The position numbers and the translations under genes were made by a program. This document shows positions 1 through 64,000 of a stretch of 64,000 nucleotides of DNA, piece after piece. The first letter of the stretch is position 1. Each line of letters starts with the position of its first letter. Where the stretch lies: the NCBI GenBank assembly GCA_030674475.1, contig JAUSCZ010000035.1, forward strand, positions 74,682-138,681. Reading direction: 5' to 3'. The notes under the pieces are model-generated. The model saw only the letters and a list, made by a program, of their open reading frames with translations, had not been told where the DNA came from and ran no database searches. The DNA comes from Candidatus Omnitrophota bacterium. GTDB lineage: Bacteria; Omnitrophota; Gorgyraeia; Gygaellales; UBA12090.

Positions 1-105
1 ACTCTGCCAATTGTTCAATAGTGGTCTTAGCCATCTTTCAACCTCCGGTTTTTAATGAATAAGATTTCATTTGTGTAAGGTTATTTTATATGTTAGCATA
101 AAAAT

Positions 106-1200
106 ATGCTTGAGGAAATAAAAAATAACCTGGAGCTCTCGCTCTCAAACTACGTAAACAATCTGGATAAAACTTACCAATTATCCAAAATCTCCCCCTT
201 CTTACACCAAAGTATAAAAAACTTTATCTCGCGCAAAGGAAAAAGGCTCAGGCCGCTTCTTTTTTGCCTAAGCTATCTGGGCTACAGCAAAAAACCGGCT
301 AAAGGCCTTTATGAAAGCGCCATCGCTCTGGAGTTGACGCATAATTTCCTGCTTATCCATGACGATATAATTGACAAATCCGACCTAAGGCGGGGCGAAC
401 CGTCAATGCACAAAATGATGAACAATTTCCTTAAGGGCTATAAACCGGATGTCGATGGCGCACCTTCCGTTAGCCAGGACATTAGCCAAAGCCGCCAAAA
501 TATCAAATTCTCCGGTGACGACCTGGCAATAGTAGTCGGAGATATAATCTACGCGATGGCCGTGAATTTATTTTTAACTATTGACGAGAAAAAAGCGCGC
601 AAGGAAAAAGCGGCAAAGAAGTTTTCCGAGATAGTCATTTATACCGGAGCCGGACAGTTTATTGAGCTTTTATACGGGGCCCAGAATATAAGCCGGATTA
701 ATAAAGAAGATATCTACAAAATCTACGACTTAAAAACCGCCTACTATAGCTTTTCTTACCCCTTAAGCCTGGGTGCGGTTTTGGCTGGCGAAGAAGAAAA
801 AGAACTCCGAAAATTATTTGAATACGGAAGGTGCCTGGGCCGGGCCTTTCAAATAAAGGACGACATCCTTAATCTGTTTGCCCCGGAGAAAGAGACCGGT
901 AAACCCGCTCTTACCGACTTAAAAGAAGCAAAAAGAACCATTCTGCTTAAACTTACCTATCAAAAACTTAATCCTAAGAACAGATCCCGAATAAATAAGA
1001 CGCTAAGCAAAAAACACCTTGATTCGCGAGACCTCACTATCCTGCGCGAGATCATCTCTGAGAGCGGAAGCTTAAAATCAGCCGAACAAGAAATATCATG
1101 CTACCTGGACAAGGCCAAAAAAATAAGCGCGTCTTTAAAGATGCGCCCCCGCTATAAAAACCTGATAGAATCGTATACCGCCGAACTCCTGAAAGTATAA
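106..1200 (+). CDS. polyprenyl (isoprenyl) diphosphate synthase
   Basis: Both aspartate-rich motifs are visible: LLIHDDIIDKSD (DDxxD) and FQIKDDILN. The size is typical of the trans-IPPS family. Confidence 0.8.
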   Translation: MLEEIKNNLELSLSNYVNNLDKTYQLSKISPFLHQSIKNFISRKGKRLRPLLFCLSYLGYSKKPAKGLYESAIALELTHNFLLIHDDIIDKSDLRRGEPSMHKMMNNFLKGYKPDVDGAPSVSQDISQSRQNIKFSGDDLAIVVGDIIYAMAVNLFLTIDEKKARKEKAAKKFSEIVIYTGAGQFIELLYGAQNISRINKEDIYKIYDLKTAYYSFSYPLSLGAVLAGEEEKELRKLFEYGRCLGRAFQIKDDILNLFAPEKETGKPALTDLKEAKRTILLKLTYQKLNPKNRSRINKTLSKKHLDSRDLTILREIISESGSLKSAEQEISCYLDKAKKISASLKMRPRYKNLIESYTAELLKV

Positions 1201-1202
1201 AT

Positions 1203-1237
1203 AACCCTTCCTGCACCTACGAGGTGCAGGAAGGGTT
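1203..1237. terminator. perfect 16-bp inverted repeat (AACCCTTCCTGCACCT-ACG-AGGTGCAGGAAGGGTT) between convergent genes; bidirectional terminator
   Basis: Palindrome read directly from the sequence; it sits between the + gene stop at 1200 and the - gene stop at 1248. Confidence 0.7.
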
Positions 1238-1247
1238 ATATTCCGCG

Positions 1248-1748
1248 TTACCGGCTTATCTTTAAAATTTTATACTTAATAATTCCGGCCGGGACATTTA
1301 TCTCCACGATATCATTAACTTTTTTCTGCAGAATGGCCTTTCCTACGGGTGAGTCTAAGGAAATCTTTCCCACCTCATAATCAGCCTCTTCCTTAGACAC
1401 CAGCATATACTCACACTCTTCCGCGGTATCTAAATCTGAGAGTAGAACCTTGGCTCCAAAAAAAACCTGGTCCTGAGGAATGTTCTTGGAGTCAATAACC
1501 TTGGCCCGGGATAATTTATCCTTGAACTCGGCTATTCTTTTTTCGCAATGGGCCTGCTCGTTTTTGGCGGAGTCGTATTCGGCATTCTCGCTTATGTCCC
1601 CCAGGCTCCTGGCGTACTCTAGAGCCTTAGAAATTTCCCGGCGCTTGGTTTTTTCCAAATACTCCAGCTCTTCTTTTAATTTTTCGTACCCTTGGGGGGT
1701 CAAGTAAACATCATCCAAGCCCATCAATAAATCCTCCCTTAAAATCAA
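1248..1748 (-). CDS. greA: transcription elongation factor GreA (likely true start at 1724, MGLDDVYL, with an AGGGAGGA SD upstream)
   Basis: N-terminal coiled-coil LTPQGYEKLKEELEYL plus a C-terminal FKBP-like domain. ~158 aa from the internal Met. Confidence 0.85.
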   Translation of the reverse strand: MILREDLLMGLDDVYLTPQGYEKLKEELEYLEKTKRREISKALEYARSLGDISENAEYDSAKNEQAHCEKRIAEFKDKLSRAKVIDSKNIPQDQVFFGAKVLLSDLDTAEECEYMLVSKEEADYEVGKISLDSPVGKAILQKKVNDIVEINVPAGIIKYKILKISR

Positions 1749-2644
1749 TTATAAATCAAATACTTAAAAACACCTAAGGCGGCCTTGGCGCCTTCGCCGG
1801 CGGCAATCACAATCTGTTTTTCCGGCACATCCGTAACATCGCCCGCGGCAAATATTCCAGGCACATTGGTCTCGTTGCGGGAATTAACTATAATCTCACC
1901 TGAGTTATTTTTGTCTATTCCGGAAGTAAAATCAGAATTAGGAATAAGCCCAATCTCCACAAAAACCCCCTGAACCGAAAGCAGGTTTTCTTTATCCTCT
2001 TTTTTTATCCTGATCGCGCTGACCATTCTATCGCCCAAAACTTCCTCCACCTTGGTATTATTAAAAATACTTACTTTATCACTTCCCTGAACCGCCTCTC
2101 GCATAACCGCGTCCCCGGTAAGCGCGGGAGCGATATTAATAATATACACCTTATTGGCTATTCTCATCAATTGCAGTGCCGCGTCCAGGGCCGAATTTCC
2201 TCCTCCGATAATGGCCACATCCTTATGAGAAAAAAGCGGGCCGTCGCAGGTAGCGCAATAAGTCAAACCTTTATTCTTAAATTCCTTTTCTCCCGGAACA
2301 TTGAGTTCCCGGGATCTCTTACCAGAGGCGATTATCACGCTTTTAGCCTCATATAAAGCCTTATCGGTCTTAACCTGAATTAAGCCGCCGACTTTCTCGA
2401 TTTCTCGGACCGCCTCATTTTCTTTTAAGGCGATATTAAACTTACGCAGATGTTCCTCAAATTTAAGCACCAACTCCGGCCCGCTGATAAACTGGTATCC
2501 GGTATAATTTTCCACATCTCCGCTTAAGGCGGTCTGCCCCCCGATGTCTTTGGTAATAATCAAAGATTCTATTCTCTTGCGGACAGCGTAGATAGCCGCG
2601 GTGATACCGGCCGGGCCTGCCCCTATGATTATTACATCATACAT
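1745..2644 (-). CDS. trxB: thioredoxin-disulfide reductase
   Basis: GxGxxG FAD motif IIGAGPAG, redox-active CATC in YCATCDGPLF, and a second NAD(P) GGGNSA motif. Confidence 0.9.
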   Translation of the reverse strand: MYDVIIIGAGPAGITAAIYAVRKRIESLIITKDIGGQTALSGDVENYTGYQFISGPELVLKFEEHLRKFNIALKENEAVREIEKVGGLIQVKTDKALYEAKSVIIASGKRSRELNVPGEKEFKNKGLTYCATCDGPLFSHKDVAIIGGGNSALDAALQLMRIANKVYIINIAPALTGDAVMREAVQGSDKVSIFNNTKVEEVLGDRMVSAIRIKKEDKENLLSVQGVFVEIGLIPNSDFTSGIDKNNSGEIIVNSRNETNVPGIFAAGDVTDVPEKQIVIAAGEGAKAALGVFKYLIYN

Positions 2645-3106
2645 TTATTTCAAGTGCTTCGGCGTAAGGTCAATAACTTCTTCAACCTTAATCCGAATCA
2701 TATACTTGGGATTAGGCAGGAGCGCCTCAGGATGCAGATGGTGGCCTTTTTCTCCCCGGATATTCTTTAACAGGCGGCTGGTTACCCGGCTGACAATCGC
2801 CTCATCCCAGGACTTGATTAGCGACGGATCTAAATTTTCTTTAGGCACTATTTCTGCCCGGCCCTTGAGTGAATAGCCGCTAAAACTATGTTCATCGGCA
2901 AAAGTCAGGCTGATGACGGGATTTTTATTGAGATTGCGGTAAGTCCTGCCCATATACAAATCCAGAAGATAGATTTGCCCCTCAGGGACTATCTTGAGTA
3001 TGCCTTTACAGGCATTATGGATAGTGCCGTCGCTATCAAGGGTTGAAACAATAACATATCCCTGTTTTTTAAGAAAATGTATTGTATCTTCAGGAAGCAT
3101 ATTCAC
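2645..3106 (-). CDS. pyridoxamine 5'-phosphate oxidase-like FMN-binding split-barrel family protein
   Basis: About 150 aa with a general-stress-protein-26-like pattern (VSTLDSDG...ISLTF...GYSLKGRAEIV). Family-level call only. Confidence 0.5.
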   Translation of the reverse strand: MNMLPEDTIHFLKKQGYVIVSTLDSDGTIHNACKGILKIVPEGQIYLLDLYMGRTYRNLNKNPVISLTFADEHSFSGYSLKGRAEIVPKENLDPSLIKSWDEAIVSRVTSRLLKNIRGEKGHHLHPEALLPNPKYMIRIKVEEVIDLTPKHLK

Positions 3107-3132
3107 TGAGCCAACAAGGCAATATTATTAGA

Positions 3133-3200
3133 AAAATAGGGACACATCCCATTTTTACGTCTCCATCTTTCAAGAAAAAATGGGATGTGTCCCTATTTTT
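3133..3200. terminator. 20-bp perfect inverted repeat hairpin (AAAAATAGGGACACATCCCA ... TGGGATGTGTCCCTATTTTT) with T-runs on both sides
   Basis: Read from the sequence; lies between the bacterioferritin-like gene and the PNPOx-like gene. Confidence 0.7.
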
Positions 3201-3208
3201 CTACTGAA

Positions 3209-3685
3209 CTAACCTTCTAAATTCTCAAACATTTCTTCGTGGGTTATCTCTTCTCCCAGTATGTGAGTTACCAACTGATAAGTATCGTGGTCTTTACCAA
3301 AGGTTTTCTTGGCAATCTTATTATAGACCTCAATTGCCCCAGCCTCAGCCGCTTCCACTAATTTAATAATCCCATCGTAATCGGAAAGTTCCTTGACTAC
3401 TCCCGGATAAGGAGCATTGGCATTTTTCTCTAAGTTAACCGGATTATTAGTGGGAAGTCCGCCCAGCTCAATAATTCTATTAGCCACTTCCTGGGCATGC
3501 TCTAACTCATCCTTGGCAATTTTATTTAAAAACTCCGACATATCTTCATAACCCTTGCCTTCCACGGTTTGAGCCATATACCAATAGGCATAAAAAGCCA
3601 ACCACTCGTCGCAATAGGCCTTATCCAAATCCTTGATTAAATCTTTTAGATCTAAATCCGCTATTTCTTTAGCCTTTCTTCCCAT
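3209..3685 (-). CDS. bacterioferritin-like / ferritin-like di-iron carboxylate protein
   Basis: 158 aa with two E-x2-H motifs (DELEHAQ, EEITHEE) in a four-helix ferritin-like layout, similar to Bfr. Confidence 0.6.
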   Translation of the reverse strand: MGRKAKEIADLDLKDLIKDLDKAYCDEWLAFYAYWYMAQTVEGKGYEDMSEFLNKIAKDELEHAQEVANRIIELGGLPTNNPVNLEKNANAPYPGVVKELSDYDGIIKLVEAAEAGAIEVYNKIAKKTFGKDHDTYQLVTHILGEEITHEEMFENLEG

Positions 3686-3726
3686 TTACTCCTCCTATTT
3701 TTATCTTCTACTTTCCTGCTCTCCTG

Positions 3727-3885
3727 CTACACCTTTTCAAACATATCCTTGCCCACTCCGCACTCCGGACATACCCAGACATCCGGTAAGTCGGAAAAAG
3801 CAGTATCCGGTTTGATCCCTTGCGTTGAATCCCCTATCTTGGGGTCATAAATATATCCGCAGACAGTACAACGATATTTATCCAT
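3727..3885 (-). CDS. rub: rubredoxin (52 aa; absent from the ORF track because it is under 60 aa)
   Basis: Hand translation of the minus strand gives [52 protein letters not shown]. It carries the two canonical CxxCG / CPxCG iron-binding knuckles. Confidence 0.85.
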
Positions 3886-3972
3886 CAGCGCACCTCTTAA
3901 GCTATCTAATTTTCTACTTTGATTTTTATCATACCACCAATAAAAAAGATACGCAAGAGATTTCCTATTGAC

Positions 3973-5031
3973 CTAATGATGTTCGGGTAATTTCCCAATA
4001 GGTTCATAAACACAGTAGGGCTCTTGGCTAAGATAATCTCCGGTGGCCCAATAGCCGCGGGCGCGACAGCCTCCGCAAATCTTTTTATATTCGCATATTC
4101 CGCACTTACCGGATAGCCTGGAATCGTCCCTTAGGGCCTTAAAAAGTTCGCTTTCCAGCCAAATTTCCCGGAAAGTTTGTTTTCTTAAATCTCCTGCCGC
4201 AAGCGGCAGATACCCGCAGCCAAAAACCTCTCCCTTATAAGAGACAAAACAAACCCCTTGCCCAGCCAGGCACCCCTTAGTAACCGCGTGAAAGCCATTC
4301 TTGCTTACAGACGAATTATTTTTCTCTTTGACCGAACGTTGGCGCAGGATACGGTAATAATGGGGAGCGCAGGTAGGCTTGATATGGATGGGAAAATTCT
4401 GCTGGAAATCGTAGAGCCGATTAAAGGCTTCCTCGTATTCTAAAGGTGAAATCTCATCGCCTTCAAGGGCCAGGCCGCGGCCCACCGGCACCAGAAAAAA
4501 AACATGATAAGAGAGCGCTCCCAACTTTAAGGCCAGAGCGCCGATATTCTCTAACTCGCTTAAATTTTTCCTGGTGATGGTGGTATTTATCTGGAGTTTT
4601 ATTCCAGCGTTTTTTATATTTTCAATTCCGGCTAAGGTCCTGGCGAACGCCCCCGGCCGGCCGCAGAAATCATCGTGAGCCTGAGCGGTTGAACCGTAGA
4701 TAGATACCGCGGTCAAGACTATGCCGCTTTCCTTTAGCCGCCCGGCAGTTTCCTGGTCAATCAAGGCGGCGTTAGTTGCCAGGGTGGCCTTGAGGCCGCG
4801 CTGATGAGCATAATGAATAAGCTCGTAAATATCTTCCCGGACTAATGCCTCACCCCCGGAGAAAACCAGGATAGGCTTAGCCAAAGCGGAAAGCTGATCA
4901 ATAAACCTTTTGGCCTCTAAAGTGCTTAATTCATCAGGCGAGCGCGATTTCTGGGCCTGGGCCCGGCAGTGCGGACACTCAAGATTGCAGGCCCGGGTGG
5001 TTTCCCAAAACACTAAACGCAAGTCCATCAT
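3973..5031 (-). CDS. radical SAM protein with C-terminal SPASM-type cysteine cluster
   Basis: CNLECPHC (Cx3Cx2C) near the N-terminus, plus a C-terminal cluster GKCGICEYKKICGGCRARGY. Confidence 0.75.
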   Translation of the reverse strand: MMDLRLVFWETTRACNLECPHCRAQAQKSRSPDELSTLEAKRFIDQLSALAKPILVFSGGEALVREDIYELIHYAHQRGLKATLATNAALIDQETAGRLKESGIVLTAVSIYGSTAQAHDDFCGRPGAFARTLAGIENIKNAGIKLQINTTITRKNLSELENIGALALKLGALSYHVFFLVPVGRGLALEGDEISPLEYEEAFNRLYDFQQNFPIHIKPTCAPHYYRILRQRSVKEKNNSSVSKNGFHAVTKGCLAGQGVCFVSYKGEVFGCGYLPLAAGDLRKQTFREIWLESELFKALRDDSRLSGKCGICEYKKICGGCRARGYWATGDYLSQEPYCVYEPIGKLPEHH

Positions 5032-5039
5032 TTTTTGTT

Positions 5040-6035
5040 TTATCTCTCCGCGAATCCTTTCTTAAGGATGAAATCTCCCAGGCCAAGAAGGCACCGGCGG
5101 TATTTAGAGTCTTTAAGCGCCTTAAGCTTATCTTTGGCCAAGCTGATATAAGATGAGCTGATTTTTCTGGTATAAAGATAGGCGTCAGAATCAGCGAGTT
5201 CATTTCTTATTCTCTCTAAAGAATTAGTGTCTTTTGATTTAAGCATCTCTTTCAGGCGGCTCCTCTGGTTTTTATCAGAACTCTTTAAGAGATTTAAAAG
5301 CGGCAGGGTTACTTCACCCACGCTGATATCCTGTCCCGGGGCTTTACCTAAATTGTTTTCTCCCCCTGTCAGATCCAGATAATCATCAACTATTTGAAAG
5401 GCGATTCCGAAATTAAGGCCGTAGTGCCTGAGGGAACTTCGCAGAGAGCGGGAAGAATTAGCGGAAATCGCCCCCACTTCACAGGAAGCCGCGAATAGGC
5501 TGGCGGTCTTTTTTTTGATAATCATCAGGTAGCGGTCTTTAAGCAGAGAAAGATTATCCCTTTCCACTACCTGGCTCAGCTCTCCTTCGCACATACTCTT
5601 GGTGGCTGAGCTGATACAGCTTAAAATATCGGTGTTGCCGCAATTAGAAATCAGTTCAAAAGCCAAAGAATAAAGGTAATCCCCTAAGGTAATCGAGACA
5701 TCCATGCCCCAGCGGGAATTAACCGTGGGGTTGTTATGGCGCCGCTGGGAATGGTCAATTACATCGTCGTGGATCAAAGAGGCCATATGGATAAGCTCGA
5801 TGCTAGAGGCAATATTAATTAGCTGTTTATTGACCGGGGAATCGGCCTTTCCATTGGAGGCCTTGGCCGAAAGAATAACCAAAGCCGGGCGCATCCTCTT
5901 GCCGCCAGATTCCAACAGAAAGCGATTCACCTTTAAAATGGATGAATTCCTGGCCTCACTTAAAGAGGTTTTAATCACCTCCTCAACCTGAGTAAGCTCT
6001 TCGCGTATCGGCTGATAAATTTCTTTTAATCGCAT
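5040..6035 (-). CDS. all-trans polyprenyl diphosphate synthase (IspB/HepT-like)
   Basis: LIHDDVIDHSQRRH and FQIVDDYLDLTG motifs. Confidence 0.8.
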   Translation of the reverse strand: MRLKEIYQPIREELTQVEEVIKTSLSEARNSSILKVNRFLLESGGKRMRPALVILSAKASNGKADSPVNKQLINIASSIELIHMASLIHDDVIDHSQRRHNNPTVNSRWGMDVSITLGDYLYSLAFELISNCGNTDILSCISSATKSMCEGELSQVVERDNLSLLKDRYLMIIKKKTASLFAASCEVGAISANSSRSLRSSLRHYGLNFGIAFQIVDDYLDLTGGENNLGKAPGQDISVGEVTLPLLNLLKSSDKNQRSRLKEMLKSKDTNSLERIRNELADSDAYLYTRKISSSYISLAKDKLKALKDSKYRRCLLGLGDFILKKGFAER

Positions 6036-6050
6036 TTTATCCTTATGTTC

Positions 6051-7124
6051 CTAAAACTTATCATAATATATATGTATCTCCTTGACCCCTTTTTTGGTCA
6101 AGACTTTGATTGCCGCGTCAATCATTGGCGGAGGGCCGCAAAGATAGGCCTCGGTATTTCCGTTAGAACGGATAAAACGCTCAACCGCCTGGGTAACAAA
6201 GCCGGTTTCCCCGGCCCATTTATCCTCAGCCTTAGGCTCGGAAAGCACCGGGATATACTTAAAATTAGGACATTCCTTTTCTAAAGCTTCGAGCTCCTCA
6301 GTATAAAAAATGTCCTTTTTGCTCCTGGCCCCAAAAAAATAGCTGATTGGACGCGGCATACCTTTTTCTTTCAAGTGAAGAAGTATGGAGCGGATAGGAG
6401 CCATGCCGCAGCCTCCCCCGATGCACACTATTTCTCTCTGGGAATCCTCCCGCAAGTAAAAGCTTCCGTAGGGCCCGGTTACGGTTATTTCATCATCAAC
6501 ATCCAAAACCTCGTGTATATAGGAAGAACACAGGCCCCCGGGAACCAAGCGCACAATCAGCTCAATCACGCCCACTTGCGAAGGGGCCGAGGCAACGGAA
6601 TAAGCCCGAAATTCATCAACTTCCGGAATCCGGAATTGGATGTATTGACCGGCCTTAAAACTTATCTTATCCGGCTCCAGCAATTTCATCACCACATACT
6701 TGATATCGTGGGTTAAATCGGCAATCTTAAGCACCCGGGTCTTATATTCCCTGGCCTCTAAGAGGTCTTCGGAAATCAAGACCTCAATGTCATTCTTCAC
6801 CTTCACCTGACAGGCCAGCCGTATGCCTTTGAGCCTATCTTCACGATTCACAAAGACTTCTTCGGTAGGCAGGATATGTCCGCCTCCGCTTAAAACCTCA
6901 ACCTTACAATAGCCGCAGGTAGCCTTGCCTCCGCAGGCTGAGGGGACAAAAATCTTATTCTGGGCAAAATAGCTTAAAAGGCTGTCTCCGCCGTTAACCG
7001 TGAGTATCTTTTCCTTATTAATAGTTACTTTGCACTCTCCGTAGGTAACCAAAAAACGCTCAGCGATAATCAACAAAAGCGCCACCACCACCAGAATCAT
7101 ATCCATTACTAAGATCGAGAGCAT
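6051..7124 (-). CDS. NqrF-like membrane-anchored 2Fe-2S ferredoxin / FAD / NAD(H) oxidoreductase subunit
   Basis: N-terminal TM helix, then CGGKATCGYC...C (plant-type 2Fe-2S), the RAYSVAS FAD motif, and a GGGCGMAP NAD-binding motif. It occupies the position where rnfB normally sits. Confidence 0.7.
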   Translation of the reverse strand: MLSILVMDMILVVVALLLIIAERFLVTYGECKVTINKEKILTVNGGDSLLSYFAQNKIFVPSACGGKATCGYCKVEVLSGGGHILPTEEVFVNREDRLKGIRLACQVKVKNDIEVLISEDLLEAREYKTRVLKIADLTHDIKYVVMKLLEPDKISFKAGQYIQFRIPEVDEFRAYSVASAPSQVGVIELIVRLVPGGLCSSYIHEVLDVDDEITVTGPYGSFYLREDSQREIVCIGGGCGMAPIRSILLHLKEKGMPRPISYFFGARSKKDIFYTEELEALEKECPNFKYIPVLSEPKAEDKWAGETGFVTQAVERFIRSNGNTEAYLCGPPPMIDAAIKVLTKKGVKEIHIYYDKF

Positions 7125-7127
7125 TTT

Positions 7128-7712
7128 CTATTGTAAGGTAATAATACCGGCAAAGCCCATAAAGGCCAGGGCCATCAGGCCGGCGATAATCATTGTTATC
7201 CCCGGTCCGCGCAGGCCTTTGGGAATATCACTCACCAGCATCAGCTTTTCCTTTATCGCCGCCATCAAGATAATGGCCAGGGCCCAGCCGCAGGAGGTGC
7301 CGAAGGAATAACAGACCGTCTGGATAAAGTTATAATTACGTAAAACCATAAAAAGGCAGACCGCCAAAACAATGCAATTAACTGTAATCAAAGGCAAAAA
7401 TATCCCGAATGACGACTGTAGCGGGGGGAAAAACTTTTCAATAAGCATCTCTAACAACTGAACGGTGGCGGCGATGATAATGATAAAGATTAAAAAAGCC
7501 AGAATCTCAGAATGTAAGGGCACCAGCACCTTCCAGTATATCGGCCAATTGATAATCGCGGTTAAAGTTACCACAAAAATTATAGCTATGCCCATACCCA
7601 CGGCAGTTTTGTAATTCTTAGAAATGATTATAAACGGGCACATCCCCAAGATATAAACCAGGGCGATATTATGGGTAAAAATTGAGGCGATTAATATAGT
7701 TAAAGGATTCAT
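7128..7712 (-). CDS. rnfA: Rnf/Nqr ion-translocating complex subunit A (RnfA/NqrE family)
   Basis: 194-aa polytopic membrane protein. Family resemblance and operon position. Confidence 0.75.
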   Translation of the reverse strand: MNPLTILIASIFTHNIALVYILGMCPFIIISKNYKTAVGMGIAIIFVVTLTAIINWPIYWKVLVPLHSEILAFLIFIIIIAATVQLLEMLIEKFFPPLQSSFGIFLPLITVNCIVLAVCLFMVLRNYNFIQTVCYSFGTSCGWALAIILMAAIKEKLMLVSDIPKGLRGPGITMIIAGLMALAFMGFAGIITLQ

Positions 7713-7715
7713 CTC

Positions 7716-8345
7716 TTATTCCGTCTTCTTAGCAATAGTCCTGAATATCCACAAATAAACCCCTAAAAGGAAAAAGGCTCCGGGGGCGATGGTCAAAATC
7801 ACCCAGTTAGTCCAGGCCCCAGGCATCACCCTGTAACCTAAAATAGTGCCAAAGCCCAGAGGTTCGCGGATTAAAGCCATCAAAATCAGCATAAAGCTAT
7901 AACCAACACCATAGCCTAAACCATCCAAGAAAGAAAGCCAGGGCCCATTCTTGATCGCAAAGGCCTCGGCCCGGCCCATCAGGATACAGTTGGTAATAAT
8001 CAGGCCCACATAAGGGCCCATCTCTTCGCTGATAGGAGGAAAATAGGCCTTCAAAACCCTATCCACACAGATTACAAAGGTAGAGATAATTACCATATAA
8101 GCCAGCATCCGCACCCGGGAAGGTATGACATTACGAAAGAACGAAACAAAAAGACAGCTAAAGGCGGTGCATAAAGTAACCCCTATCCCCATAGCCAGGG
8201 CGTTCTCTAAGCGGTTAGTTATGGCCAGCATTGAGCAGATACCCAAAACCACGCAGAATGTGGGATGATCCTGCCACATCCCGATAGTTAAGGTCTTAAA
8301 CCACTTGGTCTGCTTTATGCTTCTTTTAAGCTGTTTCTTGGGCAT
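7716..8345 (-). CDS. rnfE: Rnf/Nqr complex subunit E (RnfE/NqrD family)
   Basis: 209-aa polytopic membrane protein paralogous to the A subunit; operon position. Confidence 0.75.
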   Translation of the reverse strand: MPKKQLKRSIKQTKWFKTLTIGMWQDHPTFCVVLGICSMLAITNRLENALAMGIGVTLCTAFSCLFVSFFRNVIPSRVRMLAYMVIISTFVICVDRVLKAYFPPISEEMGPYVGLIITNCILMGRAEAFAIKNGPWLSFLDGLGYGVGYSFMLILMALIREPLGFGTILGYRVMPGAWTNWVILTIAPGAFFLLGVYLWIFRTIAKKTE

Positions 8346-8435
8346 GGACCCTCGCTCCGCTCGGGAGTAGCCAGAGGCCAGTTGCCAGAGGCCAGATTTT
8401 TTTCTGGCTTCTGGCTTCTGGTTTCTGGTTACTAC
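8346..8435. repeat. 5'-UTR heptamer-repeat element: CCCTCGCTCCGCTCGGGAG-CCAGAGGCCAGTTGCCAGAGGCCAG-T7-CTGGCTTCTGGCTTCTGGTTTCTGGTTACT (copy 1 of 3)
   Basis: Near-identical to 58158-58243 and partially to 56055-56089. Lies immediately 5' of the rnfE ATG. The CCAGAGG and CTGGYTT arms can pair through G-U wobbles. Confidence 0.7.
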
Positions 8436-9007
8436 TTTCCGATCAGCAGGCTGAGCTTCTTTTGTATCGTTTCATTCAGCAATTTTTCTAAGGCCTTGCT
8501 GGAGCCAGTGGCGCCGGTAATCGCGTCTACTTCATTATTAGCCTTGGCCTTGCCGGAAGGCACAAAACTTATTCTAGGAATAATCTCTTTATTTCTAAAG
8601 CCTTTCAAATATTCAAATTCAGCGATCCTGCCGCCTAAACCAGGGGTTTCTTCTTGATGCAGTATCCTCAGCACCCGAATAGTCTTTAAATCCGAATTTA
8701 TGCTGAGTATGCCTTCAATAGTCCCCCATAATCCCGGCCCTTTAAATTTAAAGGCGGTGGTGCCGTCAACAGAAGCATAAAACACGCTATCTCCCTTCTC
8801 TAAGATCTTGACATTTTCATCAAAAAGCTCTAAGACATTTTCCGGACGGTAAGGAATCTCTAAAACATCCAAGACCGCGGATTTTAATTTCAATTCTTCA
8901 TTGCGGGCAATCATTGTCGCGGTTAAGGAGTTGATTCCAAAAAGCAATCCCCCGGAAATCGTTCCCATCGCGACCACAAAAATCAATATTCTTAAAGCGG
9001 ATTTCAT
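8432..9007 (-). CDS. rnfG: Rnf/Nqr complex subunit G (FMN-binding, RnfG/NqrC family)
   Basis: Single N-terminal TM helix, followed by the DAITGATGSS covalent-FMN attachment motif. Confidence 0.8.
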   Translation of the reverse strand: MKSALRILIFVVAMGTISGGLLFGINSLTATMIARNEELKLKSAVLDVLEIPYRPENVLELFDENVKILEKGDSVFYASVDGTTAFKFKGPGLWGTIEGILSINSDLKTIRVLRILHQEETPGLGGRIAEFEYLKGFRNKEIIPRISFVPSGKAKANNEVDAITGATGSSKALEKLLNETIQKKLSLLIGK

Positions 9008-10074
9008 TTCTTGATTTTGGGATATTTTACCCCTAACACCAGACGGTCAATCAAAGGGCTGAAGACATTAATCAAAAGCAGGCTAAACATTACCCCTTCC
9101 ACATAACCGGAAAGTCCGCGGATAAGCACCACCAGAAACCCAAAGAGAACCCCGCAAATCCATTTACCGGCTTTGGTAAAAGGGCTGGTTACCGGATCGG
9201 TGAGCATAAAAAACGCGCCTAACAACAGGCCTCCGCTGGATATCTGAAATAGTGCCGGAGCAAATTTGTCCGGGGCAAAAAAATTGCCAATCCCGGCGCA
9301 AATCACAACCGATAACAAAGCGCTAAGCGGAAGCCGCCAGTTGCTTATTTTGGCAAAAATCAGGAATATCCCGCCGATAAGTATCCCTAAACGGAAGGTC
9401 TCCCCAATACATCCCGGACTTCCTCCTAAAAGCAGATTCCCGAAATCAGCAATTAGGCGCTCATTTCTAAAGGTGATTAAAGGTGTGGCCTGACTGACAG
9501 CATCCGCGGAAAATTTTAAGAATCCTCCCGCGCCTTGATTGAAAGGCATGGGCCAGAAAGTAGTCATCGCCGAGGGAAAGGCCACGCTCAAGAAAATCCT
9601 ACCCACAATCGCCGGATTAAAGATATTCCTGCCGGTTCCCCCAAAAACCTCTTTACCAAAGACCACCCCAAATATTACTCCCAGCGCCACCATCCAAAGA
9701 GGAACATTCGGGGGAAGGATTAAGGGAAAGAGTAAGCCGGTAACCAGAAAACCTTCGTGAATCTCTTTTTTGCGCGCTATGGCAAAAATAGTTTCCACTA
9801 AACCACCGAAGATGTAAGAAACCGCGATTACCGCCAAAACCCTTAAGCCCCATAAATATACCGCGGCAACCACCACCGGAATAAGAGCGGCAATCACCAA
9901 GCTCATATAGCGCTTGATATCCATACAATCCAGTATGTGGGGAACGGTGGTAACCTTATCCGTTCCAAAGAATATCTCATCAGCCGCGCTGATTGCCGGC
10001 TTCCAGGGCGCCAGGAGCTTATTTTTTTGGCTCAGCTTATTTAGATTATTGAAAATATTCCTCAAGATTTTCAT
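9004..10074 (-). CDS. rnfD: Rnf/Nqr complex subunit D (RnfD/NqrB family)
   Basis: 356-aa polytopic membrane protein; operon position. Confidence 0.75.
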   Translation of the reverse strand: MKILRNIFNNLNKLSQKNKLLAPWKPAISAADEIFFGTDKVTTVPHILDCMDIKRYMSLVIAALIPVVVAAVYLWGLRVLAVIAVSYIFGGLVETIFAIARKKEIHEGFLVTGLLFPLILPPNVPLWMVALGVIFGVVFGKEVFGGTGRNIFNPAIVGRIFLSVAFPSAMTTFWPMPFNQGAGGFLKFSADAVSQATPLITFRNERLIADFGNLLLGGSPGCIGETFRLGILIGGIFLIFAKISNWRLPLSALLSVVICAGIGNFFAPDKFAPALFQISSGGLLLGAFFMLTDPVTSPFTKAGKWICGVLFGFLVVLIRGLSGYVEGVMFSLLLINVFSPLIDRLVLGVKYPKIKK

Positions 10075-10083
10075 TTTAGCTTG

Positions 10084-11580
10084 TTATAATTCCTTAGGTC
10101 CGCGGTATTCTTCAATGCCTTTAAGGTTATCAAAATAAGGCAGAATGCACTGGTTACGGTCACAGCCCTGGATAGTCAGCTTTTCCTGCCCTTCTCTTAT
10201 CTGTTTGGCCAAGGGAATCTTGGAAGGGCAAACATAACTACACAGGCCGCACTCAATACAGTTAAATATGCGCAGGTTCATTAAGGTTTCATCAAGGATA
10301 TTACACTGAACATATTTGACTAAAAGATGAGGAATAATCCCCACCGGGCAAACCTCTTCGCAGTAATTACAGCTTATGCAGGGACGCTCCTCACCGTGTT
10401 TATTGGTGTCGCAGGTCTTTTGAATCCTTGGGGAAAGCTTGGCCATAAAGGCATTGGAGTAAGAGTCGCTTTTTAACCCCGGATTCAGAAAAGACAAAAA
10501 CTTTCTTTCGCGGTTTTCCACCAGACCGATTATCTGAGAATAGGTCTTATCTATGGGAAGGCTTAGATCCTTAAGTTCAAATCCAGTCAGCAGGCCGTTA
10601 AGCACAAAGCGCGCGCTAAGGCCTTCCTTAATTCTTCCCTCAACCACCTCTTTTAAGGGAGTGCCGATCCTGGCCTTGATATGCAGGGGCTCCTTGAATG
10701 CCGGGCCGCAAAGAGCGATAGTCCTTTCAATCAGGGGCTTACCCTCAATCACCGCCTCATAACTAAGCAAAACCGCCTGAAGATTCAAAATCACCGCTCC
10801 TACATTTGCCGCGGAATAACCATAGGGGAACTTCTGCTTTAAGATAGTCGGGACCAGCATCTCATCATAGCCTTGAGGATACTTAGGCTCCAGGGGATAA
10901 AGCTCCAGCCAATCATAAGCAGAAGTAAGTTTTTCTATCTCCTCCAGGATTTTCCGGCTGTGGATGCTTAAAGCCAAATACACCCGGGCATGAGGCATAA
11001 TTTTACGCAGTATCTTTATGCCTTCAATCAGGTTTAAAATATTTTTACCTTTAAGTAAAAGTTCCGGAGAAATATTGTATGGCTCTGAACCCACCCCGTG
11101 AACAATCAGGCTTTTAGCCTCTTTAGGCAGAATTATCGAACTACGCATCCGGGTTGGGATGCCTTCCCGGTCAAGGGCGGTAACCCCGGAAAGGTAAAGT
11201 ATTTTTTCTATCTCCTCAGAAGCAAGGCTTTCCCAATTATTTATGGCTCCCGGCAATTTTTGGTATCGCGGATTGCCGTCTCCTTTAATTGAAACCATAA
11301 GGCAGTCGCGCTTAAAATAATTTACCCTCTTAACCTCTTCCACTACGCCGTTAACACTGGAATGCACCGGGCTGGACACACCATACTCGCTATGGCCGAT
11401 AATCTGCCCGGCCAAAACCCCCTCTCCAGCCTTAACCAAGCAGTCTCCTTCTCCGCCGAAACCCTGGCGCAGAGGTATGGTAACCCTAAGAGGAACTCTT
11501 ACCTCTTCTAAAGTATCCTTGGGCTGGCCTTCAAAGTTTATAAATCTGTATCCGCCTGAAAATGTCTTGGATTTTCGCAT
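10084..11580 (-). CDS. rnfC: Rnf complex subunit C (two 4Fe-4S ferredoxin motifs)
   Basis: RnfC/NqrA-type N-terminal domain, plus C-terminal CISCNYCEEVCP and CIECGLCSYVCP. The dicluster is RnfC-specific and absent from NqrA. Confidence 0.8.
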   Translation of the reverse strand: MRKSKTFSGGYRFINFEGQPKDTLEEVRVPLRVTIPLRQGFGGEGDCLVKAGEGVLAGQIIGHSEYGVSSPVHSSVNGVVEEVKRVNYFKRDCLMVSIKGDGNPRYQKLPGAINNWESLASEEIEKILYLSGVTALDREGIPTRMRSSIILPKEAKSLIVHGVGSEPYNISPELLLKGKNILNLIEGIKILRKIMPHARVYLALSIHSRKILEEIEKLTSAYDWLELYPLEPKYPQGYDEMLVPTILKQKFPYGYSAANVGAVILNLQAVLLSYEAVIEGKPLIERTIALCGPAFKEPLHIKARIGTPLKEVVEGRIKEGLSARFVLNGLLTGFELKDLSLPIDKTYSQIIGLVENRERKFLSFLNPGLKSDSYSNAFMAKLSPRIQKTCDTNKHGEERPCISCNYCEEVCPVGIIPHLLVKYVQCNILDETLMNLRIFNCIECGLCSYVCPSKIPLAKQIREGQEKLTIQGCDRNQCILPYFDNLKGIEEYRGPKEL

Positions 11581-11753
11581 GCTGGCTTGTTAATAATTTC
11601 ACAATCTAAATTTAAATAAAAAATGCTATTTTTGACGCAAACAGCATAACGGTTAAAATAACCCAAAAAACACCGTCTGTCAAGTTAAATCAGTAGGGGT
11701 GTCAAGCCAAATTAGAAATGTCGTATTATTATATTGGGATGACAGTTAAATCA

Positions 11754-11782
11754 GTAGGGGCAGGTTCAGAACCTGCCCCTAC
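11754..11782. repeat. REP-like palindrome variant GTAGGGGCAGGTTCAGAACCTGCCCCTAC overlapping the stop codon of the MiaB-like gene; likely terminator
   Basis: Perfect inverted repeat read from the sequence. Its left arm GTTAAATCAGTAGGGG is duplicated at 11684-11699. Confidence 0.65.
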
Positions 11783-13140
11783 ACTTTTTCCGCGATAAGG
11801 CCGTCTTTGTGGATTTTTAGCGGCCGGGCGGTAACAATTGTATTTACCGCGATTCCCGGCCCCTCAGGGAGAAATACCTTGATATAATTTCCGCTATGGC
11901 TGGGGAAAAATCCATCATCCGCGAAGCCGCCTGGCGATTCAACCAGCACGTCCAGATCCTTACCAATATATTGCCGGCAGAAATCCCGCGCTAATTCCTG
12001 AGCCAATTCCCGCGCCTGCTTTATCCTATCTTTGATAATCTCGGGCCTCACCGTTGCCGGAAATCTCCAAGCGGCTGTATTCTTACGTGGGCTAAAAGGA
12101 AAGATGTGTATCTTTGCCGGGCGGACTTCTCTTAAAAAATTAAGGGTATTCTTAAAATTTTCCTCTTCTTCCCCGGGAAAACCCACCATAATATCGGTAG
12201 TCAACCCGATATCCGGCATAAGCCTCCTCAGCTTAAGGATTAACTCGCGGCAATCTTCAGCTGAGGCCTTGCGGTTCATCAACTTCAATAGTGTATCATC
12301 CCCACTTTGAAAAGAAATATGCAGATGAGGCATCAGCTTCTTAGAGGAAGCCATCTTTTCTGTCAGGCAATCGCGGACATCCAGGGCTTCAATTGAGCTA
12401 AGCCGGATACGCGAAATCCCGTCAATTTCCTCTAAGGCTTCAATAACCCTAAGCAAGCCGTCTTTAAGGCCCAGATCCTTTCCATAAGCGCCTAAGCAAA
12501 TCCCGCAAAGCACTATCTCCTTATAGCCGTTTTCAGCTAAACCTCTGGCTTCCTCAATAATTTCCACTAAAAAGCGGCTGCGGGATGAACCGCGCAATCT
12601 GGGAATTATACAATAAGAACAGCCGTTATCACAACCGTCCTGAACCTTCAGGAATGCCCGGGTGTGCCTATGAAAAGCGCTGATGGTTCGACTACGCTCA
12701 CCATCAATCCTGAGCGAAATCGAAGGACTGATGGTTGGTTTTTTAATACCTGATAACAGTTCAACTCTGGGAAGTAACTGTGTCATTGCGAGGGGTTTTT
12801 CAGTGTTAGCTAAAATAAAATCGGCAAGACGGTCTTTCTCTTGGTTTCCTAAAACCCCTGCCACCCCTTTAAAGCGCTTTAGCTTCTCCGGGTCATTTTC
12901 CGCGGAACAACCGGTAACAAAAACCCGGGCCCGGGGGTGAGAGCGAGAGAGTTTGCGAATCTCCTCTTGAGATAAAGTATCGGCCCTGCGGGTAACCGCG
13001 CAGGTATTCACTATATACACATCCGCGCCGGGTGAATCCTTGCTCTCTTTAAATCCCAGGGCAATCATTCTCTCCCGCAGAACCTGGCTTTCATATTGAT
13101 TAACCTTACAACCTAAAGTTTTAACCTCAAATGTTTTCAT
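11779..13140 (-). CDS. MiaB/RimO-family radical SAM methylthiotransferase (ORF called to 13173; probable start at 13140, MKTFEVKTLGC)
   Basis: N-terminal MTTase cysteines (KTLGCKVNQYES), a radical SAM CSYC motif, and a C-terminal TRAM-like region. Confidence 0.8.
   Translation of the reverse strand: MKTFEVKTLGCKVNQYESQVLRERMIALGFKESKDSPGADVYIVNTCAVTRRADTLSQEEIRKLSRSHPRARVFVTGCSAENDPEKLKRFKGVAGVLGNQEKDRLADFILANTEKPLAMTQLLPRVELLSGIKKPTISPSISLRIDGERSRTISAFHRHTRAFLKVQDGCDNGCSYCIIPRLRGSSRSRFLVEIIEEARGLAENGYKEIVLCGICLGAYGKDLGLKDGLLRVIEALEEIDGISRIRLSSIEALDVRDCLTEKMASSKKLMPHLHISFQSGDDTLLKLMNRKASAEDCRELILKLRRLMPDIGLTTDIMVGFPGEEEENFKNTLNFLREVRPAKIHIFPFSPRKNTAAWRFPATVRPEIIKDRIKQARELAQELARDFCRQYIGKDLDVLVESPGGFADDGFFPSHSGNYIKVFLPEGPGIAVNTIVTARPLKIHKDGLIAEKV
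12680..12732. repeat. in-frame intragenic palindromic element, family A copy 1 (CTGATGGTTCGACTACGCTCACCATCAATCCTGAGCGAAATCGAAGGACTGAT)
   Basis: 52 of 53 nt identical to 13693-13745, which lies inside a different gene and reading frame. Confidence 0.8.
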
Positions 13141-13141
13141 A

Positions 13142-13930
13142 CTATGACGTGAATAAACGCAAAAAGGCCACAACGCTGATTGCCGCGGTATCTACCTTCA
13201 AAACCAAATCTCCCAAAGACGCCCCAATACAACCGTTTTCCTTGGCTGACTTGATTTCCCGTGGGCTAAAATCGCCTTCCGGGCCGATAAAAATTATTAT
13301 TGAGGAGGGCTTAGTGCGCTGTGTAATAAAATCGCAAAAAACCTCTTTTAGGGATTTATTTCCTGGGCCTAAATGCGGAATAACCGCCAGTTCATAATTT
13401 TTTACCTGAGAGACAACTTTACTAAATTCACTGATCGGCTCAATCTCCGGAAGTTTTATCCTGCCGCACTGCTTAGAGGCCTCAACCGCAATCGCCTGCC
13501 AGCGCTTCAGCTTTTCTTTAGCCTTCTCAGGAGAATATTTAACTATGGTTCTTTCAGTCTTTATAGGTATAATCCTATCCACACCCAGATCCACGGTCTT
13601 TTCAATAATATAGTCCATCTTGACTTTCTTAGGCAGGGCGCAGGCTAAAGTGAGAGCTAATTCTGCAGACATAGCTTTTCTGACTTTACCCACTGATGGT
13701 TCGACTACGCTCACCATCAATCCTGAGCGAAGTCGAAGGACTGATAACTCCACCTTATTCTTAGCAATACTATCAATCAGACACTCGTATTCCCGGGACT
13801 TACCGTCAAAAACCAGCACCTGGTCTCCTTTTTTAAGCCGCCTAACCGAAGACAAGTGATGAATCTGGCCGGGGTCTAAAATAGTTATTCTATCCCGGAT
13901 TATATTCGCGCGAGGGCAATAGATACGCAT
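13142..13930 (-). CDS. rsmE: 16S rRNA (uracil1498-N3)-methyltransferase RsmE
   Basis: PUA-like N-terminal domain plus a SPOUT C-terminal domain, ~260 aa. Confidence 0.7.
   Translation of the reverse strand: MRIYCPRANIIRDRITILDPGQIHHLSSVRRLKKGDQVLVFDGKSREYECLIDSIAKNKVELSVLRLRSGLMVSVVEPSVGKVRKAMSAELALTLACALPKKVKMDYIIEKTVDLGVDRIIPIKTERTIVKYSPEKAKEKLKRWQAIAVEASKQCGRIKLPEIEPISEFSKVVSQVKNYELAVIPHLGPGNKSLKEVFCDFITQRTKPSSIIIFIGPEGDFSPREIKSAKENGCIGASLGDLVLKVDTAAISVVAFLRLFTS
13693..13745. repeat. in-frame intragenic palindromic element, family A copy 2
   Basis: Same 53 nt as 12680-12732. Translated in rsmE as SVLRLRSGLMVSVVEPSV, versus ISPSISLRIDGERSRTISA in the MiaB-like gene. Confidence 0.8.
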
Positions 13931-14014
13931 AATAAGAAGAAACTAAAAAAACCATTAAAAAAACAAAAACAATTTTGGTAATAACCGCTGTTTAAGTTAT
14001 AATATAGGAAAGGA

Positions 14015-16219
14015 TTGGTGTTGTCAATGCTGTCACTTATAATGTCACTCATAATCTTCTGCTTAGGATTAGGTTCGATTATCTCCCAGTTCGTATTTCT
14101 GCGTGAACTGCACACCACCTTCCAGGGAAATGAACTCTCCTTGAGCCTGATATTATTCTCCTGGCTATTTGGTTCCGGAATAGGCGGCCTCTTAGGATTT
14201 TTCTTTTCCTTAAGGAAAAGAAAATCTATCCATTCGAATTACCTCAAAAATTTATTAAGCCTCATCCTGATATTCTCCGCCTTTTGGCTTTTTATCAGCC
14301 TATTCCTCAGCCGCGGCTTAAATCTGTTTCTCTCTATCAGTCCTTTTGAAATACTCCAGCCCGGGCAAATCCTCTTGATTTCAACCATAGTCATAGTCCC
14401 TCAGACAATTACCGTGGGATTATCCTTTATCCTTATCTGCTCAATAATCCAGAATCCCATTAAGGCTTATCTTTTAGAGGCCCTGGGGGCGTTTTTCGCC
14501 GGCCTGTTAAGCCTGATCCTGATAAAATATTTTAACAACTGCCAAATCATCTGGACAATAGCAATAATTTATACCGCATCCGGCCTTCTGCTTTTAAATA
14601 AAAAACTCACATATTATCGGCTCCTGCTAATAATATGGGCCTCCTGCGCTATCTTATCTCTAGCCATGCTTAGCAAGATTGAAGAGAGCACCCAAAATCT
14701 GCGCTTTGGACCTCAAAAACTTATTTACTCTACAGATTCTATCTATGCCAATATCGCGATTGTCAAAAACGCTGAATACTCCTACAGCCTTTATGAAAAT
14801 GGTAAACTCTCTTTCTCAACTGAAGACAGCGAATCAATTGAAGAATGGGCCCATATGCTTTTACTCAGCCACGCCACGCCGCGAAAGATTTTGCTTATCG
14901 GAGGAGGCGTCTCCGGAGTCATCTCCGAAATACTCAAACATCCAATTAAATCTATAGACTATCTGGAGCCGGATAAAAAGCTGATAGAATCTGTCCTAAA
15001 ACATATCCCCCAAAGCGCCTTTTATGGCCTTAGAGATAAAAAAGTAACTATATACAATCAAGACGCCCGGCCTTTCATCAAAGCTGCTTTTACTAAATAC
15101 GACTTAATTATTCTAAATTTAGGCGGCCCCTCCAGCTTGCAGTTAAACCGCTTCTACACCCAGGAGTTCTTTGAAAAGATAAAGAATATTTTAAGCCAAG
15201 AAGGCAGATTCTGTTTTTCTTTTGAATCCAAGGAAGATATCCTCGCCGGACAACTCCTGAAATATAACTCCTGTCTCTATAAAAGCGCTAAATCGGTATT
15301 CCCTTATCTTCAACTTATTCCCGGCGAACGCCTGACCCTCATCGGCTCAAGCGAAAATATCCCTAAAATAAACCCCGAAGAATTAGCCGCGAGATTTAAG
15401 GAAAGAGACATCCAAAGCAAATACTTTACGCCATATCATATCAAGGCAAAACTATTCCGGCAGGAGTATATCCAAAAAAGGCTGGAGGAAAATTTTAACC
15501 TTGCCAGCATAAACCGCGATTATTATCCTTCAGGTTTTTTCTATTATTTAGGCCTGCGGGGAAAACAAAGCTGGTTGAATTTCAACCGGATGTGGGAACT
15601 CTCCGGAAAAATAAAAATGATTTATGGCTTTGGCTGTATGGAAAGCCAAACCATTGCCTTGCTGGCTTACTGGATTGCCACGATGCTAATCCTTGGGGTT
15701 ATTGGACGCAAGAATATCGTTAATTTGTCCGTCTTCTCCAGCGGCTTCTATGGTATCGCCTTAGCAATAATTATCAGCCTGCTCTTTCAGATAAATCTGG
15801 GCTTTCTTTATTACCGCCTGGGAATGATTGTGGCTAATTTTATGTTAGGGCTTTCCTTAGGAGGGATTTTGTTTATATACCTGCGGAAAACAAAGCTATC
15901 CTGGGAAAGGGCGTTATTTTTATCGGAAATAGCCTTAGGAATTATTTCTCTACTGGCCGCGTTTATCTTAAAAGATAACCAACTCACTTATTTCCTGCTT
16001 ACCTTACTGGCGGGAATTATAATCGGCTTTGAATTCGGAATATTCTATAGCCGGAAAAAGACAATTACTATTTATATTTTAGATTTGTCCGGGGCCTGTC
16101 TGGGGAGCCTGTTGACCGGCTTAATCTTTGTTCCGGTATTAGGCATATATAACACCTGTTTACTTATTTCATCCGCCAAGCTTATCACTGCTTTTTTTCT
16201 GAGAATACCAAAGCGCTGA
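14015..16219 (+). CDS. multi-pass membrane protein fused to spermidine synthase-like (PABS) domain
   Basis: Many N- and C-terminal TM helices surround a central LLIGGGVSGV...IDYLEPD aminopropyltransferase-like Rossmann motif. Confidence 0.65.
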   Translation: MVLSMLSLIMSLIIFCLGLGSIISQFVFLRELHTTFQGNELSLSLILFSWLFGSGIGGLLGFFFSLRKRKSIHSNYLKNLLSLILIFSAFWLFISLFLSRGLNLFLSISPFEILQPGQILLISTIVIVPQTITVGLSFILICSIIQNPIKAYLLEALGAFFAGLLSLILIKYFNNCQIIWTIAIIYTASGLLLLNKKLTYYRLLLIIWASCAILSLAMLSKIEESTQNLRFGPQKLIYSTDSIYANIAIVKNAEYSYSLYENGKLSFSTEDSESIEEWAHMLLLSHATPRKILLIGGGVSGVISEILKHPIKSIDYLEPDKKLIESVLKHIPQSAFYGLRDKKVTIYNQDARPFIKAAFTKYDLIILNLGGPSSLQLNRFYTQEFFEKIKNILSQEGRFCFSFESKEDILAGQLLKYNSCLYKSAKSVFPYLQLIPGERLTLIGSSENIPKINPEELAARFKERDIQSKYFTPYHIKAKLFRQEYIQKRLEENFNLASINRDYYPSGFFYYLGLRGKQSWLNFNRMWELSGKIKMIYGFGCMESQTIALLAYWIATMLILGVIGRKNIVNLSVFSSGFYGIALAIIISLLFQINLGFLYYRLGMIVANFMLGLSLGGILFIYLRKTKLSWERALFLSEIALGIISLLAAFILKDNQLTYFLLTLLAGIIIGFEFGIFYSRKKTITIYILDLSGACLGSLLTGLIFVPVLGIYNTCLLISSAKLITAFFLRIPKR

Positions 16220-17864
16220 AAGTATATTTTTCGGTTTTCGCGTCCTTCCAGGAGTCAGCAGGCAAGCCTGCCTTATGAGCGCATAAATTAGAAAGGAACT
16301 CCTCCTTATTCCAGCCGGTCTCTTCAGCCACCTGAGGCAAAAATACCCCCTGGCTCCACCCCCGTTTGATCAACAAACCGTGCGTGCCTAACTGAAACTC
16401 AGCCACATCATCAATCTTTTTTAAAGGCGAGAGGACCGAAATTTCAATCTCAATATCCTTAAGCTCATCCTTGGTTACCGGCTCAAACCGGGGATCTCCG
16501 GTTGCCGACTCTATGGCCATATCCCTGATGGTTTCAAAAAGAGGCTTCTGGCCGATAATATTACCGATACAGCCTTTTAGCTTACCTTGCTTATGGATAG
16601 TTACAAAGGCACCGTTAATAGCCTTTAGCTGAGGATCATCTTCGCTAAAATCTAATTTTTTCCCGCTGGTTACATATTCCTGAATAGTCTTACGGGCAAT
16701 CTCCAGTAATCGCGCTTTCTGCGTATCATTCAACATAACTGTTTCTCCTGTCTTATCCTTATTAATTAAAGCTGATAAATACCCCACAGTCCACACCCCT
16801 TTTATCTTTTTACCGGAAACCTTAGCGGAATTAGTATGCCCCAAAAACTTTATTTGATTATAGCCTAAGCTTTGCGCGGTAAGTATCGCGCTGACCACCG
16901 GCAATCCCCCGCACATCTGGATTGAACCGTCTTTTAACTTCGCGTAAATATCCTGGGCAGACCCCGTTAGAAGCCTCTTACCGCTTTCAGATTGCTCCCC
17001 AGCTTCTAACGGGGCAGGCATCTTCCCTAAATAGGACAAAGTCAGCTTATCTACTCTCTCGGTTTCCTGGTAGTCATAACTGTGGCAAAGGTCCGTGGAA
17101 GCAATCAGCAACACATCTGAACGGCCCGCGATGGCTTTATTTAATATATCCGCCAAAACATTTAAACCGTGAAGGTCCGCGTCTCCAATCAAAATGGGAA
17201 CTATCTTAAAATCATCCAGGGTCTTTTGTAAGAAAGGAAGCTGAACCTCAATGGAATGTTCTTTTTCAAAAGCCTGAGGGATAAAGCTAATATTTTGGGA
17301 AGGAGAAATTATTTTTTGCGTAAAATCAGAGTCTACTTCTAGGTCTCCCAGGGGGGTTTGGAACTTACCGGATGGATATACTGAGACTCCCTTAAAATAA
17401 TACTGGTGACTGGGCCCCAGGAGGACCACGGTTTTATAAGGACGGCCTTTAATTAACTTATAGCCCAAGGCGGCGGTCGGCCCGGAGAAATCATAGCCGG
17501 CATGGGGAGAAATCAAACAAAATATTTCGCCTGTGGTGAGCGGTGGGTTGGCCGCGTTAAGCAGGTTTTCAACTTTATGGCTAAGCTCATCTTTATCCGC
17601 GGGATAAAACTGCCCGGCCACATTCGGTTTTTTTATCTCCTCGCCAAAGCTTAGGACATTAAAGCCAAAAAGCGCTCCCCCAAAAAAAAGGAAAAAAACA
17701 ATTGCTGTCCCTACTTTTCTCTTTGAAAAAAAGGAACTTCCCCCTTTCGTAAAGGGGGATGGAGGGGGATTTTCTAGGTTAGGGGAAATTTGGGAGCATT
17801 TACACAATGCACTAAGCCCAGATTCCGGCGATTGTTTCCTGACAAAACTTGCAATGCCCATCAA
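16185..17864 (-). CDS. AmmeMemoRadiSam system fusion protein: Memo1-like (protein B) plus AMMECR1 (protein A) domains, with N-terminal hydrophobic segment; start codon uncertain
   Basis: The Memo-like core is ISPHAGYDFSG...LCHSYDY. The AMMECR1 core is GAFVTIHKQGKLKGCIGNI...DPRF. A radical SAM partner is adjacent. Confidence 0.7.
   Translation of the reverse strand: MMGIASFVRKQSPESGLSALCKCSQISPNLENPPPSPFTKGGSSFFSKRKVGTAIVFFLFFGGALFGFNVLSFGEEIKKPNVAGQFYPADKDELSHKVENLLNAANPPLTTGEIFCLISPHAGYDFSGPTAALGYKLIKGRPYKTVVLLGPSHQYYFKGVSVYPSGKFQTPLGDLEVDSDFTQKIISPSQNISFIPQAFEKEHSIEVQLPFLQKTLDDFKIVPILIGDADLHGLNVLADILNKAIAGRSDVLLIASTDLCHSYDYQETERVDKLTLSYLGKMPAPLEAGEQSESGKRLLTGSAQDIYAKLKDGSIQMCGGLPVVSAILTAQSLGYNQIKFLGHTNSAKVSGKKIKGVWTVGYLSALINKDKTGETVMLNDTQKARLLEIARKTIQEYVTSGKKLDFSEDDPQLKAINGAFVTIHKQGKLKGCIGNIIGQKPLFETIRDMAIESATGDPRFEPVTKDELKDIEIEISVLSPLKKIDDVAEFQLGTHGLLIKRGWSQGVFLPQVAEETGWNKEEFLSNLCAHKAGLPADSWKDAKTEKYTFSALVFSEKKQ
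16961..17019. repeat. in-frame intragenic palindromic element, family B copy 1 (ACCCCGTTAGAAGCCTCTT...CTTCTAACGGGGCAGGC)
   Basis: About 85% identical to 35410-35470. Encodes MPAPLEAGEQSESGKRLLTGS in the middle of the Memo-AMMECR1 protein. Confidence 0.75.
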
Positions 17865-18954
17865 TAAGATTATTTACGGTAACACTATAGCCGACCCTGA
17901 CCAATAAGGCCTGAGCGCATTTTGGGCAAAAGGTGGTCTCGCCCTGATGTCCGGGGACATTCCCGATATAGGCGTATTTAAGGCCGGCCTTCTTAGCCAA
18001 GCTTTGAGCTTTCTCTAAAGTTGCCACTGGGGTCGGGGCTAAATTCGCCAGCTTATACATCGGCCAAAAGCGGGAAAAATGTATTGGCGTGTCCGGACCC
18101 AAGTTATCCCTTATCCATACGCACATCTCCTCCATCTCTTCTGAAGAATCATTTAACCCGGGTAAAACCAGATTAGTCAGTTCTAAGTGCACCTTTTCTT
18201 CTTTGATTATCTTTAAGGTTTGGAGGATATTCTCTAAATTTCCAAAACAAATATCTTCATAGTATTTCTGGCGGAAGGCCTTTAAGTCAATGTTAGCCGC
18301 GTCCAAATGTTTACAGAGATTGCGCAGGGGCTCTTCATTGATGAAGCCGGCGGAATGCATTATATTCTTAAGGCCGCTTGAGCGGGCCAAGGCCGCGGTA
18401 TCCAGCATATACTCATAAAAAATAGTCGGCTCGGTATAGGTATAGGCGACAGTCTGGGAGCCGGACTCTTTGGCCTGTTTAACTATATCTTGCGAACTAA
18501 GAAAAACCGGCTGAACATCCTCGGGCTTGCTTTGAGAAATCTCCCAGTTCTGGCAGAATTTGCACCTTAAATTACATCCGGCGGTGGCGATGGAAAATGC
18601 GGATGTCGCGGGAAGAAAATGAAAAAGCGGCTTTTTCTCTATCGGGTCAATATGCACTGCCGCCGCCTGAGAATGCACCAGGGTATATAAAACCCCCTGA
18701 TTATTTTCCCTCACCCCGCAAAAGCCTCTCTGCTTCTCAGTTATCAGGCATTTACGCGGACAAAGCTGACATTGCAGAGACTTTTCGTCTATGGGCTTCC
18801 AATATAAAGCCTTACTTTTATCTAAAGAGGCCCAAGCCGATTGAATCTTATCCGCGCCCAAACCCAAAAGGCCCATTCCCCCGCTTATCACAACCACCTG
18901 TTTTAAAAAATCTTTTCTGGTCATCATAATCGTTTTGGGGTCAGACCTCAACAA
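17812..18954 (-). CDS. AmmeMemoRadiSam system radical SAM enzyme with Tat-like N-terminal signal peptide
   Basis: CPRKC...C and CNLRCKFCQNWEIS clusters. The N-terminus MMTRKDFLKQVVVISGGMGLLGLGA...AWA resembles a twin-arginine signal (RK variant). Confidence 0.7.
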   Translation of the reverse strand: MLRSDPKTIMMTRKDFLKQVVVISGGMGLLGLGADKIQSAWASLDKSKALYWKPIDEKSLQCQLCPRKCLITEKQRGFCGVRENNQGVLYTLVHSQAAAVHIDPIEKKPLFHFLPATSAFSIATAGCNLRCKFCQNWEISQSKPEDVQPVFLSSQDIVKQAKESGSQTVAYTYTEPTIFYEYMLDTAALARSSGLKNIMHSAGFINEEPLRNLCKHLDAANIDLKAFRQKYYEDICFGNLENILQTLKIIKEEKVHLELTNLVLPGLNDSSEEMEEMCVWIRDNLGPDTPIHFSRFWPMYKLANLAPTPVATLEKAQSLAKKAGLKYAYIGNVPGHQGETTFCPKCAQALLVRVGYSVTVNNLIDGHCKFCQETIAGIWA

Positions 18955-19005
18955 TAGAAACTAACTTCTAAGGTTGAGGTCTACTAACTTCTAAGGTTGA
19001 GGTCT
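18935..19005. terminator. 16-bp inverted repeat GGGGTCAGACCTCAAC ... GTTGAGGTCTGACCCC enclosing a 20-nt direct duplication
   Basis: Read from the sequence; lies downstream of the pilin gene at 19040-19495. Confidence 0.6.
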
Positions 19006-19039
19006 GACCCCTAATTTTCCTAATTTTCTAATTTTCTTT

Positions 19040-19495
19040 TTACCAGGAATAATCCGCGATTGTTTCTCCGTCGGTAATGTTTATAGAAATAACACCGGGA
19101 TCTGTTCCGCCTTTTTTATGTTTCCCACGTAAGCGCGCCGCGGTGGCAGTTGCTCTGGCAGCTAGCCCCGTGCCGCTGACTCCGGTTACCGCATATTCCC
19201 AGTCAGCGTTATTATAAATATCCACATTCAAAGTTGACCTTGCGGTATTACCGTTATTGTCTGACCCAAAAGTGGCAGAAGTATAGTTATTATTATCAAT
19301 CTTGTACATCTGCTCAGCACTGCGGATAGTTCCCAGAGCAGTCTTGGCTTCTTTTTTGTGCATTTCGTCAACTGTTTTATTGTAAAGAGGCATGGCAATA
19401 GCTGTTACTATGGCTACAATTATCAGGGTAACCATAATCTCCATTATGGTAAAGCCGACCACGGATATACTGTTAAGGGTTCTTGGTTTATTCAT
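19040..19495 (-). CDS. type IV pilin / pseudopilin (prepilin-type N-terminal methylation domain)
   Basis: GFTIMEIMVTLIIVAIV N-terminal hydrophobic helix following a short leader. Confidence 0.75.
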   Translation of the reverse strand: MNKPRTLNSISVVGFTIMEIMVTLIIVAIVTAIAMPLYNKTVDEMHKKEAKTALGTIRSAEQMYKIDNNNYTSATFGSDNNGNTARSTLNVDIYNNADWEYAVTGVSGTGLAARATATAARLRGKHKKGGTDPGVISINITDGETIADYSW

Positions 19496-19728
19496 TGCGG
19501 GTAATATTTAAAAGAGGAGATTAAATCAAGCGGATTTAGCAGTAATTTTACCTGGGAAAGATAACTAATGCGCCGTAAAATTAGTTTTTAGTGGTAAAAC
19601 TGTCGTTTTGAACAATAGAACAATCAGAACATTAGACCGCAATTGAGTTTTTGTTTGTCTATTGTTCTATTGTCTATTGCTCAATTGCTCTGCGCGCTGT
19701 CATATTAAAAATTAATTGGACAGCGCGC

Positions 19729-19804
19729 TGGTGGACCCGAGCGGGATCGAACCGCTGACCTCTACAATGCGAATGTAGCGTTCTCCCAGCTGAACTACGG
19801 GCCC
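19729..19804 (-). tRNA. tRNA-Ala (anticodon CGC), CCA encoded
   Basis: Hand-folded cloverleaf: acceptor GGGCCCG/CGGGTCC with the G3-U70 Ala identity pair, anticodon stem CTACA/TGTAG with loop TTCGCAT, and a TTCGATC T-loop. Confidence 0.85.
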
Positions 19805-19839
19805 GCGGGAAAAAAGTCTAAGAATAGAATTTAAGGCGG

Positions 19840-20253
19840 CTAAGGACAACTCACCGCAGAACAACTTGCACAACCAGCGCCAGTCTTACTGGTCGTGCCG
19901 TTCTCATACATGTTTATAGTATAGTTGGTAGTGCCACAGGGATTTTTTTCCGAATTTCTTAGCGCCCGAGCTACAACAGTATTCGCAGACTCATCAACTA
20001 CCGTATAGGTAAAATAGGTGCCATTGGTAGTATTGTCAATATCTAAATTATCAAAACTATTAGTATAATTCCCGTTTTCTAAATAATAGCGCGTCTGGGC
20101 GCCGCGGATAGCGGCTAAGTTGGTTAGGGCTTCGCTCTGGCGGGAGCGCTCCACGGTTTTGGTATACTGGGGTATGGCCAGGGCGGACAGGATGCCAATG
20201 ATCACCACCACTACCACCAGTTCGATTATATTAAAGCCGGAATTTTTATTCAT
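19840..20253 (-). CDS. type IV pilin / pseudopilin
   Basis: GFNIIELVVVVVIIGILSALAIPQY prepilin N-terminus. Confidence 0.75.
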   Translation of the reverse strand: MNKNSGFNIIELVVVVVIIGILSALAIPQYTKTVERSRQSEALTNLAAIRGAQTRYYLENGNYTNSFDNLDIDNTTNGTYFTYTVVDESANTVVARALRNSEKNPCGTTNYTINMYENGTTSKTGAGCASCSAVSCP

Positions 20254-20257
20254 TTTT

Positions 20258-20327
20258 ACCCCTCCCCGCCTCCCCTTGCTAAGGGGAGGATTTCTTGTCG
20301 TAGGGGCGGGTTCGAACCCGCCCCTAC
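20258..20327. repeat. composite intergenic element: SD-sequestering hairpin module (CCCCTCCCCGCCTCCCCTTGCTAAGGGGAGGATTTCTT) plus REP palindrome GTAGGGGCGGGTTCGAACCCGCCCCTAC
   Basis: Fills the whole 76-nt intergenic gap and ends 4 nt from the pilin ATG. Copies occur at 37752-37821, 38456-38495 and 59380-59424, with related arms at 26623-26760. Confidence 0.8.
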
Positions 20328-20329
20328 TA

Positions 20330-20725
20330 TTAGAATCCCATTCTTTTAATCACCTCGGTCTGCGCGGAATCAAACTGGCCGGACTTATTCCGGGTGGCGA
20401 TCAATTCACAATTGCCGTCATCAATTAACCTTATCCGGTAACTCCAGCCGGAGTTAGAGCTTTTTTTACCCAGGGCATCTTTTAGCCCCGGAGCTTCAGT
20501 AGCCAGCTCGTCAATTGTAGAGGCGTATTTGCCGTATATGCCGCGATACATTGTCTGAATCTGCCCTAAGTAAGACAAGTTGGACTCAACCTTGGTCAGC
20601 GCGGTTTTATCCATCAGCTTAAAGTAATGTGGCATAGCCAAAAACCACAAGATCACAATGAGCACCGCCAGGACCGTTAGTTGTAACGACCTCTGACCTT
20701 TATCCTGAGAGCTGTCTTCGGGCAT
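20330..20725 (-). CDS. hypothetical small membrane protein, degenerate pilin-like
   Basis: Single TM segment (LTVLAVLIVILWFLAMP) followed by a small beta-rich domain, located within the pilin operon. Confidence 0.4.
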   Translation of the reverse strand: MPEDSSQDKGQRSLQLTVLAVLIVILWFLAMPHYFKLMDKTALTKVESNLSYLGQIQTMYRGIYGKYASTIDELATEAPGLKDALGKKSSNSGWSYRIRLIDDGNCELIATRNKSGQFDSAQTEVIKRMGF

Positions 20726-20753
20726 AAAAGTTTAGTTAAGCACTATCAAATGG

Positions 20754-21149
20754 TTACCACGGAATAGCAGTACTATTATAAGTTAAGTTTCCATCATTCG
20801 TGATATTCATATACTCACCGGCGTAAACCCCTTTTAACCTCTTAGCTGCTGCGGTGAATGTCTCGTTATTATTACCCATACTACCTATAGTATAGTTCCA
20901 CTCAGGCGAAGTACTTAGTCTTAATATTTCCGGAACCTCCACAGCTAACGCTGTCGTATTATCAGTATACCTTGACTCCAAAGTAAAATATGTTGCCTCA
21001 GCCTTGCGAATCATATTCAAGGCATTTTTGGCTGTAGAACCATGGCCTCTTTCCATAAACCTGGTATATTGGGGCAAGGCCAGGGCGGCCATAATGGCGA
21101 TAATGATAACCACGGTAATTAACTCAATCAAAGTAAAACCTTTCTTCAT
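20754..21149 (-). CDS. type IV pilin / pseudopilin
   Basis: MKKGFTLIELITVVIIIAIMAALALPQY, a canonical prepilin N-terminus. Confidence 0.8.
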   Translation of the reverse strand: MKKGFTLIELITVVIIIAIMAALALPQYTRFMERGHGSTAKNALNMIRKAEATYFTLESRYTDNTTALAVEVPEILRLSTSPEWNYTIGSMGNNNETFTAAAKRLKGVYAGEYMNITNDGNLTYNSTAIPW

Positions 21150-21238
21150 TTTATCCTCCTTAATTTGTAGGGACAGAACAATGTTCTGTCCCTACCTTAG
21201 CCTTGGCCTTAACCTTCGCAATTATTTACTATTACTAA

Positions 21239-22477
21239 TCAATTAGAACCGATGGTGGCTAATTTGAATATCGGCAAAAACATTGATACTACCATTGAAC
21301 CTATGGTGGCGCCCATCACCACTATCATAATCGGCTCAAACATCGAGGCGAAACGGGTAATCTGAGTCTCCATAATCTCGGCGTAATAAGTGGCGATTTT
21401 CTTGAACATCTTATCCAAGTCGCCCACCTCCTCACCGATGTTGATCATCTGGGTAACCATGGGCGGGAAAAACGCGCTTTCATCCAGCGGCTGGGTCAGG
21501 GTCCTCCCCTCGCGCACCGCGTTCTTTACGCTACGGATAATCTTAGCTACAATCACCGTGCCGGCGGACTTCTCGGCGATTTCCAGGGCATAGAGTATGG
21601 GCACCCCGGACTCTAAGAGGGTGGCCATAGTAGAGGAAAATCTCTCGGTCTCGGCCAGGCGCAGATATTCCTTAATCACCGGAAATTTAAACATCAAATT
21701 ATCAAAGAACGCCTTACCGTTGGTAGTCTGGCGGAATTTTATTATCGCGATAATTATACCAACTATCAAGACCGAAAGCAACAAAAAATTACCCCGCAAA
21801 AAGTCACTGGTGGCAATCAACAGTTTGGTGGGCACGGGAAGCTCAATGTCAAAATTAGAGAAAATCTCGGTGAACTTGGGGATTACCGCCAGGATAAAAA
21901 TTACTACCGCTCCCGCCGCTACGGCAACTAAAATTATAGGATAGACCATGGCCGAGACAATCTTCCTCTGAAAGGCGGCCCGCCTTTCCAAATAACCGGC
22001 CAGCCTCTCTAATATTGTCGGCAGGTTACCGGAAGCCTCCCCGGTTTCAATAAGATTAATCCAAAGGTTAGAAAAAACCCGGGAATGTTTGGCCAGGGAA
22101 TCGCGGAAACTGAAACCCGACTCCACGTCATAGCTTATTTTGGTTACTACATCATGGAATTTCCGGGAGGGTATCTGGCGCAGGATTGAACCTAAGCTCT
22201 TTAGAAGCGGCACCCCTGAATCTAAGGATATGGCCAGCTGGCGGGCAAAAACCGTGAGATCGTCGGCCTTTATCCCGCTGTGGGAGAATTTATGGCCTTT
22301 GGCTTTTTGCGGGGTATGCTTGGCGCTTTTGGCCGGGACATCAGCCTGAACCTTAATGCCCGTAACAAATAACCCCCGCAACTGCAGCCGGGCAATCAGG
22401 TCGTCGGCGGTATCCGCTTCTTCGCTGGCCGCTATACGTTCGCCGCTGGCGTTCCGGGCGGCATAGATAAATCGCAT
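21239..22477 (-). CDS. pilC: type IV pilus / T2SS inner-membrane platform protein (PilC/GspF family)
   Basis: ~410 aa with two GspF-like repeats and three TM segments. Confidence 0.8.
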   Translation of the reverse strand: MRFIYAARNASGERIAASEEADTADDLIARLQLRGLFVTGIKVQADVPAKSAKHTPQKAKGHKFSHSGIKADDLTVFARQLAISLDSGVPLLKSLGSILRQIPSRKFHDVVTKISYDVESGFSFRDSLAKHSRVFSNLWINLIETGEASGNLPTILERLAGYLERRAAFQRKIVSAMVYPIILVAVAAGAVVIFILAVIPKFTEIFSNFDIELPVPTKLLIATSDFLRGNFLLLSVLIVGIIIAIIKFRQTTNGKAFFDNLMFKFPVIKEYLRLAETERFSSTMATLLESGVPILYALEIAEKSAGTVIVAKIIRSVKNAVREGRTLTQPLDESAFFPPMVTQMINIGEEVGDLDKMFKKIATYYAEIMETQITRFASMFEPIMIVVMGATIGSMVVSMFLPIFKLATIGSN

Positions 22478-22481
22478 ACTT

Positions 22482-24200
22482 TTACTCTATTCCTGTAGTT
22501 ACCGATAAAATCTCTTCCAGGGAGGTAAGGCCGCTTTCAACTTTTTTTATTCCGCTCTGTAAAATTGTCTCCATCCCCGCGTCAATGGCGGCCTTGCGTA
22601 ATTCTTTGCTGGTAACCCGTTTTCCGATTAATTCCCGGATAGTGCTGTTTATGGTCATCACCTCGGCAACCAACATTCTACCCCGGTAGCCGATCTGATT
22701 ACAACTGGCGCAGCCTTTAGGCCGGTAAATCAGCTCCGCCTGAAGATTGAAATTACTGATATGCTCTTTGGTTGGCTCATAAGCCTCCTTGCAATCCGGA
22801 CAAAGTTTACGCACTAAGCGCTGAGCAACTACCACCAGAAGCGAAGGCATCAAAAGATACGATTCTATGCCTATATCCATAAGCCGGGTAATCGCTGAAG
22901 GCGCGTCGTTGGTATGTAAGGTAGAGAGCACTAGATGGCCGGTAAGCGCGGAACGAATGCAGATATCAGCTGTTTCCATATCCCGGACCTCGCCCACCAG
23001 CATTATATCCGGATCCTGCCTTAAAAATGAGCGTAGGGCGGCGGCAAAGGTAAGGCCTATTTCCGCTTTTACCTGCACCTGGTTAATCCCGTCTAAACGG
23101 TATTCCACCGGATCCTCGACAGTAATAATATTTTTAGTAGGGTCCTTAATCTCATTCAGGGCCGCGTATAAAGTAGTAGTCTTTCCGCTTCCGGTGGGCC
23201 CGGTAAGAAATACCAGGCCGTAGGGGGAATTAATTCCCTTACGGAAGGCCTCTAACTGCTTAGACTCAAAGCCCATGCCCGGAAGGTCAACATCCACCCG
23301 GGAACGGTCAAGTATCCTCATAACCACCTTCTCGCCGTAAATAAGCGGGATAATGGAGACGCGCAGATCTATTGACCGATCCCCCATGTTAACCCGGAAG
23401 GCCCCATCCTGAGGAAGGCGCTTTTCGGCTATATCCAACTTGGATAAAATCTTGATCCGGGAAATGATAGCCACGTGCAAGTGCCTGGCCGGAGGAGGAA
23501 TATCATAAAGCTTTCCGTCAATACGGTAGCGCAGGCGAATCTTATCCCGGTAAGGCTCGATATGAATATCCGACGCCCTTTCGTCTATGGACTGGCGGAT
23601 AATCAAATCTACCAGCTTTACCACCGGCGCGTCCTCGGCACTGGCAATCAGCCGGTCAATGCTCAGCATTGAATCAGGGCCGGCGGCGCTGGAATCCGCC
23701 CCCATATCATCTAAAGAATAAGAGTGTTTGACCGCCTCTTGAAGCAGATTAGACTTTCCATAGAAATAATCCGCCACCTGCAGGATGTCGGTCCTGGTGG
23801 CGATAACCGGATTAATATCACAGCCGGTCATCTTCTTAAGGTTATCCATCAGGGTCAGGTCCAGAGGGTCGGACAGGGCGCAGGTAAGGGAATTTAAATT
23901 TCGGGAAAGGGGCAGGACGATATTCTTCAAAGCAAAATCCATTGGGATAAGTTTATCTAATTCCTGGTCAAGCGCCGGCTTAAGCAGATTGGACTTTAAG
24001 GAGGCGTAAGGTATATTTAACTGCTTGGCCAACAGGCTGACAATATCCGCCTCACTGACCATGCCCAGCCTGGCCAGCACCTCGCCGAGGCGGCCACCTT
24101 CTTTTTTCTGGACCAGCATAGCCTGCTCCAGCTGATCCACGGTAATCAGACGCTCTTTTAAAAGCATCTCGCCAAGTTTAAGATAAATTGAATAAGACAT
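22482..24200 (-). CDS. pilB: type IV pilus / T2SS assembly ATPase (PilB/GspE family)
   Basis: GspII_E N-terminal domain, Walker A GPTGSGKTTTL, and a tetracysteine CPDC...CASC motif. Confidence 0.85.
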   Translation of the reverse strand: MSYSIYLKLGEMLLKERLITVDQLEQAMLVQKKEGGRLGEVLARLGMVSEADIVSLLAKQLNIPYASLKSNLLKPALDQELDKLIPMDFALKNIVLPLSRNLNSLTCALSDPLDLTLMDNLKKMTGCDINPVIATRTDILQVADYFYGKSNLLQEAVKHSYSLDDMGADSSAAGPDSMLSIDRLIASAEDAPVVKLVDLIIRQSIDERASDIHIEPYRDKIRLRYRIDGKLYDIPPPARHLHVAIISRIKILSKLDIAEKRLPQDGAFRVNMGDRSIDLRVSIIPLIYGEKVVMRILDRSRVDVDLPGMGFESKQLEAFRKGINSPYGLVFLTGPTGSGKTTTLYAALNEIKDPTKNIITVEDPVEYRLDGINQVQVKAEIGLTFAAALRSFLRQDPDIMLVGEVRDMETADICIRSALTGHLVLSTLHTNDAPSAITRLMDIGIESYLLMPSLLVVVAQRLVRKLCPDCKEAYEPTKEHISNFNLQAELIYRPKGCASCNQIGYRGRMLVAEVMTINSTIRELIGKRVTSKELRKAAIDAGMETILQSGIKKVESGLTSLEEILSVTTGIE

Positions 24201-25666
24201 TATTTTTTGACTTCATAGCCGCGCAAAACCTGGGATACTATTTCCTTGCGTTTAATATCCACAAAAGGGTCCTGCTCGCGTTCACCGATTATCTTTGGGA
24301 TAACACTTTTTTTAACCGCGACCTCGCCAGTGGAAGGCTGCGGTTGATTTCTCATAATCCGCGGAGTAATAAAAACCAGGATCTCCCGGTCTTTGCGCGG
24401 CCCGTCTTCTTTATGGCGGAAAAACATCCCTAAAATCGGTATCTCACTAAAAAAAGGAACATTGGTCCCGGTAAAGGTAGACTTCTTACGGATCAGTCCG
24501 CCGAGAATCACTGTCTGGCCGTCCTTAATCCTGATGGTAGACTTAAAACTGCGTTCTTCAACGTCCTTGGTAGTTTGAGTGCCGATAGTTAAACCGGTTA
24601 CCGCCTCTTTTACCGTAGGCTCCAGGGTCATAGTTATCTCGCCGGTGGCCATACTTATCTGAGGGGTAACCTTCAGGCTTACTCCGGTTTGTGCCCTTTC
24701 TGCCGCAACTGTAGTAGTAGCCGCCGTGCTCCCGGTAGCGGCAGTAATACTCTGAGAACCGATTGCCTCATTAGCGCTCAGCTTCAACTCCGCGGTCTCG
24801 TTATTCAACACGAATATCTTGGGCCGGGCCAGGAATTTTGTGCTGCTGCGGGTCTGCAGGAAATCCAGGGCCACGGTTAAACTACTCATATTCCAGGCGG
24901 CCCGGGTAGAACCGGTATCACCAAGCAAACCACTAGCCAGGGTAGCCCCGGAAAAAGGATATATCGCGCCGAAATTCGGCCCGGAATACTTCAACCAGTC
25001 GGTCCCGGAGAATTTCAACCCCAATTTATCCACATCCGACTTATCCACATCCAGTATCTCCACTTCAATCATCACCTGAGGAACCGAAACATCCAGATTA
25101 GCAATCACTTTCTCAATCACCGGGAATTTGCTGGGCATATCAGTAATAATGATACTGTTAGTAGCCGGGTCCTCAATAATCTTACCCTTGGTGCTGATTA
25201 CACTGCCTAAGGCATCCCTCATCCCGCCGGAAGCAGTCCCAATCCGGGAATTAGTTACCGCCACATACTTGAGAAAGTAAACCCGGGTATCCACTTCCAA
25301 GCTGGGGCTTCCCCAGTCTTTAACGATAAAAATATTACTTCCCCGGTCTAATTCATAGGTAAGATTATTCACGGCAAATATCTTATCCATGGCCGCCTTA
25401 AGCATCACATTATCCAAAAACAAAGTAATCCTGCGGTCGGCAACCGCCTCCGAGGAAATAAAATTCAGGCCCGACTGCACCGAAAGCATCTTCAGGACAT
25501 CTCTTAAAGAGGCGTCCTTCAAATCCAGGGTAACCCTGACATTCTCCTTATTACCCAAAAGATCTTCCGGACTAGATGCGGCAAGGAGATAACCCTGGCC
25601 GCACTGCAATATTAAGGCCGGAACAATAAAAAAAGTCAGAACTCTCATCCGGATTTTATTTATCAT
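24200..25666 (-). CDS. pilQ: secretin (PilQ/GspD family outer-membrane channel)
   Basis: Signal peptide, then a C-terminal secretin domain (VILGGLIRKKSTF...VPFFSEIPILGMFF). Confidence 0.8.
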   Translation of the reverse strand: MINKIRMRVLTFFIVPALILQCGQGYLLAASSPEDLLGNKENVRVTLDLKDASLRDVLKMLSVQSGLNFISSEAVADRRITLFLDNVMLKAAMDKIFAVNNLTYELDRGSNIFIVKDWGSPSLEVDTRVYFLKYVAVTNSRIGTASGGMRDALGSVISTKGKIIEDPATNSIIITDMPSKFPVIEKVIANLDVSVPQVMIEVEILDVDKSDVDKLGLKFSGTDWLKYSGPNFGAIYPFSGATLASGLLGDTGSTRAAWNMSSLTVALDFLQTRSSTKFLARPKIFVLNNETAELKLSANEAIGSQSITAATGSTAATTTVAAERAQTGVSLKVTPQISMATGEITMTLEPTVKEAVTGLTIGTQTTKDVEERSFKSTIRIKDGQTVILGGLIRKKSTFTGTNVPFFSEIPILGMFFRHKEDGPRKDREILVFITPRIMRNQPQPSTGEVAVKKSVIPKIIGEREQDPFVDIKRKEIVSQVLRGYEVKK

Positions 25667-26078
25667 TTTCTTCCTCCCTTTTAATCACCATCGCCCTGGA
25701 TGGCGCAGGATATGAAAACATCTCTAATTTATAAACCACCTCAATTCCCTCTTTGGTTATGGCGGTAATAGCCGCGTCTTGCACCTTGTCCCCGATTCTA
25801 AAAATCTTACCCCCAATAATCACCTGAGGCACCGGCCCTCCGGCCACCAGCCCCTCCACAAGGATTGCCGGAGGCACAATTTTTTCTTTAACAGAAACGG
25901 CTTCCGGCGGCTTAACCACAGGCGCGGCCCCGGGAAGCTGTTTTTCAAAGGGGTCACGCAGATTAAAGGCGGCATATTCCGTTTTCACGGTTTGGGCTTG
26001 GGCCAGGGATAGAAACCCAAGAATAAACAAATAAATACTCAAACCCGATATGGGCATTCTTGAAGCGCTATGTCTCAT
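25656..26078 (-). CDS. PilP-like pilus assembly lipoprotein (hypothetical)
   Basis: Signal peptide, proline-rich linker and a small beta domain. Located between the secretin and PilO-like genes. Confidence 0.45.
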   Translation of the reverse strand: MRHSASRMPISGLSIYLFILGFLSLAQAQTVKTEYAAFNLRDPFEKQLPGAAPVVKPPEAVSVKEKIVPPAILVEGLVAGGPVPQVIIGGKIFRIGDKVQDAAITAITKEGIEVVYKLEMFSYPAPSRAMVIKREEENDK

Positions 26079-26611
26079 TGCCCCTTAATATAGGTAATAC
26101 CCACCGTCATAGTCAAGGATAGAATATTTGGTTCAGCCGGATTATCGCTATTTTTAAGCGAAATGCTTTCAATCTGCAGTATATCTTTCTGAGACTCTAA
26201 AACGCTTATAAATTTAGCCAGGTTATGATAACTGCCTTTAAGCGCCAGCTCAAACAATGCCGCGCTGGAAAAATCACTATTTTGCTCTTTAGCGGGAGAA
26301 ACAGAGGCCACCTTCACTCCGGCTTTAGACGCGAATTCGTGAAAGGACTGCGCGCTCCAAGCCGGCTCTTTCTTAAGATACGGCCCGGCGTCCTGAGATA
26401 TTTTCTTATCCAACCCGGCCAACTCCTGAGCCAACTGAATCCTTTGCTCTTGGATGGCTATCTCTTCTTTTAAGGCCGCGGTTTTATCTTTTTGGATCTT
26501 ATATATCCGCGAGGCCGCCAGTAAAGCCAAAATTAGAATCACCAAAAAAATAAGCTTATCCTTATTTTTTAATATTGCCTGAAGATTTATATTATTAATT
26601 GAAAAAGCCAT
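26075..26611 (-). CDS. PilO/PilN-like bitopic pilus alignment protein (ORF track extends to 26806 through repeat DNA; start likely at 26611, MAFSINN)
   Basis: TM helix, a coiled-coil (AALKEEIAIQEQRIQLAQELAGL) and a C-terminal alpha/beta domain. The upstream in-frame extension is the repeat element region. Confidence 0.55.
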   Translation of the reverse strand: MAFSINNINLQAILKNKDKLIFLVILILALLAASRIYKIQKDKTAALKEEIAIQEQRIQLAQELAGLDKKISQDAGPYLKKEPAWSAQSFHEFASKAGVKVASVSPAKEQNSDFSSAALFELALKGSYHNLAKFISVLESQKDILQIESISLKNSDNPAEPNILSLTMTVGITYIKGQ

Positions 26612-26622
26612 AGTCTTTACCC

Positions 26623-26760
26623 GTAGGGGCGGGTTCGAACCCGCCCCTACCCCCGATAAGGGGAGGATTTCTTTCCGCCTGCCCCGCCAGCGGCGGTGGC
26701 CTCCCCCTGATAAAGGAAGTTTTCTTATCCCCTCCTTTACAAGGAGGGGTAGGGGAGGTA
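26623..26760. repeat. composite repeat: REP palindrome GTAGGGGCGGGTTCGAACCCGCCCCTAC followed by several CCCC/GGGGAGG-type hairpins
   Basis: Read directly from the sequence. Sits in the intergenic region between the PilM-like stop (26766) and the PilO-like start (26611). Confidence 0.75.
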
Positions 26761-26765
26761 TTTTT

Positions 26766-28319
26766 TTAGCTGCCGGAAATTTCAAAAACCGTAATCTTGT
26801 ATCCACCGCTCTGGGTATTGCGGGTAGAGGTTATCTCCAGGCGGCTTAAGCCAGCCATAAAATCAGGGCTCTCTTTAAGCTTTTTTAAGAAATCAGCTAT
26901 TGCCTCTTCCTCTCGCGCCTTATCCCCCAGATAAATCGCGCCTTTAAGTAAAAGCGATTTTGCTTTATCCTTTACCCCGGCCACAAGGTCAAACTGCTCA
27001 ATCCACAAGCCGGTGCGGACTGTCTCAGGCAGGACATTAAAAGACACAGTCAAGGACACCCGGGAAGCAATTAATTCCTGGATAAATAAAAGTTTTTTCT
27101 TATATTCCACCCTTCTCTGACGCAGGCCATCCAAATCCAGAATGCCTAAGTTCGCCGGGGCCAAGGCGCTTTCAGCCTCAGATTTTATGCGCTCTAAATT
27201 CTTAGCAGTGCTGAACTGTTCGGGCAAAGGAAAACCATAGGCCGCGGCCACTACTACCGCCGCCAGCACTAAAGGCCGCTTAACCGTATCAAAGCTAAGA
27301 GTGAATGCCGGAGCGGGAGCTGATATGTCTTTAGGCGCGCTCAAGCGGTATTCTTTGCGCGATTTTAATAAATCTACAGATAAATTTACCTTTATGGTAT
27401 CTCTGAGGCCTACGGCACAGGCCTTAAACGCGTCCAAGTCAGTCAAGGTGTTTAAAGCGCTATTCTGATCTAATTCCAATAACTGCACCTCTATACTTAA
27501 GTTTTTGCTCAATTCGGAGATTAGCCCGGGATTAGCATTTTTAGCCACCAGGATAATCTTATCCACCGAAGAGCCGGAAAATTGCCGGCGGAAATAACCT
27601 AGGGAAACCCTGAGCTCGCTGGTTAAGCGTTCCTGAGAAACCACCTCCGCGCCGCTTCCTGTGGAAGGCGCGTCCTGGGCCCGGGCGAGCCGGACATCCC
27701 GGCTAAAACAGGGAAAACCCGCGTTCACTATGGAAAACTCCATATCCAAATCATCATCAATAGCCATAAACGCGATAGACTGCTTAAGGTCAAGCTGTTT
27801 AGCGGCTGAAATTATCCTGAGCAAGGCAAAACTGGCCGATTCAATAGCCTTTAACTGAATACCCATTTGCTTAAATAAGCTAAGATAATAATCAAAGTTA
27901 CTCCTGGTAGCCGCCACATAGAAGATATCCATCTTGTCTGAACCTTTATTTAAGCGATGCTGATAGTCAAAAACCAGGTCCTCGGTTTTAAAAGGGAGAT
28001 ACTTCCTGGCCTCAAAGCTTATCCCGGAGGCAATTTCGGATTTTACCAGAGAAGGAATCTGAAAACCCCGGATAAAAAGGTCCTTGCTGGTAAGGCCAAG
28101 CACTGCTTCCCGAGCGCTAAATTTATTCTCTTTAAGAAATCCCTTGATCTCCCGCGACAAGTTGGCCTGAGCGCTGTCTTCGGCTGTCGGAGTGCCGGTT
28201 AAAGCCTTATCCGCCGCAACCGCTATAGCTAAGCTGGCCTGCCGGATAATATCCTTGCCCCGCAGTTCAACCGCGACAATCTTATCTTTGCCAAAATATA
28301 TTCCTAATTTATTTCCCAT
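26766..28319 (-). CDS. pilM: type IV pilus assembly protein PilM (actin-like ATPase fold), probably fused to PilN-like C-terminal TM segment
   Basis: PilM-like N-terminus (MGNKLGIYFGKDKIVAVEL), with a C-terminal TM segment LVLAAVVVAAAYGF. Confidence 0.65.
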   Translation of the reverse strand: MGNKLGIYFGKDKIVAVELRGKDIIRQASLAIAVAADKALTGTPTAEDSAQANLSREIKGFLKENKFSAREAVLGLTSKDLFIRGFQIPSLVKSEIASGISFEARKYLPFKTEDLVFDYQHRLNKGSDKMDIFYVAATRSNFDYYLSLFKQMGIQLKAIESASFALLRIISAAKQLDLKQSIAFMAIDDDLDMEFSIVNAGFPCFSRDVRLARAQDAPSTGSGAEVVSQERLTSELRVSLGYFRRQFSGSSVDKIILVAKNANPGLISELSKNLSIEVQLLELDQNSALNTLTDLDAFKACAVGLRDTIKVNLSVDLLKSRKEYRLSAPKDISAPAPAFTLSFDTVKRPLVLAAVVVAAAYGFPLPEQFSTAKNLERIKSEAESALAPANLGILDLDGLRQRRVEYKKKLLFIQELIASRVSLTVSFNVLPETVRTGLWIEQFDLVAGVKDKAKSLLLKGAIYLGDKAREEEAIADFLKKLKESPDFMAGLSRLEITSTRNTQSGGYKITVFEISGS

Positions 28320-28352
28320 TATATTTAGTCTATGGCCTACTGACCGATTTAT

Positions 28353-28529
28353 TTAGCTTGCTTTCTGCTGTTTACTTTTAATCCAGATATTAACCTCTTT
28401 GCGGTCAAAACGCCAAACCCCTCCCACTTTAATCCCGGCAATCTTCTTTTCATGCAGCCAGTTATAAATGGTTTGACGGCGCAATTTAAGGTAGCGCGCT
28501 AATTCATCAACATCCATTAATTCGTTCAT
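28353..28529 (-). CDS. excisionase-family helix-turn-helix DNA-binding protein (58 aa; not in ORF track)
   Basis: Hand translation gives MNELMDVDELARYLKLRRQTIYNWLHEKKIAGIKVGGVWRFDRKEVNIWIKSKQQKAS*, which matches the excisionase-family/MerR-superfamily HTH pattern. Confidence 0.65.
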   Translation of the reverse strand: MNELMDVDELARYLKLRRQTIYNWLHEKKIAGIKVGGVWRFDRKEVNIWIKSKQQKAS

Positions 28530-28641
28530 TCTTGACCCTTTCTGTTAAAGAAAATCATATCTTATAATTAATCTTCATATTCAAGATATGATTATTATAA
28601 CTGATTAATATATATCATAACAGATTTACTTTGTCAAGTAA

Positions 28642-28758
28642 AATCTGCCTCTGGCGCTTAGATTTTACTTGATTCTGAGCTCTGCGAAGAATCTTAAGGA
28701 ACAATCTGCCTCTGGCGCTTAGATTTTACTTGATTCTGAGCTCTGCGAAGAATCTTAA
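28642..28758. repeat. two tandem 61-bp direct repeats (AATCTGCCTCTGGCGCTTAGATTTTACTTGATTCTGAGCTCTGCGAAGAATCTTAA...), motif AGATTTTACTTG present 3 times
   Basis: Read from the sequence. Lies upstream of the excisionase-like gene, so these are candidate operator/iteron sites or a small RNA. Confidence 0.7.
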
Positions 28759-28913
28759 TAATTTTGTTATGAAACGCATAAAATAATACCGCGCGCGAAA
28801 ACTCAAAAAAAAACACCAGCAAGCCAAACCTGTTTTGCTGGCGGATACCATAGCTCATATATAATTAAAATTATTTCATAACTAACTGCTATAAATATAG
28901 TTATAAAGAGTTC

Positions 28914-29297
28914 CTATTTAAACAGCTCATCAATAATCGCGAAGTGCTTATCTAAGGTGAGAATTACTGCTTTATTCTCTTTGGCCAAAACTGCTAAATA
29001 ACAATCAATTAACGATATGGTTTTACCCTGTTTCCTGAGTTTGTTCGCTAAAAACCCTGCCTGTTGCCAGGTGGAATCACTCTCGTTCAAAATTTTAACT
29101 ACTGAAGCTAAATCCGAGATAAGCTCAGTTTCTTTTTCAGACCTAACCCCCTGGATCAATTCGGCCAGGACAAGCTGACAAGTGGCGGCAACATTAAGAA
29201 GGAGGGCTGATTCTATCTCTTTAGTTATGGGGTGAGAAGTTTTCTTAAGATACTCTATCCAGGCTGAGGTATCAATAAGAACTAATTTAGCGCTCAT
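28914..29297 (-). CDS. vapC: type II toxin VapC (PIN domain ribonuclease)
   Basis: LIDTSAWIEY with the conserved acidic Asp, ~127 aa, overlapping an upstream antitoxin gene. Confidence 0.8.
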   Translation of the reverse strand: MSAKLVLIDTSAWIEYLKKTSHPITKEIESALLLNVAATCQLVLAELIQGVRSEKETELISDLASVVKILNESDSTWQQAGFLANKLRKQGKTISLIDCYLAVLAKENKAVILTLDKHFAIIDELFK

Positions 29298-29532
29298 TAT
29301 GGCGGGCCTTCAAGATTGTCTTATCAAAAGAGAAATTACCCCTTAAAAGATCTATTTTTTTTAGTCTTTCTTTTCTGAGAAATTCCTCGATAGCAATTCT
29401 TACCGCCTTGCTTTTATTTTTTAGATGTGTAGCAGTGAGTAACTGAGTTAATTCCTCTTTTTCTAAATTTATGGTTGTTCTCATTCTTATTGCCTCCGGA
29501 TAAATTATACAATGATAATCATAACAAGTCAA
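29287..29532 (-). CDS. vapB: type II antitoxin VapB-like (probable start at 29484, MRTTINLEK, GGAGG SD upstream)
   Basis: Small DNA-binding antitoxin with a 4-codon overlap to the PIN gene. Confidence 0.7.
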   Translation of the reverse strand: MTCYDYHCIIYPEAIRMRTTINLEKEELTQLLTATHLKNKSKAVRIAIEEFLRKERLKKIDLLRGNFSFDKTILKARHNER

Positions 29533-29694
29533 ATATTTTTATGATTCAGATGTATTCATTTTACTGCTGTTTTCCTGAAGTTATAATCCCTATTCCTACC
29601 AAGTGAGCCCAATCTATTTTGCTGGCGGATAACGCAGCCATCAATTAATTCATAACTAACTGCTATAAATATAGTTGTAAAGAATGTCCCTGGC

Positions 29695-30090
29695 TCAACT
29701 AATGATATTTACTGACAGGTGCTTCCTGTAATTTTCAAAGTCGTTATCGGTAGTGAAAATTATGAGGTTTTCCAAATGAGCCACAGCGCAGATTAAAAAG
29801 TCTGTTGTAGAACCTTGAATCCCCCTGCTTCTGCAGATATTGCTGAATTCCGCCGCTTTCTCAAAATGCTCTTTTTTAAGAACAATATCTTCAAAAGCGG
29901 AAAGTATGTCTTTTAACTTATTGAACTGCTTGGAATCGGGGATCCCGGATAGAATTTCCTGCCTTACGGGACCTATTATAAAGACCCTGCCGTCATTGAT
30001 GAGGCCTTTTAACCTGGAGGTTAATTCTGCGTCAGGATTTCTATGCCGCAGGACAGCTGACCAAACGCAGGTATCAACCAGCACCTTCAT
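29695..30090 (-). CDS. vapC: type II toxin VapC (PIN domain), second copy
   Basis: MKVLVDTCVWSAVLRH..., ~131 aa, overlapping an upstream antitoxin. Confidence 0.8.
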   Translation of the reverse strand: MKVLVDTCVWSAVLRHRNPDAELTSRLKGLINDGRVFIIGPVRQEILSGIPDSKQFNKLKDILSAFEDIVLKKEHFEKAAEFSNICRSRGIQGSTTDFLICAVAHLENLIIFTTDNDFENYRKHLSVNIIS

Positions 30091-30317
30091 CGCCTTCTAG
30101 CTTTCTTGTAATCATAATCTTTATCAAAATCAACACTGCCGAACAAATCGGCAATCTCCTGGCGCTTCTTATGCGCGATATACTCAAGCATAGCGGCAGT
30201 TACCGCCTCTTTTTTAGTCCTATGATGCCCTATCTTCTGAGTCTGAATAATCAACTTGTCATCTAAGGCCAGATTGGTCGCCATCTTACACACCTCCTTA
30301 CACATAAAGGATAACAC
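30087..30317 (-). CDS. vapB: type II antitoxin VapB-like (probable start at 30284, MATNLALDD)
   Basis: NLALDDKLI...KKEAVTAAMLEYI VapB-type pattern, with a GGAGG SD upstream. Confidence 0.7.
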   Translation of the reverse strand: MLSFMCKEVCKMATNLALDDKLIIQTQKIGHHRTKKEAVTAAMLEYIAHKKRQEIADLFGSVDFDKDYDYKKARRR

Positions 30318-30511
30318 CTACTATCGCGCCGGTCAAGCGCGTTTTTATAGACGATTGAACGCTTAATTCTAATAGTTTCTAAAATTGAGGCCCTTACTTC
30401 TCTCCAACCTACAGACAATTATCGCGACTGACACTTTTCAGCCAATTAGTTTACCAAAAGCTTATCTTGGCACGCCAATGGGTGACCCCTTGTTCCGATC
30501 ATTACACCTTT

Positions 30512-30859
30512 TTATTTATCAGCGCTGACCGTTATGCTCTCAACGCCTGTAGTACTATTTATCGCTACTGTAATATTTGAGGTTATATTGACTATGTTGA
30601 TACGATCACCATCGGAATCAACTGTATAAGTAAAAAGGGATGTGGTGGTGTTAGTATTAGGAGCTATTGTTGTGTTAGTATTTAAAACACCGGCGCGCAA
30701 ATAGACATCACCGCGCTGCATTGCCTCCAACTCCGCGTTTTGAATGGCCTTGGAGACAAAATCCTTATACGTAAGTTTATACGCATTGGGGGCAAAACCG
30801 ATAAACACCGCGCTCAAGGCAAAGCAAAACATCAGGATTATGGAAACTATAAAAATCAT
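30512..30859 (-). CDS. hypothetical small membrane protein at distal end of minor-pilin operon
   Basis: N-terminal TM helix (IFIVSIILMFCFALSAVFIGF); no recognizable domain. Confidence 0.35.
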   Translation of the reverse strand: MIFIVSIILMFCFALSAVFIGFAPNAYKLTYKDFVSKAIQNAELEAMQRGDVYLRAGVLNTNTTIAPNTNTTTSLFTYTVDSDGDRINIVNITSNITVAINSTTGVESITVSADK

Positions 30860-31428
30860 TCTTTTACATTAGTAAACCAAAGGCGCATACTTTCCTTTTT
30901 AGACACCTGGGTATCCGAACGCCCGGTTGTGATATTGGCAGTAATAGCCACAGTGAGTACATTAGGCTCATTCATAGGCACATAACTAAAGGTTATTCCG
31001 GGCTTATATTTACCATCAACCAGGGTTTCAGTAATCACGCCGGTAGTATTCGTAGCATTAAGCATAAGATTACCGCCCGCGTCAAGATAATAACAATAAT
31101 CCAGATTATTACTATAATTGTTAGGGGTGATATTATAGATGTCTCCCTCGCCTTCAAAGCAAAAATCAGTCCGGTTTAAGCTATCAGGAAGATCATCTTC
31201 ATTTAGAGTGTAACCATCCTTTACCCTCACCGCGCTTAAGGTATGCAGGCGGATATTCTCCATGGCATAGGCAATCTGCAGGCCGGCATTGCCGCGTTCC
31301 ATATTGCTCTTGATTTGAACAAAAAGAAAATTATATCCGGCCATTGCCGCGGCCATTGCCACACTACAAAGCACAATCGCTATAATCAATTCCACTAAGG
31401 TCAGGCCGCTTTCTGTTTTTATCCGCAT
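30856..31428 (-). CDS. minor pseudopilin (prepilin-type N-terminal domain)
   Basis: GLTLVELIIAIVLCSVAMAAA. Confidence 0.7.
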   Translation of the reverse strand: MRIKTESGLTLVELIIAIVLCSVAMAAAMAGYNFLFVQIKSNMERGNAGLQIAYAMENIRLHTLSAVRVKDGYTLNEDDLPDSLNRTDFCFEGEGDIYNITPNNYSNNLDYCYYLDAGGNLMLNATNTTGVITETLVDGKYKPGITFSYVPMNEPNVLTVAITANITTGRSDTQVSKKESMRLWFTNVKE

Positions 31429-31442
31429 CGAGAAACTTAAGG

Positions 31443-32258
31443 TTAATCGCTCTCAGTTGCTATTATGCTTAAGGCGGCCTCTCTAAGACTTATAGTTCCC
31501 GCTTCAGTATCTTTCAGCCACCGGATATCTATAGGATGAGGCCCGCTAGATACATCATCTATTTTAACCATATGACTGAATGTCGGCTGAGTAATTATGG
31601 GGGTGCGCGCGGTTAAGTTACCTACCTGCGCCCCATCAAGAAAACAAGTTGAATATATAGTATCGAGAGAAGTTAAGTTAACAAGGGGGCCATCATTAAC
31701 ATTGACCGCAATAGTATACATCACTAAAATATCCTTTTGCACCTCATAATTAATATCAATACTTAATTTATCCGTATTCCCTACAACAGCGTAATCATCA
31801 GGATCCATAGGATCGCTACTAGGAACAAAGGCAGTAGTATCTGTGGTTAGTTTATACTTGCTATGCACCTTAGGATAGGGAACAATATTGGTTAAACGGA
31901 TATGTTTGGTGTCTAAGCCGCCACTGCCGTCTTCCTCCGGGTAAGAAACCACCACCGTAATATTCTTATAGGGTATAGTTTTGGTGTTGGTAGCGTTCTG
32001 AGTAACCACCCTGGCGGTCCAGTTATAAGAGCCTTCCTGAGTAATCGGCACCACGGTATCATTTAATACACCATAAGCCCGGGCTGAATATTCTTCTATT
32101 TTGCTGGAAGCTAAACTCATAGCCTGGCTGCGGTATTCCGCCTGCCTCAAAAAACGTTTTCCGGCCACCACCGTAACCCCCAAGGCCCCCAACCCCACCA
32201 TTATCAGCAAAGCGCTGATCATTACCTCCAGAAGAGTAAACCCTTTCTGTCTAAACAT
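31443..32258 (-). CDS. minor pseudopilin (prepilin-type N-terminal domain)
   Basis: KGFTLLEVMISALLIMVGLGAL. Confidence 0.7.
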   Translation of the reverse strand: MFRQKGFTLLEVMISALLIMVGLGALGVTVVAGKRFLRQAEYRSQAMSLASSKIEEYSARAYGVLNDTVVPITQEGSYNWTARVVTQNATNTKTIPYKNITVVVSYPEEDGSGGLDTKHIRLTNIVPYPKVHSKYKLTTDTTAFVPSSDPMDPDDYAVVGNTDKLSIDINYEVQKDILVMYTIAVNVNDGPLVNLTSLDTIYSTCFLDGAQVGNLTARTPIITQPTFSHMVKIDDVSSGPHPIDIRWLKDTEAGTISLREAALSIIATESD

Positions 32259-32309
32259 TCTTGGCTTTTCCTTTAATGGAAAGGAAATTATACCCTACTG
32301 GTTCGGCTG

Positions 32310-33302
32310 TCACTCATTTTCCTCGTCCTCAATATCAGTAATCGGCATCAACATCGCGACCACATTACGCTGATTTGCCAGACTCTCTACTACTAAAGGA
32401 GAATCGTTATGCCACATTAGTTTAAAATAAATTATGGGGGGTAAGGTGTTTTTACCTGTAATGGAATTTAGAAAATCATCTTTAGTAACTATGTAACTAC
32501 CGGTGATTGTCGGATCACCGGGTTCATTTACTACCCCTGGGGGTCCAGCAGGGACAGTCATCGAAGCAATAAAATCAAGAGGCGCCCATCCAGCACTATC
32601 ACTATCCGCATTTTTTGCTATTATTGTCCCTGATCCCTTAATATAAAGCTGAGTTTGAACCTGACCTCCGGAAAAATCCTGAGTGATTTTTCCGTTATGC
32701 CAGGGATGACACAACAAAGGCCATATCGCTAAACCATTGAGTTCTTTTCCTCCATTACGCGAACATTCATTTGGCCTATTTCCTACTACCCGCACCGTCC
32801 AGGTAAATAGCACCTTGGCTATATTCCTATATCCTGCAGGTATATTAATACTATTCACTGAGTTTGAATTCAATTCAAGCGAAACATATTCCTGGTTACC
32901 ACAGTCTATGCTTCCACATTCCTCAGGTGCGCTTATGCCGTTTTTTATACAATCATATTGACCAGTAGTCTCATTAAATTCATTGTGATATCGACAATGC
33001 TTGTCCTCACTCCTGCCATAGCCAGGAAGTATCCCGCTCGCGTTGATGTAATACGCACGATCAGGCAGTGTGTCTGGATCACTACTCATGGTAAACTCTA
33101 AGTACCGCGCACACCTTTTATTATCAGAACTGCCATTAGAAAATTTCGGAAACTTTGTCGGTGAAAGATACACAGTCGTGTTACCGATAAATTCGCCGAT
33201 AGTTGCCTCCGGGTTGACCTTTACCGCTGACTCTGAAAATGCCAAAGCTGCTATGGCCAGAAAAACAAACATCATTGCCACTACGCCTATTTTTCTTTTC
33301 AT
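32310..33302 (-). CDS. hypothetical secreted protein (signal peptide) in minor-pilin operon, possible PilX/PilY-like
   Basis: Signal peptide MKRKIGVVAMMFVFLAIAALAFSES; no recognizable domain. Confidence 0.4.
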   Translation of the reverse strand: MKRKIGVVAMMFVFLAIAALAFSESAVKVNPEATIGEFIGNTTVYLSPTKFPKFSNGSSDNKRCARYLEFTMSSDPDTLPDRAYYINASGILPGYGRSEDKHCRYHNEFNETTGQYDCIKNGISAPEECGSIDCGNQEYVSLELNSNSVNSINIPAGYRNIAKVLFTWTVRVVGNRPNECSRNGGKELNGLAIWPLLCHPWHNGKITQDFSGGQVQTQLYIKGSGTIIAKNADSDSAGWAPLDFIASMTVPAGPPGVVNEPGDPTITGSYIVTKDDFLNSITGKNTLPPIIYFKLMWHNDSPLVVESLANQRNVVAMLMPITDIEDEENE

Positions 33303-33317
33303 AGCAAACCCTCCTCT

Positions 33318-35054
33318 TTATTCCTTTATCTTTACAACATTTAAAGACAGGTATTCTACATTTACTTCAAAATCATCATAAAGCACACCGCAATATTCCA
33401 CTTTTGGAAGGAAATAATAAAGCCTTGCCTCGTAAGTCTTGCCCGGAGCTAAAACAATAGAGGGAACATAGGTCGTGCCAAGTATTGAGAATGTCGCGGA
33501 CAGACTCCTCACATTCATCATGCTTTTATGTACCGGCACACCTGATCCTTTCTCTGTAATTCCAACCAGGGTATAAAAATTTATTCCTTCATCAGTAATG
33601 TCGTGGTTAATTAATACCTGCCAGATAATATTCAAAGCTTCACCGGTCTTAGCTACAAATTCATAGGTAACCCCTTCATGTGTAGTGTCGGGGTAGGTAC
33701 CTTTAATTTCTCTAAACAGCCCTGGGTTATCAACCAAACACGAAGTAACATCACTGGCATATCCGGCACATTGGCCAGCAGTGTATGCAAGGCTATCACA
33801 ACCCGGACAGGCAGTCCTCTCCTCGCACTTACTTTCAGTACAATTTTTATCGAAACCTGGGTCTCTTGTTGTTTCCCCATCTTCAAGCATTACACCAGAG
33901 CACACATTCTCTTCGCAGCAGGACTTACTGTCCTCGCATCTCTCATAATTATTGGCATAAGCGCTACAAGCACTAATGCAAGTCTTAAACGCATCTTTGA
34001 GCTTGTAAGTATAGGATGCCACTTTCACCTTGGCGATGCATTCTACATATCCGTTACAAGTACAAGTATCGCAGGTAGTAACATAAGTTGTACTGCAAGA
34101 AGGAGGCGGCGGAGTCCAGGGAGGAGGCGGCGGAGTCCAAGAAGTACAAGTAGTTACAGGAACACTAACACAGTTACAACTATACGTGCAAGAGTCAGAC
34201 ACATTATCTACTATATTACTGCAAGAAGTAGCACTACTACTATTGCAATCCCCAGCCGGATCCCGAGAAGGACAACTATTGTCTAAGGTACAAGAAGAAC
34301 ATCCGACTGGTGTGCGAGATGTTCCGTCATTTTCCCAGACATAGGTTACATCATAATAAGAAGTCAAACCATCGCATCTGGGCGGGCCCGAATTCTCGGA
34401 ACAGGCCTGAAAAATAGGGCTGAGGCTTGGCCCGCAGGTTGCCGGACAACTCCAGATCCTATACCCATCAATATCGGTTCCTGTTACGGTACAGTCATCA
34501 GAGCAGTTTGGCGTCAGCTCATCGCTATCCGCGTCCGGACAACCTCGTCTCTGCAGGCCATAAGGAGAACCTGATGAAACTGAGCCAGAACTACAGGTAA
34601 GATTTTCACAATAAGTAGAATCGTCGCTTGATCTCGAACCGCCAGTACCTGTTGTGCCTACACCACATTCAGTTTGCGCGCAATCATCAACCTGAAAAGG
34701 AGGCTCAGTGCAATTATAATTAGCCAACGTATCATGATCACCTGAACTGCACTTAATTGCTTTGGGAAAAGAAGCAGTGGTCAAACAGCAATCCGGACAT
34801 TCCTTCTTAAGCTCAACACATTTATTACATTCTGAAACACTGCTAAGTGCGGTCGAACAATCTCCTCCGGTTAACAGATCTTTTCCGTCTAACTGGCTAA
34901 GAATTATTGGGTCAGTCCCGTAATCCTTGCTCTCTGTATCAGAAGTATAATTAGACGGCAGGTATTTTATGCGCTTATCCTTAGGATAGGCTGGGCTATT
35001 AAAGAAAGCCAGAAATAACAAGAGTAGAATTAAGGCCTTTTTATTTTTTACCAT
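33318..35054 (-). CDS. large secreted cysteine/threonine/serine-rich protein with PPPPWTPPPP motif; candidate pilus-tip adhesin
   Basis: Signal peptide, then a ~400-aa segment carrying dozens of Cys (CSSC, CTCNGYVEC, CCEENVC). The operon context with pseudopilins supports a pilus-associated role. Confidence 0.5.
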   Translation of the reverse strand: MVKNKKALILLLLFLAFFNSPAYPKDKRIKYLPSNYTSDTESKDYGTDPIILSQLDGKDLLTGGDCSTALSSVSECNKCVELKKECPDCCLTTASFPKAIKCSSGDHDTLANYNCTEPPFQVDDCAQTECGVGTTGTGGSRSSDDSTYCENLTCSSGSVSSGSPYGLQRRGCPDADSDELTPNCSDDCTVTGTDIDGYRIWSCPATCGPSLSPIFQACSENSGPPRCDGLTSYYDVTYVWENDGTSRTPVGCSSCTLDNSCPSRDPAGDCNSSSATSCSNIVDNVSDSCTYSCNCVSVPVTTCTSWTPPPPPWTPPPPSCSTTYVTTCDTCTCNGYVECIAKVKVASYTYKLKDAFKTCISACSAYANNYERCEDSKSCCEENVCSGVMLEDGETTRDPGFDKNCTESKCEERTACPGCDSLAYTAGQCAGYASDVTSCLVDNPGLFREIKGTYPDTTHEGVTYEFVAKTGEALNIIWQVLINHDITDEGINFYTLVGITEKGSGVPVHKSMMNVRSLSATFSILGTTYVPSIVLAPGKTYEARLYYFLPKVEYCGVLYDDFEVNVEYLSLNVVKIKE

Positions 35055-35473
35055 TGGTCACATCCAGTTCTATTAATAAGGCCGCCTTGGTTAGTAATAG
35101 TCATATTCCTACCACTACAGGCCAAACCGGAAACCGCGCGGGTAGCCGTGGCAGTAAAGCTTGGGCTGGTGGTGGCGTTAATAGAATAAGTAAAACTGTC
35201 TCCTTCTAAATCAATCCCTAAATTCTCAGTATCATTAGTATACTCTCCCTCGTTCAAATAATACCTCTGCTGGGCAGAGTAGATTAATTGCAGGTTAGCC
35301 TCGGCTTCTTTGGCCTTATTTTTCTCTGAAGATCGGCTAAAATTACCCATATTCAGGCTAACCAAAATCCCGATAATTACCAAAACCACCAGCAACTCAA
35401 TCATAGTAAACCCCGTTAGAAGCCTCTTGCCTCTTACAGGTTGCTCATTAACTTCTAACGGGGCAGGCCCCAT
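35048..35473 (-). CDS. type IV pilin with 21-aa leader (ORF track starts at TTG 35485; ATG at 35473 has an AGGAGA SD upstream)
   Basis: ...GKRLLTG|FTMIELLVVLVIIGILVS prepilin cleavage/methylation site. Confidence 0.7.
   Translation of the reverse strand: MGPAPLEVNEQPVRGKRLLTGFTMIELLVVLVIIGILVSLNMGNFSRSSEKNKAKEAEANLQLIYSAQQRYYLNEGEYTNDTENLGIDLEGDSFTYSINATTSPSFTATATRAVSGLACSGRNMTITNQGGLINRTGCDQW
35410..35470. repeat. family B palindromic element copy 2, encoding the pilin leader peptide
   Basis: About 85% identical to 16961-17019. The CCCCGTTAGAAG / CTTCTAACGGGG arms are an inverted repeat. Confidence 0.75.
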
Positions 35474-36091
35474 TTTCACTTGCAAATCTCCTTATAAGTG
35501 CGATAAATCGCACCGCTACGCAACATGAGATAAATCGCCTACCTGCGGTAAGCAGGCACCGCTACGCGACATGAGTGACCCACGGTAGGCGGAGGTAAAA
35601 CCCGCGCCCTTATCACTCCCAAGGAGCAACTGCATCTCAGAGTATCGGTATAACCAACTCAAGAACAGACTTTTAAAAACTCCTGCTATAATAAAAAACC
35701 AAGCTCTACTTTTTAAGGGTAGCTTGGCTTCGCACTCTAAGAATAAAACCGAGTGCTCTTTTCTTGTTTGAGCTTAACAACTTGGCTTTATTCTGGTTTT
35801 AAAGTTAAGTTGTCGGTGCGCCAGGCTACCTTATCCAGAGGGCTTTCCCCTCCTTTACTTCTGGTAAGACTTAGGTCCTTTAGCTTTGCGCCCCGCGGTT
35901 TCCCGCGGTTTGCCCCGGCCTTAATTTCCTGTGCCGGCCTACCGGTTTCCTGTTTGCGCGGTAGATTTTCGGATGTGGTAATTAAAGTATACACCATAAA
36001 AGAACTAATTACAAGGGTAAAACCGCCTTTTCAGGAAAGCGCTTTCTTGGGAGGAATTTTATCGGTTGAACTCTTTGGTTATCGCTTAGCT

Positions 36092-36949
36092 TTACCTTTC
36101 CCGCAGGAAATTCTCCTTTATGAAATCAATCAGGTATTCGTAAAGCGGCTGGGAGGTTTTTATAAATCCCTCTATCTGCTGCCAGCGGATATCCAGATAT
36201 TCATGGGTAATCATATTCCTTAACCCCGCGAACCTGCCCAGCTTCTCGGCAGTGTTTTTATCAAAATCTTTCAGCAAAGACAGCGATTTCAGGATCTCTT
36301 TATATTTCTCCGGCAGGCGGATTTTCTCTGAGGCCAGAACAATCTCGGCGATGTCAATCGAACAAAGCGCGATGCCTTCCGCCCAATGCTCAACATTTCT
36401 TTTTTTGCCGCGATCAGACTCATAAAGGGATTGATTAAGCTCCCGGAATTCCTCGTAAGATTTTAATTCTTCTTCCAGGAAATCAATCAAAACCTCCAAC
36501 TGTTCTTTATCTTCCAGGCTTAATGATTTTGACCTTTCCCGAATCCGCCTATAGTCTTGAATAAATTCTTTAAAATCCGCGGACGCGGAATTAATGGTTA
36601 GGAAGAATCGCCAATACAGGGAACGGTCTTTTATAAATATGGGCAGGCCGGTCTTTAGAACCTTGGAAGCCATCGTGCTTGCTGCCCGGTTTAAAACCAG
36701 AAGGTCAACTTCTCTATCCAGAAGATTTTCCAGTTCCCGCCATATCCGGTCTTCTTCGGGATAAAAGGTGTCTTCTTCCCATTCAAGAGCCCTGCCCGCC
36801 GGATTAAAATAAACCGCGATATCCATATCAGAATCCGGCAGGTGCTGGCCTTTGGCAAAAGAGCCGAAAATAAAGGCCATAGAGATATTTTTTTGGTTTT
36901 TGAAATACTCTTTTAACTCTTGGATCTTGACCTTTACCGGCGTTATCAT
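36092..36949 (-). CDS. nucleotidyltransferase (MNT, Pol-beta superfamily) fused to HEPN (DUF86-like) domain
   Basis: N-terminal GSFAKG...DSDMDIAV nucleotidyltransferase motif, with a C-terminal RNMITHEY (Rx4H HEPN motif). Confidence 0.65.
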   Translation of the reverse strand: MITPVKVKIQELKEYFKNQKNISMAFIFGSFAKGQHLPDSDMDIAVYFNPAGRALEWEEDTFYPEEDRIWRELENLLDREVDLLVLNRAASTMASKVLKTGLPIFIKDRSLYWRFFLTINSASADFKEFIQDYRRIRERSKSLSLEDKEQLEVLIDFLEEELKSYEEFRELNQSLYESDRGKKRNVEHWAEGIALCSIDIAEIVLASEKIRLPEKYKEILKSLSLLKDFDKNTAEKLGRFAGLRNMITHEYLDIRWQQIEGFIKTSQPLYEYLIDFIKENFLRER

Positions 36950-36976
36950 TTTATTCTTTATTTTTTTCGCCTTATT

Positions 36977-37186
36977 TTATCTCCTCAGGGAAATATTATA
37001 ATCACTGCCCTCCTGGCTTAAGATTATATGGCCTTCCCTGGCCAGCCAGCCCATACTCATTAAAAGTAAGTCCTTGGGCTGGTCTATGTCTTTGCATAGG
37101 CGGCTCAAGACTGCGCTTCCATGATGCTGATCCAGATAATGCCAGATATCTCCGGCGGTAATGCCTATTTCAGTAATCATATCCAC
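36977..37186 (-). CDS. hypothetical small protein, possible winged-helix regulator partner of the MNT-HEPN gene
   Basis: 69 aa, 27 nt upstream of the MNT-HEPN gene on the same strand. Confidence 0.35.
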   Translation of the reverse strand: MDMITEIGITAGDIWHYLDQHHGSAVLSRLCKDIDQPKDLLLMSMGWLAREGHIILSQEGSDYNISLRR

Positions 37187-37345
37187 CCCCTTTTTTTTAG
37201 TTCTGTGGTTCTTAAACTATTAGCTATTAAAGAACTTGCGAACTAACGAACTGGCGAATTTATAGCCTGTTACTAACAATATATACCATACTTTTGACTT
37301 ATTTCAAAATAAATTTTGTCTGCCCGACGGGGTAGTCAGGGTATT

Positions 37346-37747
37346 TTAATCCCGGTCGGTGGCGATATTTACCTGTTCAACCCCTAAATCCCGGGCCATA
37401 TCCCAGACCTCAACCACCCGGCCCAGCCTTGCTCCCTGATCCGCCATAATCAAAACCGGGCGTTTGGTTTTCTTGGCCTCATTAAGAACAATCTTAATCT
37501 CTTTGGCAGTTAAAACCTTTTTATCCAAATAAATGACATTTTCCCGGCTGATAGTAATAATAATGGTGTCTCCTTCGCTGGCCTCCGCGCTTACCGCCTT
37601 GGGTAGATTCACCTTGATTCCCGACTGCACGATAAAACTTGAGGTCAGCATAAAAAATATCAAAAGCTGAAACACCATATCTATCAAAGGGGTAATATCA
37701 ATCTGGCGCAGGCCATGCTCCAATTCCATATGTCTTTTAAAGCGCAT
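37346..37747 (-). CDS. exbD: biopolymer transport protein ExbD/TolR
   Basis: Single TM segment (IDITPLIDMVFQLLIFFMLTS) plus a periplasmic domain; 133 aa. Confidence 0.85.
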   Translation of the reverse strand: MRFKRHMELEHGLRQIDITPLIDMVFQLLIFFMLTSSFIVQSGIKVNLPKAVSAEASEGDTIIITISRENVIYLDKKVLTAKEIKIVLNEAKKTKRPVLIMADQGARLGRVVEVWDMARDLGVEQVNIATDRD

Positions 37748-37751
37748 TTTT

Positions 37752-37821
37752 ACCCCTCCCCGCCTCCCTTTGTTAAGGGGAGGATTTCTCCCCGTAGGGG
37801 CGGGTTCGAACCCGCCCCTAC
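37752..37821. repeat. composite intergenic element (SD-hairpin module plus REP palindrome) between exbB stop and exbD start
   Basis: ACCCCTCCCCGCCTCCCTTTGTTAAGGGGAGGATTTCTCCCCGTAGGGGCGGGTTCGAACCCGCCCCTAC. The exbB stop codon TAG lies inside the palindrome. Confidence 0.8.
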
Positions 37822-38450
37822 TCCGTAAGGAAATTGACTAATTCGGTTGCCGCTTTTTCCATCTCTAAAATCACGGAGTTAACCCGGCCTACCAGGTAAT
37901 TATAAGTGATAAAAGCCGGTATGGCCACCACCAGGCCTGCCACCGTGGTTAAAAGCGCCTCCCAAATTCCCCCGGCCAGGTCTCCCGGGCTGACCGGGTG
38001 GCTGGCGGTAGACTTGACTTGAATAGTATTAAAACAAGTAACCATTCCGGTAACCGTGCCTAAAAGCCCTAAAAGAGGGGCAATGTGGGCAATGGTGGCC
38101 AAAACGTTTAAATTCTTTTCTAATATCGGTATCTCATACAAAGAGGCGTCTTCAATAGCCTCCTTAATATCCTGACGGCTCCTGCCATGCTTTAGTATCC
38201 CGGCCTTTAAAATCTGGCCTACCGGGCTTAAGGTTTTATCACAGTCATAAATTGCCTCTTTTATCTTCTGTTGTTTTAACTTCTCCAATACATTCCTCAG
38301 GAAATAAGTAGAATTTATTTTTATCTTTCTCAGATACCACAATTTCTCTATAGTTATTGCCAGGGCCCATATTGAACTGATAAGTATGGGCCACATAACC
38401 GGCCCGCCAGCCAAAAAAAGCTTCCAAAAATTCATCTGCCAGATATTCAT
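37818..38450 (-). CDS. exbB: MotA/TolQ/ExbB proton-channel family protein
   Basis: Three TM helices with a conserved ExbB core (GLLGTVTGMV). Confidence 0.85.
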   Translation of the reverse strand: MNIWQMNFWKLFLAGGPVMWPILISSIWALAITIEKLWYLRKIKINSTYFLRNVLEKLKQQKIKEAIYDCDKTLSPVGQILKAGILKHGRSRQDIKEAIEDASLYEIPILEKNLNVLATIAHIAPLLGLLGTVTGMVTCFNTIQVKSTASHPVSPGDLAGGIWEALLTTVAGLVVAIPAFITYNYLVGRVNSVILEMEKAATELVNFLTE

Positions 38451-38455
38451 TTTCT

Positions 38456-38495
38456 TACCCCTCCCCGCCTCCCCTTGTTAAGGGGAGGATTTTTT
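38456..38495. repeat. SD-hairpin module copy (CCCCTCCCCGCCTCCCCTTGTTAAGGGGAGGATTTTTT) directly upstream of exbB ATG
   Basis: Read from the sequence; this copy has no REP palindrome attached. Confidence 0.8.
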
Positions 38496-38499
38496 GCCT

Positions 38500-38640
38500 C
38501 CAACAAGTTATTAAACTCTAAATCCTAAATTCTAAACTCGAAACCCTAAACAAATCCCAAACCCAAAACATTATATTTTTAGTTTTGAGTTTATGATTTT
38601 GCCTGCCTGCCGGCAGGCAGGAGTTTGTTTAGGATTTAGG
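38500..38640. terminator. large inverted-repeat region (CTAAATCCTAAA... / ...TTTAGGATTTAGGG arms around the perfect palindrome GCCTGCCTGCCGGCAGGCAGG)
   Basis: Read from the sequence; lies downstream of the TPR gene stop. Confidence 0.55.
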
Positions 38641-41077
38641 GTTTAGGATTTAGGGTTTTTTGTATTTCCAGGAGCCTCTCCTGGGCGAATTTAGACTCTT
38701 CAACATCAAGGCTGACTATTTTTTCATACATCTCAACTGCCTTCTGAATATCTTCTTTGTCCTCATAAATCTTGCCCGCGCGCAGTAAACCTTTTACCAA
38801 TATATCCTTATCGGCTTCGGAGCTGATAGCGCGATATTCCAGGACCGCTTCGTCCAATAAACCCGCCTCTTCCAAACATTCCGCCAGGCCAAACCGCGCC
38901 TGAGCCTTGTTTTCAGAACCGCCTTCCTGAAGAACCTTCCGGTAGTAAGAGGCCGCGTCTAGAAAATTACCCGAAGATTTATAGATATCGGCTATCTTAG
39001 GATACACCTTTTGCTTATCGCGCTCTATCTTTTTAAACGCCTCCAGGGCTTCTTCGTAGCGGCCGTCCTTCTCGAAAGCCCGGCCCAATAAATAATACGC
39101 ATCGTCCCGCGCTAAAGGATCCTGCCCGCTCTGAATAATATCTAACAGATAGCGCCGGGATAAGTCAAGCTTATTTTCCTGGAAATAATGTTCGGCCAGG
39201 CGCCAGAGAACCGCGGATGAAACCTCAGAACTGCTGTATTTAGAGCGCAGATACTCCAGCTTGCTTAAGGCCTCCTCAATCCGGCCCAGAGAATACAAAC
39301 AGTCCGCCATCTCAAACTCCGCCCTGGCCGATAGCTTCGCGTCTTGAGCGTCCAGCTTAGCCGCCTGCTTAAAAATCTCGTAAGCATCCTGAAACCGGCC
39401 CAAGGATTTAAGGCTTAACCCCTGAAAGTTAAGCGCCCGGGCCTTATGGGCACTCCGGGGATAACGGGTTACAAAACTTCTCAACTGCATATAGCTGTTT
39501 AGAAAATCACCCTGTTCGTAATAAGCCGTTCCCAAATAAAAGTTGATTGTCTCTCTCGCTGGCGATTCGGAATATTTAGCTATTGCCGATTTTAAAACTT
39601 CTATTGCCCGGCCGTATTCCCGGGATTTCAATAAAGCTAAACCCAAACCGCTATAGACATAGCCGCAATTCGCGCAATCAGGATAGTCTTTCAAAATACC
39701 CTCGTAAATACCAATGGCCTTCTTGTTATCCCCTGATTCCAGGAAAACCTCGGCCATTTCAGTCAGCGCCGAAACCTTAAGGCTATCATCCTTGGAATTC
39801 TGGGCCAATAAAGAGAATTCTTTTAAGGCCTGGCCAGTATTTCCCGACTTTAAGTAACTTAGGCCCAGACCATAACTTATCCTATCCGAAAATGAACCGC
39901 TCACCTCAGGATTGATTCGGCCCTCTGCCTCTTTATACGCCGAGATTGATTGAGAATAGTCTCCTTGATTGTAAAGCGCCTCGGCTTTTCCTATATACGC
40001 CTCTAAGACAATAGCGGCATCCTTAGAGCGGCTGATAAGCTTATCATAGTTTTCTATGGCTTCAGGAAACTTTAAGCTCATCCCCAGGGCCAAGGCCCGG
40101 CCTAAAAGCGCGTTTTCAAAATAACCGCCGCTTTCGGCAGAAAGAGGTTTATCAAAATTCATCAGCGCCGAGGCATAATCCCCTGATTTCAAATAACTCC
40201 ATCCCAAGCCTAAATAAACCGGGTTCTTGAAATCGTCATCACTATCCTGAGCCAAGGCCTGTATATAGTTATCTATAGCATAAGGATAGTCTTTTAAATA
40301 AAAACCGCTTTCGGCTAAATAAAATTTAATTAATCTTTTCCCGGACGCGTCCGAAAGAACCTCCGGAATATTCCCGGATTGAGCCGAATTTGGCCTTAAA
40401 TAATAGTTCTTTTCCAGATATTCAGCGTAACTTTTAAGCTGAGAGTAATCCTTTAAGCTGTAAAGACATTCGGCAATCTTATAATCCGCCTCTCTTACCA
40501 GAAGATTCCCGGGAAACTTATCCTTGAAAGCGCTGAATTTATCCTGCGCCTCTTTAAATTTACCCTGTTCAAATAAACACCAGCCCAGGGAATAATAGGC
40601 CTGAGCCAAATAAGCTGAATCCAGACACTCCAGGGTTAACTTTTCATAAAAATTTAACGCCGAAGGCATATCCTGGCTTCTAAGATAACTCTCGGCCAGC
40701 CAATAATAAATTTTATCCTTAGATACTGCCGCATCCTTTAAATTTATGGTTCGACCGCGCGGTTCACCATCAAGCAGACGATTAAATTGTTCTATTGCCG
40801 GAGCGTATTTTTTCTGATTAAAATAACACCTGCCAATATATAAATCCGCTTCCGGTGAAAGCGCGCTTTGGGGAAATCGCGAGATAAATTTATTTAAAAG
40901 GTTAAGGCTGGTATCGTAAAAACCATTCTCGAAAGCGCCCACAGCCAAAGAAAGCTCTTCTTGTTCTTTTTTGTCAGAATCCGTCTCCTGGGCACGCGCG
41001 GCAGAGAACGAAAAACAAATAACGGAAAGTAGAAGAAAAGATAAAATTAATATTTTTGACTTTTTATTTTTCAACAT
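38636..41077 (-). CDS. secreted tetratricopeptide-repeat (TPR) protein, 813 aa
   Basis: Signal peptide followed by more than 15 TPR-like helical repeats (recurrent A..Y/F..G.Y..A patterns). Confidence 0.7.
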   Translation of the reverse strand: MLKNKKSKILILSFLLLSVICFSFSAARAQETDSDKKEQEELSLAVGAFENGFYDTSLNLLNKFISRFPQSALSPEADLYIGRCYFNQKKYAPAIEQFNRLLDGEPRGRTINLKDAAVSKDKIYYWLAESYLRSQDMPSALNFYEKLTLECLDSAYLAQAYYSLGWCLFEQGKFKEAQDKFSAFKDKFPGNLLVREADYKIAECLYSLKDYSQLKSYAEYLEKNYYLRPNSAQSGNIPEVLSDASGKRLIKFYLAESGFYLKDYPYAIDNYIQALAQDSDDDFKNPVYLGLGWSYLKSGDYASALMNFDKPLSAESGGYFENALLGRALALGMSLKFPEAIENYDKLISRSKDAAIVLEAYIGKAEALYNQGDYSQSISAYKEAEGRINPEVSGSFSDRISYGLGLSYLKSGNTGQALKEFSLLAQNSKDDSLKVSALTEMAEVFLESGDNKKAIGIYEGILKDYPDCANCGYVYSGLGLALLKSREYGRAIEVLKSAIAKYSESPARETINFYLGTAYYEQGDFLNSYMQLRSFVTRYPRSAHKARALNFQGLSLKSLGRFQDAYEIFKQAAKLDAQDAKLSARAEFEMADCLYSLGRIEEALSKLEYLRSKYSSSEVSSAVLWRLAEHYFQENKLDLSRRYLLDIIQSGQDPLARDDAYYLLGRAFEKDGRYEEALEAFKKIERDKQKVYPKIADIYKSSGNFLDAASYYRKVLQEGGSENKAQARFGLAECLEEAGLLDEAVLEYRAISSEADKDILVKGLLRAGKIYEDKEDIQKAVEMYEKIVSLDVEESKFAQERLLEIQKTLNPKP

Positions 41078-41273
41078 TACTGTCTAAATTAGTTGTAACA
41101 TGTCATTCCCGCAATCTTTAGGCGGGAATCCACGACGATAGAAGAACCTAGATGCCCGCCGCAGCCTGCCCTCGAATGTTTTAATCGGGGGCGGGCATGA
41201 CAGTTTTGATATCTCGAAATGATTTATCGCCGACAGATAGCGGTTTATTTGGACACGAGTGATTTTTCATTCC

Positions 41274-44060
41274 TTACGCGTCCAGCACCTTCTTCAAATA
41301 GCTTCCGGTGTAAGACTTATTTGATTGAATAATATCCCGCGGCCTGCCGCAAGCAACTACCTCACCGCCCAAATCCCCTCCCTCGGGCCCTAAATCAATT
41401 ATATAGTCGGCTCCTTTTATCACATCCAGATTATGCTCAATCACAATCACGCTGTTGCCTTTATCAACCAAACGGTGCAGGACTGATAAGAGTTTATCCA
41501 CATCGGCAAAGTGCAGTCCGGTAGTCGGCTCATCCAGGACATACAGGGTATTCCCGGTTGAGCGCTTGCTCAGCTCCGAGGAAAGCTTAATCCTCTGGGC
41601 CTCGCCTCCGGAAAGGGTAGTCGCGGACTGGCCTAACTGAATATATCCTAAACCCACGTCGCTAAGGGTATCCAGGATATTTTTTATTTTGGGGATGGAG
41701 GAAAAAAACTCTCCCGCCTCCTCAACCGTCATATCCAGGACATTGGCTATGGTTTTTCCCTTGTAGTTGACCTCCAGGGTCTGCTGGTTAAAGCGCTGTC
41801 CCTGACAGACATCACATTTCACATACACACAGGGGAGAAAATGCATCTCAATTTTCTTTATCCCGTCTCCGGCACAGGCCTCGCATCTGCCGCCCGGGAC
41901 ATTAAAAGAGAATCTACCCGGACGGTAACCCCTGACCTTAGCCTCAGGCAGGCTGGAAAAGATATCGCGAATATAAGAATAGACCCCGGTATAAGTAGCC
42001 GGATTGGAACGAGGAGTCCTTCCGATGGGTGATTGATCCACCACAATCACCTTATCAATAAACTGATGCCCCTCTATTCTTTTGTGCCGGCCGGCTTTAA
42101 GTTTACTCTTATAAAGCCTTTGCATTAAAGCCGGGTATAAAATATCATACACCAGGGTGGATTTTCCCGAACCCGACACCCCGGTAACGCAGACCAATAA
42201 ACCCAGGGGTATTTCCACATCTATATCTTTAAGATTATGTTCGGCGCCGCCGATAACCTTAAGCATCTTTTTAGTATTTATAGGCCTGTTACTTAATTTA
42301 GGACCTATTTTCAGCTCTTTGTTTAAATACCGCGAGGTTAGGGAATCTTTATTTTTTAGCAATTCCCCAACCGGGCCGCTAAAGATTACCTTGCCTCCAT
42401 GCCTACCCGCGCCCGGGCCCAAATCCACCACCCAATCCGCGCTACGGATAGTTGCCTCATCGTGCTCAACCACTATTAAAGTATTGCCTAATTCTTTAAG
42501 CGCTTTAAGGGTAGCCAGAAGCTTATCATTATCTCTTTGATGTAAGCCAATACTTGGCTCATCCAAAACATACAAAACTCCTACCAGGCCCATTCCCACC
42601 TGAGCCGCCAGACGAATTCTCTGGGACTCCCCTCCGGAAAGCGTGGAGCTAAGCCGGTCTAAACTTAAATAACCCAGGCCCACATCAACACAGAATTTTA
42701 ATTTTAAGATTATCTCCTTTAAAACCTGGTGGGCGATAAGTTTCTCTCTTTCCTGAAGCCGCAAAGTCCTGAAAAAATCCATAGCCCGGACCAGAGACAT
42801 CTTAGTTACCTCGTATATGGATAAGCCGTTTACTTGAACGCTTAAACTCTCAGCTTTAAGGCGCGCGCCCTTACATTGAGGACACGGCTGATCCGACATA
42901 AAACGGGAAATCTCTTCCTTTAGATAATCCGACTTGGTTTCTTTAAACAGCCTTTCCAGGTGGGGAAGGACCCCTTCATAGCGCTTGCCCCAAATCAATT
43001 CATCAGTGCCATAGAGAATTATCTTTCGCTCCGAAACGGTTAATTTTTTAAAAGGCTTTTCTATGTCGATCCTCAAAACGCGGCATAATTCCCTCAAAAA
43101 GCCGCGATAATACATACTATAGCCTCTGGGGCCCTTTCTCCAGGGCTCGATTGCCTCAATCACCGGCCTCTCTTTATCCGGAATAATAAAATCCGGATCA
43201 AATTCAAATTTCACCCCCAAACCATTACAAGCCGGACAGGCCCCGTAAGGAGAATTAAAAGAGAAAACCCGCGGCTGGACCTCGGCGTAACTTATGCCGC
43301 ATTTCAGGCAGGAATATTCCTGGTTGTAGAGTTTATCTCTTGAGCCTGATGAAACTATAACTACCCCCTTGCCGACTTTCAGGGCCGTCTCCAGCGAATC
43401 CGCCAACCTCTTCTTATCCTCTTCCCTGACTATAAGCCTATCCACCACCGCCTCAATATTGTGGAGCTTATATTTACCCAGATCCGGGAATTCATCTAAT
43501 TCATAGATGTTCCCGTCAACCCTGACCCGCGCAAAGCCGGCCTTACGCACCTGAGCCGGAATTTCCCGGTATTGGCCCTTCTTGCCCCTGATTAAGGGTG
43601 TAAGTATTTCTATTTTCTGATTCTTAAGCCCGGATAAGACATCAGCGCTGATTTCATCCAAGCTCTGACGGGATATCGCCTGTTGGCACTTATAACAATG
43701 CACGATCCCAATCCGGGCAAAAAGAAGCCTTAAGTAATCGTGGATTTCGGTCTGGGTGGCCACGGTGGAACGGGGGCTTCCTCCGGCAGTCCTCTGCTCA
43801 ATAGAGATAGCCGGCGACAGGCCCTCAATAGACTCCACATCCGGCTTCTGCAGCTGCTCTAAAAACTGGCGGGCGTAACTGGAGAGGCTTTCCACATAGC
43901 GGCGCTGGCCTTCGGCGTAAATAGTATCAAAGGCCAGTGAAGACTTGCCTGAGCCGGATAAACCGGTAATCACAATCAGTTGGTCGCGCGGCAGGCTTAA
44001 GTCAATATTCTTCAGGTTATGGACCTTGGCCCCGCGGATAATTATTTGGTCAGTGGGCAT
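41274..44060 (-). CDS. uvrA: excinuclease ABC subunit A
   Basis: Two ABC ATPase modules ([20 protein letters not shown]), zinc-finger cysteines, and LSGGE signature motifs; 928 aa. Confidence 0.95.
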
Positions 44061-44758
44061 CTTTTAAACAACAACCTTGGCCCCAAAAAAAACGCCTCCC
44101 GGACTATTTCCCGGGACATTTTTGAGGAACCGGCCCTGCGATCGGTAAAGGTAATCGGGATTTCTTTCAACGATAAACCTAATCTTTGGCACCAGAAATT
44201 AACTTCAATCTGAAAGGCATAACCATTAGATTTAATTAAACTTATCGGCAAGGCTTCTAATGCTTTCCGGGAAAAACATTTATAACCGCTGGTTAGATCG
44301 GTTAACTTTAGTCCGCTCATCAGGCGGGCGTAGATATTTGCCGCGTAACTTAAAATAAGCCTGGATAACGGCCAGTTCATAATCCTGATTCCATCCAGAT
44401 AACGCGAGCCGATAACCACATCCGCGGATTGGACAGCTTCCAGGAAAACCGGAATCTCCCGCGGGTCATGAGAAAAATCGGCATCCATTTCAAAAATATA
44501 CTCGTAGTTATCGCCTAAGGCAAACCTAAATCCTTCAATATACGCCGAACCTAATCCTAACTTCGCGGGGCGCTCTATCAAAAATACTTTTTCTTTATAT
44601 CTTTCAATCAGGCCGGAAGCTATCTCCCTGGTCCCGTCAATAGAATTATCGTCTATTATCAGAATATCCGCCTCTAGCCTCAAACTTACAATCTTTTCAA
44701 CAACCCCCTTTAAATTCTGAGCCTCATTATAAGTCGGCAAAATGATGAGTACGCGCAT
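44042..44758 (-). CDS. family-2 glycosyltransferase (polyprenol-phosphate mannosyl/glucosyl transferase-like; ORF track extends to 44818, start likely 44758 [12 protein letters not shown])
   Basis: PTYNE...DDNSxDGT GT2/Dpm1-like motifs. Confidence 0.75.
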
Positions 44759-44837
44759 AAGAATTTTTGGTTCATTCGTAAATAATATAGAGTATTCTCC
44801 ACACACATTACAATACAAGATGAGACATCAAAATGAC

Positions 44838-45062
44838 ATTACGTAACGAAACTAATGGTTTTTGAGCGAATGACGATTTTAGCCAAAGCAGCTTGAGTAT
44901 TTTGGGAATCCCAGTGGAGCGAAGCGACAACACTGGGACGGCGAGGATGTTTGAGGGGTATTTGTGAGAACAAATACCCCGAGTTCCGCAGCCGCCAAAA
45001 TGCGAAAGACCTTTGGCGTTAAAAAATCGTCTTTGAGCGAAAAGACCATTAGTTTCGTTCAC
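44838..45062. repeat. ~225-nt structured element bounded by ~40-nt imperfect terminal inverted repeats (ACGAAACTAATGGT...GACGATTTT), with internal hairpins; candidate MITE or structured ncRNA
   Basis: Terminal IRs read from the sequence. Internal hairpins include GGGGTATTTGT-GAGA-ACAAATACCCC and CCCAGTG...CACTGGG. A hairpin with a T-tract follows at 45132-45190. Confidence 0.55.
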
Positions 45063-45186
45063 AGAACTCTCCACAATAATTACGAAAGAACCGGATTTCA
45101 TAATCCTGACACTTTAGTTTTAAAAACAAGGACAGTGCCCATTCCTTAATTTACGCGGATTACTAATGGACACTGTCCTTATTTTT

Positions 45187-45438
45187 TTATTTTTTGGACT
45201 TCTTCTTTTTCTTGCCGCCCCTGACCATCTTGGCGCAGGAGATATCACCCTGTTTATCCACAAAATAGAGATAACCGGATTCCTTCTCCACCCCTACCTT
45301 GGCCACCTTCTCAGGCTTACCGCCTTTTTTGCCGCCCCTGGCCATCTTGGCGCAGGAGATATCACCGGCCTTGTCCACAAAGTAGAGATACCCATCTTTC
45401 CTCTTTATCCCGGCCTTTGCTACTTTTTTTTGTGCCAT
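45187..45438 (-). CDS. small lysine-rich protein with internal ~40-aa tandem duplication (GYLYFVDKxGDISCAKMxRGGKK x2)
   Basis: A strong SD (GAGGGGAGGTG) lies 8 nt upstream of the ATG. The antisense + ORF is judged spurious. Confidence 0.55.
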   Translation of the reverse strand: MAQKKVAKAGIKRKDGYLYFVDKAGDISCAKMARGGKKGGKPEKVAKVGVEKESGYLYFVDKQGDISCAKMVRGGKKKKKSKK

Positions 45439-45538
45439 ATTTTTTCACCTCCCCTCTTTTTTTAGTTTTCAGCTATCCGCTTTCGGCATTCAGCTTTTTT
45501 ATTTTTGCTGACGGCTGACAGCTGATAGCTTTTTTTAC

Positions 45539-46354
45539 TTAGGTTCCTATTTTTATCGGGTTAAAAATATCCTTTAACACCGCGATTGCCGATAAAACCG
45601 CCAAATAGCTTGTTTTAGGATTATCCGGACAGGGGCTGTTTTCACAACGGATAAAAGTTTTTCCGGCGCTGGATTCAATTTCTATCTCGTGAATATTCTT
45701 GGAATAACCCGGCGAACAGAAAATCTTTACCCGGGTTTTTTCTTTGCCTATTCCGGCCAGGCTTAAGAGCGCGGCCACATTTATGTTCTGAGGAAAAAAG
45801 GTAACTGCCTTTTGAGCGCTTCCTTCAAAAATCATGGTCTCCTCTTTTATGTTATCCAGATCTATCTTTTTTTGAATTACATAAGGCGCGCCGGAAAGTG
45901 CCTGAGGGGATTTACGGGTTATCAAAATTACCCTCTTGATATTAGCTAATTTATGCGCCTTTAAGGCATCTATCCCGGCAATGGCCCCGGAAGGCACATA
46001 TACGGAACAGTTTTTTTCCCTGGCTAAGTCAAATATATCCTCGGCCCCAAGTAACCCCCCCACACTCATTATCAGACAATCGCGCCGGTTTCTAAGCGCC
46101 TCGCGGGCGATATCCGCCGCGGCCCCGGCTGATGAGGCCTCAACCACAAGGTCAGACCTTCTGATTAGCCGCGCTAAACTCAAAACAATTATGTTTTTCT
46201 TTCTTAATTTACCGGCTAAATCCCGCGCCTTGGCTGAGTCAATATCATACAGCGCGCTTAACTTAGCCTTATCTTTTAAATCAGAGCTTATGGCTTCGGC
46301 AATCTTTGAACCTATGGCCCCACAGCCAACTATCCCGATTCTTTTAAGCTTCAT
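45539..46354 (-). CDS. L-aspartate dehydrogenase-like (NadX / DUF108 family) NAD(P)-binding protein
   Basis: IGIVGCGAIG Rossmann motif, and a central segment ...MSVGGL...VYVPSGAIAGIDALKA... that fits the NadX family. Confidence 0.5.
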   Translation of the reverse strand: MKLKRIGIVGCGAIGSKIAEAISSDLKDKAKLSALYDIDSAKARDLAGKLRKKNIIVLSLARLIRRSDLVVEASSAGAAADIAREALRNRRDCLIMSVGGLLGAEDIFDLAREKNCSVYVPSGAIAGIDALKAHKLANIKRVILITRKSPQALSGAPYVIQKKIDLDNIKEETMIFEGSAQKAVTFFPQNINVAALLSLAGIGKEKTRVKIFCSPGYSKNIHEIEIESSAGKTFIRCENSPCPDNPKTSYLAVLSAIAVLKDIFNPIKIGT

Positions 46355-46356
46355 CT

Positions 46357-47628
46357 TTAGCCAACAATAATGTTGTCAATGAGCCTGGTCTTTCCGAAGT
46401 ATACCGCTAAGGCAATTAAGGCCTTTTGCTTAACATATTCCAACGGTTCCAATGTTTCAACATCCGCGATTGCCGTATAATCAATTCTGGCTGATTTCTT
46501 CCGGCTGATTTCATTTCTCATCGCGGCGATTATTTTCCCGGCTTTTCTCTCTCCCCCAAAAATTATCTCTTTAGCCTTCTGTAAAGATCGGGACAAAACC
46601 AGGGCGTCGGATCTTTCCTGAGCGCTTAAATAGACATTGCGGGAACTCAAGGCTAAACCGTCGGAATCTCTCACAATCGGCATCACCTTTATTTTTAAAG
46701 GCATATTTAAATCCTTTACCATCTTCTTAATTACCAATGCCTGCTGAAAATCCTTCTGCCCGAAATAGGCAATATCCGGCTGGATGATGTTAAATAACTT
46801 GGCGACCACCGTGGTTACCCCCCTGAAATGTCCGGGCCGGGAAGCGCCGCAAAGATAATCGGTTTTTTTCTCCACGTTCACATAGGTAGAATATCCCAAG
46901 CCATACATATCTTTGGCCTGAGGATAAAATACGCAATCACCTCCGGCAGATTTGGCCAGGATGCTGTCAACTTCTAAATCCCGGGGGTATTTTTTATAAT
47001 CTTCCTGGGGCCCGAATTGAATAGGATTGACAAATATGCTTACTAAGCAAATATCGCAGTCTTTTTTGGCCTGGCGGACTAGAGAAAGATGCCCTGGATG
47101 CAGATAACCCATTGTAGGAACAAAGCCGATAGTTTTACCGCTGGATTTAACCTTGGCGGCATATTTACGCATTGCCTCAATGTGAGAAATAACCTTGGCT
47201 TCTTTAGCTAAGGATTTTATCAGGGAAGGGGCGATTTCTTTTAAAGGCTTAAGAACAAAACTTCTTTCCTTAAGACGAGGATGGGGAATTTTTAAACGGG
47301 GTGAATTTATTTTTTTATTGCCGTAAAACAATATATCCAGGTCAATGGGCCGGCTGGAATTTTTTCTCTCATCTTTCCGGCCTAAGTCCGACTCTAGGAC
47401 TTTTAATTCATTCAAAAGGGACAACGGGGACAAATTCGTCTTTATTTTGGCGGTTAAATTCAGAAAGCGCGGGCTTCCCGGAGGACAATTACACGGATCA
47501 GTTTCGTAAATACCGGATATTCTCACTAATTTAGTGTTTTTTAAACTCCCGATGTGTTGAAGCGCCAATCTTATATTTTGCTGTCTGTCGCCTAAGTTTG
47601 AACCCAACCCAAGATAACAAATAATCAT
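46357..47628 (-). CDS. bifunctional fusion: HPPK (FolK) N-terminal domain plus pantoate--beta-alanine ligase (PanC) C-terminal domain
   Basis: The FolK part is CYLGLGSNLGDR...RPIDLDILFYG. The PanC part is GFVPTMGYLHPGHLSL...GQKDFQQ...LALSSRN. Confidence 0.75.
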   Translation of the reverse strand: MIICYLGLGSNLGDRQQNIRLALQHIGSLKNTKLVRISGIYETDPCNCPPGSPRFLNLTAKIKTNLSPLSLLNELKVLESDLGRKDERKNSSRPIDLDILFYGNKKINSPRLKIPHPRLKERSFVLKPLKEIAPSLIKSLAKEAKVISHIEAMRKYAAKVKSSGKTIGFVPTMGYLHPGHLSLVRQAKKDCDICLVSIFVNPIQFGPQEDYKKYPRDLEVDSILAKSAGGDCVFYPQAKDMYGLGYSTYVNVEKKTDYLCGASRPGHFRGVTTVVAKLFNIIQPDIAYFGQKDFQQALVIKKMVKDLNMPLKIKVMPIVRDSDGLALSSRNVYLSAQERSDALVLSRSLQKAKEIIFGGERKAGKIIAAMRNEISRKKSARIDYTAIADVETLEPLEYVKQKALIALAVYFGKTRLIDNIIVG

Positions 47629-48788
47629 ACGCGCTTCTGGATTCGTTCCATAGCCTCCTGAACGCGTTCTTTAGAAACGGTAAGAGCAAAACGGATATAG
47701 CCTTCACCGCACTTCCCAAAACCTACTCCGGGGGTAACCACTATATCGCATTTCTCAAGCAGAAGCGCGGCAAAACCCCGGGAATCATAACCTTTAGGCA
47801 CCGAAACCCAGACATAAAAGGTGGCTTCGGGTTTAAGGAAATTCCAGCCTATGGACTTTAATCCCGCGCACAGGACATCTCTTCTTTCCTGATAAATCGC
47901 GCGCATCTTCTGAATATGCTCCTGGGGGCCGCTTAAGGCCTCAACCCCGGCAATTTGAATCGCGCTGAAAATCCCGGAGTCAATATTAGACTTAACTTTG
48001 GCAATACCTGATACTACCTGGGCATTTCCGCATACCCAGCCGATACGCCAGCCGGTCATATTATAAGTCTTGGACAAAGAATGAAATTCCACACCCGTAT
48101 CCTTTGCTCCTTCAGCTTCCAGGAAGCTCATTGGCTTGTAACCATCATAAGACATCTCAGAATAGGCCGCGTCGTGAGCAATGATAATATTATACTTAGA
48201 GGCAAAGTCTATCGCCTTACGGTAGAATCCGGCGTCCGCGATTGCCCCGGTGGGATTATTAGGATAATTCAAGAACATCAACTTTGCCTTTTTACGCGCC
48301 GGAAGTGGGATTTTCTTGAAATCCGGCAGGAAATTATTCTTTTCTAAAAGCGGCATATCCTGGACCTTGCCGTCAGAAAGAATAGTAGAACCCCGATAAG
48401 GCGGATAAGACGGATTGGGGGCCAGCACATAATCTCCCCGGTTAACAAATGCCAGAGGCATATGGGCAATTCCTTCTTTTGAGCCGATAAGAGGCAGGAT
48501 TTCAGTTTCAGGGTTTAAGCTGACGCTGAAACGTTTTTTGTACCAATCGGCAATTGCCTGACGCAAGACAGGCATGCCCTGATCCAAGGCGTACTTATGA
48601 TTCCGGGGATCTTTAGATGCGTGATATAATTTCTCAATGATGTTGCCTGGCGTGGGCAGGTCCGGGTCACCTATTCCCAAATCAATTAAATCCCTTCCCT
48701 GCTTTCGGACTTCTCTTTTAGCCTTATCAATCTCCACGAATAAATACGGTGGGAGATTCTTCAGCCGTTTAGAAAATCTGATTTCCAT
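47625..48788 (-). CDS. dapL: LL-diaminopimelate aminotransferase (DapL-type class I aminotransferase)
   Basis: LPPYLF, LGIGDPDLPTP and the SKTYNMTGWRIG PLP-lysine region. Located inside a dap operon. Confidence 0.75.
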   Translation of the reverse strand: MEIRFSKRLKNLPPYLFVEIDKAKREVRKQGRDLIDLGIGDPDLPTPGNIIEKLYHASKDPRNHKYALDQGMPVLRQAIADWYKKRFSVSLNPETEILPLIGSKEGIAHMPLAFVNRGDYVLAPNPSYPPYRGSTILSDGKVQDMPLLEKNNFLPDFKKIPLPARKKAKLMFLNYPNNPTGAIADAGFYRKAIDFASKYNIIIAHDAAYSEMSYDGYKPMSFLEAEGAKDTGVEFHSLSKTYNMTGWRIGWVCGNAQVVSGIAKVKSNIDSGIFSAIQIAGVEALSGPQEHIQKMRAIYQERRDVLCAGLKSIGWNFLKPEATFYVWVSVPKGYDSRGFAALLLEKCDIVVTPGVGFGKCGEGYIRFALTVSKERVQEAMERIQKRV

Positions 48789-48791
48789 TTT

Positions 48792-49505
48792 TTATCCCTT
48801 CAACACATCTTGCATGGAATACAATCCCACAGGTTTGCTGGCAATCCATTTAGCCGCCTTTAAGGACCCCAGGGCAAAGACATCCCGGGAATGAGCCTGA
48901 TGCTTTATTTCAATCCGCTCGCCTCCTCCAGCATAGATAACCGTATGGTCTCCAATGATATCCCCGGCGCGAATAGCGTGCACCGGTATATTTCTTCCGG
49001 TATCATTGGCAATAACCTGGGCCAGCTTCTTGGCTGTTCCCGAAGGAGCGTCTTTTTTAGCCTTATGGTGGGCCTCCACCATCTCAATATCATATCCGGG
49101 GCCAAGCTTTTTGGCAATTTCGCCTACTATGCCAAAAAGAAGGTTTACTCCTACGGACATATTAGGAGAAAATACTATTGCTATGGATTTGGCGGCATCC
49201 CGGATTTTAACCGTCTGCTCCTCATTAAAACCGGTGGTGGCTAACACCAAAGGTTTCTGGTATTGCAAACAATAAGCCAAATTCTCCATAGATGCCTCGG
49301 GAATGGTAAAATCTATTACCGCGTCGGTAAGAAATATACCATCGGGGCTGGAGGAAATTTTGACCTTATCTATGTTCTTGCCGATTAAATGGTGGCCTTT
49401 CCTTTCCAAAGCCAGGATAACCTCCAACTCCTTATCATTAAGGGCAAGCTCAATAATCCGCCTGCCCATCCTGCCGCCCGCGCCCAAAACCCCTAATTTA
49501 ATCAT
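48792..49505 (-). CDS. dapB: 4-hydroxy-tetrahydrodipicolinate reductase
   Basis: GAGGRMG N-terminal motif and an EAHHKAKKDAPSGTA C-terminal motif. Confidence 0.85.
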   Translation of the reverse strand: MIKLGVLGAGGRMGRRIIELALNDKELEVILALERKGHHLIGKNIDKVKISSSPDGIFLTDAVIDFTIPEASMENLAYCLQYQKPLVLATTGFNEEQTVKIRDAAKSIAIVFSPNMSVGVNLLFGIVGEIAKKLGPGYDIEMVEAHHKAKKDAPSGTAKKLAQVIANDTGRNIPVHAIRAGDIIGDHTVIYAGGGERIEIKHQAHSRDVFALGSLKAAKWIASKPVGLYSMQDVLKG

Positions 49506-49628
49506 CAGTTACTCCAGTTCATTGCTGTCCCAATTAACTGTCCTGCCCGTGAAAACGGGCATCCAGAGATACTTAATCCGACAAGGCTGGATTCCCGCTT
49601 TCGCGGGAATGACACAGTTGACCATTGA

Positions 49629-50504
49629 CTATAATAGCCCGTAATCTTTTAAGGCCTTTCTTAACTTCTCTTGATTTTCAGCCGACAACTCGCACATCGG
49701 AAGCCGTAAATCCGGCTGGCAAAGCTTAAGCAATCCCATCGCTGTTTTCACCGGAATGGGGTTAGTCTCAATAAACATTGCTTTTATCAATGGCAGTAAT
49801 TTATAATGCGATTCTTGAGCTTTTTTTAAATTTCCTTTTTCAAAGGCCTCAATCATATTCGCCACATCCTTGGGCACGATGTTAGCCACAACCGAAATAA
49901 CTCCTGTCCCGCCAATTGCCAATACCGGTAAAGTCAAGGCGTCGTCTCCGGAAATAAGGGCGAATTCCGCCGGGCAAAGCGCTCTGATCTTAGACATCTG
50001 TTCTAAGGAACCGGAGGCCTCTTTCACCCCCACGATATTTTTACAATCCCGGGCTAATTTGGCTATTGTTTCCGGCTCAATATTTACCCCGGTCCGGGAG
50101 GCAATATTATAAAGAATTACCGGTATATCCGCGCACTCAGCTACTGCCTTAAAATGCAGATATAAACCTTTTTGAGTAGGACGGTTATAATAAGGCGAAA
50201 CGTGCAAGGTGGCATCCGCGCCGGATTTAGCCGCCTGTTTAGTCAGCATTACCGCCTCATCGGTAGAATTTGAGCCGGTTCCGGCAATCACCGGGACCCT
50301 TTTCTCCACCGTCTCAATCACCACCTCAATCACCCGCTCATGCTCAGCCCAGGATAAAGTCGCGGATTCACCGGTCGTGCCGCAAGGAACAATGCCGGAA
50401 GTTTTATTTTTAATCTGAAACTCAACCAGCTCTTTTAATTTCTTCTCATCAACCTTACCGTTCTTAAAAGGAGTAACCATCGCCACCATTGAGCCCTTAA
50501 ACAT
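49629..50504 (-). CDS. dapA: 4-hydroxy-tetrahydrodipicolinate synthase (ORF track extends to 50525; start likely MFKGSMVAMVTPF)
   Basis: Classic DapA N-terminus with the GTTGE motif. Confidence 0.85.
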   Translation of the reverse strand: MFKGSMVAMVTPFKNGKVDEKKLKELVEFQIKNKTSGIVPCGTTGESATLSWAEHERVIEVVIETVEKRVPVIAGTGSNSTDEAVMLTKQAAKSGADATLHVSPYYNRPTQKGLYLHFKAVAECADIPVILYNIASRTGVNIEPETIAKLARDCKNIVGVKEASGSLEQMSKIRALCPAEFALISGDDALTLPVLAIGGTGVISVVANIVPKDVANMIEAFEKGNLKKAQESHYKLLPLIKAMFIETNPIPVKTAMGLLKLCQPDLRLPMCELSAENQEKLRKALKDYGLL

Positions 50505-51312
50505 AATATTCCCCCCCATACACAATTCTCACCTTGCCCTCCAGCCAGACATCGCTTATTCTGTCGGCTTCTTTATTGAAACATACCTTTAAAGTCTCCC
50601 CGCCTTGAGTAATAACATTAATTATCTCACGAATACCAGAGGATGGAGATTGAAGGCTAAAGATTATCGCCGAGGCGACAGATCCGGTTCCGCAGGCCAG
50701 GGTTTCCCCCTCAACTCCGCGTTCATAGGTGCGCAAGCGGATAGTATCTTTATCTACGACTTCCACAAAGTTTACATTGGCGCCTTCGGGCGCGAAATTC
50801 TTGTGATAACGGACTGCCCTGCCGATTTCGGCGGCATTGATTTTATTTATCCCCGCGACAAATATCACCGCGTGCGGCACACCGGTATTGATGAAATTCA
50901 CTTTTAATTCGCGGTTATTTATTTTTATACTCAAATCCGGCCGGTAATTCTCGGGCTTCGTCAGCTTTATCTTCGCCTTTTCACCTTTCACTTCTGCTTC
51001 AATTATCCCTGCTTTCGTTTCTATTCTTAACCTGGAGCCTGGAGACCGGAGACCGGAGCGTGCATAAAAAGCGACGCAACGCGCCCCGTTCCCGCACATT
51101 TGTGCCTCAGTACCATCCGCGTTAAAGACGCGCATTCGGACATCGGCGATTTTTGACTTCTCTAAAACCAACAATCCATCCGCTCCCGCGCCAAACTTCC
51201 GGTCGCAAATTTTTTTCGCTAAATTTATTAATTCCGCGTTCTTAGCTCTTAGTTCTGTAATTATGAAGTCATTTCCTGAAGCGACAATTTTCGTAAATTT
51301 TATTTTTTTCAT
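50497..51312 (-). CDS. dapF: diaminopimelate epimerase
   Basis: ASGNDFI and GNGARC motifs. The CDS carries an internal heptamer-repeat tract at 51031-51059. Confidence 0.85.
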   Translation of the reverse strand: MKKIKFTKIVASGNDFIITELRAKNAELINLAKKICDRKFGAGADGLLVLEKSKIADVRMRVFNADGTEAQMCGNGARCVAFYARSGLRSPGSRLRIETKAGIIEAEVKGEKAKIKLTKPENYRPDLSIKINNRELKVNFINTGVPHAVIFVAGINKINAAEIGRAVRYHKNFAPEGANVNFVEVVDKDTIRLRTYERGVEGETLACGTGSVASAIIFSLQSPSSGIREIINVITQGGETLKVCFNKEADRISDVWLEGKVRIVYGGEYYV

Positions 51313-51322
51313 TTTCGCGGTG

Positions 51323-52602
51323 TTATCTCAAAAAATCCGGAATAACATCTTTTTTCACTAAATCCAGGTAGCTGTCGCGCTTACGCGTGGTATAAAATTT
51401 ATTCCCTTTAACCATTATCTCGGCTGGCTTCAGACGGCAGTTATAATTGGAAGCCATGGAAAATCCGTAAGAACCGGCGCTCATCACCGCCAGGTAATCG
51501 CCTTCATTAAGCTCAGGCATTTGCCTGTCCTTAGCCAGGAAGTCCCCGGATTCGCATATCGGGCCCACCACGTCAAACCTTTCCGCTTTCCGCTTTCCCT
51601 GCCTGCTCGTCCGGCAGGCGCTTTCTGCAAAGGCAAAATATCGTGATGCGCGCCATAGAGAGACGGCCGGATTAAATCATTCATCCCGGCATCCACGATT
51701 ATAAAATTCTTCAGCGGAGTTTTCTTGATATAAAGAATTTTGGCAACCAGTATACCGGAAGGACCCACTATGAACCTCCCCGGCTCTAAGATAATTTTCA
51801 ATCCGGTGCTTTTCAATAAAGGAAGTATTTTCCCGGCGAATTCTTCGGCAGTCTGGGGCTTCTCATTATTATAAATAATGCCTAATCCGCCGCCAATATT
51901 AAGATATTGAATATCTATCGCTTCTTCTTTCAGTCTTTTGATAAATTTTATCATCTTCTTGATGGCCAAAATATAAGGAGCGCCGTCAATTATCTGAGAG
52001 CCTATATGCATATGCAGGCCGCTAAACTTTAAATGAACGAATTCAGCCCGGTTTTTAAAAATGTTATAAGCGGTATCTAAATCAATGCCAAACTTGTTGG
52101 TGAGCTTGCCGGTAGTTATGTAGCTGTGGGTTTTGGGCTCAACATCGGGATTTATCCTTAAAGCGACTGAGGCGTTCACCCCCAAATCGCACGCCACCCT
52201 ATTAATCAGCTCTAATTCCGACAGCGACTCCACGTTGAAAAAGAGTATCTGTTTGGCGATTGCCTGGCGGATTTCCTCTTCGGTTTTTCCCACTGACGCG
52301 TAGACTATTTTCTTTGGGTCACAGCCGACCAGAAGCGCCTTATACAACTCGCCTCCGGAGACAATATCCAAGCCCGAGCCCGCCTTTACCAGCGCCCGCA
52401 GAATAGCCAGATTAGAGTTTGCCTTCATTGAGTAGCAGATAACCGGACTTAATGCCCTAAAGGCCGCGGCTAATTTACGATAATGGCTCAAAAGGGTATT
52501 ATAACTATAAAGATAAAATGGGGTAGAAACCTTATCCGCGATATCGGCTATCTTTACCGCCTCGCAATAAAGCTCATTGTTTTTATATTTAAAGTCGTGC
52601 AT
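51323..52602 (-). pseudogene. lysA: diaminopimelate decarboxylase (lysA) split by a single frameshift into 372-aa and 82-aa ORFs
   Basis: The upstream ORF carries the LysA core as far as YGAHHDILPL; the downstream ORF carries DVVGPICESGDFL and the C-terminus. The shift lies within or next to the tandem CTTTCCG repeats at 51579-51600. Confidence 0.75.
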
Positions 52603-52616
52603 TTTCTCTTGGGCAA

Positions 52617-53930
52617 TTATCCAAAAATTTCTTTTATTATTTTGTGATTCAGGTGCGCGGAAAATGTATTCAACAAGCTGTCTTCCATATCCTTTATCTT
52701 ACATTTATTATCTTCAGCATAGCGGATCACTTTCCCAATAATCTCGTGGGCCTGGGCAAAAGGGATTTTCTTCTCTTTTACCAGATATTCCGCCAGATCA
52801 ACGGTATACAAACTTTCATCTTCTAGCGCCTTTTCTATAACTTTCTCGTTAAGTTTTATTCCTTTTATAAACCGGGCCAGGATTTTAAGCTCGTCCTTAA
52901 TAATATCCACCGAAGAAAATAAAGGCTCTTTATCTAACTGCATATCCCGGTTATAGGTTAAAGGCAGGCCCTTCATTATGGTTAACAAAGCCATAAGGTT
53001 ACCGTAAATCCTTCCGGTATAGCCCCTGACCAATTCCAGGAAATCCGGGTTTTTCTTATGCGGCATAAGACTGCTTCCGGTGCAAAATTCCTCCGGCAAA
53101 TCCACGAAATTAAACTCTTGGGTGGAAAACAGTATCATATCCTCAGCAAAACGGGATAGATGCATCTGCAATATAGAAAGAATACTCAAGAACTCAACAA
53201 TAAAATCCCGGTCGCTTACATGCTCAAGAGGATTTTCCACAGTTTGCAGCTTAATTGTTTCATCTAGAGCGAGTTTTTTAATAATTCCCTGTAAGGCGTT
53301 ATCATAATGTTTAGTTAAAATTGTTCCTTTAAAAGCTCCTGAACCAAGGCTTGCGACAATTTTATTACTAAAATCATCACATCTTTTCCGGTCTCTTTCA
53401 AAAATACAGACAAAAGAACCTAAGTAATCCTTGAAGTCAACTTTCTGGGCCCTTTGGGTGTGGGTATAGCCCACAATAGAAAAACCAATGTATCGTCTAC
53501 TTAATTCTAAAAATGATTTTATGACTTCTAAAATTAATTTTTCAATTTCTAATGATTGTTTTCGGCAATAAAATTTCTCATCAAAGGCAATCTGGTCATT
53601 TCTTGAGCGCAAGGTATGCAGTTTATCGGCTAACTTTCCCACTTTTTTTTCAACCCGATTTTGAATTTCCGTATGTATGTCTTCGGATTGTAAGTTTGGC
53701 TTAAATTTATTTTCTTTTATTTCTGTATATATTTCTTGTAAAGCAAAATGCAATTTCTTCTCTTCCTTAGGGGTTAAAATGCCGGCATCTTTTAATGCTA
53801 ATATATGTATCTGAGAGTGCGTAACATCATAAAGGGCGAGCCTATAGTCATACTGTATAGATTTCTGGAACTCAAAGAAATCTATATCAATTTCTTTCTT
53901 AAACCTTCCGCCCCACAATTTCTTGGCCAT
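52617..53930 (-). CDS. argH: argininosuccinate lyase (ORF track extends to 54026; start at 53930 MAKKLWGGRF)
   Basis: KLWGGRF and HTLRSRNDQIAFD (fumarate lyase signature region). Confidence 0.85.
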   Translation of the reverse strand: MAKKLWGGRFKKEIDIDFFEFQKSIQYDYRLALYDVTHSQIHILALKDAGILTPKEEKKLHFALQEIYTEIKENKFKPNLQSEDIHTEIQNRVEKKVGKLADKLHTLRSRNDQIAFDEKFYCRKQSLEIEKLILEVIKSFLELSRRYIGFSIVGYTHTQRAQKVDFKDYLGSFVCIFERDRKRCDDFSNKIVASLGSGAFKGTILTKHYDNALQGIIKKLALDETIKLQTVENPLEHVSDRDFIVEFLSILSILQMHLSRFAEDMILFSTQEFNFVDLPEEFCTGSSLMPHKKNPDFLELVRGYTGRIYGNLMALLTIMKGLPLTYNRDMQLDKEPLFSSVDIIKDELKILARFIKGIKLNEKVIEKALEDESLYTVDLAEYLVKEKKIPFAQAHEIIGKVIRYAEDNKCKIKDMEDSLLNTFSAHLNHKIIKEIFG

Positions 53931-53940
53931 TTTCTTCTCT

Positions 53941-55137
53941 CTATTTTTTACTTTTGATTTTTGATTTTTGATTTTCAAACGGCATCCCAAAAATCCGGAT
54001 AAACCCTTCGGAAAGTTTCTGGTCAAATTTGTCTTTCGCGGTATAGGTGGCTAATTCTTCCCGGTAGAGCGAACGCGGCGATTTTCTGCCCACCACACTG
54101 CAATTTCCCTTATACAACTTAAGCCTTACCGTGCCGCTGACTGTTTTTTGGGTTTCTTCAATAAACTTATCCAGGGCTGTCCTTAATTTGGAATACCACA
54201 GGCCGTAATAAATAAGCTCCGCGTATTTAAGGGCCACGGTTTCTTTGTAATGGCAGGTTTCCCGGTCCAGAACTAAAGCCTCTAATTCCCGGTGGGCGAT
54301 ATGCAGAATAGTCCCGGCCGGGGCCTCATAAATCTCCCGGGATTTTATCCCTACCAGCCGGTTTTCCATCATATCACTTCTGCCGATACCGTGGATTGAG
54401 CCTAGATTACACAGTTTATCAATCAATTCAAGAGGAGAACAACTCTTTCCGTTTATCTTTTTAGGGATTCCTCTTTCGAATTCTATCTCTACGTATACGG
54501 GCTTATTCGGGGCTTCTTCCGGCGAATTGGTCCACTGATAACAATCCTCCGGCGGACTTACCCAGGGGTCTTCTAAAACCCCGGATTCTATGGAAACCCC
54601 CCATAAATTCTTGTCTAAGCTGTAAGACTTTTTCTTGGTAACATCAATGGGAATTCTTTTGGCCTTAGCGTATTCTATCTCTTCTTCCCGGGATTTAAAC
54701 TCCCAAATTCTTACCGGGGCGATAATTTCTAACTCAGGGTCAAGAATCCTGGAGGTAACCTCAAAGCGCACCTGGTCATTGCCTTTTCCGGTACAACCAT
54801 GGGCAATCGCGGCGGCCTTTTCCTTATGCGCCACCTCAACCAGATATTTGGCAATCAAAGGCCTGCCCAGCGCGGTAGCCAGGAGATATTTACCTTCATA
54901 AACCGCGTCTGCTTTTAAGGAAGGGAAAATAAAATCCTCAACAAATTCTTTTCTTAGGTCTTGGATATAAACCTTGGAAGCCCCTCCTAAAAGGGCGCGT
55001 TTTTCTATCTTTATAAAATCCTCGCCCTGTCCTAAGTCGGCAATAAAACAGATAACCTCATAACCCTTATCCTTAAGCCAATGCACCGCGCAAGAGGTAT
55101 CTAAACCGCCTGAATATGCCAATACCACCTTTTTCAT
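53941..55137 (-). CDS. argG: argininosuccinate synthase
   Basis: AYSGGLDTS PP-loop. Confidence 0.9.
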   Translation of the reverse strand: MKKVVLAYSGGLDTSCAVHWLKDKGYEVICFIADLGQGEDFIKIEKRALLGGASKVYIQDLRKEFVEDFIFPSLKADAVYEGKYLLATALGRPLIAKYLVEVAHKEKAAAIAHGCTGKGNDQVRFEVTSRILDPELEIIAPVRIWEFKSREEEIEYAKAKRIPIDVTKKKSYSLDKNLWGVSIESGVLEDPWVSPPEDCYQWTNSPEEAPNKPVYVEIEFERGIPKKINGKSCSPLELIDKLCNLGSIHGIGRSDMMENRLVGIKSREIYEAPAGTILHIAHRELEALVLDRETCHYKETVALKYAELIYYGLWYSKLRTALDKFIEETQKTVSGTVRLKLYKGNCSVVGRKSPRSLYREELATYTAKDKFDQKLSEGFIRIFGMPFENQKSKIKSKK

Positions 55138-56054
55138 ATTCCTCCTAATAACTTTAAAAGAATCGCCTTTTGCGCGTGCAATCTGTTTTCCGCTTGGTCA
55201 AAGACTACCGATTTTGAGGAATCAATCACCTCATCGGTTATTTCTTCTCCCCGGTGCGCCGGCAGACAATGCATAATCAAACAATTTTTCTTGGCGGAGG
55301 AAACAAGTTTTTGATTAATTTGATAATCCCGGAATATTTTCCTTCGCGCCTTGGCCTCTTTTTCCTGGCCCATGCTCGTCCAGACATCAGTATAAATCAC
55401 ATCCGCGTTTTTGCAAGCTTTTAATGGGTCGCGGCTTAAGCTGATCAAGGCCCCGGAAATCGAAGCCATACCCAAGGCCTCTTTAAAAACTGTCTTATCC
55501 GGCTCAAATTTTTTGGGTGTGGCGATATTCAGGTTTAAGCCGATTTTCGCGCAGCCGTAAAGAAGAGAATGGGTAACATTGTTACCATCGCCGCAATAAG
55601 TTAAGGTCCTGCCTTTAAACGAGCCGAATTTCTCTCTTATGGTATATAAATCCGCTAAGGCCTGGCAGGGATGCGAAAGGTCGGAAAGCCCGTTAATCAC
55701 CGGCACACTGGCGTATTTTGCCAGTTCTATAATATTCTTATGCTCAAAGGTCCGCAGAACTATTCCGTCAACATAGCGAGAGAGCGTCTGAGCCACATCC
55801 CTGATTGCCTCTCTCACCCCTAAATTTATTTCCCCCGGACCCAAATAAATGCTTAACCCCCCAAGCTGAAATATGCCCACCGCGAAAGATACCCTGGTCC
55901 TGTTGGACGGCTTCTGAAAAATAAGGGCCAGGGTCTTTCCTTTTAAACTCTGGGAGTATTTTTGCTTGTTTTCTTTAAGCTTGTCCGTAAGCAGAAAAAT
56001 CTCTTCTATTTCCTTCAAGCTTAAATCCTTAACTGATATTAAATCTTTTTTCAT
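55134..56054 (-). CDS. argF: ornithine carbamoyltransferase
   Basis: STRTR carbamoyl-phosphate motif and HCLP ornithine-binding motif. Confidence 0.85.
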   Translation of the reverse strand: MKKDLISVKDLSLKEIEEIFLLTDKLKENKQKYSQSLKGKTLALIFQKPSNRTRVSFAVGIFQLGGLSIYLGPGEINLGVREAIRDVAQTLSRYVDGIVLRTFEHKNIIELAKYASVPVINGLSDLSHPCQALADLYTIREKFGSFKGRTLTYCGDGNNVTHSLLYGCAKIGLNLNIATPKKFEPDKTVFKEALGMASISGALISLSRDPLKACKNADVIYTDVWTSMGQEKEAKARRKIFRDYQINQKLVSSAKKNCLIMHCLPAHRGEEITDEVIDSSKSVVFDQAENRLHAQKAILLKLLGGI

Positions 56055-56068
56055 TCTCTGGTTGCTGG

Positions 56069-57256
56069 TTACTGGTTTCTGGTTACTACAGTCAACACCA
56101 TATCCAATATCCCCACTGCCTTATCAATCTGCTTGCAAGTTACATTTAAGGCCGGCATCAGCCTTAAGACCGTTTCGTGAGTGCAGTTAATCAATAAACC
56201 TCTTTTAATACACTCCTCGACTACCGGCTTCCCTGCCGTATTCAGTTCAATGCCAATCATCAACCCCAGGCCGCGGACTTCTTTGATTATAGAATATTTC
56301 TTAGCCAACTCTGATAATCTCTTTTTTAAATATTCCCCCATTTCCCGGGCATTGGCAATCAGCTTTTCTTTACGCAGGGCCTTAAATACCCCTAAAGAGG
56401 CCCTACAGACCAGAGGGCTCCCTCCAAAGGTAGAGGCATGTCTTCCCGGGCCCAGGATATCAGCAATTTCTTTTCTCGCCACCATTGCTCCGATAGGTAA
56501 ACCCCCTCCCAGGGCCTTGGCTAAGGTCATTATATCCGGAGTGATTCCGTAGTGCTGATACGCGAACATCTTGGCAGTCCGGCCTAGGCCGGTCTGGACC
56601 TCATCCGCGATCAAAAGTATCTTTTTCTCATCGCAAAGCTTTCTTAAATATAAGACAAAATCCTGATCGGCAACATTTATCCCTCCTTCGCCCTGCACCA
56701 GCTCAATAATAATTCCCGCGGTTTTATCCGATAGCGCGTTTTTCAAGGCATCCCTGTCATTATAGGCAACGCTTTTAAAACCCTCAGGAAGCGGTTCGAA
56801 GCCCTCTTGATATTTGCTCTGACCGGTCATAGTCAGGGACGCCAGGGTCCTGCCGTGAAAGGAATTCTCAAATGAGATTATCTCATATCTGCCCGCGCCA
56901 TACGCCCGGGTGAGCTTTACCGCGGCCTCATTGGCCTCAGCCCCGGAATTGGCAAAAAACACCTTACCGGGAAAGGAGTGATAAATTATTTCTTTGGCTA
57001 ATTTTGCCTGGGGAATAGACAGGTAATTGTTAGGCAGATGAATCAGCTTATCTATCTGGTCCCGGACCGCCGAGACCACATCCGGATGGCAATGCCCCAA
57101 AGAACTCACCCCCCAGCCGGGAAAGAAATCCAGGTATTCCTTGCCGTCAACATCAATAACCTTCATCCCCTTTCCTTTGACAAAAATCAAAGGTATCCGG
57201 GTATAGGTAGGCATGATGTAATCCTGATAGGCCTGAAAGATTTCTTGCTTCTTCAT
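56069..57256 (-). CDS. argD: acetylornithine aminotransferase (class III)
   Basis: Class III PLP-aminotransferase signature (...ADEVQTGLGRTA...). Confidence 0.85.
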   Translation of the reverse strand: MKKQEIFQAYQDYIMPTYTRIPLIFVKGKGMKVIDVDGKEYLDFFPGWGVSSLGHCHPDVVSAVRDQIDKLIHLPNNYLSIPQAKLAKEIIYHSFPGKVFFANSGAEANEAAVKLTRAYGAGRYEIISFENSFHGRTLASLTMTGQSKYQEGFEPLPEGFKSVAYNDRDALKNALSDKTAGIIIELVQGEGGINVADQDFVLYLRKLCDEKKILLIADEVQTGLGRTAKMFAYQHYGITPDIMTLAKALGGGLPIGAMVARKEIADILGPGRHASTFGGSPLVCRASLGVFKALRKEKLIANAREMGEYLKKRLSELAKKYSIIKEVRGLGLMIGIELNTAGKPVVEECIKRGLLINCTHETVLRLMPALNVTCKQIDKAVGILDMVLTVVTRNQ

Positions 57257-57302
57257 CTAATTTTTAGATCGTAATTTTGCGTTTTTAGTTTTAACTTTTA
57301 AC

Positions 57303-58157
57303 TTATTTAATGATTTCGGTGCCGATTCCCTGCTTGGTAAAGATCTCTAAGAGCAAGGCGTGGGGAATCCGGGCATCTATAATATGGGTCTTCTTTACCG
57401 TGGCCTCTAAAGCGGATATACAGCTCTTCACCTTAGGGATCATCCCTTGATGCACTGCCCCTTCCTTAATCAAACCATTGGCCTCGGAAATAGTCAAGGT
57501 GGAAATAAGCGAACTAGTGTCTGAGGTAGAGCGCATAATTCCCCGCACATTAGTCAAAACTACTAATTTTTCCGCGCACAGGCTGGAGGCAACCCTGGAG
57601 GCCGCCTCATCAGCATTAATATTATAGGTTTTTCCGTCTTTGCCTTTTCCCATCGGACACAATACCGGGATAGAGTAATTCTTAGTTTCCCGAAGTATCG
57701 GCTCAGTATCTATCGCTTCCACCTCCCCCACCAGGCCCAAATCCTTAGCCTCTTGTCTTTTACGGGCTAAGATTACCCCGCTATCTTTACTGGAGAACCC
57801 TGTCGCCTTTTGGCCTAATTCCTGAAGCTCCGAAACAATTATCGCGTTAAGCTTCTCCAGCTCTTCCTCGACCACCGCCAGGGTCTTCGCGTCAGTAACC
57901 CGCATCCCGTCCACAAACTCGGTCTTCATACCCTCCTGCTTCATCCTCTCGGATATATTCGGCCCGCCGCCGTGAACCAGGACCGGGCACAAACCCATAT
58001 AGCTTAAGAAAACTATATCCTCCAAAACCCCCTGGCGGATTTTTTCATCGCCTAAAATGCTCCCACCATATTTTATCACCATCACCTTGCGGTGAAATTC
58101 CTTAATATAAGGCAAAGCCTCAATCAAAACATCCGCTTTTCTAATCGCGTCTTCCAT
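57303..58157 (-). CDS. argB: acetylglutamate kinase
   Basis: Amino-acid kinase family (VIKYGGS...VLVHGGGP). Confidence 0.85.
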   Translation of the reverse strand: MEDAIRKADVLIEALPYIKEFHRKVMVIKYGGSILGDEKIRQGVLEDIVFLSYMGLCPVLVHGGGPNISERMKQEGMKTEFVDGMRVTDAKTLAVVEEELEKLNAIIVSELQELGQKATGFSSKDSGVILARKRQEAKDLGLVGEVEAIDTEPILRETKNYSIPVLCPMGKGKDGKTYNINADEAASRVASSLCAEKLVVLTNVRGIMRSTSDTSSLISTLTISEANGLIKEGAVHQGMIPKVKSCISALEATVKKTHIIDARIPHALLLEIFTKQGIGTEIIK

Positions 58158-58243
58158 GTGCCCTCGCTCCGCTCGGGAGAAACCAGAGGCCAGTTGCCAG
58201 AGACCAGATTTTTCTGGTTACTGGTTACTGGTTTCTGGTTACT
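58158..58243. repeat. 5'-UTR heptamer-repeat element copy 2 (same as 8346-8435), immediately upstream of argB ATG
   Basis: CCCTCGCTCCGCTCGGGAGAAACCAGAGGCCAGTTGCCAGAGACCAGATTTTTCTGGTTACTGGTTACTGGTTTCTGGTTACT. Confidence 0.75.
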
Positions 58244-59379
58244 TAGTTATATTTCGCGTTTATCCTGATATATTCCGGGGTCAGGTCTGAAGTGTAAACT
58301 ACGGCCTTACCTCTGCCAAGTCTTAAATCTATCTTGACTATTATATCCTTTTTCCGGAAAGAATCACCCTCTATTTTTATTTTTTCTCTTACCTCTACCC
58401 CGGATGCCCCCACCGCCGCCACTATCCTTCCCCAGTTAGCGCCTCCGCCGTAAACAGCGGTCTTGAAAAGATTGGAATTGGCCACGGCCAAAGCCGCTTT
58501 TTTAGCCTGCGTATTATCCTTGGCTCCGGATACCTGAATAGTTATAAACTTGCTGGCTCCTTCAGCATCCAAAATAATCATCTTGGCTAAACCCAGGCAA
58601 ATTTCACTTAAGGCAGTTTTAAATTTAGAAAAATTACGCGTGCCTAAACAGACTTTCTTGTTTTCCGCTAACCCGTTAGCCAAAATAATCACGCTGTCAT
58701 TAGTGCTCATACATCCGTCAATAGTAATCATATTAAAAGAATATTCAACTGCCTGCTTCAAGGCCTCTTTTAATGCCGAATACTCGATCAAGACATCCGT
58801 AGTGATAAAGCAAAGCATCGTAGCCATATCCGGAGCAATCATTCCCGCGCCCTTGGCAATTGCCCCGATAGTTACTTTTTTTCCGCCTATCTCTAACTCC
58901 CGCGCTAAGGCCTTGGGCTTAGTATCGGTAGTCATTATAGCCTGGGCTGTCTTATTACCGCTGCTTCTATCTAAAGAGCCAACCAAAGACGGCAAGGCCT
59001 TCTTTATCTTGGAGAAATCAAGCGGACGGCCAATAATTCCGGTTGAGGCAACCAGCACCATTTTTTTATCTATTCCCAACAACTCCGCGCTAAGGCAGGT
59101 GGTGTTCTTGGCCGTTTCCATTCCCGGCTTTCCGGTATAGCAATTAGCATTCCCACTGTTGACTATTATAGCTTGGGCTTTTTTTGATTTCAGATATTCC
59201 CGGCAAAGCTCAACCGGAGCCGCGGCAAACTTATTTTTGGTAAACATACCACAGGCGGATGCCGGGACATCGGAATATATCAAAGCCAAATCCAGGCCGC
59301 TGGATTTCTTTATCCCCGCCTCTATTGCCTGAGATCTAAACCCCTTAGCCAGGGTTATAGCGTTTTTATACTCTTTCAT
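58243..59379 (-). CDS. argJ: bifunctional ornithine acetyltransferase / N-acetylglutamate synthase
   Basis: ATMLCFITTD autoproteolytic site region. Confidence 0.85.
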   Translation of the reverse strand: MKEYKNAITLAKGFRSQAIEAGIKKSSGLDLALIYSDVPASACGMFTKNKFAAAPVELCREYLKSKKAQAIIVNSGNANCYTGKPGMETAKNTTCLSAELLGIDKKMVLVASTGIIGRPLDFSKIKKALPSLVGSLDRSSGNKTAQAIMTTDTKPKALARELEIGGKKVTIGAIAKGAGMIAPDMATMLCFITTDVLIEYSALKEALKQAVEYSFNMITIDGCMSTNDSVIILANGLAENKKVCLGTRNFSKFKTALSEICLGLAKMIILDAEGASKFITIQVSGAKDNTQAKKAALAVANSNLFKTAVYGGGANWGRIVAAVGASGVEVREKIKIEGDSFRKKDIIVKIDLRLGRGKAVVYTSDLTPEYIRINAKYN

Positions 59380-60440
59380 ACCCCTCCCCGCCTCCCCTTG
59401 TTAAGGGGAAGATTTCTTAACAGGCCCTCGGTTTCTTTAAAGCCGCAGAGCAAATTCATATTCTGCACTGCTTGAGCCGAAGCGCCCTTAAGCAAATTAT
59501 CTATCGCGGAAATTATAATAATTGTTTTCTGATCCGTACTAATCTTAACGCCGATATCGCAAAAGCTGGTTCCCTGAACATCCCTCAAACAAGGAAATTC
59601 GCCTTCGTTTTTTATCCTCACCAAAGGCTTATCCTTATAGTATTTTTTATAAATATTTATTAACTGGTGGCTGGTGGCTGGTGGCTGATGGCTGACTTTC
59701 ATATATATCGTTTCCAAAATTCCCCTTTCTATGGGCAAAAGATGGGGAACAAAGGTAACCTTTATCTTTTTCTTGGCCAGCTTAGACAGCTCCTGCTCTA
59801 TTTCAGGCGTATGCTGATGGGCATCAACCTTATAGGCCTTGAAATTGTCCTTTAGTTCGAGCCAGAAAGGATCATCCGCCGGCTTTCTGCCGGCTCCGCT
59901 GTAACCGCTTTTGGCATCAATAATAATCTCTCGCGGGCTAAGTTTTTCTTTTAATAAGGGAGCCAGGGCCAAAATCGCCGCGGTGGGGTAACATCCGGGA
60001 TTAGCTATAAAATCCGCCTTTTCTATCTTTAAACCGTTAATCTCCGGCAAGCCATAAATTGCCTTTTTAATATTCGCCTTATCCTTATGCTTGACCTTAT
60101 ACCAGGCTTCATAAAGCTCCCAGTCATTCAGCCGGTAATCCGCGCTTAAATCAATAACCTTTTTCCCTCCCCTTAGCAGGACGGGAACCACATCCATAGA
60201 GTTGGTATGCGGCAAGGCCAGGAAAAACAAATCCGCGGATTGGACGGCCTTAGTTAGATTAAGATTATCGCAATACAGATCCAACCGGCCCTTAAATTGA
60301 GGAAAAATTTCAGCTATCGGAACCGGCTTATCCAGCCTGGCCGTGAGATAACTTATCTTTACCTGGGGATGTCTTAACAAAATCCTGATTAACTCTTCCC
60401 CGGTATATCCCCTTACCCCGATTATTCCTACCCTCACCAT
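59376..60440 (-). CDS. argC: N-acetyl-gamma-glutamyl-phosphate reductase
   Basis: Semialdehyde dehydrogenase family (GVRGYTG, active-site Cys region). Carries two embedded repeat tracts: a (CTGGTGG)n run at 59664-59694 and the SD-hairpin module at 59380-59424. Confidence 0.85.
   Translation of the reverse strand: MVRVGIIGVRGYTGEELIRILLRHPQVKISYLTARLDKPVPIAEIFPQFKGRLDLYCDNLNLTKAVQSADLFFLALPHTNSMDVVPVLLRGGKKVIDLSADYRLNDWELYEAWYKVKHKDKANIKKAIYGLPEINGLKIEKADFIANPGCYPTAAILALAPLLKEKLSPREIIIDAKSGYSGAGRKPADDPFWLELKDNFKAYKVDAHQHTPEIEQELSKLAKKKIKVTFVPHLLPIERGILETIYMKVSHQPPATSHQLINIYKKYYKDKPLVRIKNEGEFPCLRDVQGTSFCDIGVKISTDQKTIIIISAIDNLLKGASAQAVQNMNLLCGFKETEGLLRNLPLNKGRRGGV
59380..59424. repeat. SD-hairpin module copy embedded in the 3' end of argC, supplying the argC C-terminus (LLRNLPLNKGRRGGV*) and the RBS/start of argJ
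   Basis: ACCCCTCCCCGCCTCCCCTTGTTAAGGGGAAGATTTCTTAACAGG. The argC TGA stop overlaps the argJ ATG (ATGA). Confidence 0.8.
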
Positions 60441-60556
60441 AATAATTTCCTATTTTCTTACTCTCGCATTCTCTTACTAATCAATCCGCTTAACTTTATC
60501 AATATATCATAATCCGTAATGAAATCAATGTTTTTTTCGTCGGTAAAATAAAAAGT

Positions 60557-60585
60557 CCCGCTTAAAACAAGCGGGACTTTTCCAT
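60557..60585 (-). terminator. rho-independent terminator after rpsI (GUCCCGCUU-loop-AAGCGGGAC followed by U-run)
   Basis: Read from the sequence; lies downstream of the rpsI stop on the minus strand. Confidence 0.7.
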
Positions 60586-60621
60586 ATCTTAGCTCTGAGC
60601 TCTTAACTCTTAGTTCTGTTT

Positions 60622-61017
60622 TTACCTCTTAGTCCACTGGAAGCGTTTACGCGCGCCTTTTTGGCCGTATTTCTTACGCTCCTTCATCCGCGAATCCCGG
60701 GTTAAGAAATTTCCTTTTCTAAGAATTGTCTTGTAGGCAGGATCAACATCAAGAAGAGCCCTGGCAATTCCTAAGCGCAAGGCTCCGGCCTGGCCGGATA
60801 ATCCGCCGCCGCAAAGGTTAGCAAAACAATCAAATTTATTTAAGGTATTAGTTATTTGAAAAGGCTGTTTGATTAAAATCCTGTCGGTTTCCCGGCCAAA
60901 GTATTTATCTATGGAAGATTTATTAACTACTATCTTTCCTTTTCCGGGCATCAGCCTGACCCTGGCTATGGCCTCTTTACGCCTTCCGCAGGCGGAATAA
61001 GTAACTGCTGAATCCAT
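60622..61017 (-). CDS. rpsI: 30S ribosomal protein S9
   Basis: GRRKEAIARVRL...GGGLSGQAGA...ARKRFQ. Confidence 0.95.
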   Translation of the reverse strand: MDSAVTYSACGRRKEAIARVRLMPGKGKIVVNKSSIDKYFGRETDRILIKQPFQITNTLNKFDCFANLCGGGLSGQAGALRLGIARALLDVDPAYKTILRKGNFLTRDSRMKERKKYGQKGARKRFQWTKR

Positions 61018-61062
61018 TATTTACCTCCAATGAACACGTAACTTATAGAACAAAGTGCCCCA

Positions 61063-61536
61063 TTACCCACGAGCGGATTTCGAAGAAATGCGCGAAGTTT
61101 TTTGGTAATCGGGCAATGCAATCGGCTTGATTGATGTATAGGGATGTTTATCCTGGGCATAAATCTTAAGTTTCTTGAGCAAATCCCTGCCTAAGGGCCC
61201 TCCGGGGAGCATCCTTTGCACTGCCAATTTTATCACCTGGGTAGGCGCCTTTTTTAGCATATCCTCTAAATAGACCTCCCTCAAGCCAGCGGGATAACCG
61301 GAATACCGGCGGTAGACCTTTTGAGCCAGCTTTCTTCCGGTAACCTTAATCTTAGCGGCATTGATGATAATAACATTATCTCCGCAGTCAATGTTGGAAG
61401 TGAACCGCGGCTTGTGCTTGCCGCGTAAAACCTTGGCCACCTCAACCGCCAGCCGGCCTAAGATTTTATCCTTGGCATCAGCTATATACCAGCTTCTTTT
61501 AAAATCGCCTTTTTTGGCTAAATATGTCTTTTGCAT
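61063..61536 (-). CDS. rplM: 50S ribosomal protein L13
   Basis: WYIADAKDKILGRLA...LRGKHKP. Confidence 0.95.
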   Translation of the reverse strand: MQKTYLAKKGDFKRSWYIADAKDKILGRLAVEVAKVLRGKHKPRFTSNIDCGDNVIIINAAKIKVTGRKLAQKVYRRYSGYPAGLREVYLEDMLKKAPTQVIKLAVQRMLPGGPLGRDLLKKLKIYAQDKHPYTSIKPIALPDYQKTSRISSKSARG

Positions 61537-61662
61537 AAGATATTAATTATATCTTATTTTTAATCTTTGTCAATATATTTATGAAAATTATTTTGGAAGG
61601 CTCTTTCCTCAGAAAACCACCCCATGTCAAATCATTTCACATTTCAAAAGCTTTTGCTTTAC

Positions 61663-62220
61663 CTACTTTCCTTGAGGTCTGACCCCCGCTTTTATAATCT
61701 TTTCCGGTTTTCTCAATTTATCAGTAAAGACCTCTACATTCTTATTAAAAATAAATATCGCGGTGTCTCGGGGAGAATTCTTTACTGCCTGATTAGCCGC
61801 TCTAATTATATCTTTTGCCTTCAAGGAAAATTTCCCGGCTATAAAAAGAGAATCATTCAAATCCGCTTCAGTGCCCCGTCTAAGCTTGGCAATAACAAAA
61901 TCTATTGGGGAGAGCACCTTTACCTTTAATTTATCATCCGAATAAACAGTTGTTGCCCTTTTTTTGTATCCCGGAGGCAAGGAAATAAGCGACCATCTGG
62001 ATATGTCTTCGCCGATATCAGAAGGGATTCTATTCTTTCTTAAGAAATCTGAGAGCTTGTCCACATCGCCTTTCACCTCGGCGTCAATATCCAGGGTAGC
62101 TTTACCCCGCAGGCCGTAATATTCCAGGCTTAAACCGCCGATGAGAATAATCTCCAAGCGGCTATCCCTGGAGAATTTCTTCAGCAATTGAATAACATTA
62201 TCTAATTTAATCCCGGACAA
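61663..62220 (-). CDS. small nucleotidyltransferase-fold protein (minimal MNT / DUF6036-like)
   Basis: LIGGLSLEYYG...TLDIDAEV (the GG...DxD nucleotidyltransferase signature). Confidence 0.5.
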   Translation of the reverse strand: MSGIKLDNVIQLLKKFSRDSRLEIILIGGLSLEYYGLRGKATLDIDAEVKGDVDKLSDFLRKNRIPSDIGEDISRWSLISLPPGYKKRATTVYSDDKLKVKVLSPIDFVIAKLRRGTEADLNDSLFIAGKFSLKAKDIIRAANQAVKNSPRDTAIFIFNKNVEVFTDKLRKPEKIIKAGVRPQGK

Positions 62221-62539
62221 AGTTTAAGGCCTCCTGGAACCTTCTATACTCCGCAAAATCAACTTTTCCCCTTCTAAATTCCAACGGCTCCCTCTTTAGG
62301 CAGCCGTTAATCAAACTCTTAAAGCTATGATACCACACACAGGCCTTTACATAAGCTTCTTTTACGGCTGAATATTTTATCTCCTTCCAGCAAATACCGT
62401 CGTTAAAGAGTATCTCTAACCATAGAAGCGAGCTACTCTTATCATCCTTAAGCGCCTGCTTAAGGGTTTCTTTCCCAGTATAAAAGGGAATTATCTTTAA
62501 TTTATTTTTTACTATTTCTTTTCTTTTAACCGTAGGCAT
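62207..62539 (-). CDS. hypothetical protein, upstream partner overlapping the nucleotidyltransferase gene by 14 nt
   Basis: 110 aa with no recognizable motif. The coupled arrangement suggests a two-gene module. Confidence 0.4.
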   Translation of the reverse strand: MPTVKRKEIVKNKLKIIPFYTGKETLKQALKDDKSSSLLWLEILFNDGICWKEIKYSAVKEAYVKACVWYHSFKSLINGCLKREPLEFRRGKVDFAEYRRFQEALNFVRD

Positions 62540-62616
62540 AATATTTTAAACCATCGAACAAAGGAACAAAGAAGAACAAAGAAGACGCTTTATATAACTT
62601 ATTAATAGGCAATAAA

Positions 62617-63303
62617 TTACCTATTAACTATTTCTCTTCGCGGCCTACCATTCCGAGGCATAAATACTCCTCGCTCTAATACTAATCTTCTTAAGAATTC
62701 ACCTGAACCCAGCGGTTTTTCAAAATCATCAAATAATTCCTCTTCTTTTTCATCAAATTCCAGTAGAAAACTCTGATATTTCAATCTTCTTCCTTCAGCC
62801 GTTAGTCCAAAAGTGGCAAATAAAGGATTCTCCTCTGTAAGACTGTCCACTTTACCATAAATATAATATGCCGCGCTGCTAAACGGATATTCAGCCGCTG
62901 ACTGAACAAGCCCGGCATTAATCGGATTTCTCTCAATATATCTTCCGCAGGTTAATAGATATTCTTCCTTCTCGACAGCCTGGCATTTAAATCTACCCTG
63001 AAAAAGATGCCCAACGGAGTTATATTTTTTATGATAATAGTAAACATAAGAACGCGCGATACCGGCCATAATGGACGATATTTCTTTAGGATTATCCAAC
63101 GCCAGCAGGAGATGGTAGTGATTAGACATAATGACCCAGTGATGAATCCTTAAGTTACGCTGGCGGGTATATTTAGTTAATATCTCAATAAAACGGTTAT
63201 AATCTTCGTTATCATGGAAAATATTATTCTTGGCGTTTCCTCTATTAAAGATATGATAGATCAGCGACCCAGTTATACTATAAGAACGGGCTGTATAAGG
63301 CAT
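62617..63303 (-). CDS. IS200/IS605-family Y1 (HUH) transposase, REP-associated tyrosine transposase (RAYT)-like
   Basis: HUH motif (SNHYHLLL), a downstream catalytic Tyr region (YVYYYHKKY), and a ~228 aa size. Confidence 0.7.
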   Translation of the reverse strand: MPYTARSYSITGSLIYHIFNRGNAKNNIFHDNEDYNRFIEILTKYTRQRNLRIHHWVIMSNHYHLLLALDNPKEISSIMAGIARSYVYYYHKKYNSVGHLFQGRFKCQAVEKEEYLLTCGRYIERNPINAGLVQSAAEYPFSSAAYYIYGKVDSLTEENPLFATFGLTAEGRRLKYQSFLLEFDEKEEELFDDFEKPLGSGEFLRRLVLERGVFMPRNGRPRREIVNR

Positions 63304-63370
63304 AGATTAAACTATATTGGAGAATGATAATGTTGTCAAATAGTTTTTGTGTATCTATAAGGTATTCAAT

Positions 63371-63445
63371 TTGTTATGTAAAGCGTCTTCTTAAAACTTT
63401 AAAAATTTGTTATGTAAAGCGTCTTCTTAAACTTTTAAATTTTAA
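63371..63445. repeat. tandem direct repeat (AATTTGTTATGTAAAGCGTCTTCTTAAAACTTTAAA x2) upstream of the transposase gene
   Basis: Read from the sequence. Confidence 0.7.
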
Positions 63446-63461
63446 ACTTTCTTAAACTACC

Positions 63462-63968
63462 TTATTCTGTAAGACAACATTTTAACTCTATAGCGTGGGT
63501 ATCACCCCCGCAACCCTGGCCTGTTCTAATTGCAGTCACCACTGTGTCTGCTGGACAACTTATTTGCCTACCGCCTCCGGTCAAACACATTGGACCAGTC
63601 CAGGTACAGGAAGAGCTTAGTATTCCTGCTCTACTTGCCCATCTAGCATTACCACTCCTTGGTGTTTTTAAATAAATGTCGTCTACCGCCGCATATCCTC
63701 CTACATCAAATTTTGCTTCTTTACCATCATAACTCCCGGGATTTGTTATTCCAATACCAACATCACCGTCTCGTTCTACGACTAACCTATTCTCGCTGTT
63801 GGTTAAATCTCGGACTACAAACCTGCCCGGCAACGCATCAGCTGTCCCTCCTACCCTCACGCTGTAGCTATGATTGTCTGACTCAAGCCGCACAGCAACT
63901 CCCCGATTACCTGCATTATAGATGCTCGCCGCGGTAGAGGCAGCATTATCTGTTCTCTGTATATCCAA
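63462..63968 (-). CDS. hypothetical protein with glycine-rich N-terminal region and cysteine-rich C-terminus; locally higher GC
   Basis: ORF only; sits at the window edge next to the transposase. Confidence 0.3.
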   Translation of the reverse strand: MDIQRTDNAASTAASIYNAGNRGVAVRLESDNHSYSVRVGGTADALPGRFVVRDLTNSENRLVVERDGDVGIGITNPGSYDGKEAKFDVGGYAAVDDIYLKTPRSGNARWASRAGILSSSCTWTGPMCLTGGGRQISCPADTVVTAIRTGQGCGGDTHAIELKCCLTE

Positions 63969-64000
63969 AGCGTATACAGGATCAGTATTTCCTATCCCCA

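Follow-up and report, generated by a model that had tools for sequence, protein, structure and literature searches.

The element described here lies in a 64,000-nt stretch of DNA from a Candidatus Omnitrophota bacterium (contig JAUSCZ010000035.1), referred to below as the window. It is framed by a GT2 glycosyltransferase gene, whose start codon lies 10 nt from its end, and by the gene of an 83-aa protein (Table 1). An earlier note on this DNA had described inverted arms, nested hairpins and a following hairpin with a T-run, and had offered a MITE, a cis-regulatory RNA of GT2 and a novel small RNA ending at the T-tract as readings. The nested hairpins GCCAAAG/CTTTGGC, CCCAGTG/CACTGGG and GGGGTATTTGT-GAGA-ACAAATACCCC were all found, and the inverted arms are present with slightly shifted coordinates. 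The hairpin with its T-run is real but is a separate, conserved terminator outside the element. It is unchanged in 10 of 10 related loci that have no cassette and thus belongs to the 83-aa gene. The T-tract at 45181 is this neighbor’s terminator and is not conserved beside other copies of the element.

Table 1. Features of the element and its surroundings, in window coordinates (strand given as a dot where the feature has none).
Feature	Coordinates	Strand	Remarks
GT2 glycosyltransferase gene	44042..44758	-	Pfam PF00535; gene models of relatives
Possible decayed TSD, left copy	44761..44768	.	AAAAATTC on - strand; weak
Whole inserted cassette	44769..45092	.	Outer TIRs GGTTC[T/A]TTCGTAA[T/A]TA[T/A]TGTGG
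Outer inverted repeats	44769-44798 / 45063-45092		22-24 nt
Long arm	44769..44844	-	Reads ACGTAATGTCAT ... TTTACGAATGAACC; adjoins core 5' end and GT2 start codon
Sigma-70-like promoter match in long arm	44784..44813	-	TTGTAA-18-TATATT, pointing at GT2
Structured core, 215 nt	44845..45059	+	Rod (P1-P5) and three-way junction with hairpins P6 and P7-P9
P1 5' strand, inner inverted repeat	44845..44863	+	Pairs with 45041-45059; 19 nt, 95 %
Second arm pair	44869-44880 / 45023-45034		12 nt, 92 % complementary
Hairpin P6	44909..44938	+	Loop GAGCGAAGCGACAA with GCGAAGC mini-hairpin flanked by tandem G.A pairs
P7-P8-P9 arm	44939..44994	+	Flanks ACGGCGAGGAUGUYUGAG and CGAGUUCCGCAGCCGCC near-invariant
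P1 3' strand, inner inverted repeat	45041..45059	+	Partner of 44845-44863
Short arm	45060..45092	-	Reads GGTTCTTTCGTAATTATTGTGGAGAGTTCTGTG
Possible decayed TSD, right copy	45093..45100	.	TGAAATCC on - strand
Two-way terminator-like hairpin of 83-aa gene	45122..45186	.	22-nt arms, 91 %; T-run
RAYT-like Y1 transposase gene	62617-63303		17.5 kb from element

On its sequence features, the segment from 44769 to 45092 is a MITE or mobile insertion cassette of 324 bp. Its true ends are the outer inverted repeats, which the earlier note overlooked, and its limits are accordingly wider than those first proposed. The cassette is missing from the equivalent intergenic site in ten close relatives (L001-L010); the spacer measures 429 nt here vs. 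178 or 86 nt in ten loci with an identical 83-aa protein. Among these strains, only the present one carries an insertion in the gap that separates the start codon of GT2 from the terminator of the 83-aa gene. The flanking octamers in the window agree at only 5 of 8 positions, a weak match, and clean target-site duplications (TSDs) are confined to other copies.

Near-identical cassettes of 283-327 bp with the same ends occupy at least seven other, unrelated loci, four of them with clean or near-clean 8-bp duplications. The duplications match at 8/8 positions in L100 (GTATTTTT), L145 (GAATATTT) and L097 (TATATTTA) and at 7/8 in L014 (ATTACTCA/ATTACTTA), while none is visible in L047. The 22-24-nt ends recur in six other arm-bearing copies; L143 yielded the left end alone and L142 neither end. 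Seven other independent arm-bearing copies were read from DNA (eight loci, with L100 and L022 counted as one insertion). The neighbors of the copies at other loci, armless ones included, are unrelated and include genes for a membrane protein, a restriction-modification enzyme, YajQ, DarT-like and XerC-like proteins, CysS and RibF. Together, the outer repeats, the 8-bp duplications elsewhere, the empty sites and the copies at unrelated loci support the MITE reading.

The cassette encodes no transposase, and its sole long ORF is not conserved in frame. Neither a scan of 50 window ORFs nor the Pfam annotations of the corresponding homologous part of L001 revealed a DDE transposase, and no cognate transposase bearing the cassette’s terminal repeats was found in the window ORFs, the L001 stretch or viral contigs. 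The start of the terminal repeat (GG[C/T]TCTTT), together with the 8-bp duplication, presumably recalls the ISL3 family. In the form suited to matching a parent transposase gene, the end sequence reads GGTTCTTTCGTAATTATTGTGG. Four scans of viral contigs (IMG/VR) with the two-arm pattern, the core motif, the outer terminal repeat and the back-translated ORF gave no match, which indicates that the element is not phage-borne in that collection. A scan of a genome collection with the 19-nt inner inverted repeat gave six matches, about the chance level, of which one (L014) is real. A metagenome scan with the three-motif pattern TTGAGCGAA...GAGCGAA...TTGAGCGAA returned 4 true copies among the 120 loci listed; the pattern was a poor choice, and the other listed matches include unrelated tandem repeats. 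Copy number per genome looks low: the 64-kb window contains a single copy, as does each 20-kb locus, and an exact-pattern search matched once in the genome of UBA12090, the GTDB representative. So low a number is unusual for a MITE. At least three loci co-occur in one metagenome, SRR3989338.

The cassette resembles bacterial MITEs and mobile insertion cassettes such as Correia/CREE of Neisseria, ERIC, RUP and MIC231 of Bacillus cereus in its size, its terminal repeats, its AT-rich 8-bp target duplications, its variable presence among close strains, its choice of short intergenic sites beside start or stop codons and its folding into a long hairpin. It differs from them in its apparently low copy number per genome, in the absence of a known parent IS and above all in its interior. 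This interior is a deeply conserved, covarying and strand-specific three-way junction that occurs without arms in other Omnitrophota, and it has inverted repeats of its own and has been found flipped.

The plus strand of the core folds with -102.4 kcal/mol (z = -11.7), and none of 200 shuffles is as good. The minus strand reaches -85.5 kcal/mol (z = -9.5), 17 kcal/mol short of the plus strand, and the whole cassette -121.7 kcal/mol (z = -10.8). The first 15 nt of P1 are the same in both arms. Between P1 and the second arm pair lie 10-11 nt (TTGAGCGAAT / TTTGAGCGAAA) that form a direct rather than an inverted repeat; read as a helix, they present 5'-GA-GC-GA-3' on both strands and give tandem G.A pairs around a GC step. 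The paired ends form a rod of about 55 bp that includes these tandem pairs. GAGCGAA, which occurs three times, was considered as a repeated protein-binding motif; tandem G.A helical modules are preferred because the two arm copies oppose each other in the helix.

The most conserved parts of the core are its unpaired junction and loop sequences. Of 17 copies, 16 have an identical P6 loop and the exception reads GCGCAGC (L147A); the flanks of the P7-P8-P9 arm are unchanged in 14 of 15 aligned copies. The stems vary and compensate. The P6 stem appears as CCCAGUG/CACUGGG, GCCGGUG/AACCGGC or AUCAUAGUG/UACUAUGA. The apical hairpin P9 (44955-44980) is freely variable, with compensatory change at 11 of 11 pairs, and in L047 it is wholly replaced by a different hairpin.

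The core is a member of a so far undescribed, Omnitrophota-wide family of elements predicted to fold into a Y shape of about 215-250 nt. Seventeen DNA copies were collected (15 CM matches, L149 and L152), with 67-99 % identity to the window core. In addition, 58 clusters of spurious ORF calls derive from the family, on contigs as long as 385 kb; two of the clusters bear the name Omnitrophota or Omnitrophica. The orthologs L100 and L022 are 97.7 % identical in the core, 83-86 % in the arms and 78-82 % in the flanks. Divergent members (67-83 % identity) are entirely without transposon arms and keep the fold through 31-36 compensated pairs. Across the alignment, compensatory changes occur at 36 of 78 pairs, and pairing is kept in 95.7 % of cells; slid controls reach 39-46 % paired cells and 7-12 compensatory pairs, and none of 500 shuffles attains the observed values. 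An independent MAFFT and RNAalifold run reproduces this architecture and shows compensatory change at 31 of 73 pairs.

Wobble pairs reveal the structured strand. The plus strand shows 33 G.U cells in 18 pairs vs. 3 A.C cells in 3 pairs, an excess that marks it as the structured one. This strand is C-rich with negative GC skew, and the G.U excess runs against that compositional bias. The tandem G.A motifs are likewise present on the plus strand only.

The family probably consists of non-coding RNAs. A search of the whole window with Rfam 15 (4227 models) gave no match to the core at the gathering score, nor did a local search at E <= 10, and seven other members have no match at E <= 1. The absence of an Rfam match over the element, the strong covariation and the plus-strand wobble pairs bear out, as a candidate, the novel ncRNA of the earlier note. 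A tRNA/tmRNA scan returned one tRNA-Ala only, unrelated to the element. The promoter scan revealed no convincing conserved plus-strand promoter or terminator in the arm-bearing subfamily. A TGnTAnAAT-like motif precedes three or four divergent copies, where it overlaps a stem and is partly specific to the 5' side. The sigma-70-like match in the long arm is a consensus match only (two found vs. 1.4 expected by chance), and its 18-nt spacing is, as the sequences read, not preserved in the long arms of other copies.

Several other identities were considered and rejected. The sole long ORF, 97 aa on the minus strand, differs in frame from member to member and is interrupted in L047. The frame of a conserved mini-ORF (AUG...UGA, 8 codons) also varies, and structural motifs account for its start and stop codons. 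A CsrA sponge, suggested by a GGAUGU match, would have three GGA motifs only, one of them base-paired. The architecture or required neighbor genes of SRP, 6S, RNase P and Y RNA do not fit, nor do those of retron msr/msd, bridge RNA, omega RNA and attC; existing Rfam models of these classes gave no match.

The plus strand of the core runs antisense to the neighboring genes in 8 of 8 independent arm-bearing DNA copies and in 13 of 16 independent loci overall. The long arm, which in the window matches those of L100, L014 and L017, lies 3' of the plus-strand core in the seven other independent DNA copies and 5' of it in the window. The inner arm segments are swapped correspondingly, reading ...CATTACGT/core/CACAG... 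in the window vs. ...CTGTC/core/ACGTAATG... elsewhere, with the core in the same direction. The core-arm junctions in the window are ...CATTACGT/AACGAAACTAATGGTT... and ...GTTTCGTT/CACAGAAC... As assembled, then, the core of the window is inverted relative to its arms, a reading drawn from one assembly and from one protein-level assembly (P0002, with a second junction of the flipped type) made by a method that produces chimeras. The L017 contig (Logan) stops 7 nt into the inner repeat and is uninformative on orientation. The mixed-arm ORFs P0001, P0059 and P0002 were considered as real recombinant elements and downgraded to chimeras, since the Plass/SRC protein-level assembly of one run joins one N-terminus to two loci. 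Both orientations relative to the arms are seen, but at different loci. The core was probably flipped by recombination at the inner repeat P1. The flip means that the antisense orientation to the host genes was kept, although the cassette was inserted the other way round.

The reading favored here, with a probability of roughly 55 %, is a non-autonomous DDE-type cassette that carries, on its plus strand, a non-coding RNA of an ancient family and whose cargo is flipped in this copy. The cassette entered the spacer bounded by the terminator of the 83-aa gene and the start codon of GT2, and its cargo would be one member of the ancient Y-shaped family typical of Omnitrophota. The fold is under selection on the plus strand, antisense to the surrounding genes. 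Its most likely product would be a stable non-coding RNA transcribed from a plus-strand start of its own and probably bound by protein. The element would thus be an RNA gene caught between transposon ends, moved in trans by a transposase encoded elsewhere, and flipped by recombination between its own 19-nt terminal repeats. A mobile non-coding RNA gene is the best guess, with a role in single-stranded DNA as its main rival.

In that rival, the fold would act as a strand-specific hairpin in ssDNA, for example as a substrate or recognition site of an HUH/Y1 enzyme, a primase or a recombinase, comparable with REP/REPIN, IS200/IS605 ends, ssi signals and attC, and the flips would be the flip/flop of a quasi-palindrome. 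We regard this as unlikely, though several features fit it. The invariant GCGNAGC mini-hairpin, a rule that the variant L147A loop still obeys, and tandem sheared G.A pairs in a Y-GA-R context are hallmarks of stable DNA. GCGAAGC and the tandem G.A helix of 5'-TGAGCGAAT-3' are best known as unusually stable DNA, and the RNA mini-hairpin is far less stable. DNA mini-hairpins melt at 76.5 C vs. 39 C for the RNA r(GCGAAAGC), and those of the GCGNAGC type are found at ssDNA priming sites (PMC13037366). The strand asymmetry could be accounted for just as well by G.T wobble. The core has also undergone at least two flips, and beside cysS it points in opposite directions in two related genomes. The strand-specific hairpin, the extragenic position and the RAYT-like gene in the same window also recall REP/REPIN with RAYT and IS200/IS605 ends. 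However, the repeats flanking the RAYT-like gene, GAAGACGCTTTACATAAC... (GAAGACGCTTTACAT), are unrelated to the element, which also lacks a conserved GTAG-type 5' tetranucleotide. IS200/IS605-type elements use the lagging-strand template, which is the strand that becomes single-stranded. By GC skew and gene orientation, the structured plus strand is instead the leading-strand template, the ‘wrong’ strand for such a role. With 215-250 nt (up to 324 nt with the cassette), a conserved three-way junction and purine-rich junction bases, the element is much larger and more RNA-like than REP, attC or IS200 ends, and five to ten times the size of the 20-40-nt REP/REPIN palindromes. Its terminal repeats and 8-bp duplications indicate DDE transposition rather than HUH chemistry.

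Mobility alone has also been weighed: a selfish, palindromic MITE without a function of its own, whose structure is a by-product of inverted repeats homogenized by gene conversion, both from copy to copy and from arm to arm. Terminal repeats, duplications and empty sites are as expected for it, recent spread or conversion could account for the near-identity of the cores across loci (98 %), and the Plass chimeras show several copies coexisting in one community. This account is nevertheless improbable, because DNA-level maintenance is symmetric and does not predict a 33-to-3 wobble bias, conservation is highest in the unpaired junctions and loops, and armless divergent members retain the fold by compensated pairs that include the full replacement of P9. 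An invertible switch, with a recombinase phase-varying the downstream surface-glycan gene GT2, would resemble fimS, hin and the Bacteroides capsule promoters in its few-hundred-bp segment (215 bp) between short inverted repeats of 19 nt, seen in both orientations relative to its flanks; invertons, too, are often located ahead of surface-glycan genes. Besides GT2, copies have an O-antigen-type transporter locus and a gene for restriction-modification as neighbors, and in L139 alone a gene for a XerC/D-like tyrosine recombinase lies 25 nt downstream of the copy. A quasi-palindromic interior with strand-specific covariation, a conserved folded element, is foreign to invertons, however, and the promoter scan found no sigma-70-like promoter within 44845-45059. 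No serine or tyrosine recombinase appears among the 50 window ORFs scanned or the L001 Pfam annotations, the orientation relative to genes is the same in the window and elsewhere, no locus shows an ON/OFF pair, and other neighbors (yajQ, cysS, ribF) are housekeeping genes; a switch of this kind is quite improbable. Hardly any credence is left for a cis-acting leader, riboswitch or mRNA-stabilizing hairpin of the GT2 transcript, one of the earlier proposals. The element does sit directly upstream of GT2, and its minus strand still folds, but the structure is selected on the opposite strand, other copies lie beside unrelated genes with no constant gene-family association, and close relatives express the same GT2 without the element.

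Returning to the mobile non-coding RNA gene, its closest counterparts are orphan classes such as raiA, ROOL, HEARO, OLE and lineage-specific Rfam motifs. It shares with them a length of about 200-250 nt, numerous covarying helices, junction and loop nucleotides that do not vary, confinement to a single lineage and a tendency to lie near or in mobile DNA. It differs in that its ends pair into the G.A-containing rod, that it stands inside a cassette with terminal repeats and duplications, mostly antisense to flanking genes, and that it is known here from sequence.

Omnitrophota is a large, almost uncultured phylum, and a literature search found no paper on RNAs specific to this lineage. Its length of 215-250 nt, its more than 30 covarying pairs, its invariant junctions and the lack of any Rfam match make the element a strong candidate for a novel class of ncRNA. 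Its near-identical core also carries a caveat for metagenome assembly, where it causes chimeric joins such as the Plass proteins. If the ssDNA alternative were true, the element would stand out among DNA-hairpin elements for its size and complexity, being built of textbook ‘extraordinarily stable’ DNA motifs. A broader and more tentative proposal, which we consider possible but rather doubtful, is that the core represents a phylum-wide new class, either a stable ncRNA with a cellular partner or a strand-specific DNA hairpin machine, that acts as a self-contained invertible transposable module, survives capture by transposon ends, flips in place via its terminal stem and is maintained in antisense orientation to host transcription. 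Its capture in a cassette is a natural experiment, and the flipped core in a cassette inserted in reverse suggests that selection acts on how the fold is oriented with respect to host transcription or replication.

The window comes from the chromosome of an Omnitrophota-like bacterium and carries uvrA, the minus-strand glycosyltransferase gene GT2, a gene for a two-repeat 83-aa protein, aspartate dehydrogenase, and dap, lys and arg genes. Its strand bias is extreme, the minus strand encoding 62 of the 65 ORFs that reach 90 aa, and the GC skew of the plus strand is uniformly negative throughout. A look-up of the 83-aa protein returns ten loci with the window's gene order, where the spacer between its gene and GT2 measures 86 nt (five loci) or 178 nt (five loci) versus 429 nt in the window. 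Because the spacer is shorter in all ten relatives, ~44765-45118 is strain-specific, and an outer inverted repeat forms the ends of the insert, referred to here as the cassette. The hairpin and T-run that the earlier note had placed next to the element are real but do not belong to it; they are unchanged in all related loci, with or without the element, and are therefore the terminator of the 83-aa gene. The 83-aa protein is lysine-rich, with two 39-residue repeats (GYLYFVDK.GDISCAKM.RGGKK) and no Pfam match; its identical sequence occurs in 100 assembly-index blocks and is encoded at 10 of 10 loci listed, from different samples. In cassette-free relatives (L001-L004 and L009), a different, 93-nt insert with 11-nt terminal inverted repeats (CCCGGATTTTG...CAAAATCCGGG) occupies nearly the same site. 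This intergenic site is an insertion hot spot of small mobile elements; the 93-nt insert represents a second repeat family.

Scanning species-representative genomes with the inner repeat recovers a single genuine copy; it belongs to Candidatus Omnitrophota UBA12090 (L014), and its locus is unrelated to that in the window. Metagenome matches add at least four more: L022, L097 and L100, whose cores are ~98 % identical, and L047 (88 %). These five loci share one layout: a short arm (GGTTCTTTCGTAATTATTGTGGAGTAGCCCTGTC), the structured core read on its plus strand, core(+), and a long arm (ACGTAATGTCAT, ~43 variable nt, CCACATTATTTACGAATGAACC). Cassettes are 324-327 bp long, L097 being a 283-bp deletion form. 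In L100, L145, L097 and L014, the ends are flanked by 8-bp direct repeats of AT-rich host sequence. The reading as a MITE, with additional copies and target-site duplications (TSDs), is supported at unrelated loci; the TSDs are clean or nearly so in these four copies, and the window's candidate duplication has decayed to 5/8 matching positions. Taken together, terminal inverted repeats, TSDs, empty sites and dispersal mark the insert as a MITE or mobile insertion cassette, probably moved by a cut-and-paste (DDE) transposase. The element is carried within a non-autonomous transposon that makes 8-bp TSDs. No transposase bearing the cassette's ends was found. Neither a DDE transposase nor a serine or tyrosine recombinase occurs among 50 window ORFs scanned against Pfam or in the Pfam annotations of the homologous L001 locus, which cover the rest of the window (~38-54 kb). 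No family member was found in IMG/VR viral contigs.

Coordinates of the cassette, its relatives and other features of the window
Feature	Locus	Position	Strand	Detail
Cassette	window	44769-45092		324 bp
Structured core	window	44845-45059	+	215 nt
Outer inverted repeat	window	44769-44798 / 45063-45092		ends of insert
Inner inverted segment, outer pair (P1)	window	44845-44863 / 45041-45059		19 nt, 95 %
Inner inverted segment, second pair	window	44869-44880 / 45023-45034		12 nt, 92 %
Perfect 11-bp hairpin	window	44955-44980		
Hairpin and T-run	window	45122-45186		
83-aa gene	window	45187-45438	-	
93-nt insert	L001	10321-10413		
93-nt insert, partial copies	L001; L097	18367-18529; 2776-2832		
8-bp TSD	L100			GTATTTTT
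8-bp TSD	L145			GAATATTT
8-bp TSD	L097			TATATTTA
8-bp TSD, two copies	L014			ATTACTCA / ATTACTTA
Paired element copies	L147	1145-1392; 1938-2182	-; +	
Element after cysS	L138; L140	2365-2603; 2474-2696		
RAYT-like gene	window	62617-63303	-	228 aa
Repeats flanking RAYT-like gene	window	~62560-62615; ~63370-63450		
85-nt repeat	window; L022	8349-8433, 58155-58243; 6-95		
lysA	window	51323-52602	-	
c-di-GMP-I riboswitch	window	35812-35924	-	47 bits (gathering score 35)
Pilin-like gene cluster	window	35048-35485		ComP_DUS/Pilin_GH proteins
Pilins and type IV pilus genes	window	19840-28319		
PIN-domain and MNT/HepT-like genes	window	28914-30090; 36092-36949	-	

A RAYT-type Y1/HUH transposase (Pfam Y1_Tnp; NCBIfam REP_Tyr_transpos at 70 bits, under the cut-off of 80) is the sole mobile-element protein detected in the window. 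Its gene is flanked upstream by two direct copies of AAGTTTAAGAAGACGCTTTACATAACAAATT and downstream by inverted AAAGCGTCTTC, repeats unrelated to the cassette. An 85-nt intergenic repeat (CCCTCGCTCCGCTCGGGAG followed by a hairpin rich in G and T, CCAGAGGCCAG...TTTTTT...CTGGTTACTGG) lies just downstream of a gene at both window sites, recurs in L022, another Omnitrophota contig, and looks like a REP-like or terminator-like repeat family. The diaminopimelate decarboxylase gene lysA is split into overlapping 372-aa and 82-aa ORFs, whereas L001 and L002 have a single 421-aa gene; the split is a frameshift, pseudogene or sequencing error near 51500. The c-di-GMP-I riboswitch lies upstream of the pilin-like cluster. 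Two PIN-domain toxin-like genes, in sequence of low GC content, and a fused MNT/HepT-like nucleotidyltransferase-RNase gene are small toxin-antitoxin/defence islands amid a housekeeping region.

Within the core, the inverted arms described earlier are present, at slightly different coordinates (Table), and the nested hairpins between them are confirmed, including the perfect 11-bp hairpin. The plus strand of 44838-45062 folds at -102.4 kcal/mol versus -54 +/- 4 for shuffles (z = -11.7), and the minus strand at -85.5 kcal/mol (z = -9.5). Between the two inverted segments lie 10-11 nt (TTGAGCGAAT / TTTGAGCGAAA) that repeat directly and not in inverted form; facing each other, they give 5'-UU-GA-GC-GA-AU-3' on both strands. 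This stretch is predicted to form an uninterrupted helix in which two tandem G.A steps flank a GC step, and hairpin P6 is capped by a GA-GC...GC-GA arrangement like that of the tandem G.A helix of the rod.

L100 and L022 are orthologous insertions, with site and TSD in common, and are 97.7 % identical in the core, 83-86 % in the arms and 78-82 % in the flanks. By these identities, the core is under its own constraint, stronger than that on the arms. Its minus strand carries an open frame sometimes annotated by gene callers. Used as a protein query, the translated frame retrieved 12 ORF calls, and a profile search then retrieved 58, two of them labelled Omnitrophota/Omnitrophica by NCBI and some on contigs of up to 385 kb. 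The calls are rejected as proteins, because the reading frame over the same nucleotides differs between members and is interrupted in L047. Through these calls, divergent copies (L138-L152) could be read as DNA. With six copies as its basis, a covariance model detected 15 members in the first set of fetched loci and later L149 and L152; the DNA of 17 of at least 58 family members was examined. The members are between 99 % and 67 % identical to the window core. Divergent members are without transposon arms, differ in the sequence of P1 (AAAUGAAUCUGGCGG...) and carry an additional hairpin between P3' and P2'. In L147, two diverged copies, inverted and ~550 nt apart, flank a 112-aa ORF, and one has the loop variant GCGCAGC. 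No member tested matched an Rfam family, and a literature search returned no mention of the core element family.

The fold is conserved and strand-specific. When aligned with the model as guide, the members have standard pairs in 95.7 % of cells, and both sides change in 36 of 78 pairs; none of 500 shuffles reach the observed paired fraction and compensated count, and sliding partners by 1-3 columns leaves 39-46 % paired and 7-12 pairs with both-side changes. An alignment made without the model (MAFFT and RNAalifold) arrives at this architecture too, with compensation in 31 of 73 pairs, and independently predicts a GC-GAA-GC mini-hairpin. The P9 hairpin is swapped outright for unrelated hairpins in several members. 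Conservation is highest at unpaired or junction bases (GAGCGAAUG, GGAGCGAAGCGACAA, ACGGCGAGGAUGUYUGAG, CGAGUUCCGCAGCCGCC and UUGAGCGARAAA). G.U wobbles occupy 33 cells (18 pairs) versus three cells (three pairs) for A.C, and an A.C cell on the plus strand is G.U on the other. The plus strand is C-rich, so mutation pressure should favour an A.C excess, the opposite of what is observed, and all G.A motifs would read C.U on the minus strand. Thus, the fold was selected on the plus strand.

These features suggest that the fold acts as an RNA made from the plus strand. A rod and three-way junction with purine-rich invariant junctions, like the element's size, are typical of structured ncRNAs, and variable hairpins are inserted or swapped as in RNA families. 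Several arm-less copies also have an extended -10-like motif, TGnTAnAAT, at their 5' edge, which counts toward this reading. Specific tests contradict an inverton, a functionless palindrome and a GT2 leader; a cis-regulatory RNA of GT2, raised in the earlier note, is contradicted, the structured plus strand being antisense to the flanking genes.

The main rival is that the core may function as folded single-stranded DNA. In its favour, the core contains a self-pairing helix, 5'-TGAGCGAAT-3', with four G.A pairs, reportedly a classic DNA duplex ascribed to Li, Zon and Wilson in 1991. The window also holds the RAYT-like HUH gene, and the invariant GCGAAGC and its variant GCGCAGC fit the GCGNAGC mini-hairpin. 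As DNA, this hairpin has extraordinary stability (Tm 76.5 C), whereas its RNA form is weak, and it occurs at single-stranded DNA priming sites (PMC13037366). However, the element's size and the DDE-type cassette ends count against this rival, as does the replication strand; judged by GC skew and gene orientation, the plus strand serves as template of the leading strand, whereas single-stranded DNA is normally exposed on the other strand. It is therefore rated below an RNA.

In the window, the inner arm segments are swapped (...GACATCAAAATGACATTACGT|core(+)|CACAGAACTCTCC... versus ...GTAGCCCTGTC|core(+)|ACGTAATGTCATTTT... elsewhere). The outer 22-24 nt, being inverted copies of each other, are uninformative on orientation; it can be read from the inner 10-20 nt and from the 43-nt variable stretch, where the window matches perfectly in the swapped sense. 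These arm sequences show the core to be inverted relative to its cassette, a flip known from one assembly. The break appears to lie within or at the edge of 15 nt identical in both P1 arms, and the flip would require no more than recombination, or a template switch, between the two 19-nt arms of P1; no dedicated invertase was found among the 50 window ORFs or the L001 Pfam annotations. P0002, a spurious ORF call overlapping a core copy, has a second flipped-type junction, core(-) followed by a different long arm, and two of P0001, P0059 and P0002 join the window's junction to two different loci. All three are discounted as evidence of real recombinant elements; they are protein-level (Plass) assemblies from SRR3989338, chimeric through the repeated core. 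They show that several element copies coexist in one community, and exemplify repeat-driven chimeras in a public protein catalogue (SRC, run SRR3989338).

In every arm-bearing copy, core(+) is antisense to co-directional flanking genes, and its 5' side faces the next start codon at 6-110 nt. The window cassette is inserted the reverse way, and the flip restores the antisense orientation. Overall, core(+) is antisense at 13 of 16 independent loci, a count in which loci found via ORF calls may carry a slight orientation bias, and at all five independent loci found by DNA pattern. Most simply, this bias would reflect selection against an active, very stable RNA module within host operon transcripts. 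In L138 and L140, the element directly follows the cysS stop codon in opposite orientations, and the ispF-hexapeptide-cysS synteny common to both genomes is broken at the element.

As a MITE or mobile insertion cassette, the vehicle is an ordinary example, whereas the cargo represents a new family of structured elements, without counterpart in Rfam. What is unusual is the combination: the module shows deep conservation, covariation and strand specificity, it has been captured between transposon ends, and it has flipped in place such that its orientation relative to the host is kept.

Follow-up and report, generated by a model that had tools for sequence, protein, structure and literature searches.

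Rickettsia palindromic elements (RPEs) are repeats of ~100-150 bp that are inserted in frame in the protein-coding genes of obligate intracellular alphaproteobacteria. The small dispersed repeats (SDRs) of Nostocaceae may nest in heptamer repeats. In the accounts of PMC5861425 and PMC2884548, the SDRs (Elhai et al. 2008, Genome Res 18:1484) are ~20-nt, possibly mobile elements. Heptameric simple sequence repeats (SSRs) are themselves in excess in many bacteria; according to PMC4692102, which cites a Calothrix report and a survey of 2007, the arrays of Calothrix, Nostoc and Xanthomonas are mainly intergenic, and polymerase slippage is proposed to act on them. In coding SSRs, the contingency loci, slipped-strand mispairing adds or removes units, and the frame switching that follows is well known (PMC3315296).

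Below, we describe a lysA gene in the window, a 64,000-nucleotide stretch of an Omnitrophota contig, whose reading frame changes inside a tandem heptamer array beside a palindromic insert. Taken alone, the break is a common type of SSR length variant, an assembly slip being the less likely account, and the array and palindrome around it are an unusual coding-sequence version of known repeat systems. In the literature listed for Omnitrophota and tandem repeats, each term received a single passing mention. Three features appear not to have been described in combination: heptamer arrays that are translated at orthologous loops of enzymes, their units differing from lineage to lineage; a palindrome nested in them; and an essential gene turned off by a one-unit change.

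The lysA frame break

The frameshifted lysA allele, encoding diaminopimelate decarboxylase, spans 51323..52602 on the minus strand and is 1280 nt long here. The two-domain architecture of this fold-type III PLP enzyme, a PF02784 barrel followed by a PF00278 sheet domain, is present and is split over two ORFs. The first, ORF 51484-52602(-), encodes 372 aa with a complete PLP-binding barrel (Orn_Arg_deC_N, PF02784, E 6e-61) followed by the opening half of Orn_DAP_Arg_deC (PF00278 profile positions 5-53), and the second, ORF 51323-51571(-), holds the remainder of the C-terminal domain (profile positions 62-95). The native frame covers 51578..52602 (minus strand), that is, residues 1 to ~341 with the barrel, the start of the C-terminal domain and most of a loop; past the break it runs through out-of-frame codons to a TGA at 51484-51486. 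The 3' part of the gene (51323..51577, minus strand) lies in the -1 frame, reads FDVVGPICESGD ... SAGSYGFSMASNYN ... stop, and holds residues that are invariant across relatives. In the frame of YGAHHDILPL, the coding strand at the break is TAT GGC GCG CAT CAC GAT ATT TTG CCT TTG CAG AAA GCG CCT GCC GGA CGA GCA GGC AGG GAA AGC GGA AAG CGG AAA GGT TTG ACG TGG. This upstream frame translates as ...YGAHHDILPLQKAPAGRAGRESGKRKG, and the second frame, one base on, as ...FDVVGPICESGDFL.

A sequence-only reading of this DNA had placed the break at a CTTTCCG heptamer repeat, and both the split of ORFs and domains and the repeat finder TRF bear this out: TRF reports CTTTCCG x2.9 at 51579-51598 with 100% matches (coding GGAAAGC). 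A perfect 20-nt run of period 7 is expected by chance ~0.001 times per 64 kb (our own calculation, 0.253^13 x 64000). The same reading left the direction of the shift as -1/+1. Compared with the frame before the break, the one after it is shifted by -1, meaning that the window lacks 1 nt modulo 3; the natural allele that is in frame, described below, differs by +7 nt and not by the single base implied.

Eight columns that are invariant in 58 relatives lie downstream of the break: D346, G349, P350, C352, E353, D356, Y381 and G382. In fold-type III decarboxylases, the Cys-Glu pair in CESGD and the tyrosine in GAYG are active-site residues. Because the break precedes them, the 372-aa frameshifted product is presumably inactive.

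On the coding strand, argJ, argB, argD, argF, argG and argH lie upstream of lysA, and dapF, dapA, dapB and a class I/II aminotransferase gene (a DapL candidate) lie downstream of it. All four downstream genes are intact, as the sequence-only reading had stated of the dap genes, which it had placed upstream. Rfam gives no match at the frame-break site, and a promoter and terminator scan of 44-64 kb gives nothing there; in that interval promoter-like sites number 48 (expected, 38.5) and terminator-like ones 25 (expected, 24.5), within ~1.5 SD of chance.

One heptamer unit separates the broken and intact alleles

An independent Logan assembly (SRR13727527) contains the same locus on contig SRR13727527_193921 (L001). 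With blastn, 4,725 nt of L001 align with window positions 49588-54305, and the alignment shows 0 mismatches and one gap, of 7 nt. This gap lies within the distal heptamer array at 51579..51598 (minus strand), where TRF, the alignment and blastn agree on three units in the window (coding GGAAAGC GGAAAGC GGAAAG(G)) against four in L001 (GGAAAGC GGAAAGC GGAAAGC GGAAAGG). The intact allele (L001:1704-2990) is 1287 nt long, 428 codons plus stop, and translates to 428 aa; it carries the invariant GPxCESxD and GAYG motifs in one ORF, which the window's gene fails to do. The two alleles can be told apart on the coding strand by the diagnostic strings GCAGGCAGGGAAAGCGGAAAGCGGAAAGGTTTGACG for three units and GCAGGCAGGGAAAGCGGAAAGCGGAAAGCGGAAAGGTTTGACG for four.

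The DapF encoded beside lysA occurs as an identical protein on one other public contig, L001, and a second SRR13727527 contig encodes an ArgJ identical to the window's, so that the same strain was assembled independently in SRR13727527. When metagenome contigs were searched for both exact flanks separated by a gap of any length, so as to count alleles of the repeat, there were 0 matches; the best identity among the matches listed in a genome-contig search, which included neither the window's own genome nor its 96% relatives, was 64%. The slipped-strand origin that the sequence-only reading had entertained is directly supported by this comparison, since L001, identical in all else, carries precisely one additional heptamer and the intact ORF. 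That reading had also named a single-base correction, supported by reads and restoring one continuous ORF, as what would overturn it; a continuous ORF does exist, in an independent assembly and not in reads, and the repair is one of 7 nt.

The loop of the intact gene is built from a proximal unit, an insert and the distal array. The proximal heptamer unit, together with the CG that opens the interrupted unit, lies at 51619..51626 (minus strand; coding AGAAAGCG), upstream of the insert, and is recognized by alignment with the close relative L082. The copies of direct repeat D1 are spaced 28 nt apart, equal to 7 + 21. From CCT TTG to TTT GAC, the loop measures 50 nt in the window, 57 nt in L001 and 36 nt in L082, and by the same loop-length arithmetic only 1, 4 or 7 distal units keep the frame. 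A relative at 89% identity (P0016/L163) has the architecture of L001, with one unit, the insert and four units. Because of this shared architecture, one unit plus insert plus four units is the ancestral functional state of the window's sub-lineage. Judged from the alignments, the cause of the break is the one missing repeat unit and not the palindromic insert.

The palindromic insert

The 21-nt palindromic insert lies in frame at 51598..51618 (coding CCTGCCGGACGAGCAGGCAGG), encodes PAGRAGR and splits the second heptamer unit (CG|insert|GAAAG). It contains the inverted repeats CCTGCC/GGCAGG (51598-51603 / 51613-51618), with a 6-bp stem, and GCCTGC/GCAGGC; the palindrome that the sequence-only reading had noted next to the break is thus present. 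That reading had also seen no large insertion. Compared with relatives at 96-97% identity, the window does have 21 nt inserted in frame, namely the palindrome, but this insertion did not cause the break.

Presence and position of the insert vary among close relatives. The 96% relative L082 lacks it in lysA with both flanks intact. It follows unit 1 in L001 and L163, and unit 3 in the 92% relative L164, where it reads CCTGCCTGCCGGAAAGGCAGG; both positions share the within-unit site CR|GAAAG. Different units (1 and 3) being occupied at the same within-unit site, the palindromes entered the one array independently in the two sister lineages. Peptides of the 'LPAGRAG' type are found, at differing places in the loop, in at least 9 other homologues, and one contig (L090) has two inserts in a 105-nt lysA loop and one more in its dapF loop.

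Copies are also dispersed outside lysA. A perfect 20-nt palindrome, CCTGCCTGCCGGCAGGCAGG, sits at 38602..38621 in the window, just downstream of a TPR-protein ORF (38636-41077), at whose 3' end it is nested between the heptamer arrays 38512-38551 and 38627-38658. The same palindrome occurs outside lysA in L090, L115, L127, L005/L091 and L164, and most copies outside lysA are nested within heptamer arrays. Besides the two copies in the window (38602-38621 and 51598-51618), ~13 further ones are found at <=2 edits in L001, L005/L091, L090, L096/L098, L115, L127 and L164, with a diverged copy in L163. A search at <=4 edits returned 43 matches against ~12 in shuffled sequence, and only the close matches are relied on here. 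The element is, by these observations, a short palindrome dispersed over several loci and several genomes, with presence/absence polymorphism between intact flanks and more than one insertion site in the same array. The presence/absence pattern suggests that it is mobile.

Heptamer arrays in enzyme loops of relatives

The closest relatives among the matches listed are named Omnitrophica WOR_2 or Omnitrophota. In the group at 96-97% identity, whose LysA has 421 aa, the loop RKAESGKRKAES is (CGGAAAG)x5 translated through all three frames, and the window's sub-lineage likewise has a five-unit array, with the 21-nt insert after the first unit. In many Omnitrophota, the LysA loop is an array of other units, including CGCAGGA, CGCAATA, AAAGTCA, GACAAGC, GCCGCAA, CGAGGGA and GGACGAT, and its usual length is 63 nt. 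A lag-7 z-score >3 is seen in the loop of 28% of the lysA loci that are >=55% identical to the window's and in 1% of more distant ones (Mann-Whitney p = 2e-4). The best solved-structure match of the intact LysA is the Aquifex diaminopimelate decarboxylase 2p3e (E 4e-116), relative to which the loop is a 10-residue insertion. In an AlphaFold model, LysA residues 330-340 have pLDDT <50 and lie between two strands. Given the shorter Aquifex loop and the low confidence of the model, the loop is permissive, which fits a tolerance of arbitrary sequence.

The reading frame is kept in all of these loops. Among 120 homologues listed, 111 of the 111 readable LysA loops are in frame, and so are all 159 related lysA loci whose loop was read. 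Another locus, L113, was missed by the loop pattern and proved intact and in frame when checked separately. A 345-aa product ending in the loop (P0056/L162) was considered as a second natural frameshift and rejected, its contig L162 ending in homopolymer junk.

Arrays of the same kind are found in other enzymes. The dapF loop of the window has a heptamer array at 51034..51059 (minus strand; coding CTCCGGT/CTCCAGG, detected by TRF), which is in frame and encodes SGLRSPGSRL. In relatives, the orthologous DapF loop is (CGCTCCA)x4, (AGTCTCA)x4, (CTCCAAA)x3 or (AGTACGG)x4, and in L082, L084 and L097 one unit recurs in two different DapF loops within a single genome. An array likewise encodes NQKSKIKSKK, the C-terminal tail of ArgG. 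The contig L165 shows no difference from the window's lineage on either flank of the loop, yet between the flanks it carries a patch of ~55 nt that differs by one base from L166, a lineage at 80% identity. From this patch, whole arrays would seem to be exchangeable by short-patch recombination.

Period 7 predominates in the window, with 12 arrays against 4 of period 8, 1 each of periods 6, 9 and 10, and 0 at the other periods from 3 to 15. Per 100 kb, this corresponds to 18.75 arrays of period 7, 6.25 of period 8 and <=1.56 of every other period in that range. Two inverted arrays, at 8366-8428 and 58194-58243, form hairpins between genes. Heptamer array density is similar in Syntrophales and Nitrospirota control loci, so no phylum specificity is claimed. 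Sorting arrays into coding and non-coding by stop-to-stop ORFs proved too permissive (ORF cover >1) and was excluded from the claims.

Origin of the frame break

We consider it likely that the lysA break arose by replication slippage and represents a recent, reversible null allele that coexists with an intact allele. The surface loop between YGAHHDILPL and FDVVGPICESGD is encoded by a tandem array of GGAAAGC interrupted by the 21-nt palindrome. The functional allele comprises one unit, the insert and four units, giving an 84-nt loop in a protein of 428 aa, and the window allele lacks one of the four distal units. As 7 is not a multiple of three, the ribosome goes out of frame ahead of two invariant motifs, GPICESGD and SAGxYG, and the product would be a 372-aa protein with a nonsense tail. 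The unit was probably lost by slipped-strand mispairing in replication, which the adjacent hairpin-forming palindrome may favour. The loss would be recent, because all else is identical to the intact allele, and reversible, because gain of one unit or loss of two restores the frame. The three-unit allele probably exists in cells, and it would most likely be one length allele in a natural population where the intact allele occurs too. A point against this reading is that, with 3-4 units, the lysA tract is short compared with classical hypermutable contingency tracts. The sequence-only reading had raised a genuine inactivation; with the intact gene of L001 at hand, the idea that the whole lineage has permanently lost its final lysine-biosynthesis step is not supported, and at most, inactivation would concern an allele in a polymorphic population.

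Part of the same evidence can be turned toward an assembly or consensus artefact, in which lysA is intact in the organism, with all four distal units, and one unit was dropped by the assembler, by bubble popping in a mixed population or by long-read polishing. The four-unit version, in frame, is what the independent assembly of this strain carries, an exact look-up finds the 372-aa product on record in no other public assembly, and Logan contigs of the strain break at heptamer arrays, which indicates that the arrays disturb assembly. By our own reasoning, however, a periodic run of 20-27 nt is shorter than the usual final k-mers, and a de Bruijn assembler cannot make a path that is absent from the reads. 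Nor is any other gene split among 20 neighbouring ORFs (10 in overlapping same-strand neighbour pairs and 10 further ORFs of the arg-lys-dap cluster), each of which has its own Pfam domains over essentially the full profile; indel errors are therefore not widespread in the assembly, and a noisy consensus from long reads is the less credible for it. If one branch of a real bubble had been chosen, the three-unit allele would still be in the population, which is again the slippage explanation. Taken together, we regard an artefact as unlikely.

The two remaining explanations accept the three-unit sequence and give it a function. Adaptive phase variation would make the array a contingency switch for lysine synthesis in a host-dependent or cross-feeding lifestyle, and a coding tandem repeat with on and off length alleles in otherwise identical genomes, reversible in principle, is what such a switch would look like. 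Yet lysA is a housekeeping biosynthetic gene, its tract has only 3-4 units, similar arrays in DapF loops and the ArgG tail are simply translated, and the 159 related loci with the loop read contain no second out-of-frame allele and hence no recurrent on/off alleles across strains. The arrays look like tolerated passengers and the off-allele like a mutational cost, and we hold adaptive switching to be improbable. Programmed -1 ribosomal frameshifting, which the sequence-only reading had also listed, or other recoding would instead yield full-length LysA from the three-unit template. The required shift is indeed -1 and both frames are open across the loop. A weakly slippery site, zero-frame GGA AAG preceded by C, can be read from the sequence at 51586..51591 on the minus strand (C GGA AAG, 51591-51586); there, tRNA-Lys could re-pair from AAG to AAA, with a purine-rich AGGGAA a few bases upstream, and a slip could give LysA minus two loop residues, at best through leaky -1 shifting. 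Against this, the zero-frame codons AGG GAA AGC GGA AAG CGG AAA GGT include no canonical X XXY YYZ site, there is no homopolymer for transcriptional slippage, and a 121-nt region folds no better than shuffled sequence (MFE -37.2 kcal/mol; mean of the shuffled sequences, -38.9; z = 0.48). The frameshift is also unconserved, the 111 readable homologue loops and the otherwise identical L001 each being in a single frame, and recoding is in our view very improbable. Replication slippage at the distal array thus stands as the preferred reading.

Relation to known repeat systems

The lysA array resembles SSR contingency loci in that a coding tandem repeat gains or loses whole units, a change that is not a multiple of three switches the frame, and the on and off alleles are otherwise identical (three against four units, 0 mismatches over 4725 nt). 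It differs in its 7-nt unit and its mere 3-4 copies, and in that the array itself encodes a structural loop. SSR contingency loci are surface or restriction-modification genes, whereas lysA belongs to core amino-acid biosynthesis, and a high switching rate or adaptive use would be putative here.

The arrays are also comparable to the cyanobacterial short tandemly repeated repetitive (STRR) heptanucleotides. Both comprise many tandem heptamers per genome with period 7 over-represented (12 arrays in 64 kb here), both include inverted arrays that form intergenic hairpins, as at the two window sites given above, and in both array length and sequence vary between relatives. The present arrays are from Omnitrophota, and they are also translated in LysA and DapF loops and the ArgG tail. 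In PMC4692102, STRR and Xanthomonas repeats are described as intergenic, unlike the lysA and dapF arrays. The abundance of arrays and the period-7 excess of an STRR-like system are therefore seen in the window, whereas confinement to the intergenic DNA of heterocystous cyanobacteria is not.

The palindrome shares with SDRs its length of 20-21 nt, its dispersal over loci and genomes, its presence or absence in close relatives with intact flanks (L082 against L001 and L164) and, in Omnitrophota, its insertion at different places of one array. It differs from SDRs, as these are described in the sources cited above, in its unrelated sequence, its phylum and the in-frame location of Omnitrophota copies inside coding loops. 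RPEs are likewise translated palindromic repeats lying in frame in permissive surface regions of housekeeping proteins. RPEs, at ~100-150 bp, are longer and are unassociated with heptamer arrays.

There is also a broader and more tentative proposal, which we regard as possible rather than probable. In a clade of Omnitrophota, the heptamer arrays and the 20-21-nt palindrome may together be a repeat system that propagates itself and settles in those loops and tails of essential enzymes (LysA, DapF, ArgG) that tolerate it. Orthologous array positions, conserved loop length, lineage-specific units, recurrence of units within a genome and swaps of ~55-nt patches are consistent with such a system, and the lysA frameshift would be its visible cost. 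If true, it would do in coding sequence what the STRR/SDR repeats do in cyanobacteria, and loop hypervariation and reversible gene inactivation in an uncultured phylum would have a source not described before.

Because an otherwise identical genome with one more unit has an intact gene, annotators should neither count the window's lysA as a function lost nor infer from it that Omnitrophota are lysine auxotrophs. The locus flags a class of 'pseudogenes' in MAGs that need checking at the level of reads. It also suggests that 7-base arrays, usually viewed as intergenic curiosities, can be enzyme loops that are exchanged between lineages and split by a palindrome, and that may occasionally knock out an essential gene by the loss of a unit. 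This provides a testable model for the shaping of loops and for reversible null alleles in uncultured bacteria.

Heptamer arrays within coding sequences

The lysA gene of L165, a contig identical to the window lineage on both sides of the lysA loop, carries a loop patch of ~55 nt that is near-identical to the corresponding stretch of L166, which represents a lineage of 80% identity and belongs to the same ENA project; the rest of the gene is that of the window lineage. Judged from the alignment of L165:913-1200 with L166:1737-2024 and with L082, a 96% relative that lacks the palindromic insert, the patch looks like short-patch recombination, which would have exchanged one entire heptamer array.

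DapF has three hypervariable loops of the heptamer-array kind. A heptamer array encodes the loop that follows NGARCVAFY, both in the window (51034-51059, minus strand) and in many relatives, and the array unit varies by lineage, as seen in the dapF loops of related contigs L083, L084, L097, L100, L103, L164 and L090. In L090, this same loop contains the 21-nt palindrome known from the lysA loop. One genome can carry an identical heptamer unit in two DapF loops.

An array of (CAAAAAT) x4.7 at 53943-53975 encodes the ArgG C-terminal tail (ending in …FENQKSKIKSKK before the stop) and reaches into the region immediately 5' of the argH start. Between argH and lysA, 90-92% relatives hold an insertion (L164:3775-4316 and L162:161-704) made up of a DUF4258 gene and a small ORF, which together may be a toxin-antitoxin-like pair; the window is without this insertion, and its argH-lysA distance is 14 nt.

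Arrays at gene ends and in intergenic regions

Two inverted heptamer arrays, of the TAAACTC and TTTAGGA types, occupy 38512-38658, where the gene for a TPR protein (ORF 38636-41077) has its 3' end, with the perfect 20-nt palindrome CCTGCCTGCCGGCAGGCAGG lying between them; the second array overlaps the final codons of the ORF. Inverted heptamer arrays also form long intergenic hairpins at 8366-8428 and 58194-58243 (GCCAGAG…TTTTT…TTCTGGC and CCAGAGACCAGA TTTTT CTGGTTACTGGT). The unit CTGGTTA is common to arrays 56058-56087 and 58214-58243, which are found at the argD and argJ 3' ends, where they overlap the stop codon. L167, a contig of the same strain as the window, spans just 1,194 nt, and its ends fall near both ends of argJ.

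Longer duplications are also present, including two perfect intergenic tandem duplications (61 nt x1.9 at 28642-28758 and 23 nt x2.0 at 18960-19005) and a 36-nt x2.1 repeat at 63368-63443.

Fusion ORFs and a riboswitch

HPPK, a folate-pathway domain, and pantoate-beta-alanine ligase (PanC) share one 423-aa ORF on the minus strand (46357-47628), which is an unusual fusion and adjoins an aspartate dehydrogenase-like gene (45539-46354). Memo-like and AMMECR1 domains are likewise fused in a single 559-aa ORF (16185-17864, minus strand) that adjoins a radical SAM protein gene (17812-18954). At 35812-35924 the minus strand carries a c-di-GMP-I riboswitch aptamer (Rfam RF01051), which scores 47 bits where the gathering score is 35 and lies within a plus-strand ORF of the ORF finder listing (35753-36223).

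What the first reader, a model, noticed from the sequence alone, without database searches (positions are those of the whole stretch)
62570..63445. RAYT/IS200-like HUH transposase flanked by inverted AAGAAGACGCTTTA motifs and tandem repeats
The 228-aa protein has HUH (HYH) and tyrosine motifs typical of IS200/IS605 TnpA and REP-associated tyrosine transposases. It is flanked on the left by AAGAAGACGCTTTA plus a TTAATAGG...CCTATTAA hairpin. It is flanked on the right by two tandem copies of GTTATGTAAAGCGTCTTCTTAAAAC carrying the inverse motif. Given the many REP-like palindromes in this window, a domesticated RAYT could be their mobilising enzyme. The locally different composition and the adjacent hypothetical and nucleotidyltransferase genes suggest an accessory islet.
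Basis: partly seen in the sequence, partly recalled or inferred. Interest (0 to 1): 0.55.

Follow-up and report, generated by a model that had tools for sequence, protein, structure and literature searches.

The report
Small TIR-bounded tyrosine-transposase mobile element
This is an intact, roughly 814-bp one-gene mobile element from an Omnitrophota genome, encoding a RAYT-like HUH tyrosine transposase bounded by conserved terminal inverted repeats ("TIRtron/TIRYT", named in 2013); it is a new example of a known but never tested kind, and it is not linked to the other palindromes in the window.

Summary
A 228-aa Y1 HUH protein (62617-63303, minus strand) has an intact HYH motif and catalytic Tyr122. 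It is flanked by a 25-nt inverted repeat, present once on the left and twice, in a 36-nt tandem, on the right.

The closest solved structure, by sequence and by fold, is E. coli TnpA_REP (4ER8). The protein scores below NCBI's RAYT cut-off and far below the IS200 cut-off.

Relatives at 45-88% identity, all from Omnitrophota, sit among different neighbouring genes. They carry the same ends (AGACGCTTTAYRTAAC ... GTTAYRTAAAGCGTCT) and, in the two closest relatives read (L081, L083), the same internal promoter. Homology to the 88% relative starts and stops exactly at these repeats.

A 52% relative occurs as an identical element in at least 3 left and 4 right flank contexts. Metagenomes hold gene-less 113-149-bp miniatures with both ends. 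No target-site duplication is seen.

This matches the "TIRtron/TIRYT" class of Di Nocera 2013 (Quentin 2018 subclass 2.1-like), not a REP-flanked domesticated RAYT and not IS200/IS605.

The window's GTAG palindromes and other repeats are unrelated in sequence, and the end motif occurs nowhere else in the 64 kb. One feature remains unexplained: short tandem duplications that span the element/flank junction recur across the family.

Verdict: new member of a known kind, modest interest.

The parts
62579..63392 (-). Whole mobile unit (about 814 bp): right-end repeat, transposase gene, promoter and left-end repeat. Left and right are defined on the gene's strand.
   Evidence: Homology to L081 (88% aa relative among different neighbours) begins at AAGACGC and ends at GCGTCTT. 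The equivalent units measure 812 bp in L081 and 804 bp in L083. GC is 0.36 against a window mean of 0.445.
62617..63303 (-). TIRYT / RAYT-like Y1 HUH tyrosine transposase gene, 228 aa, with HUH at H62-Y63-H64, catalytic Y122 and a conserved YPFSSA serine motif
   Evidence: Pfam Y1_Tnp E 1.1e-14. NCBIfam REP_Tyr_transpos 70.1 bits (cut-off 80) and IS200 18.3 bits (cut-off 55). PDB sequence hit 4ER8. AlphaFold pLDDT 90.5, with best fold match 4ER8, TM 0.70 normalised to the target. Invariant residues come from A1. dN/dS is 0.14 against L081.
62579..62603 (-). Right-end terminal inverted repeat, downstream of the stop codon; core AGACGCTTTATATAAC at 62583-62598 as read on the + strand
   Evidence: Inverted-repeat pairs I1/I2. 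The core is conserved in L081, L083, L001, L002, L008, L009 and the miniature elements.
63368..63392 (-). Inner left-end terminal inverted repeat, upstream of the promoter; core at 63373-63388
   Evidence: It aligns with the single left end of L081 and with the left ends of L083 and the miniature elements.
63404..63428 (-). Outer, duplicated copy of the left-end repeat; the second unit of the 36-nt tandem repeat at 63368-63443
   Evidence: It is absent from L081. Tandem end copies also occur in L010 (a 41% relative) and as junction duplications in other family members.
63311..63339 (-). Sigma-70-type promoter inside the element: TTGACA, 17 nt, TATAGT
   Evidence: 11 of 12 consensus matches. 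The block AACTATTTGACA-17-TATAGT/TATAAT is conserved in L081 and L083.
62602..62627 (.). Weak AT-rich hairpin TTAATAGG(N10)CCTATTAA overlapping the stop codon; probably incidental or a weak terminator
   Evidence: -4.4/-5.5 kcal/mol, z -1.5/-2.1. The stem is not conserved in L081 or L083, although the GTAATTTATT block within it is conserved.
62556..62585 (.). 10-nt tandem array (GAACAAAGAA x3.2) that starts inside the outer edge of the right-end repeat and runs into the flank
   Evidence: TRF. It belongs to a recurrent pattern of junction-spanning duplications.

Best explanation
Window 62579-63392 is an intact single-gene mobile element of the TIRtron type. It encodes a RAYT-like Y1 HUH tyrosine transposase (TIRYT), expressed from a consensus-like sigma-70-type promoter inside the element (a consensus match, not tested). 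It is bounded by 16-25-bp terminal inverted repeats with the core AGACGCTTTAYRTAAC.

Shown:
- The protein has the TnpA_REP-like fold with intact HUH and Tyr motifs, and is under purifying selection.
- The ends are conserved across Omnitrophota relatives even where synonymous sites are saturated.
- Homology between copies in different genomic contexts stops exactly at the repeats.
- A related element is present as identical copies in several contexts.
- Gene-less 113-149-bp miniatures with both ends exist in metagenomes.
- Insertions lack target-site duplications.

Inferred:
- The enzyme nicks and rejoins single-stranded DNA at the outer edge of the repeats (around GCGTC/TT), as IS608 TnpA and E. 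coli TnpA_REP do on their substrates.
- It probably acts on a hairpin or panhandle formed when the two ends pair on one strand. The isolated ends do not fold, but the miniatures fold into long hairpins closed by end-to-end pairing.
- In this way it would move both the full unit and the miniatures in trans.

In this window the element is solitary, and it has no connection with the window's other palindromic repeats.
For: Protein:
- Pfam Y1_Tnp.
- Best PDB match by sequence is 4ER8. Best match by fold is also 4ER8, E 2.8e-8, ahead of IS608/ISDra2 TnpA.
- H62, H64, Y122, S142 and S143 are invariant.
- dN/dS is 0.14.

Ends:
- 25-nt inverted repeat.
- The same core flanks the genes in L081, L083, L002 and L008, and lies beside the gene in L001 and L009, where only the downstream flank could be checked. 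Variants occur in L003, L005, L006 and the L140 gene.
- pS is 0.90 between the window and L083, yet the core is retained.
- The alignment with L081 has sharp homology boundaries.

Mobility:
- The window, L081 and L083 share no neighbouring genes.
- The P0079 element is identical in at least 3 left and 4 right flank contexts, and 16 of 20 contigs carrying it are shorter than 2 kb.

Miniatures:
- 8-9 of 80 metagenome hits have a partner end 113-149 nt away in the proper orientation. None of 50 viral-contig control hits does.
- Subterminal homology to the window element's ends extends beyond the repeats.
- Hairpin folds have z-scores of -4 to -7 in five of the six folded; the sixth, L100a, is not significant (z -1.9).

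Other:
- Promoter.
- Low GC.
- Literature: TIRtron/TIRYT in PMC3733652; subclass 2.1 in PMC6006769.
Against: - Only one copy and no solo ends or miniatures occur in the 64 kb available. The same arrangement is seen in a second sample (L211). Activity in this particular genome is therefore unproven.
- No empty site could be recovered to define the exact termini.
- The many left/right flank combinations of the P0079 element may partly be assembly chimeras.
- The repeat core (AAGACGCT) does not fit the published GGGGWSAS motif.
- The C-terminal extension has no detectable HTH or DnaA_C match.
- No TIRYT has been tested biochemically. In the library searched, only two works mention the term. The single-strand mechanism and the nick position are therefore extrapolations.
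Confidence: 0.8

Rival explanations
1. The gene is a domesticated, single-copy RAYT that no longer moves itself and serves to disperse the REP-like palindromes abundant in this genome.
For: - The closest solved relative is E. coli TnpA_REP.
- There is one copy in the window.
- The protein is under purifying selection.
- The window holds GTAG-headed palindromes of the type RAYTs act on (PMC3733652).
Against: - The flanks are not REPs. They do not fold on their own and share no sequence with any repeat family in the window.
- The GTAG palindrome is absent from all 261 fetched loci, including 100+ loci with relatives of this gene.
- The repeat-gene-repeat unit itself is found in unrelated contexts.
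- The protein scores below the NCBI RAYT equivalog cut-off.
Confidence: 0.06
2. It is a resident, no-longer-mobile copy. The gene is kept for a host function, and the inverted repeats now act mainly as binding or operator sites for autoregulation.
For: - There is a single copy, with an identical right-hand junction in a second sample (L211).
- dN/dS is 0.14.
- The P0004 and P0033 elements each sit at one stable locus across many samples.
- The left-end repeat lies just upstream of the promoter.
Against: - Both ends, the promoter and the catalytic residues are intact.
- The closest relative (88%) is in a different context with exact end boundaries.
- The family shows multicopy members and miniatures.
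- The element's GC is still atypical for its host.
Confidence: 0.1
3. It is an ordinary IS200/IS605-family insertion sequence, or a TIR-bounded cargo unit moved by an unrelated DDE transposase.
For: - Pfam Y1_Tnp is named 'Transposase IS200 like'.
- IS608 and ISDra2 TnpA are fold matches.
- An IS30-like element abuts the ends in some loci.
Against: - The NCBIfam IS200 score is 18.3 against a cut-off of 55.
- There is no tnpB.
- The ends are symmetric inverted repeats, not the two like-oriented subterminal hairpins of IS200/IS605.
- No target-site duplications are present, which argues against a DDE mechanism.
- The end sequence varies together with the clade of the encoded protein.
Confidence: 0.04

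Closest known systems
TIRtrons / TIRYTs (TIR-associated tyrosine transposases; Di Nocera, De Gregorio & Rocco 2013, PMC3733652)
   Same: - A RAYT-like Y1 HUH gene, longer than classical RAYTs.
- It is flanked at fixed short distances by terminal inverted repeats rather than REPs.
- The ends are sometimes present as dimers or clusters, and as small repeat families elsewhere.
   Different: - The repeat core here is (A)AGACGCTTTAYRTAAC, not the published GGGGWSAS. More distant relatives that I fetched do carry GGGGACG or GGGACAC cores.
- The host phylum, Omnitrophota, was not among the phyla named in the passages I read.
- The 113-149-bp hairpin-forming miniatures and the junction-spanning tandem duplications were not mentioned in the passages I read.
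TnpA_Y1 subclass 2.1 (Quentin, Siguier, Chandler & Fichant 2018, PMC6006769)
   Same: - It is closer to TnpA_REP than to TnpA_IS200.
- It has a long conserved C-terminal extension.
- It has a conserved serine motif just after the catalytic Tyr.
- No REP lies nearby.
- The distribution across phyla is patchy.
   Different: - The C-terminal extension gives no Bac_DnaA_C, HTH_23 or HTH_28 match, even at E<=10.
- Assignment with the authors' own HMMs was not possible.
REPtron: E. coli TnpA_REP (RAYT, PDB 4ER8) with REP/REPIN sequences
   Same: - It is the best structural and sequence match.
- The gene is flanked by inverted copies of its presumed substrate.
- Short gene-less doublets fold into long hairpins, as REPINs do.
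- No target-site duplication is produced.
   Different: - The flanking units are not themselves palindromes and lack the GTAG head.
- The protein is 60 residues longer.
- The whole gene-carrying unit appears mobile, rather than single-copy and vertically inherited.
IS200/IS605 family (IS608, ISDra2 TnpA)
   Same: - The HUH/Y1 catalytic core and fold are shared.
- The element is small.
- Insertion leaves no target-site duplication.
   Different: - The ends are inverted repeats instead of like-oriented subterminal hairpins.
- There is no tnpB.
- The score is far below the IS200 family cut-off.

Membership tests
Y1 HUH transposase superfamily (Pfam PF01797) | Profile match above the curated cut-off | tested here: met
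   55 bits against a cut-off of 23, E 1.1e-14, covering profile positions 4-121 of 121.
Y1 HUH transposase superfamily (Pfam PF01797) | HUH metal-binding motif and a single catalytic Tyr on the following helix, within the TnpA fold | tested here: met
   H62-Y63-H64 and Y122 are invariant in 30 sequences. Y122 aligns to Y115 of 4ER8. The model has pLDDT 90.5 and matches 4ER8, 2VJV and 2XQC.
RAYT / REP-associated tyrosine transposase (NCBIfam NF047646; Nunvar 2010) | Score at or above the curated equivalog cut-off | tested here: not met
   70.1 bits against a cut-off of 80.
RAYT / REP-associated tyrosine transposase (NCBIfam NF047646; Nunvar 2010) | Gene flanked by inverted REPs, meaning short self-complementary palindromes that typically have a GTAG head and are abundant in the genome | tested here: not met
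   The flanks are inverted, but they do not fold on their own (z +1.7/-0.1). They have no GTAG head and occur nowhere else in the 64 kb.
RAYT / REP-associated tyrosine transposase (NCBIfam NF047646; Nunvar 2010) | Single copy per genome with vertical inheritance (Bertels 2017, PMC5581495) | tested here: inconclusive
   There is one copy in the window, but the rest of the genome was not available. Close relatives lie in non-syntenic contexts, and one relative is multicopy.
TIRtron / TIRYT (Di Nocera 2013) | RAYT-like tyrosine transposase gene bounded by terminal inverted repeats unrelated to REPs, at conserved distances from the gene | tested here: met
   The arms are 25 nt. Arm spacing is 764 nt in the window and 772 nt in L081 and L083. 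The ends are conserved in at least 9 Omnitrophota loci.
TIRtron / TIRYT (Di Nocera 2013) | Protein distinguishable from RAYTs by greater length and its own sequence signatures | tested here: met
   The protein is 228 aa against 165 aa for 4ER8. The C-terminal 85 residues are conserved across the family. It falls below the RAYT cut-off.
TIRtron / TIRYT (Di Nocera 2013) | GGGGWSAS motif in the repeat. This is present in 'some' TIRs, so it is not strictly defining. | tested here: not met
   The core here is AAGACGCT. GGGGACG and GGGACAC cores are seen only in more distant relatives.
TnpA_Y1 subclass 2.1 (Quentin 2018) | C-terminal domain with similarity to Bac_DnaA_C, HTH_23 or HTH_28 | tested here: not met
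   No Pfam family matches residues 137-228 even at E<=10. No part of the PDB fold search matched the C-terminal part.
TnpA_Y1 subclass 2.1 (Quentin 2018) | Short conserved serine motif following the catalytic Tyr, and no REP nearby | tested here: met
   YPFSSA, with S142 and S143 invariant. There are no REP-like hairpins in the flanks.
TnpA_Y1 subclass 2.1 (Quentin 2018) | Placement by the authors' subclass HMMs or tree | not testable with these tools
   The subclass profiles are not available here.
IS200/IS605 | NCBIfam NF033573 score at or above the cut-off | tested here: not met
   18.3 bits against a cut-off of 55.
IS200/IS605 | Asymmetric ends with like-oriented subterminal hairpins and no terminal inverted repeats | tested here: not met
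   The ends are inverted repeats. The only hairpin is weak and not conserved.

The most novel reading that the evidence does not exclude
TIR-bounded Y1 elements may use a transposition mode distinct from both IS200/IS605 and REP/RAYT. The substrate would be a single-strand panhandle or hairpin closed by pairing of the two terminal repeats. Cleavage would occur at the stem base (around GCGTC/TT). This would move either the 0.8-kb gene-carrying unit or 113-149-bp miniatures. It would leave no target-site duplication, but repeated nicking would cause the junction-spanning tandem duplications seen at many ends, including both ends of the window copy.
Probability: 0.25. Interest if true: 0.55.

Novelty: new member of a known kind. 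Interest (0 to 1): 0.3.

Why it matters
- TIRYT/TIRtron elements belong to a very large protein family: 28,488 cluster representatives at 50% identity match at E<=1e-3. Yet they have been described only bioinformatically; in the library searched, only two works mention the term. No biochemical test appears in the works I found.
- The Omnitrophota clade found here offers a compact, well-delimited model for such a test. It has a 16-nt conserved end core, an internal promoter, matched miniatures, and multicopy relatives.
- That model could show how a Y1 HUH enzyme handles symmetric ends, and whether it causes the junction duplications.
- For annotating this genome, the practical message is narrower. 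This is a solitary small mobile element, not the engine behind the genome's abundant palindromic repeats.

Tried and rejected
- Exact-protein look-ups for the transposase, its 100% identical database entry P0001, and the upstream 168-aa ORF found nothing. Look-ups of the two downstream genes found only L211, which has the same arrangement. No empty site or second context for this exact copy was obtained.
- The TTAATAGG hairpin was considered as an IS200-like subterminal hairpin or a terminator. It was rejected because it is weak and not conserved.
- The C-terminal extension was tested as an HTH or DnaA_C domain. There was no Pfam hit at E<=10.
- The difference between L088 and L083 was checked as a possible second insertion context. 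It is the same locus with an unrelated 104-nt indel.
- The scan of viral contigs with the end 16-mer gave 50 single hits with no partner end and no gene. These are chance matches, used as a control.
- Most of the 80 metagenome hits are likewise lone matches and probably chance.
- L097, with a partner 805 nt away, had no transposase homologue and was not counted.
- A link between this gene and the GTAG palindromes was examined. There is no shared sequence, no adjacency, and no GTAG palindrome in any fetched locus.
- A conserved tetranucleotide next to the left end, as in IS608-style targeting, was looked for by eye. None was found for the window clade. Two P0079 contexts share TACCGCC, but that is not interpretable.
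Full report
**Observation**

The region reads as the first-stage reader described it.
- The ORF at 62617..63303 on the minus strand encodes 228 aa.
- On the plus strand, AAGAAGACGCTTTA lies at 62579-62592. An 8-bp stem, TTAATAGG/CCTATTAA, lies at 62602-62627.
- On the other side, a 36-nt unit containing GTTATGTAAAGCGTCTTCTTAA occurs twice in tandem (63368-63443, 92% matches).
- The 14-mer, and a 16-mer core searched with up to 3 mismatches, occur only at this locus in the 64 kb.

**The protein**

- It matches Pfam Y1_Tnp over the whole profile (E 1.1e-14).
- Against NCBI's curated models it scores 70.1 bits for REP-associated tyrosine transposase (cut-off 80). It scores only 18.3 bits for IS200/IS605 transposase (cut-off 55).
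- The only solved structure found by sequence is E. coli TnpA_REP, 4ER8. In that alignment HYH (62-64) matches HMH, and Y122 matches Y115; that Y115 is the catalytic tyrosine is from my knowledge of the 4ER8 work.
- An AlphaFold model built on 30 homologues is confident (pLDDT 90.5, pTM 0.87). Its best fold match is again 4ER8 (E 2.8e-8, TM 0.70 normalised to the target), ahead of IS608 and ISDra2 TnpA.
- In 30 full-length homologues, H62, H64, Y122, R121, E124, N126 and the serine pair in YPFSSA are invariant. The 85-residue C-terminal extension is conserved too.
- That extension has no Pfam match even at E<=10.
- The source organism is a Candidatus Omnitrophota MAG, judged from a 100% identical database entry on a contig of 190,996 bp.
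- The wider family is huge: 28,488 representatives of 50%-identity clusters at E<=1e-3, and 11,713 at E<=1e-10.
- The window holds no second Y1 gene.

**The flanks are element ends**

- The 88%-identical relative P0002 (locus L081) lies among entirely different genes. So does the 64% relative P0004 (L083).
- Both carry the same ends. In L081 these are ATAAGACGCTTTATATAACT ... AGTTACATAAAGCGTCTTAT. In L083 they are TAGACGCTTTACGTAA ... TTATATAAAGCGTCTA. The arms are 772 nt apart in each.
- A pairwise alignment of the window locus with L081 shows about 89% identity that begins at AAGACGC and ends at GCGTCTT. Sequence outside is unrelated. L081 has one left end where the window has two.
- The same core flanks the gene on both sides in L002 and L008. 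In L001 and L009 only the downstream copy could be checked, because the upstream flank is cut off or truncated. Variants (GGACGCTTTTGATAAC, GGACGCTATATATAAC, TAGACAGTTTACATAAC) occur in L003, L005, L006 and the L140 gene.
- All of these loci are from Omnitrophota, at 45-57% protein identity.
- Synonymous sites between the window and L083 are saturated (pS 0.90), yet the non-coding core is retained. Against L081, dN/dS is 0.14.
- A sigma-70-type promoter lies inside the element: TTGACA-17-TATAGT, 11 of 12 consensus positions, at 63339..63311. It is conserved as AACTATTTGACA-17-TATAGT/TATAAT in L081 and L083.
- The element's GC is 0.36 against 0.445 for the window, in the lowest 2% of windows of equal size.

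**Evidence of mobility in the family**

- The 52% relative P0079 was found on 20 contigs, 16 of them shorter than 2 kb.
- The element sequence is identical on those contigs, but it is joined to at least three different left flanks and four different right flanks.
- The many left/right combinations are probably in part assembly chimeras across a repeat. That in itself implies several copies.
- In 8-9 of those loci the match has a second end in the correct inverted orientation 113-149 nt away, with no gene between. These are L100 (two), L110, L119, L132, L140, L144, L152 and L162.
- None of 50 hits in viral contigs, which serve as a chance control, has such a partner.
- The miniatures share subterminal sequence with the window element beyond the repeats. 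On the right this is the block (T)GTAATTTATT..GCCTAT. On the left it is GTTACAAAAC, at the same distance from the end. They are therefore internal-deletion derivatives of elements like this one.
- Some contigs carry several miniatures: L100 has 2 in 6.4 kb, and L162 has 3 in 10.9 kb.
- No direct target-site duplication is visible at any full-length or miniature copy.

**Structure of the ends**

- Folded as single-stranded DNA, the repeats on their own have no structure. The tandem-repeat region gives z +1.7 and -0.1.
- The TTAATAGG hairpin is marginal (z -1.5 and -2.1), and its stem is not conserved in L081 or L083.
- Five of the six miniature elements folded form long hairpins closed by pairing of the two ends (z -3.9 to -7.5); the sixth, L100a, is not significant (z -1.9).
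- This is the geometry of REPINs, except that each arm is not itself a palindrome.

**Wider family and literature**

- In about 50 loci of more distant relatives (Bacillota, Planctomycetota, Elusimicrobiota, Thermodesulfobacteriota and others), most genes are flanked by inverted repeats. Their cores are GGGGACG, GGGACGGTTCT or GGGACAC.
- Di Nocera et al. 2013 (PMC3733652) described exactly this. They found RAYT-like genes flanked by terminal inverted repeats, many sharing GGGGWSAS. They named the elements TIRtrons and the enzymes TIRYTs, noted that the enzymes are longer than RAYTs, and reported moderately abundant families of the repeats, often as dimers or clusters.
- Quentin et al. 2018 (PMC6006769) place most TIRYTs in TnpA_Y1 subclass 2.1. 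That subclass is characterised by a conserved C-terminal extension, a serine motif after the catalytic Tyr, and no nearby REP.
- Only these two works in the searchable library use the terms. I found no experimental characterisation.
- Bertels et al. 2017 (PMC5581495) describe a large, widely distributed RAYT Group 1 with the highest duplication rate among true RAYT groups. That this group corresponds to TIRYTs is my inference and was not tested.

**Interpretation**

- The locus is a TIRtron: an intact, self-contained mobile element about 814 bp long.
- It works like a REPtron/REPIN system, in that a Y1 HUH enzyme has inverted copies of its substrate on both sides and there are short hairpin-forming non-autonomous derivatives.
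- It fails two defining RAYT features. It scores below the curated cut-off, and its flanks are not REPs.
- It also fails the IS200/IS605 tests.
- Unlike classical RAYTs, the gene-carrying unit itself appears to move.
Those families include GTAGGGGCGGGTTCGAACCCGCCCCTAC x3-4 and CCCCTCCCCGCCTCCCCTTGyTAAGGGGAGG x5, among others. They share nothing with the ends and are not adjacent to the gene. The GTAG palindrome is absent from all 261 fetched loci.

**What remains inferred or unexplained**

- The single-strand mechanism and the nick position are extrapolated from IS608 and TnpA_REP.
- Activity in this genome is unproven. There is one copy, no other ends in the 64 kb, and the same junction in a second sample. 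No empty site was found.
- One recurrent feature is unexplained. Short tandem duplications start inside the last 1-5 nt of the repeat (..GCGTCTT) and extend into the flank. The cases seen are:
  - Both ends of the window copy, as a 10-nt array at 62556-62585 and a 36-nt array at 63368-63443.
  - L144, L100b, L119 and L140.
  - L010.
  - L265/L266, where the duplication is a polymorphism relative to L262 and L264, which share the same flanking context.
- Eight of the 28 ends scored show such a duplication. By comparison, 9.5% of random 74-nt windows in the same loci contain any tandem repeat anywhere.
- Three causes are possible: repeated nicking and repair at the cleavage site, replication slippage at the base of the end-to-end hairpin, or preferential insertion into the short intergenic arrays that are common in this genome.

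**Verdict**

This is a new (Omnitrophota) member of a known but experimentally untouched kind of element. Interest is modest, at 0.3. It would be higher only if the end-pairing mechanism and the nick-induced junction duplications were demonstrated.

Noticed in passing
window 3116-3216: Two inverted copies of AAAAATAGGGACACATCCCATTTTT lie 19 nt apart in an intergenic gap. This is a REPIN/MITE-like doublet. Its core, TAGGGACACNTCCC, also forms the terminal repeats of a distant TIRYT locus (L075) and occurs twice in L162. This points to a second TIR family in this genome, with no cognate gene in the window.
   Followed up: partly
window 20300-20327, 26623-26650, 37794-37821 (variant at about 11754); 20259, 26641, 37753, 38458, 59381: A GTAG-headed perfect 28-nt palindrome, GTAGGGGCGGGTTCGAACCCGCCCCTAC, is often fused to a CCCCTCCCCGCCTCCCCTTGyTAAGGGGAGG hairpin. 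These are REP-like repeats with no RAYT in the window. They are absent from all fetched loci.
   Followed up: partly
window 16961-17019 / 35410-35468; 12680-12732 / 13693-13745; 8343-8401 / 58155-58213; 28642-28758; 28869 / 29643: Several further dispersed or tandem repeat families of 41-59 nt at 86-100% identity. Some are palindromic (ACCCCGTTAGAAGC...GCTTCTAACGGGG). Their nature is unknown.
   Followed up: no
window 8400-8447, 53929-53975, 56054-56087, 58210-58243, 59660-59693, 38513-38658: Short tandem arrays with units of about 6-7 nt sit at intergenic positions (for example TTCTGGTTACTGGTTACTGG). They appear to be a general feature of this genome's spacers, and they are relevant to the junction-array question.
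   Followed up: no
L263:2303-2390, L269/L270 downstream of the gene, L005 downstream of the gene, L119:260-320: An IS30-like element (HTH_38 + rve transposase) abuts the outer edge of the TIRtron ends in several loci. The end sequence is GGGTTCAAGCAACTAATGCAAC... . A remnant of about 57 nt of the same IS end sits inside the L119 miniature element. This IS may target these repeats.
   Followed up: partly
window 62556-62585 and 63368-63443; L144:8640-8700; L265/L266 versus L262; L100, L119, L140: Tandem duplications recur whose unit spans the element/flank junction (CGTCTT plus flank). They are polymorphic between loci sharing the same flanks. The cause is unresolved.
   Followed up: partly
window 61663-62539 (-): An overlapping gene pair encodes a 110-aa protein with no family match and a 185-aa DUF6036 nucleotidyltransferase. 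It lies between rplM and the element and is toxin-antitoxin-like. Its GC is 0.40. The same arrangement is seen in L211.
   Followed up: partly
L262, L264, L267, L268, L271 right end: In these loci the right-end repeat of the P0079 element reads TTATCAACAG--TCTT. A 2-nt deletion removes the conserved GCGTC core, so this copy may be immobilised. Alternatively the change may be a product of junction deletion.
   Followed up: no
L140:711-833 and 3780-4463: One contig carries an AGACGCTTTA-type miniature element and, 3 kb away, a TIRYT gene (45% identity) whose own ends are the variant GTAGACAGTCTACGTAAC. The resident enzyme and the miniature therefore do not have identical ends.
   Followed up: partly
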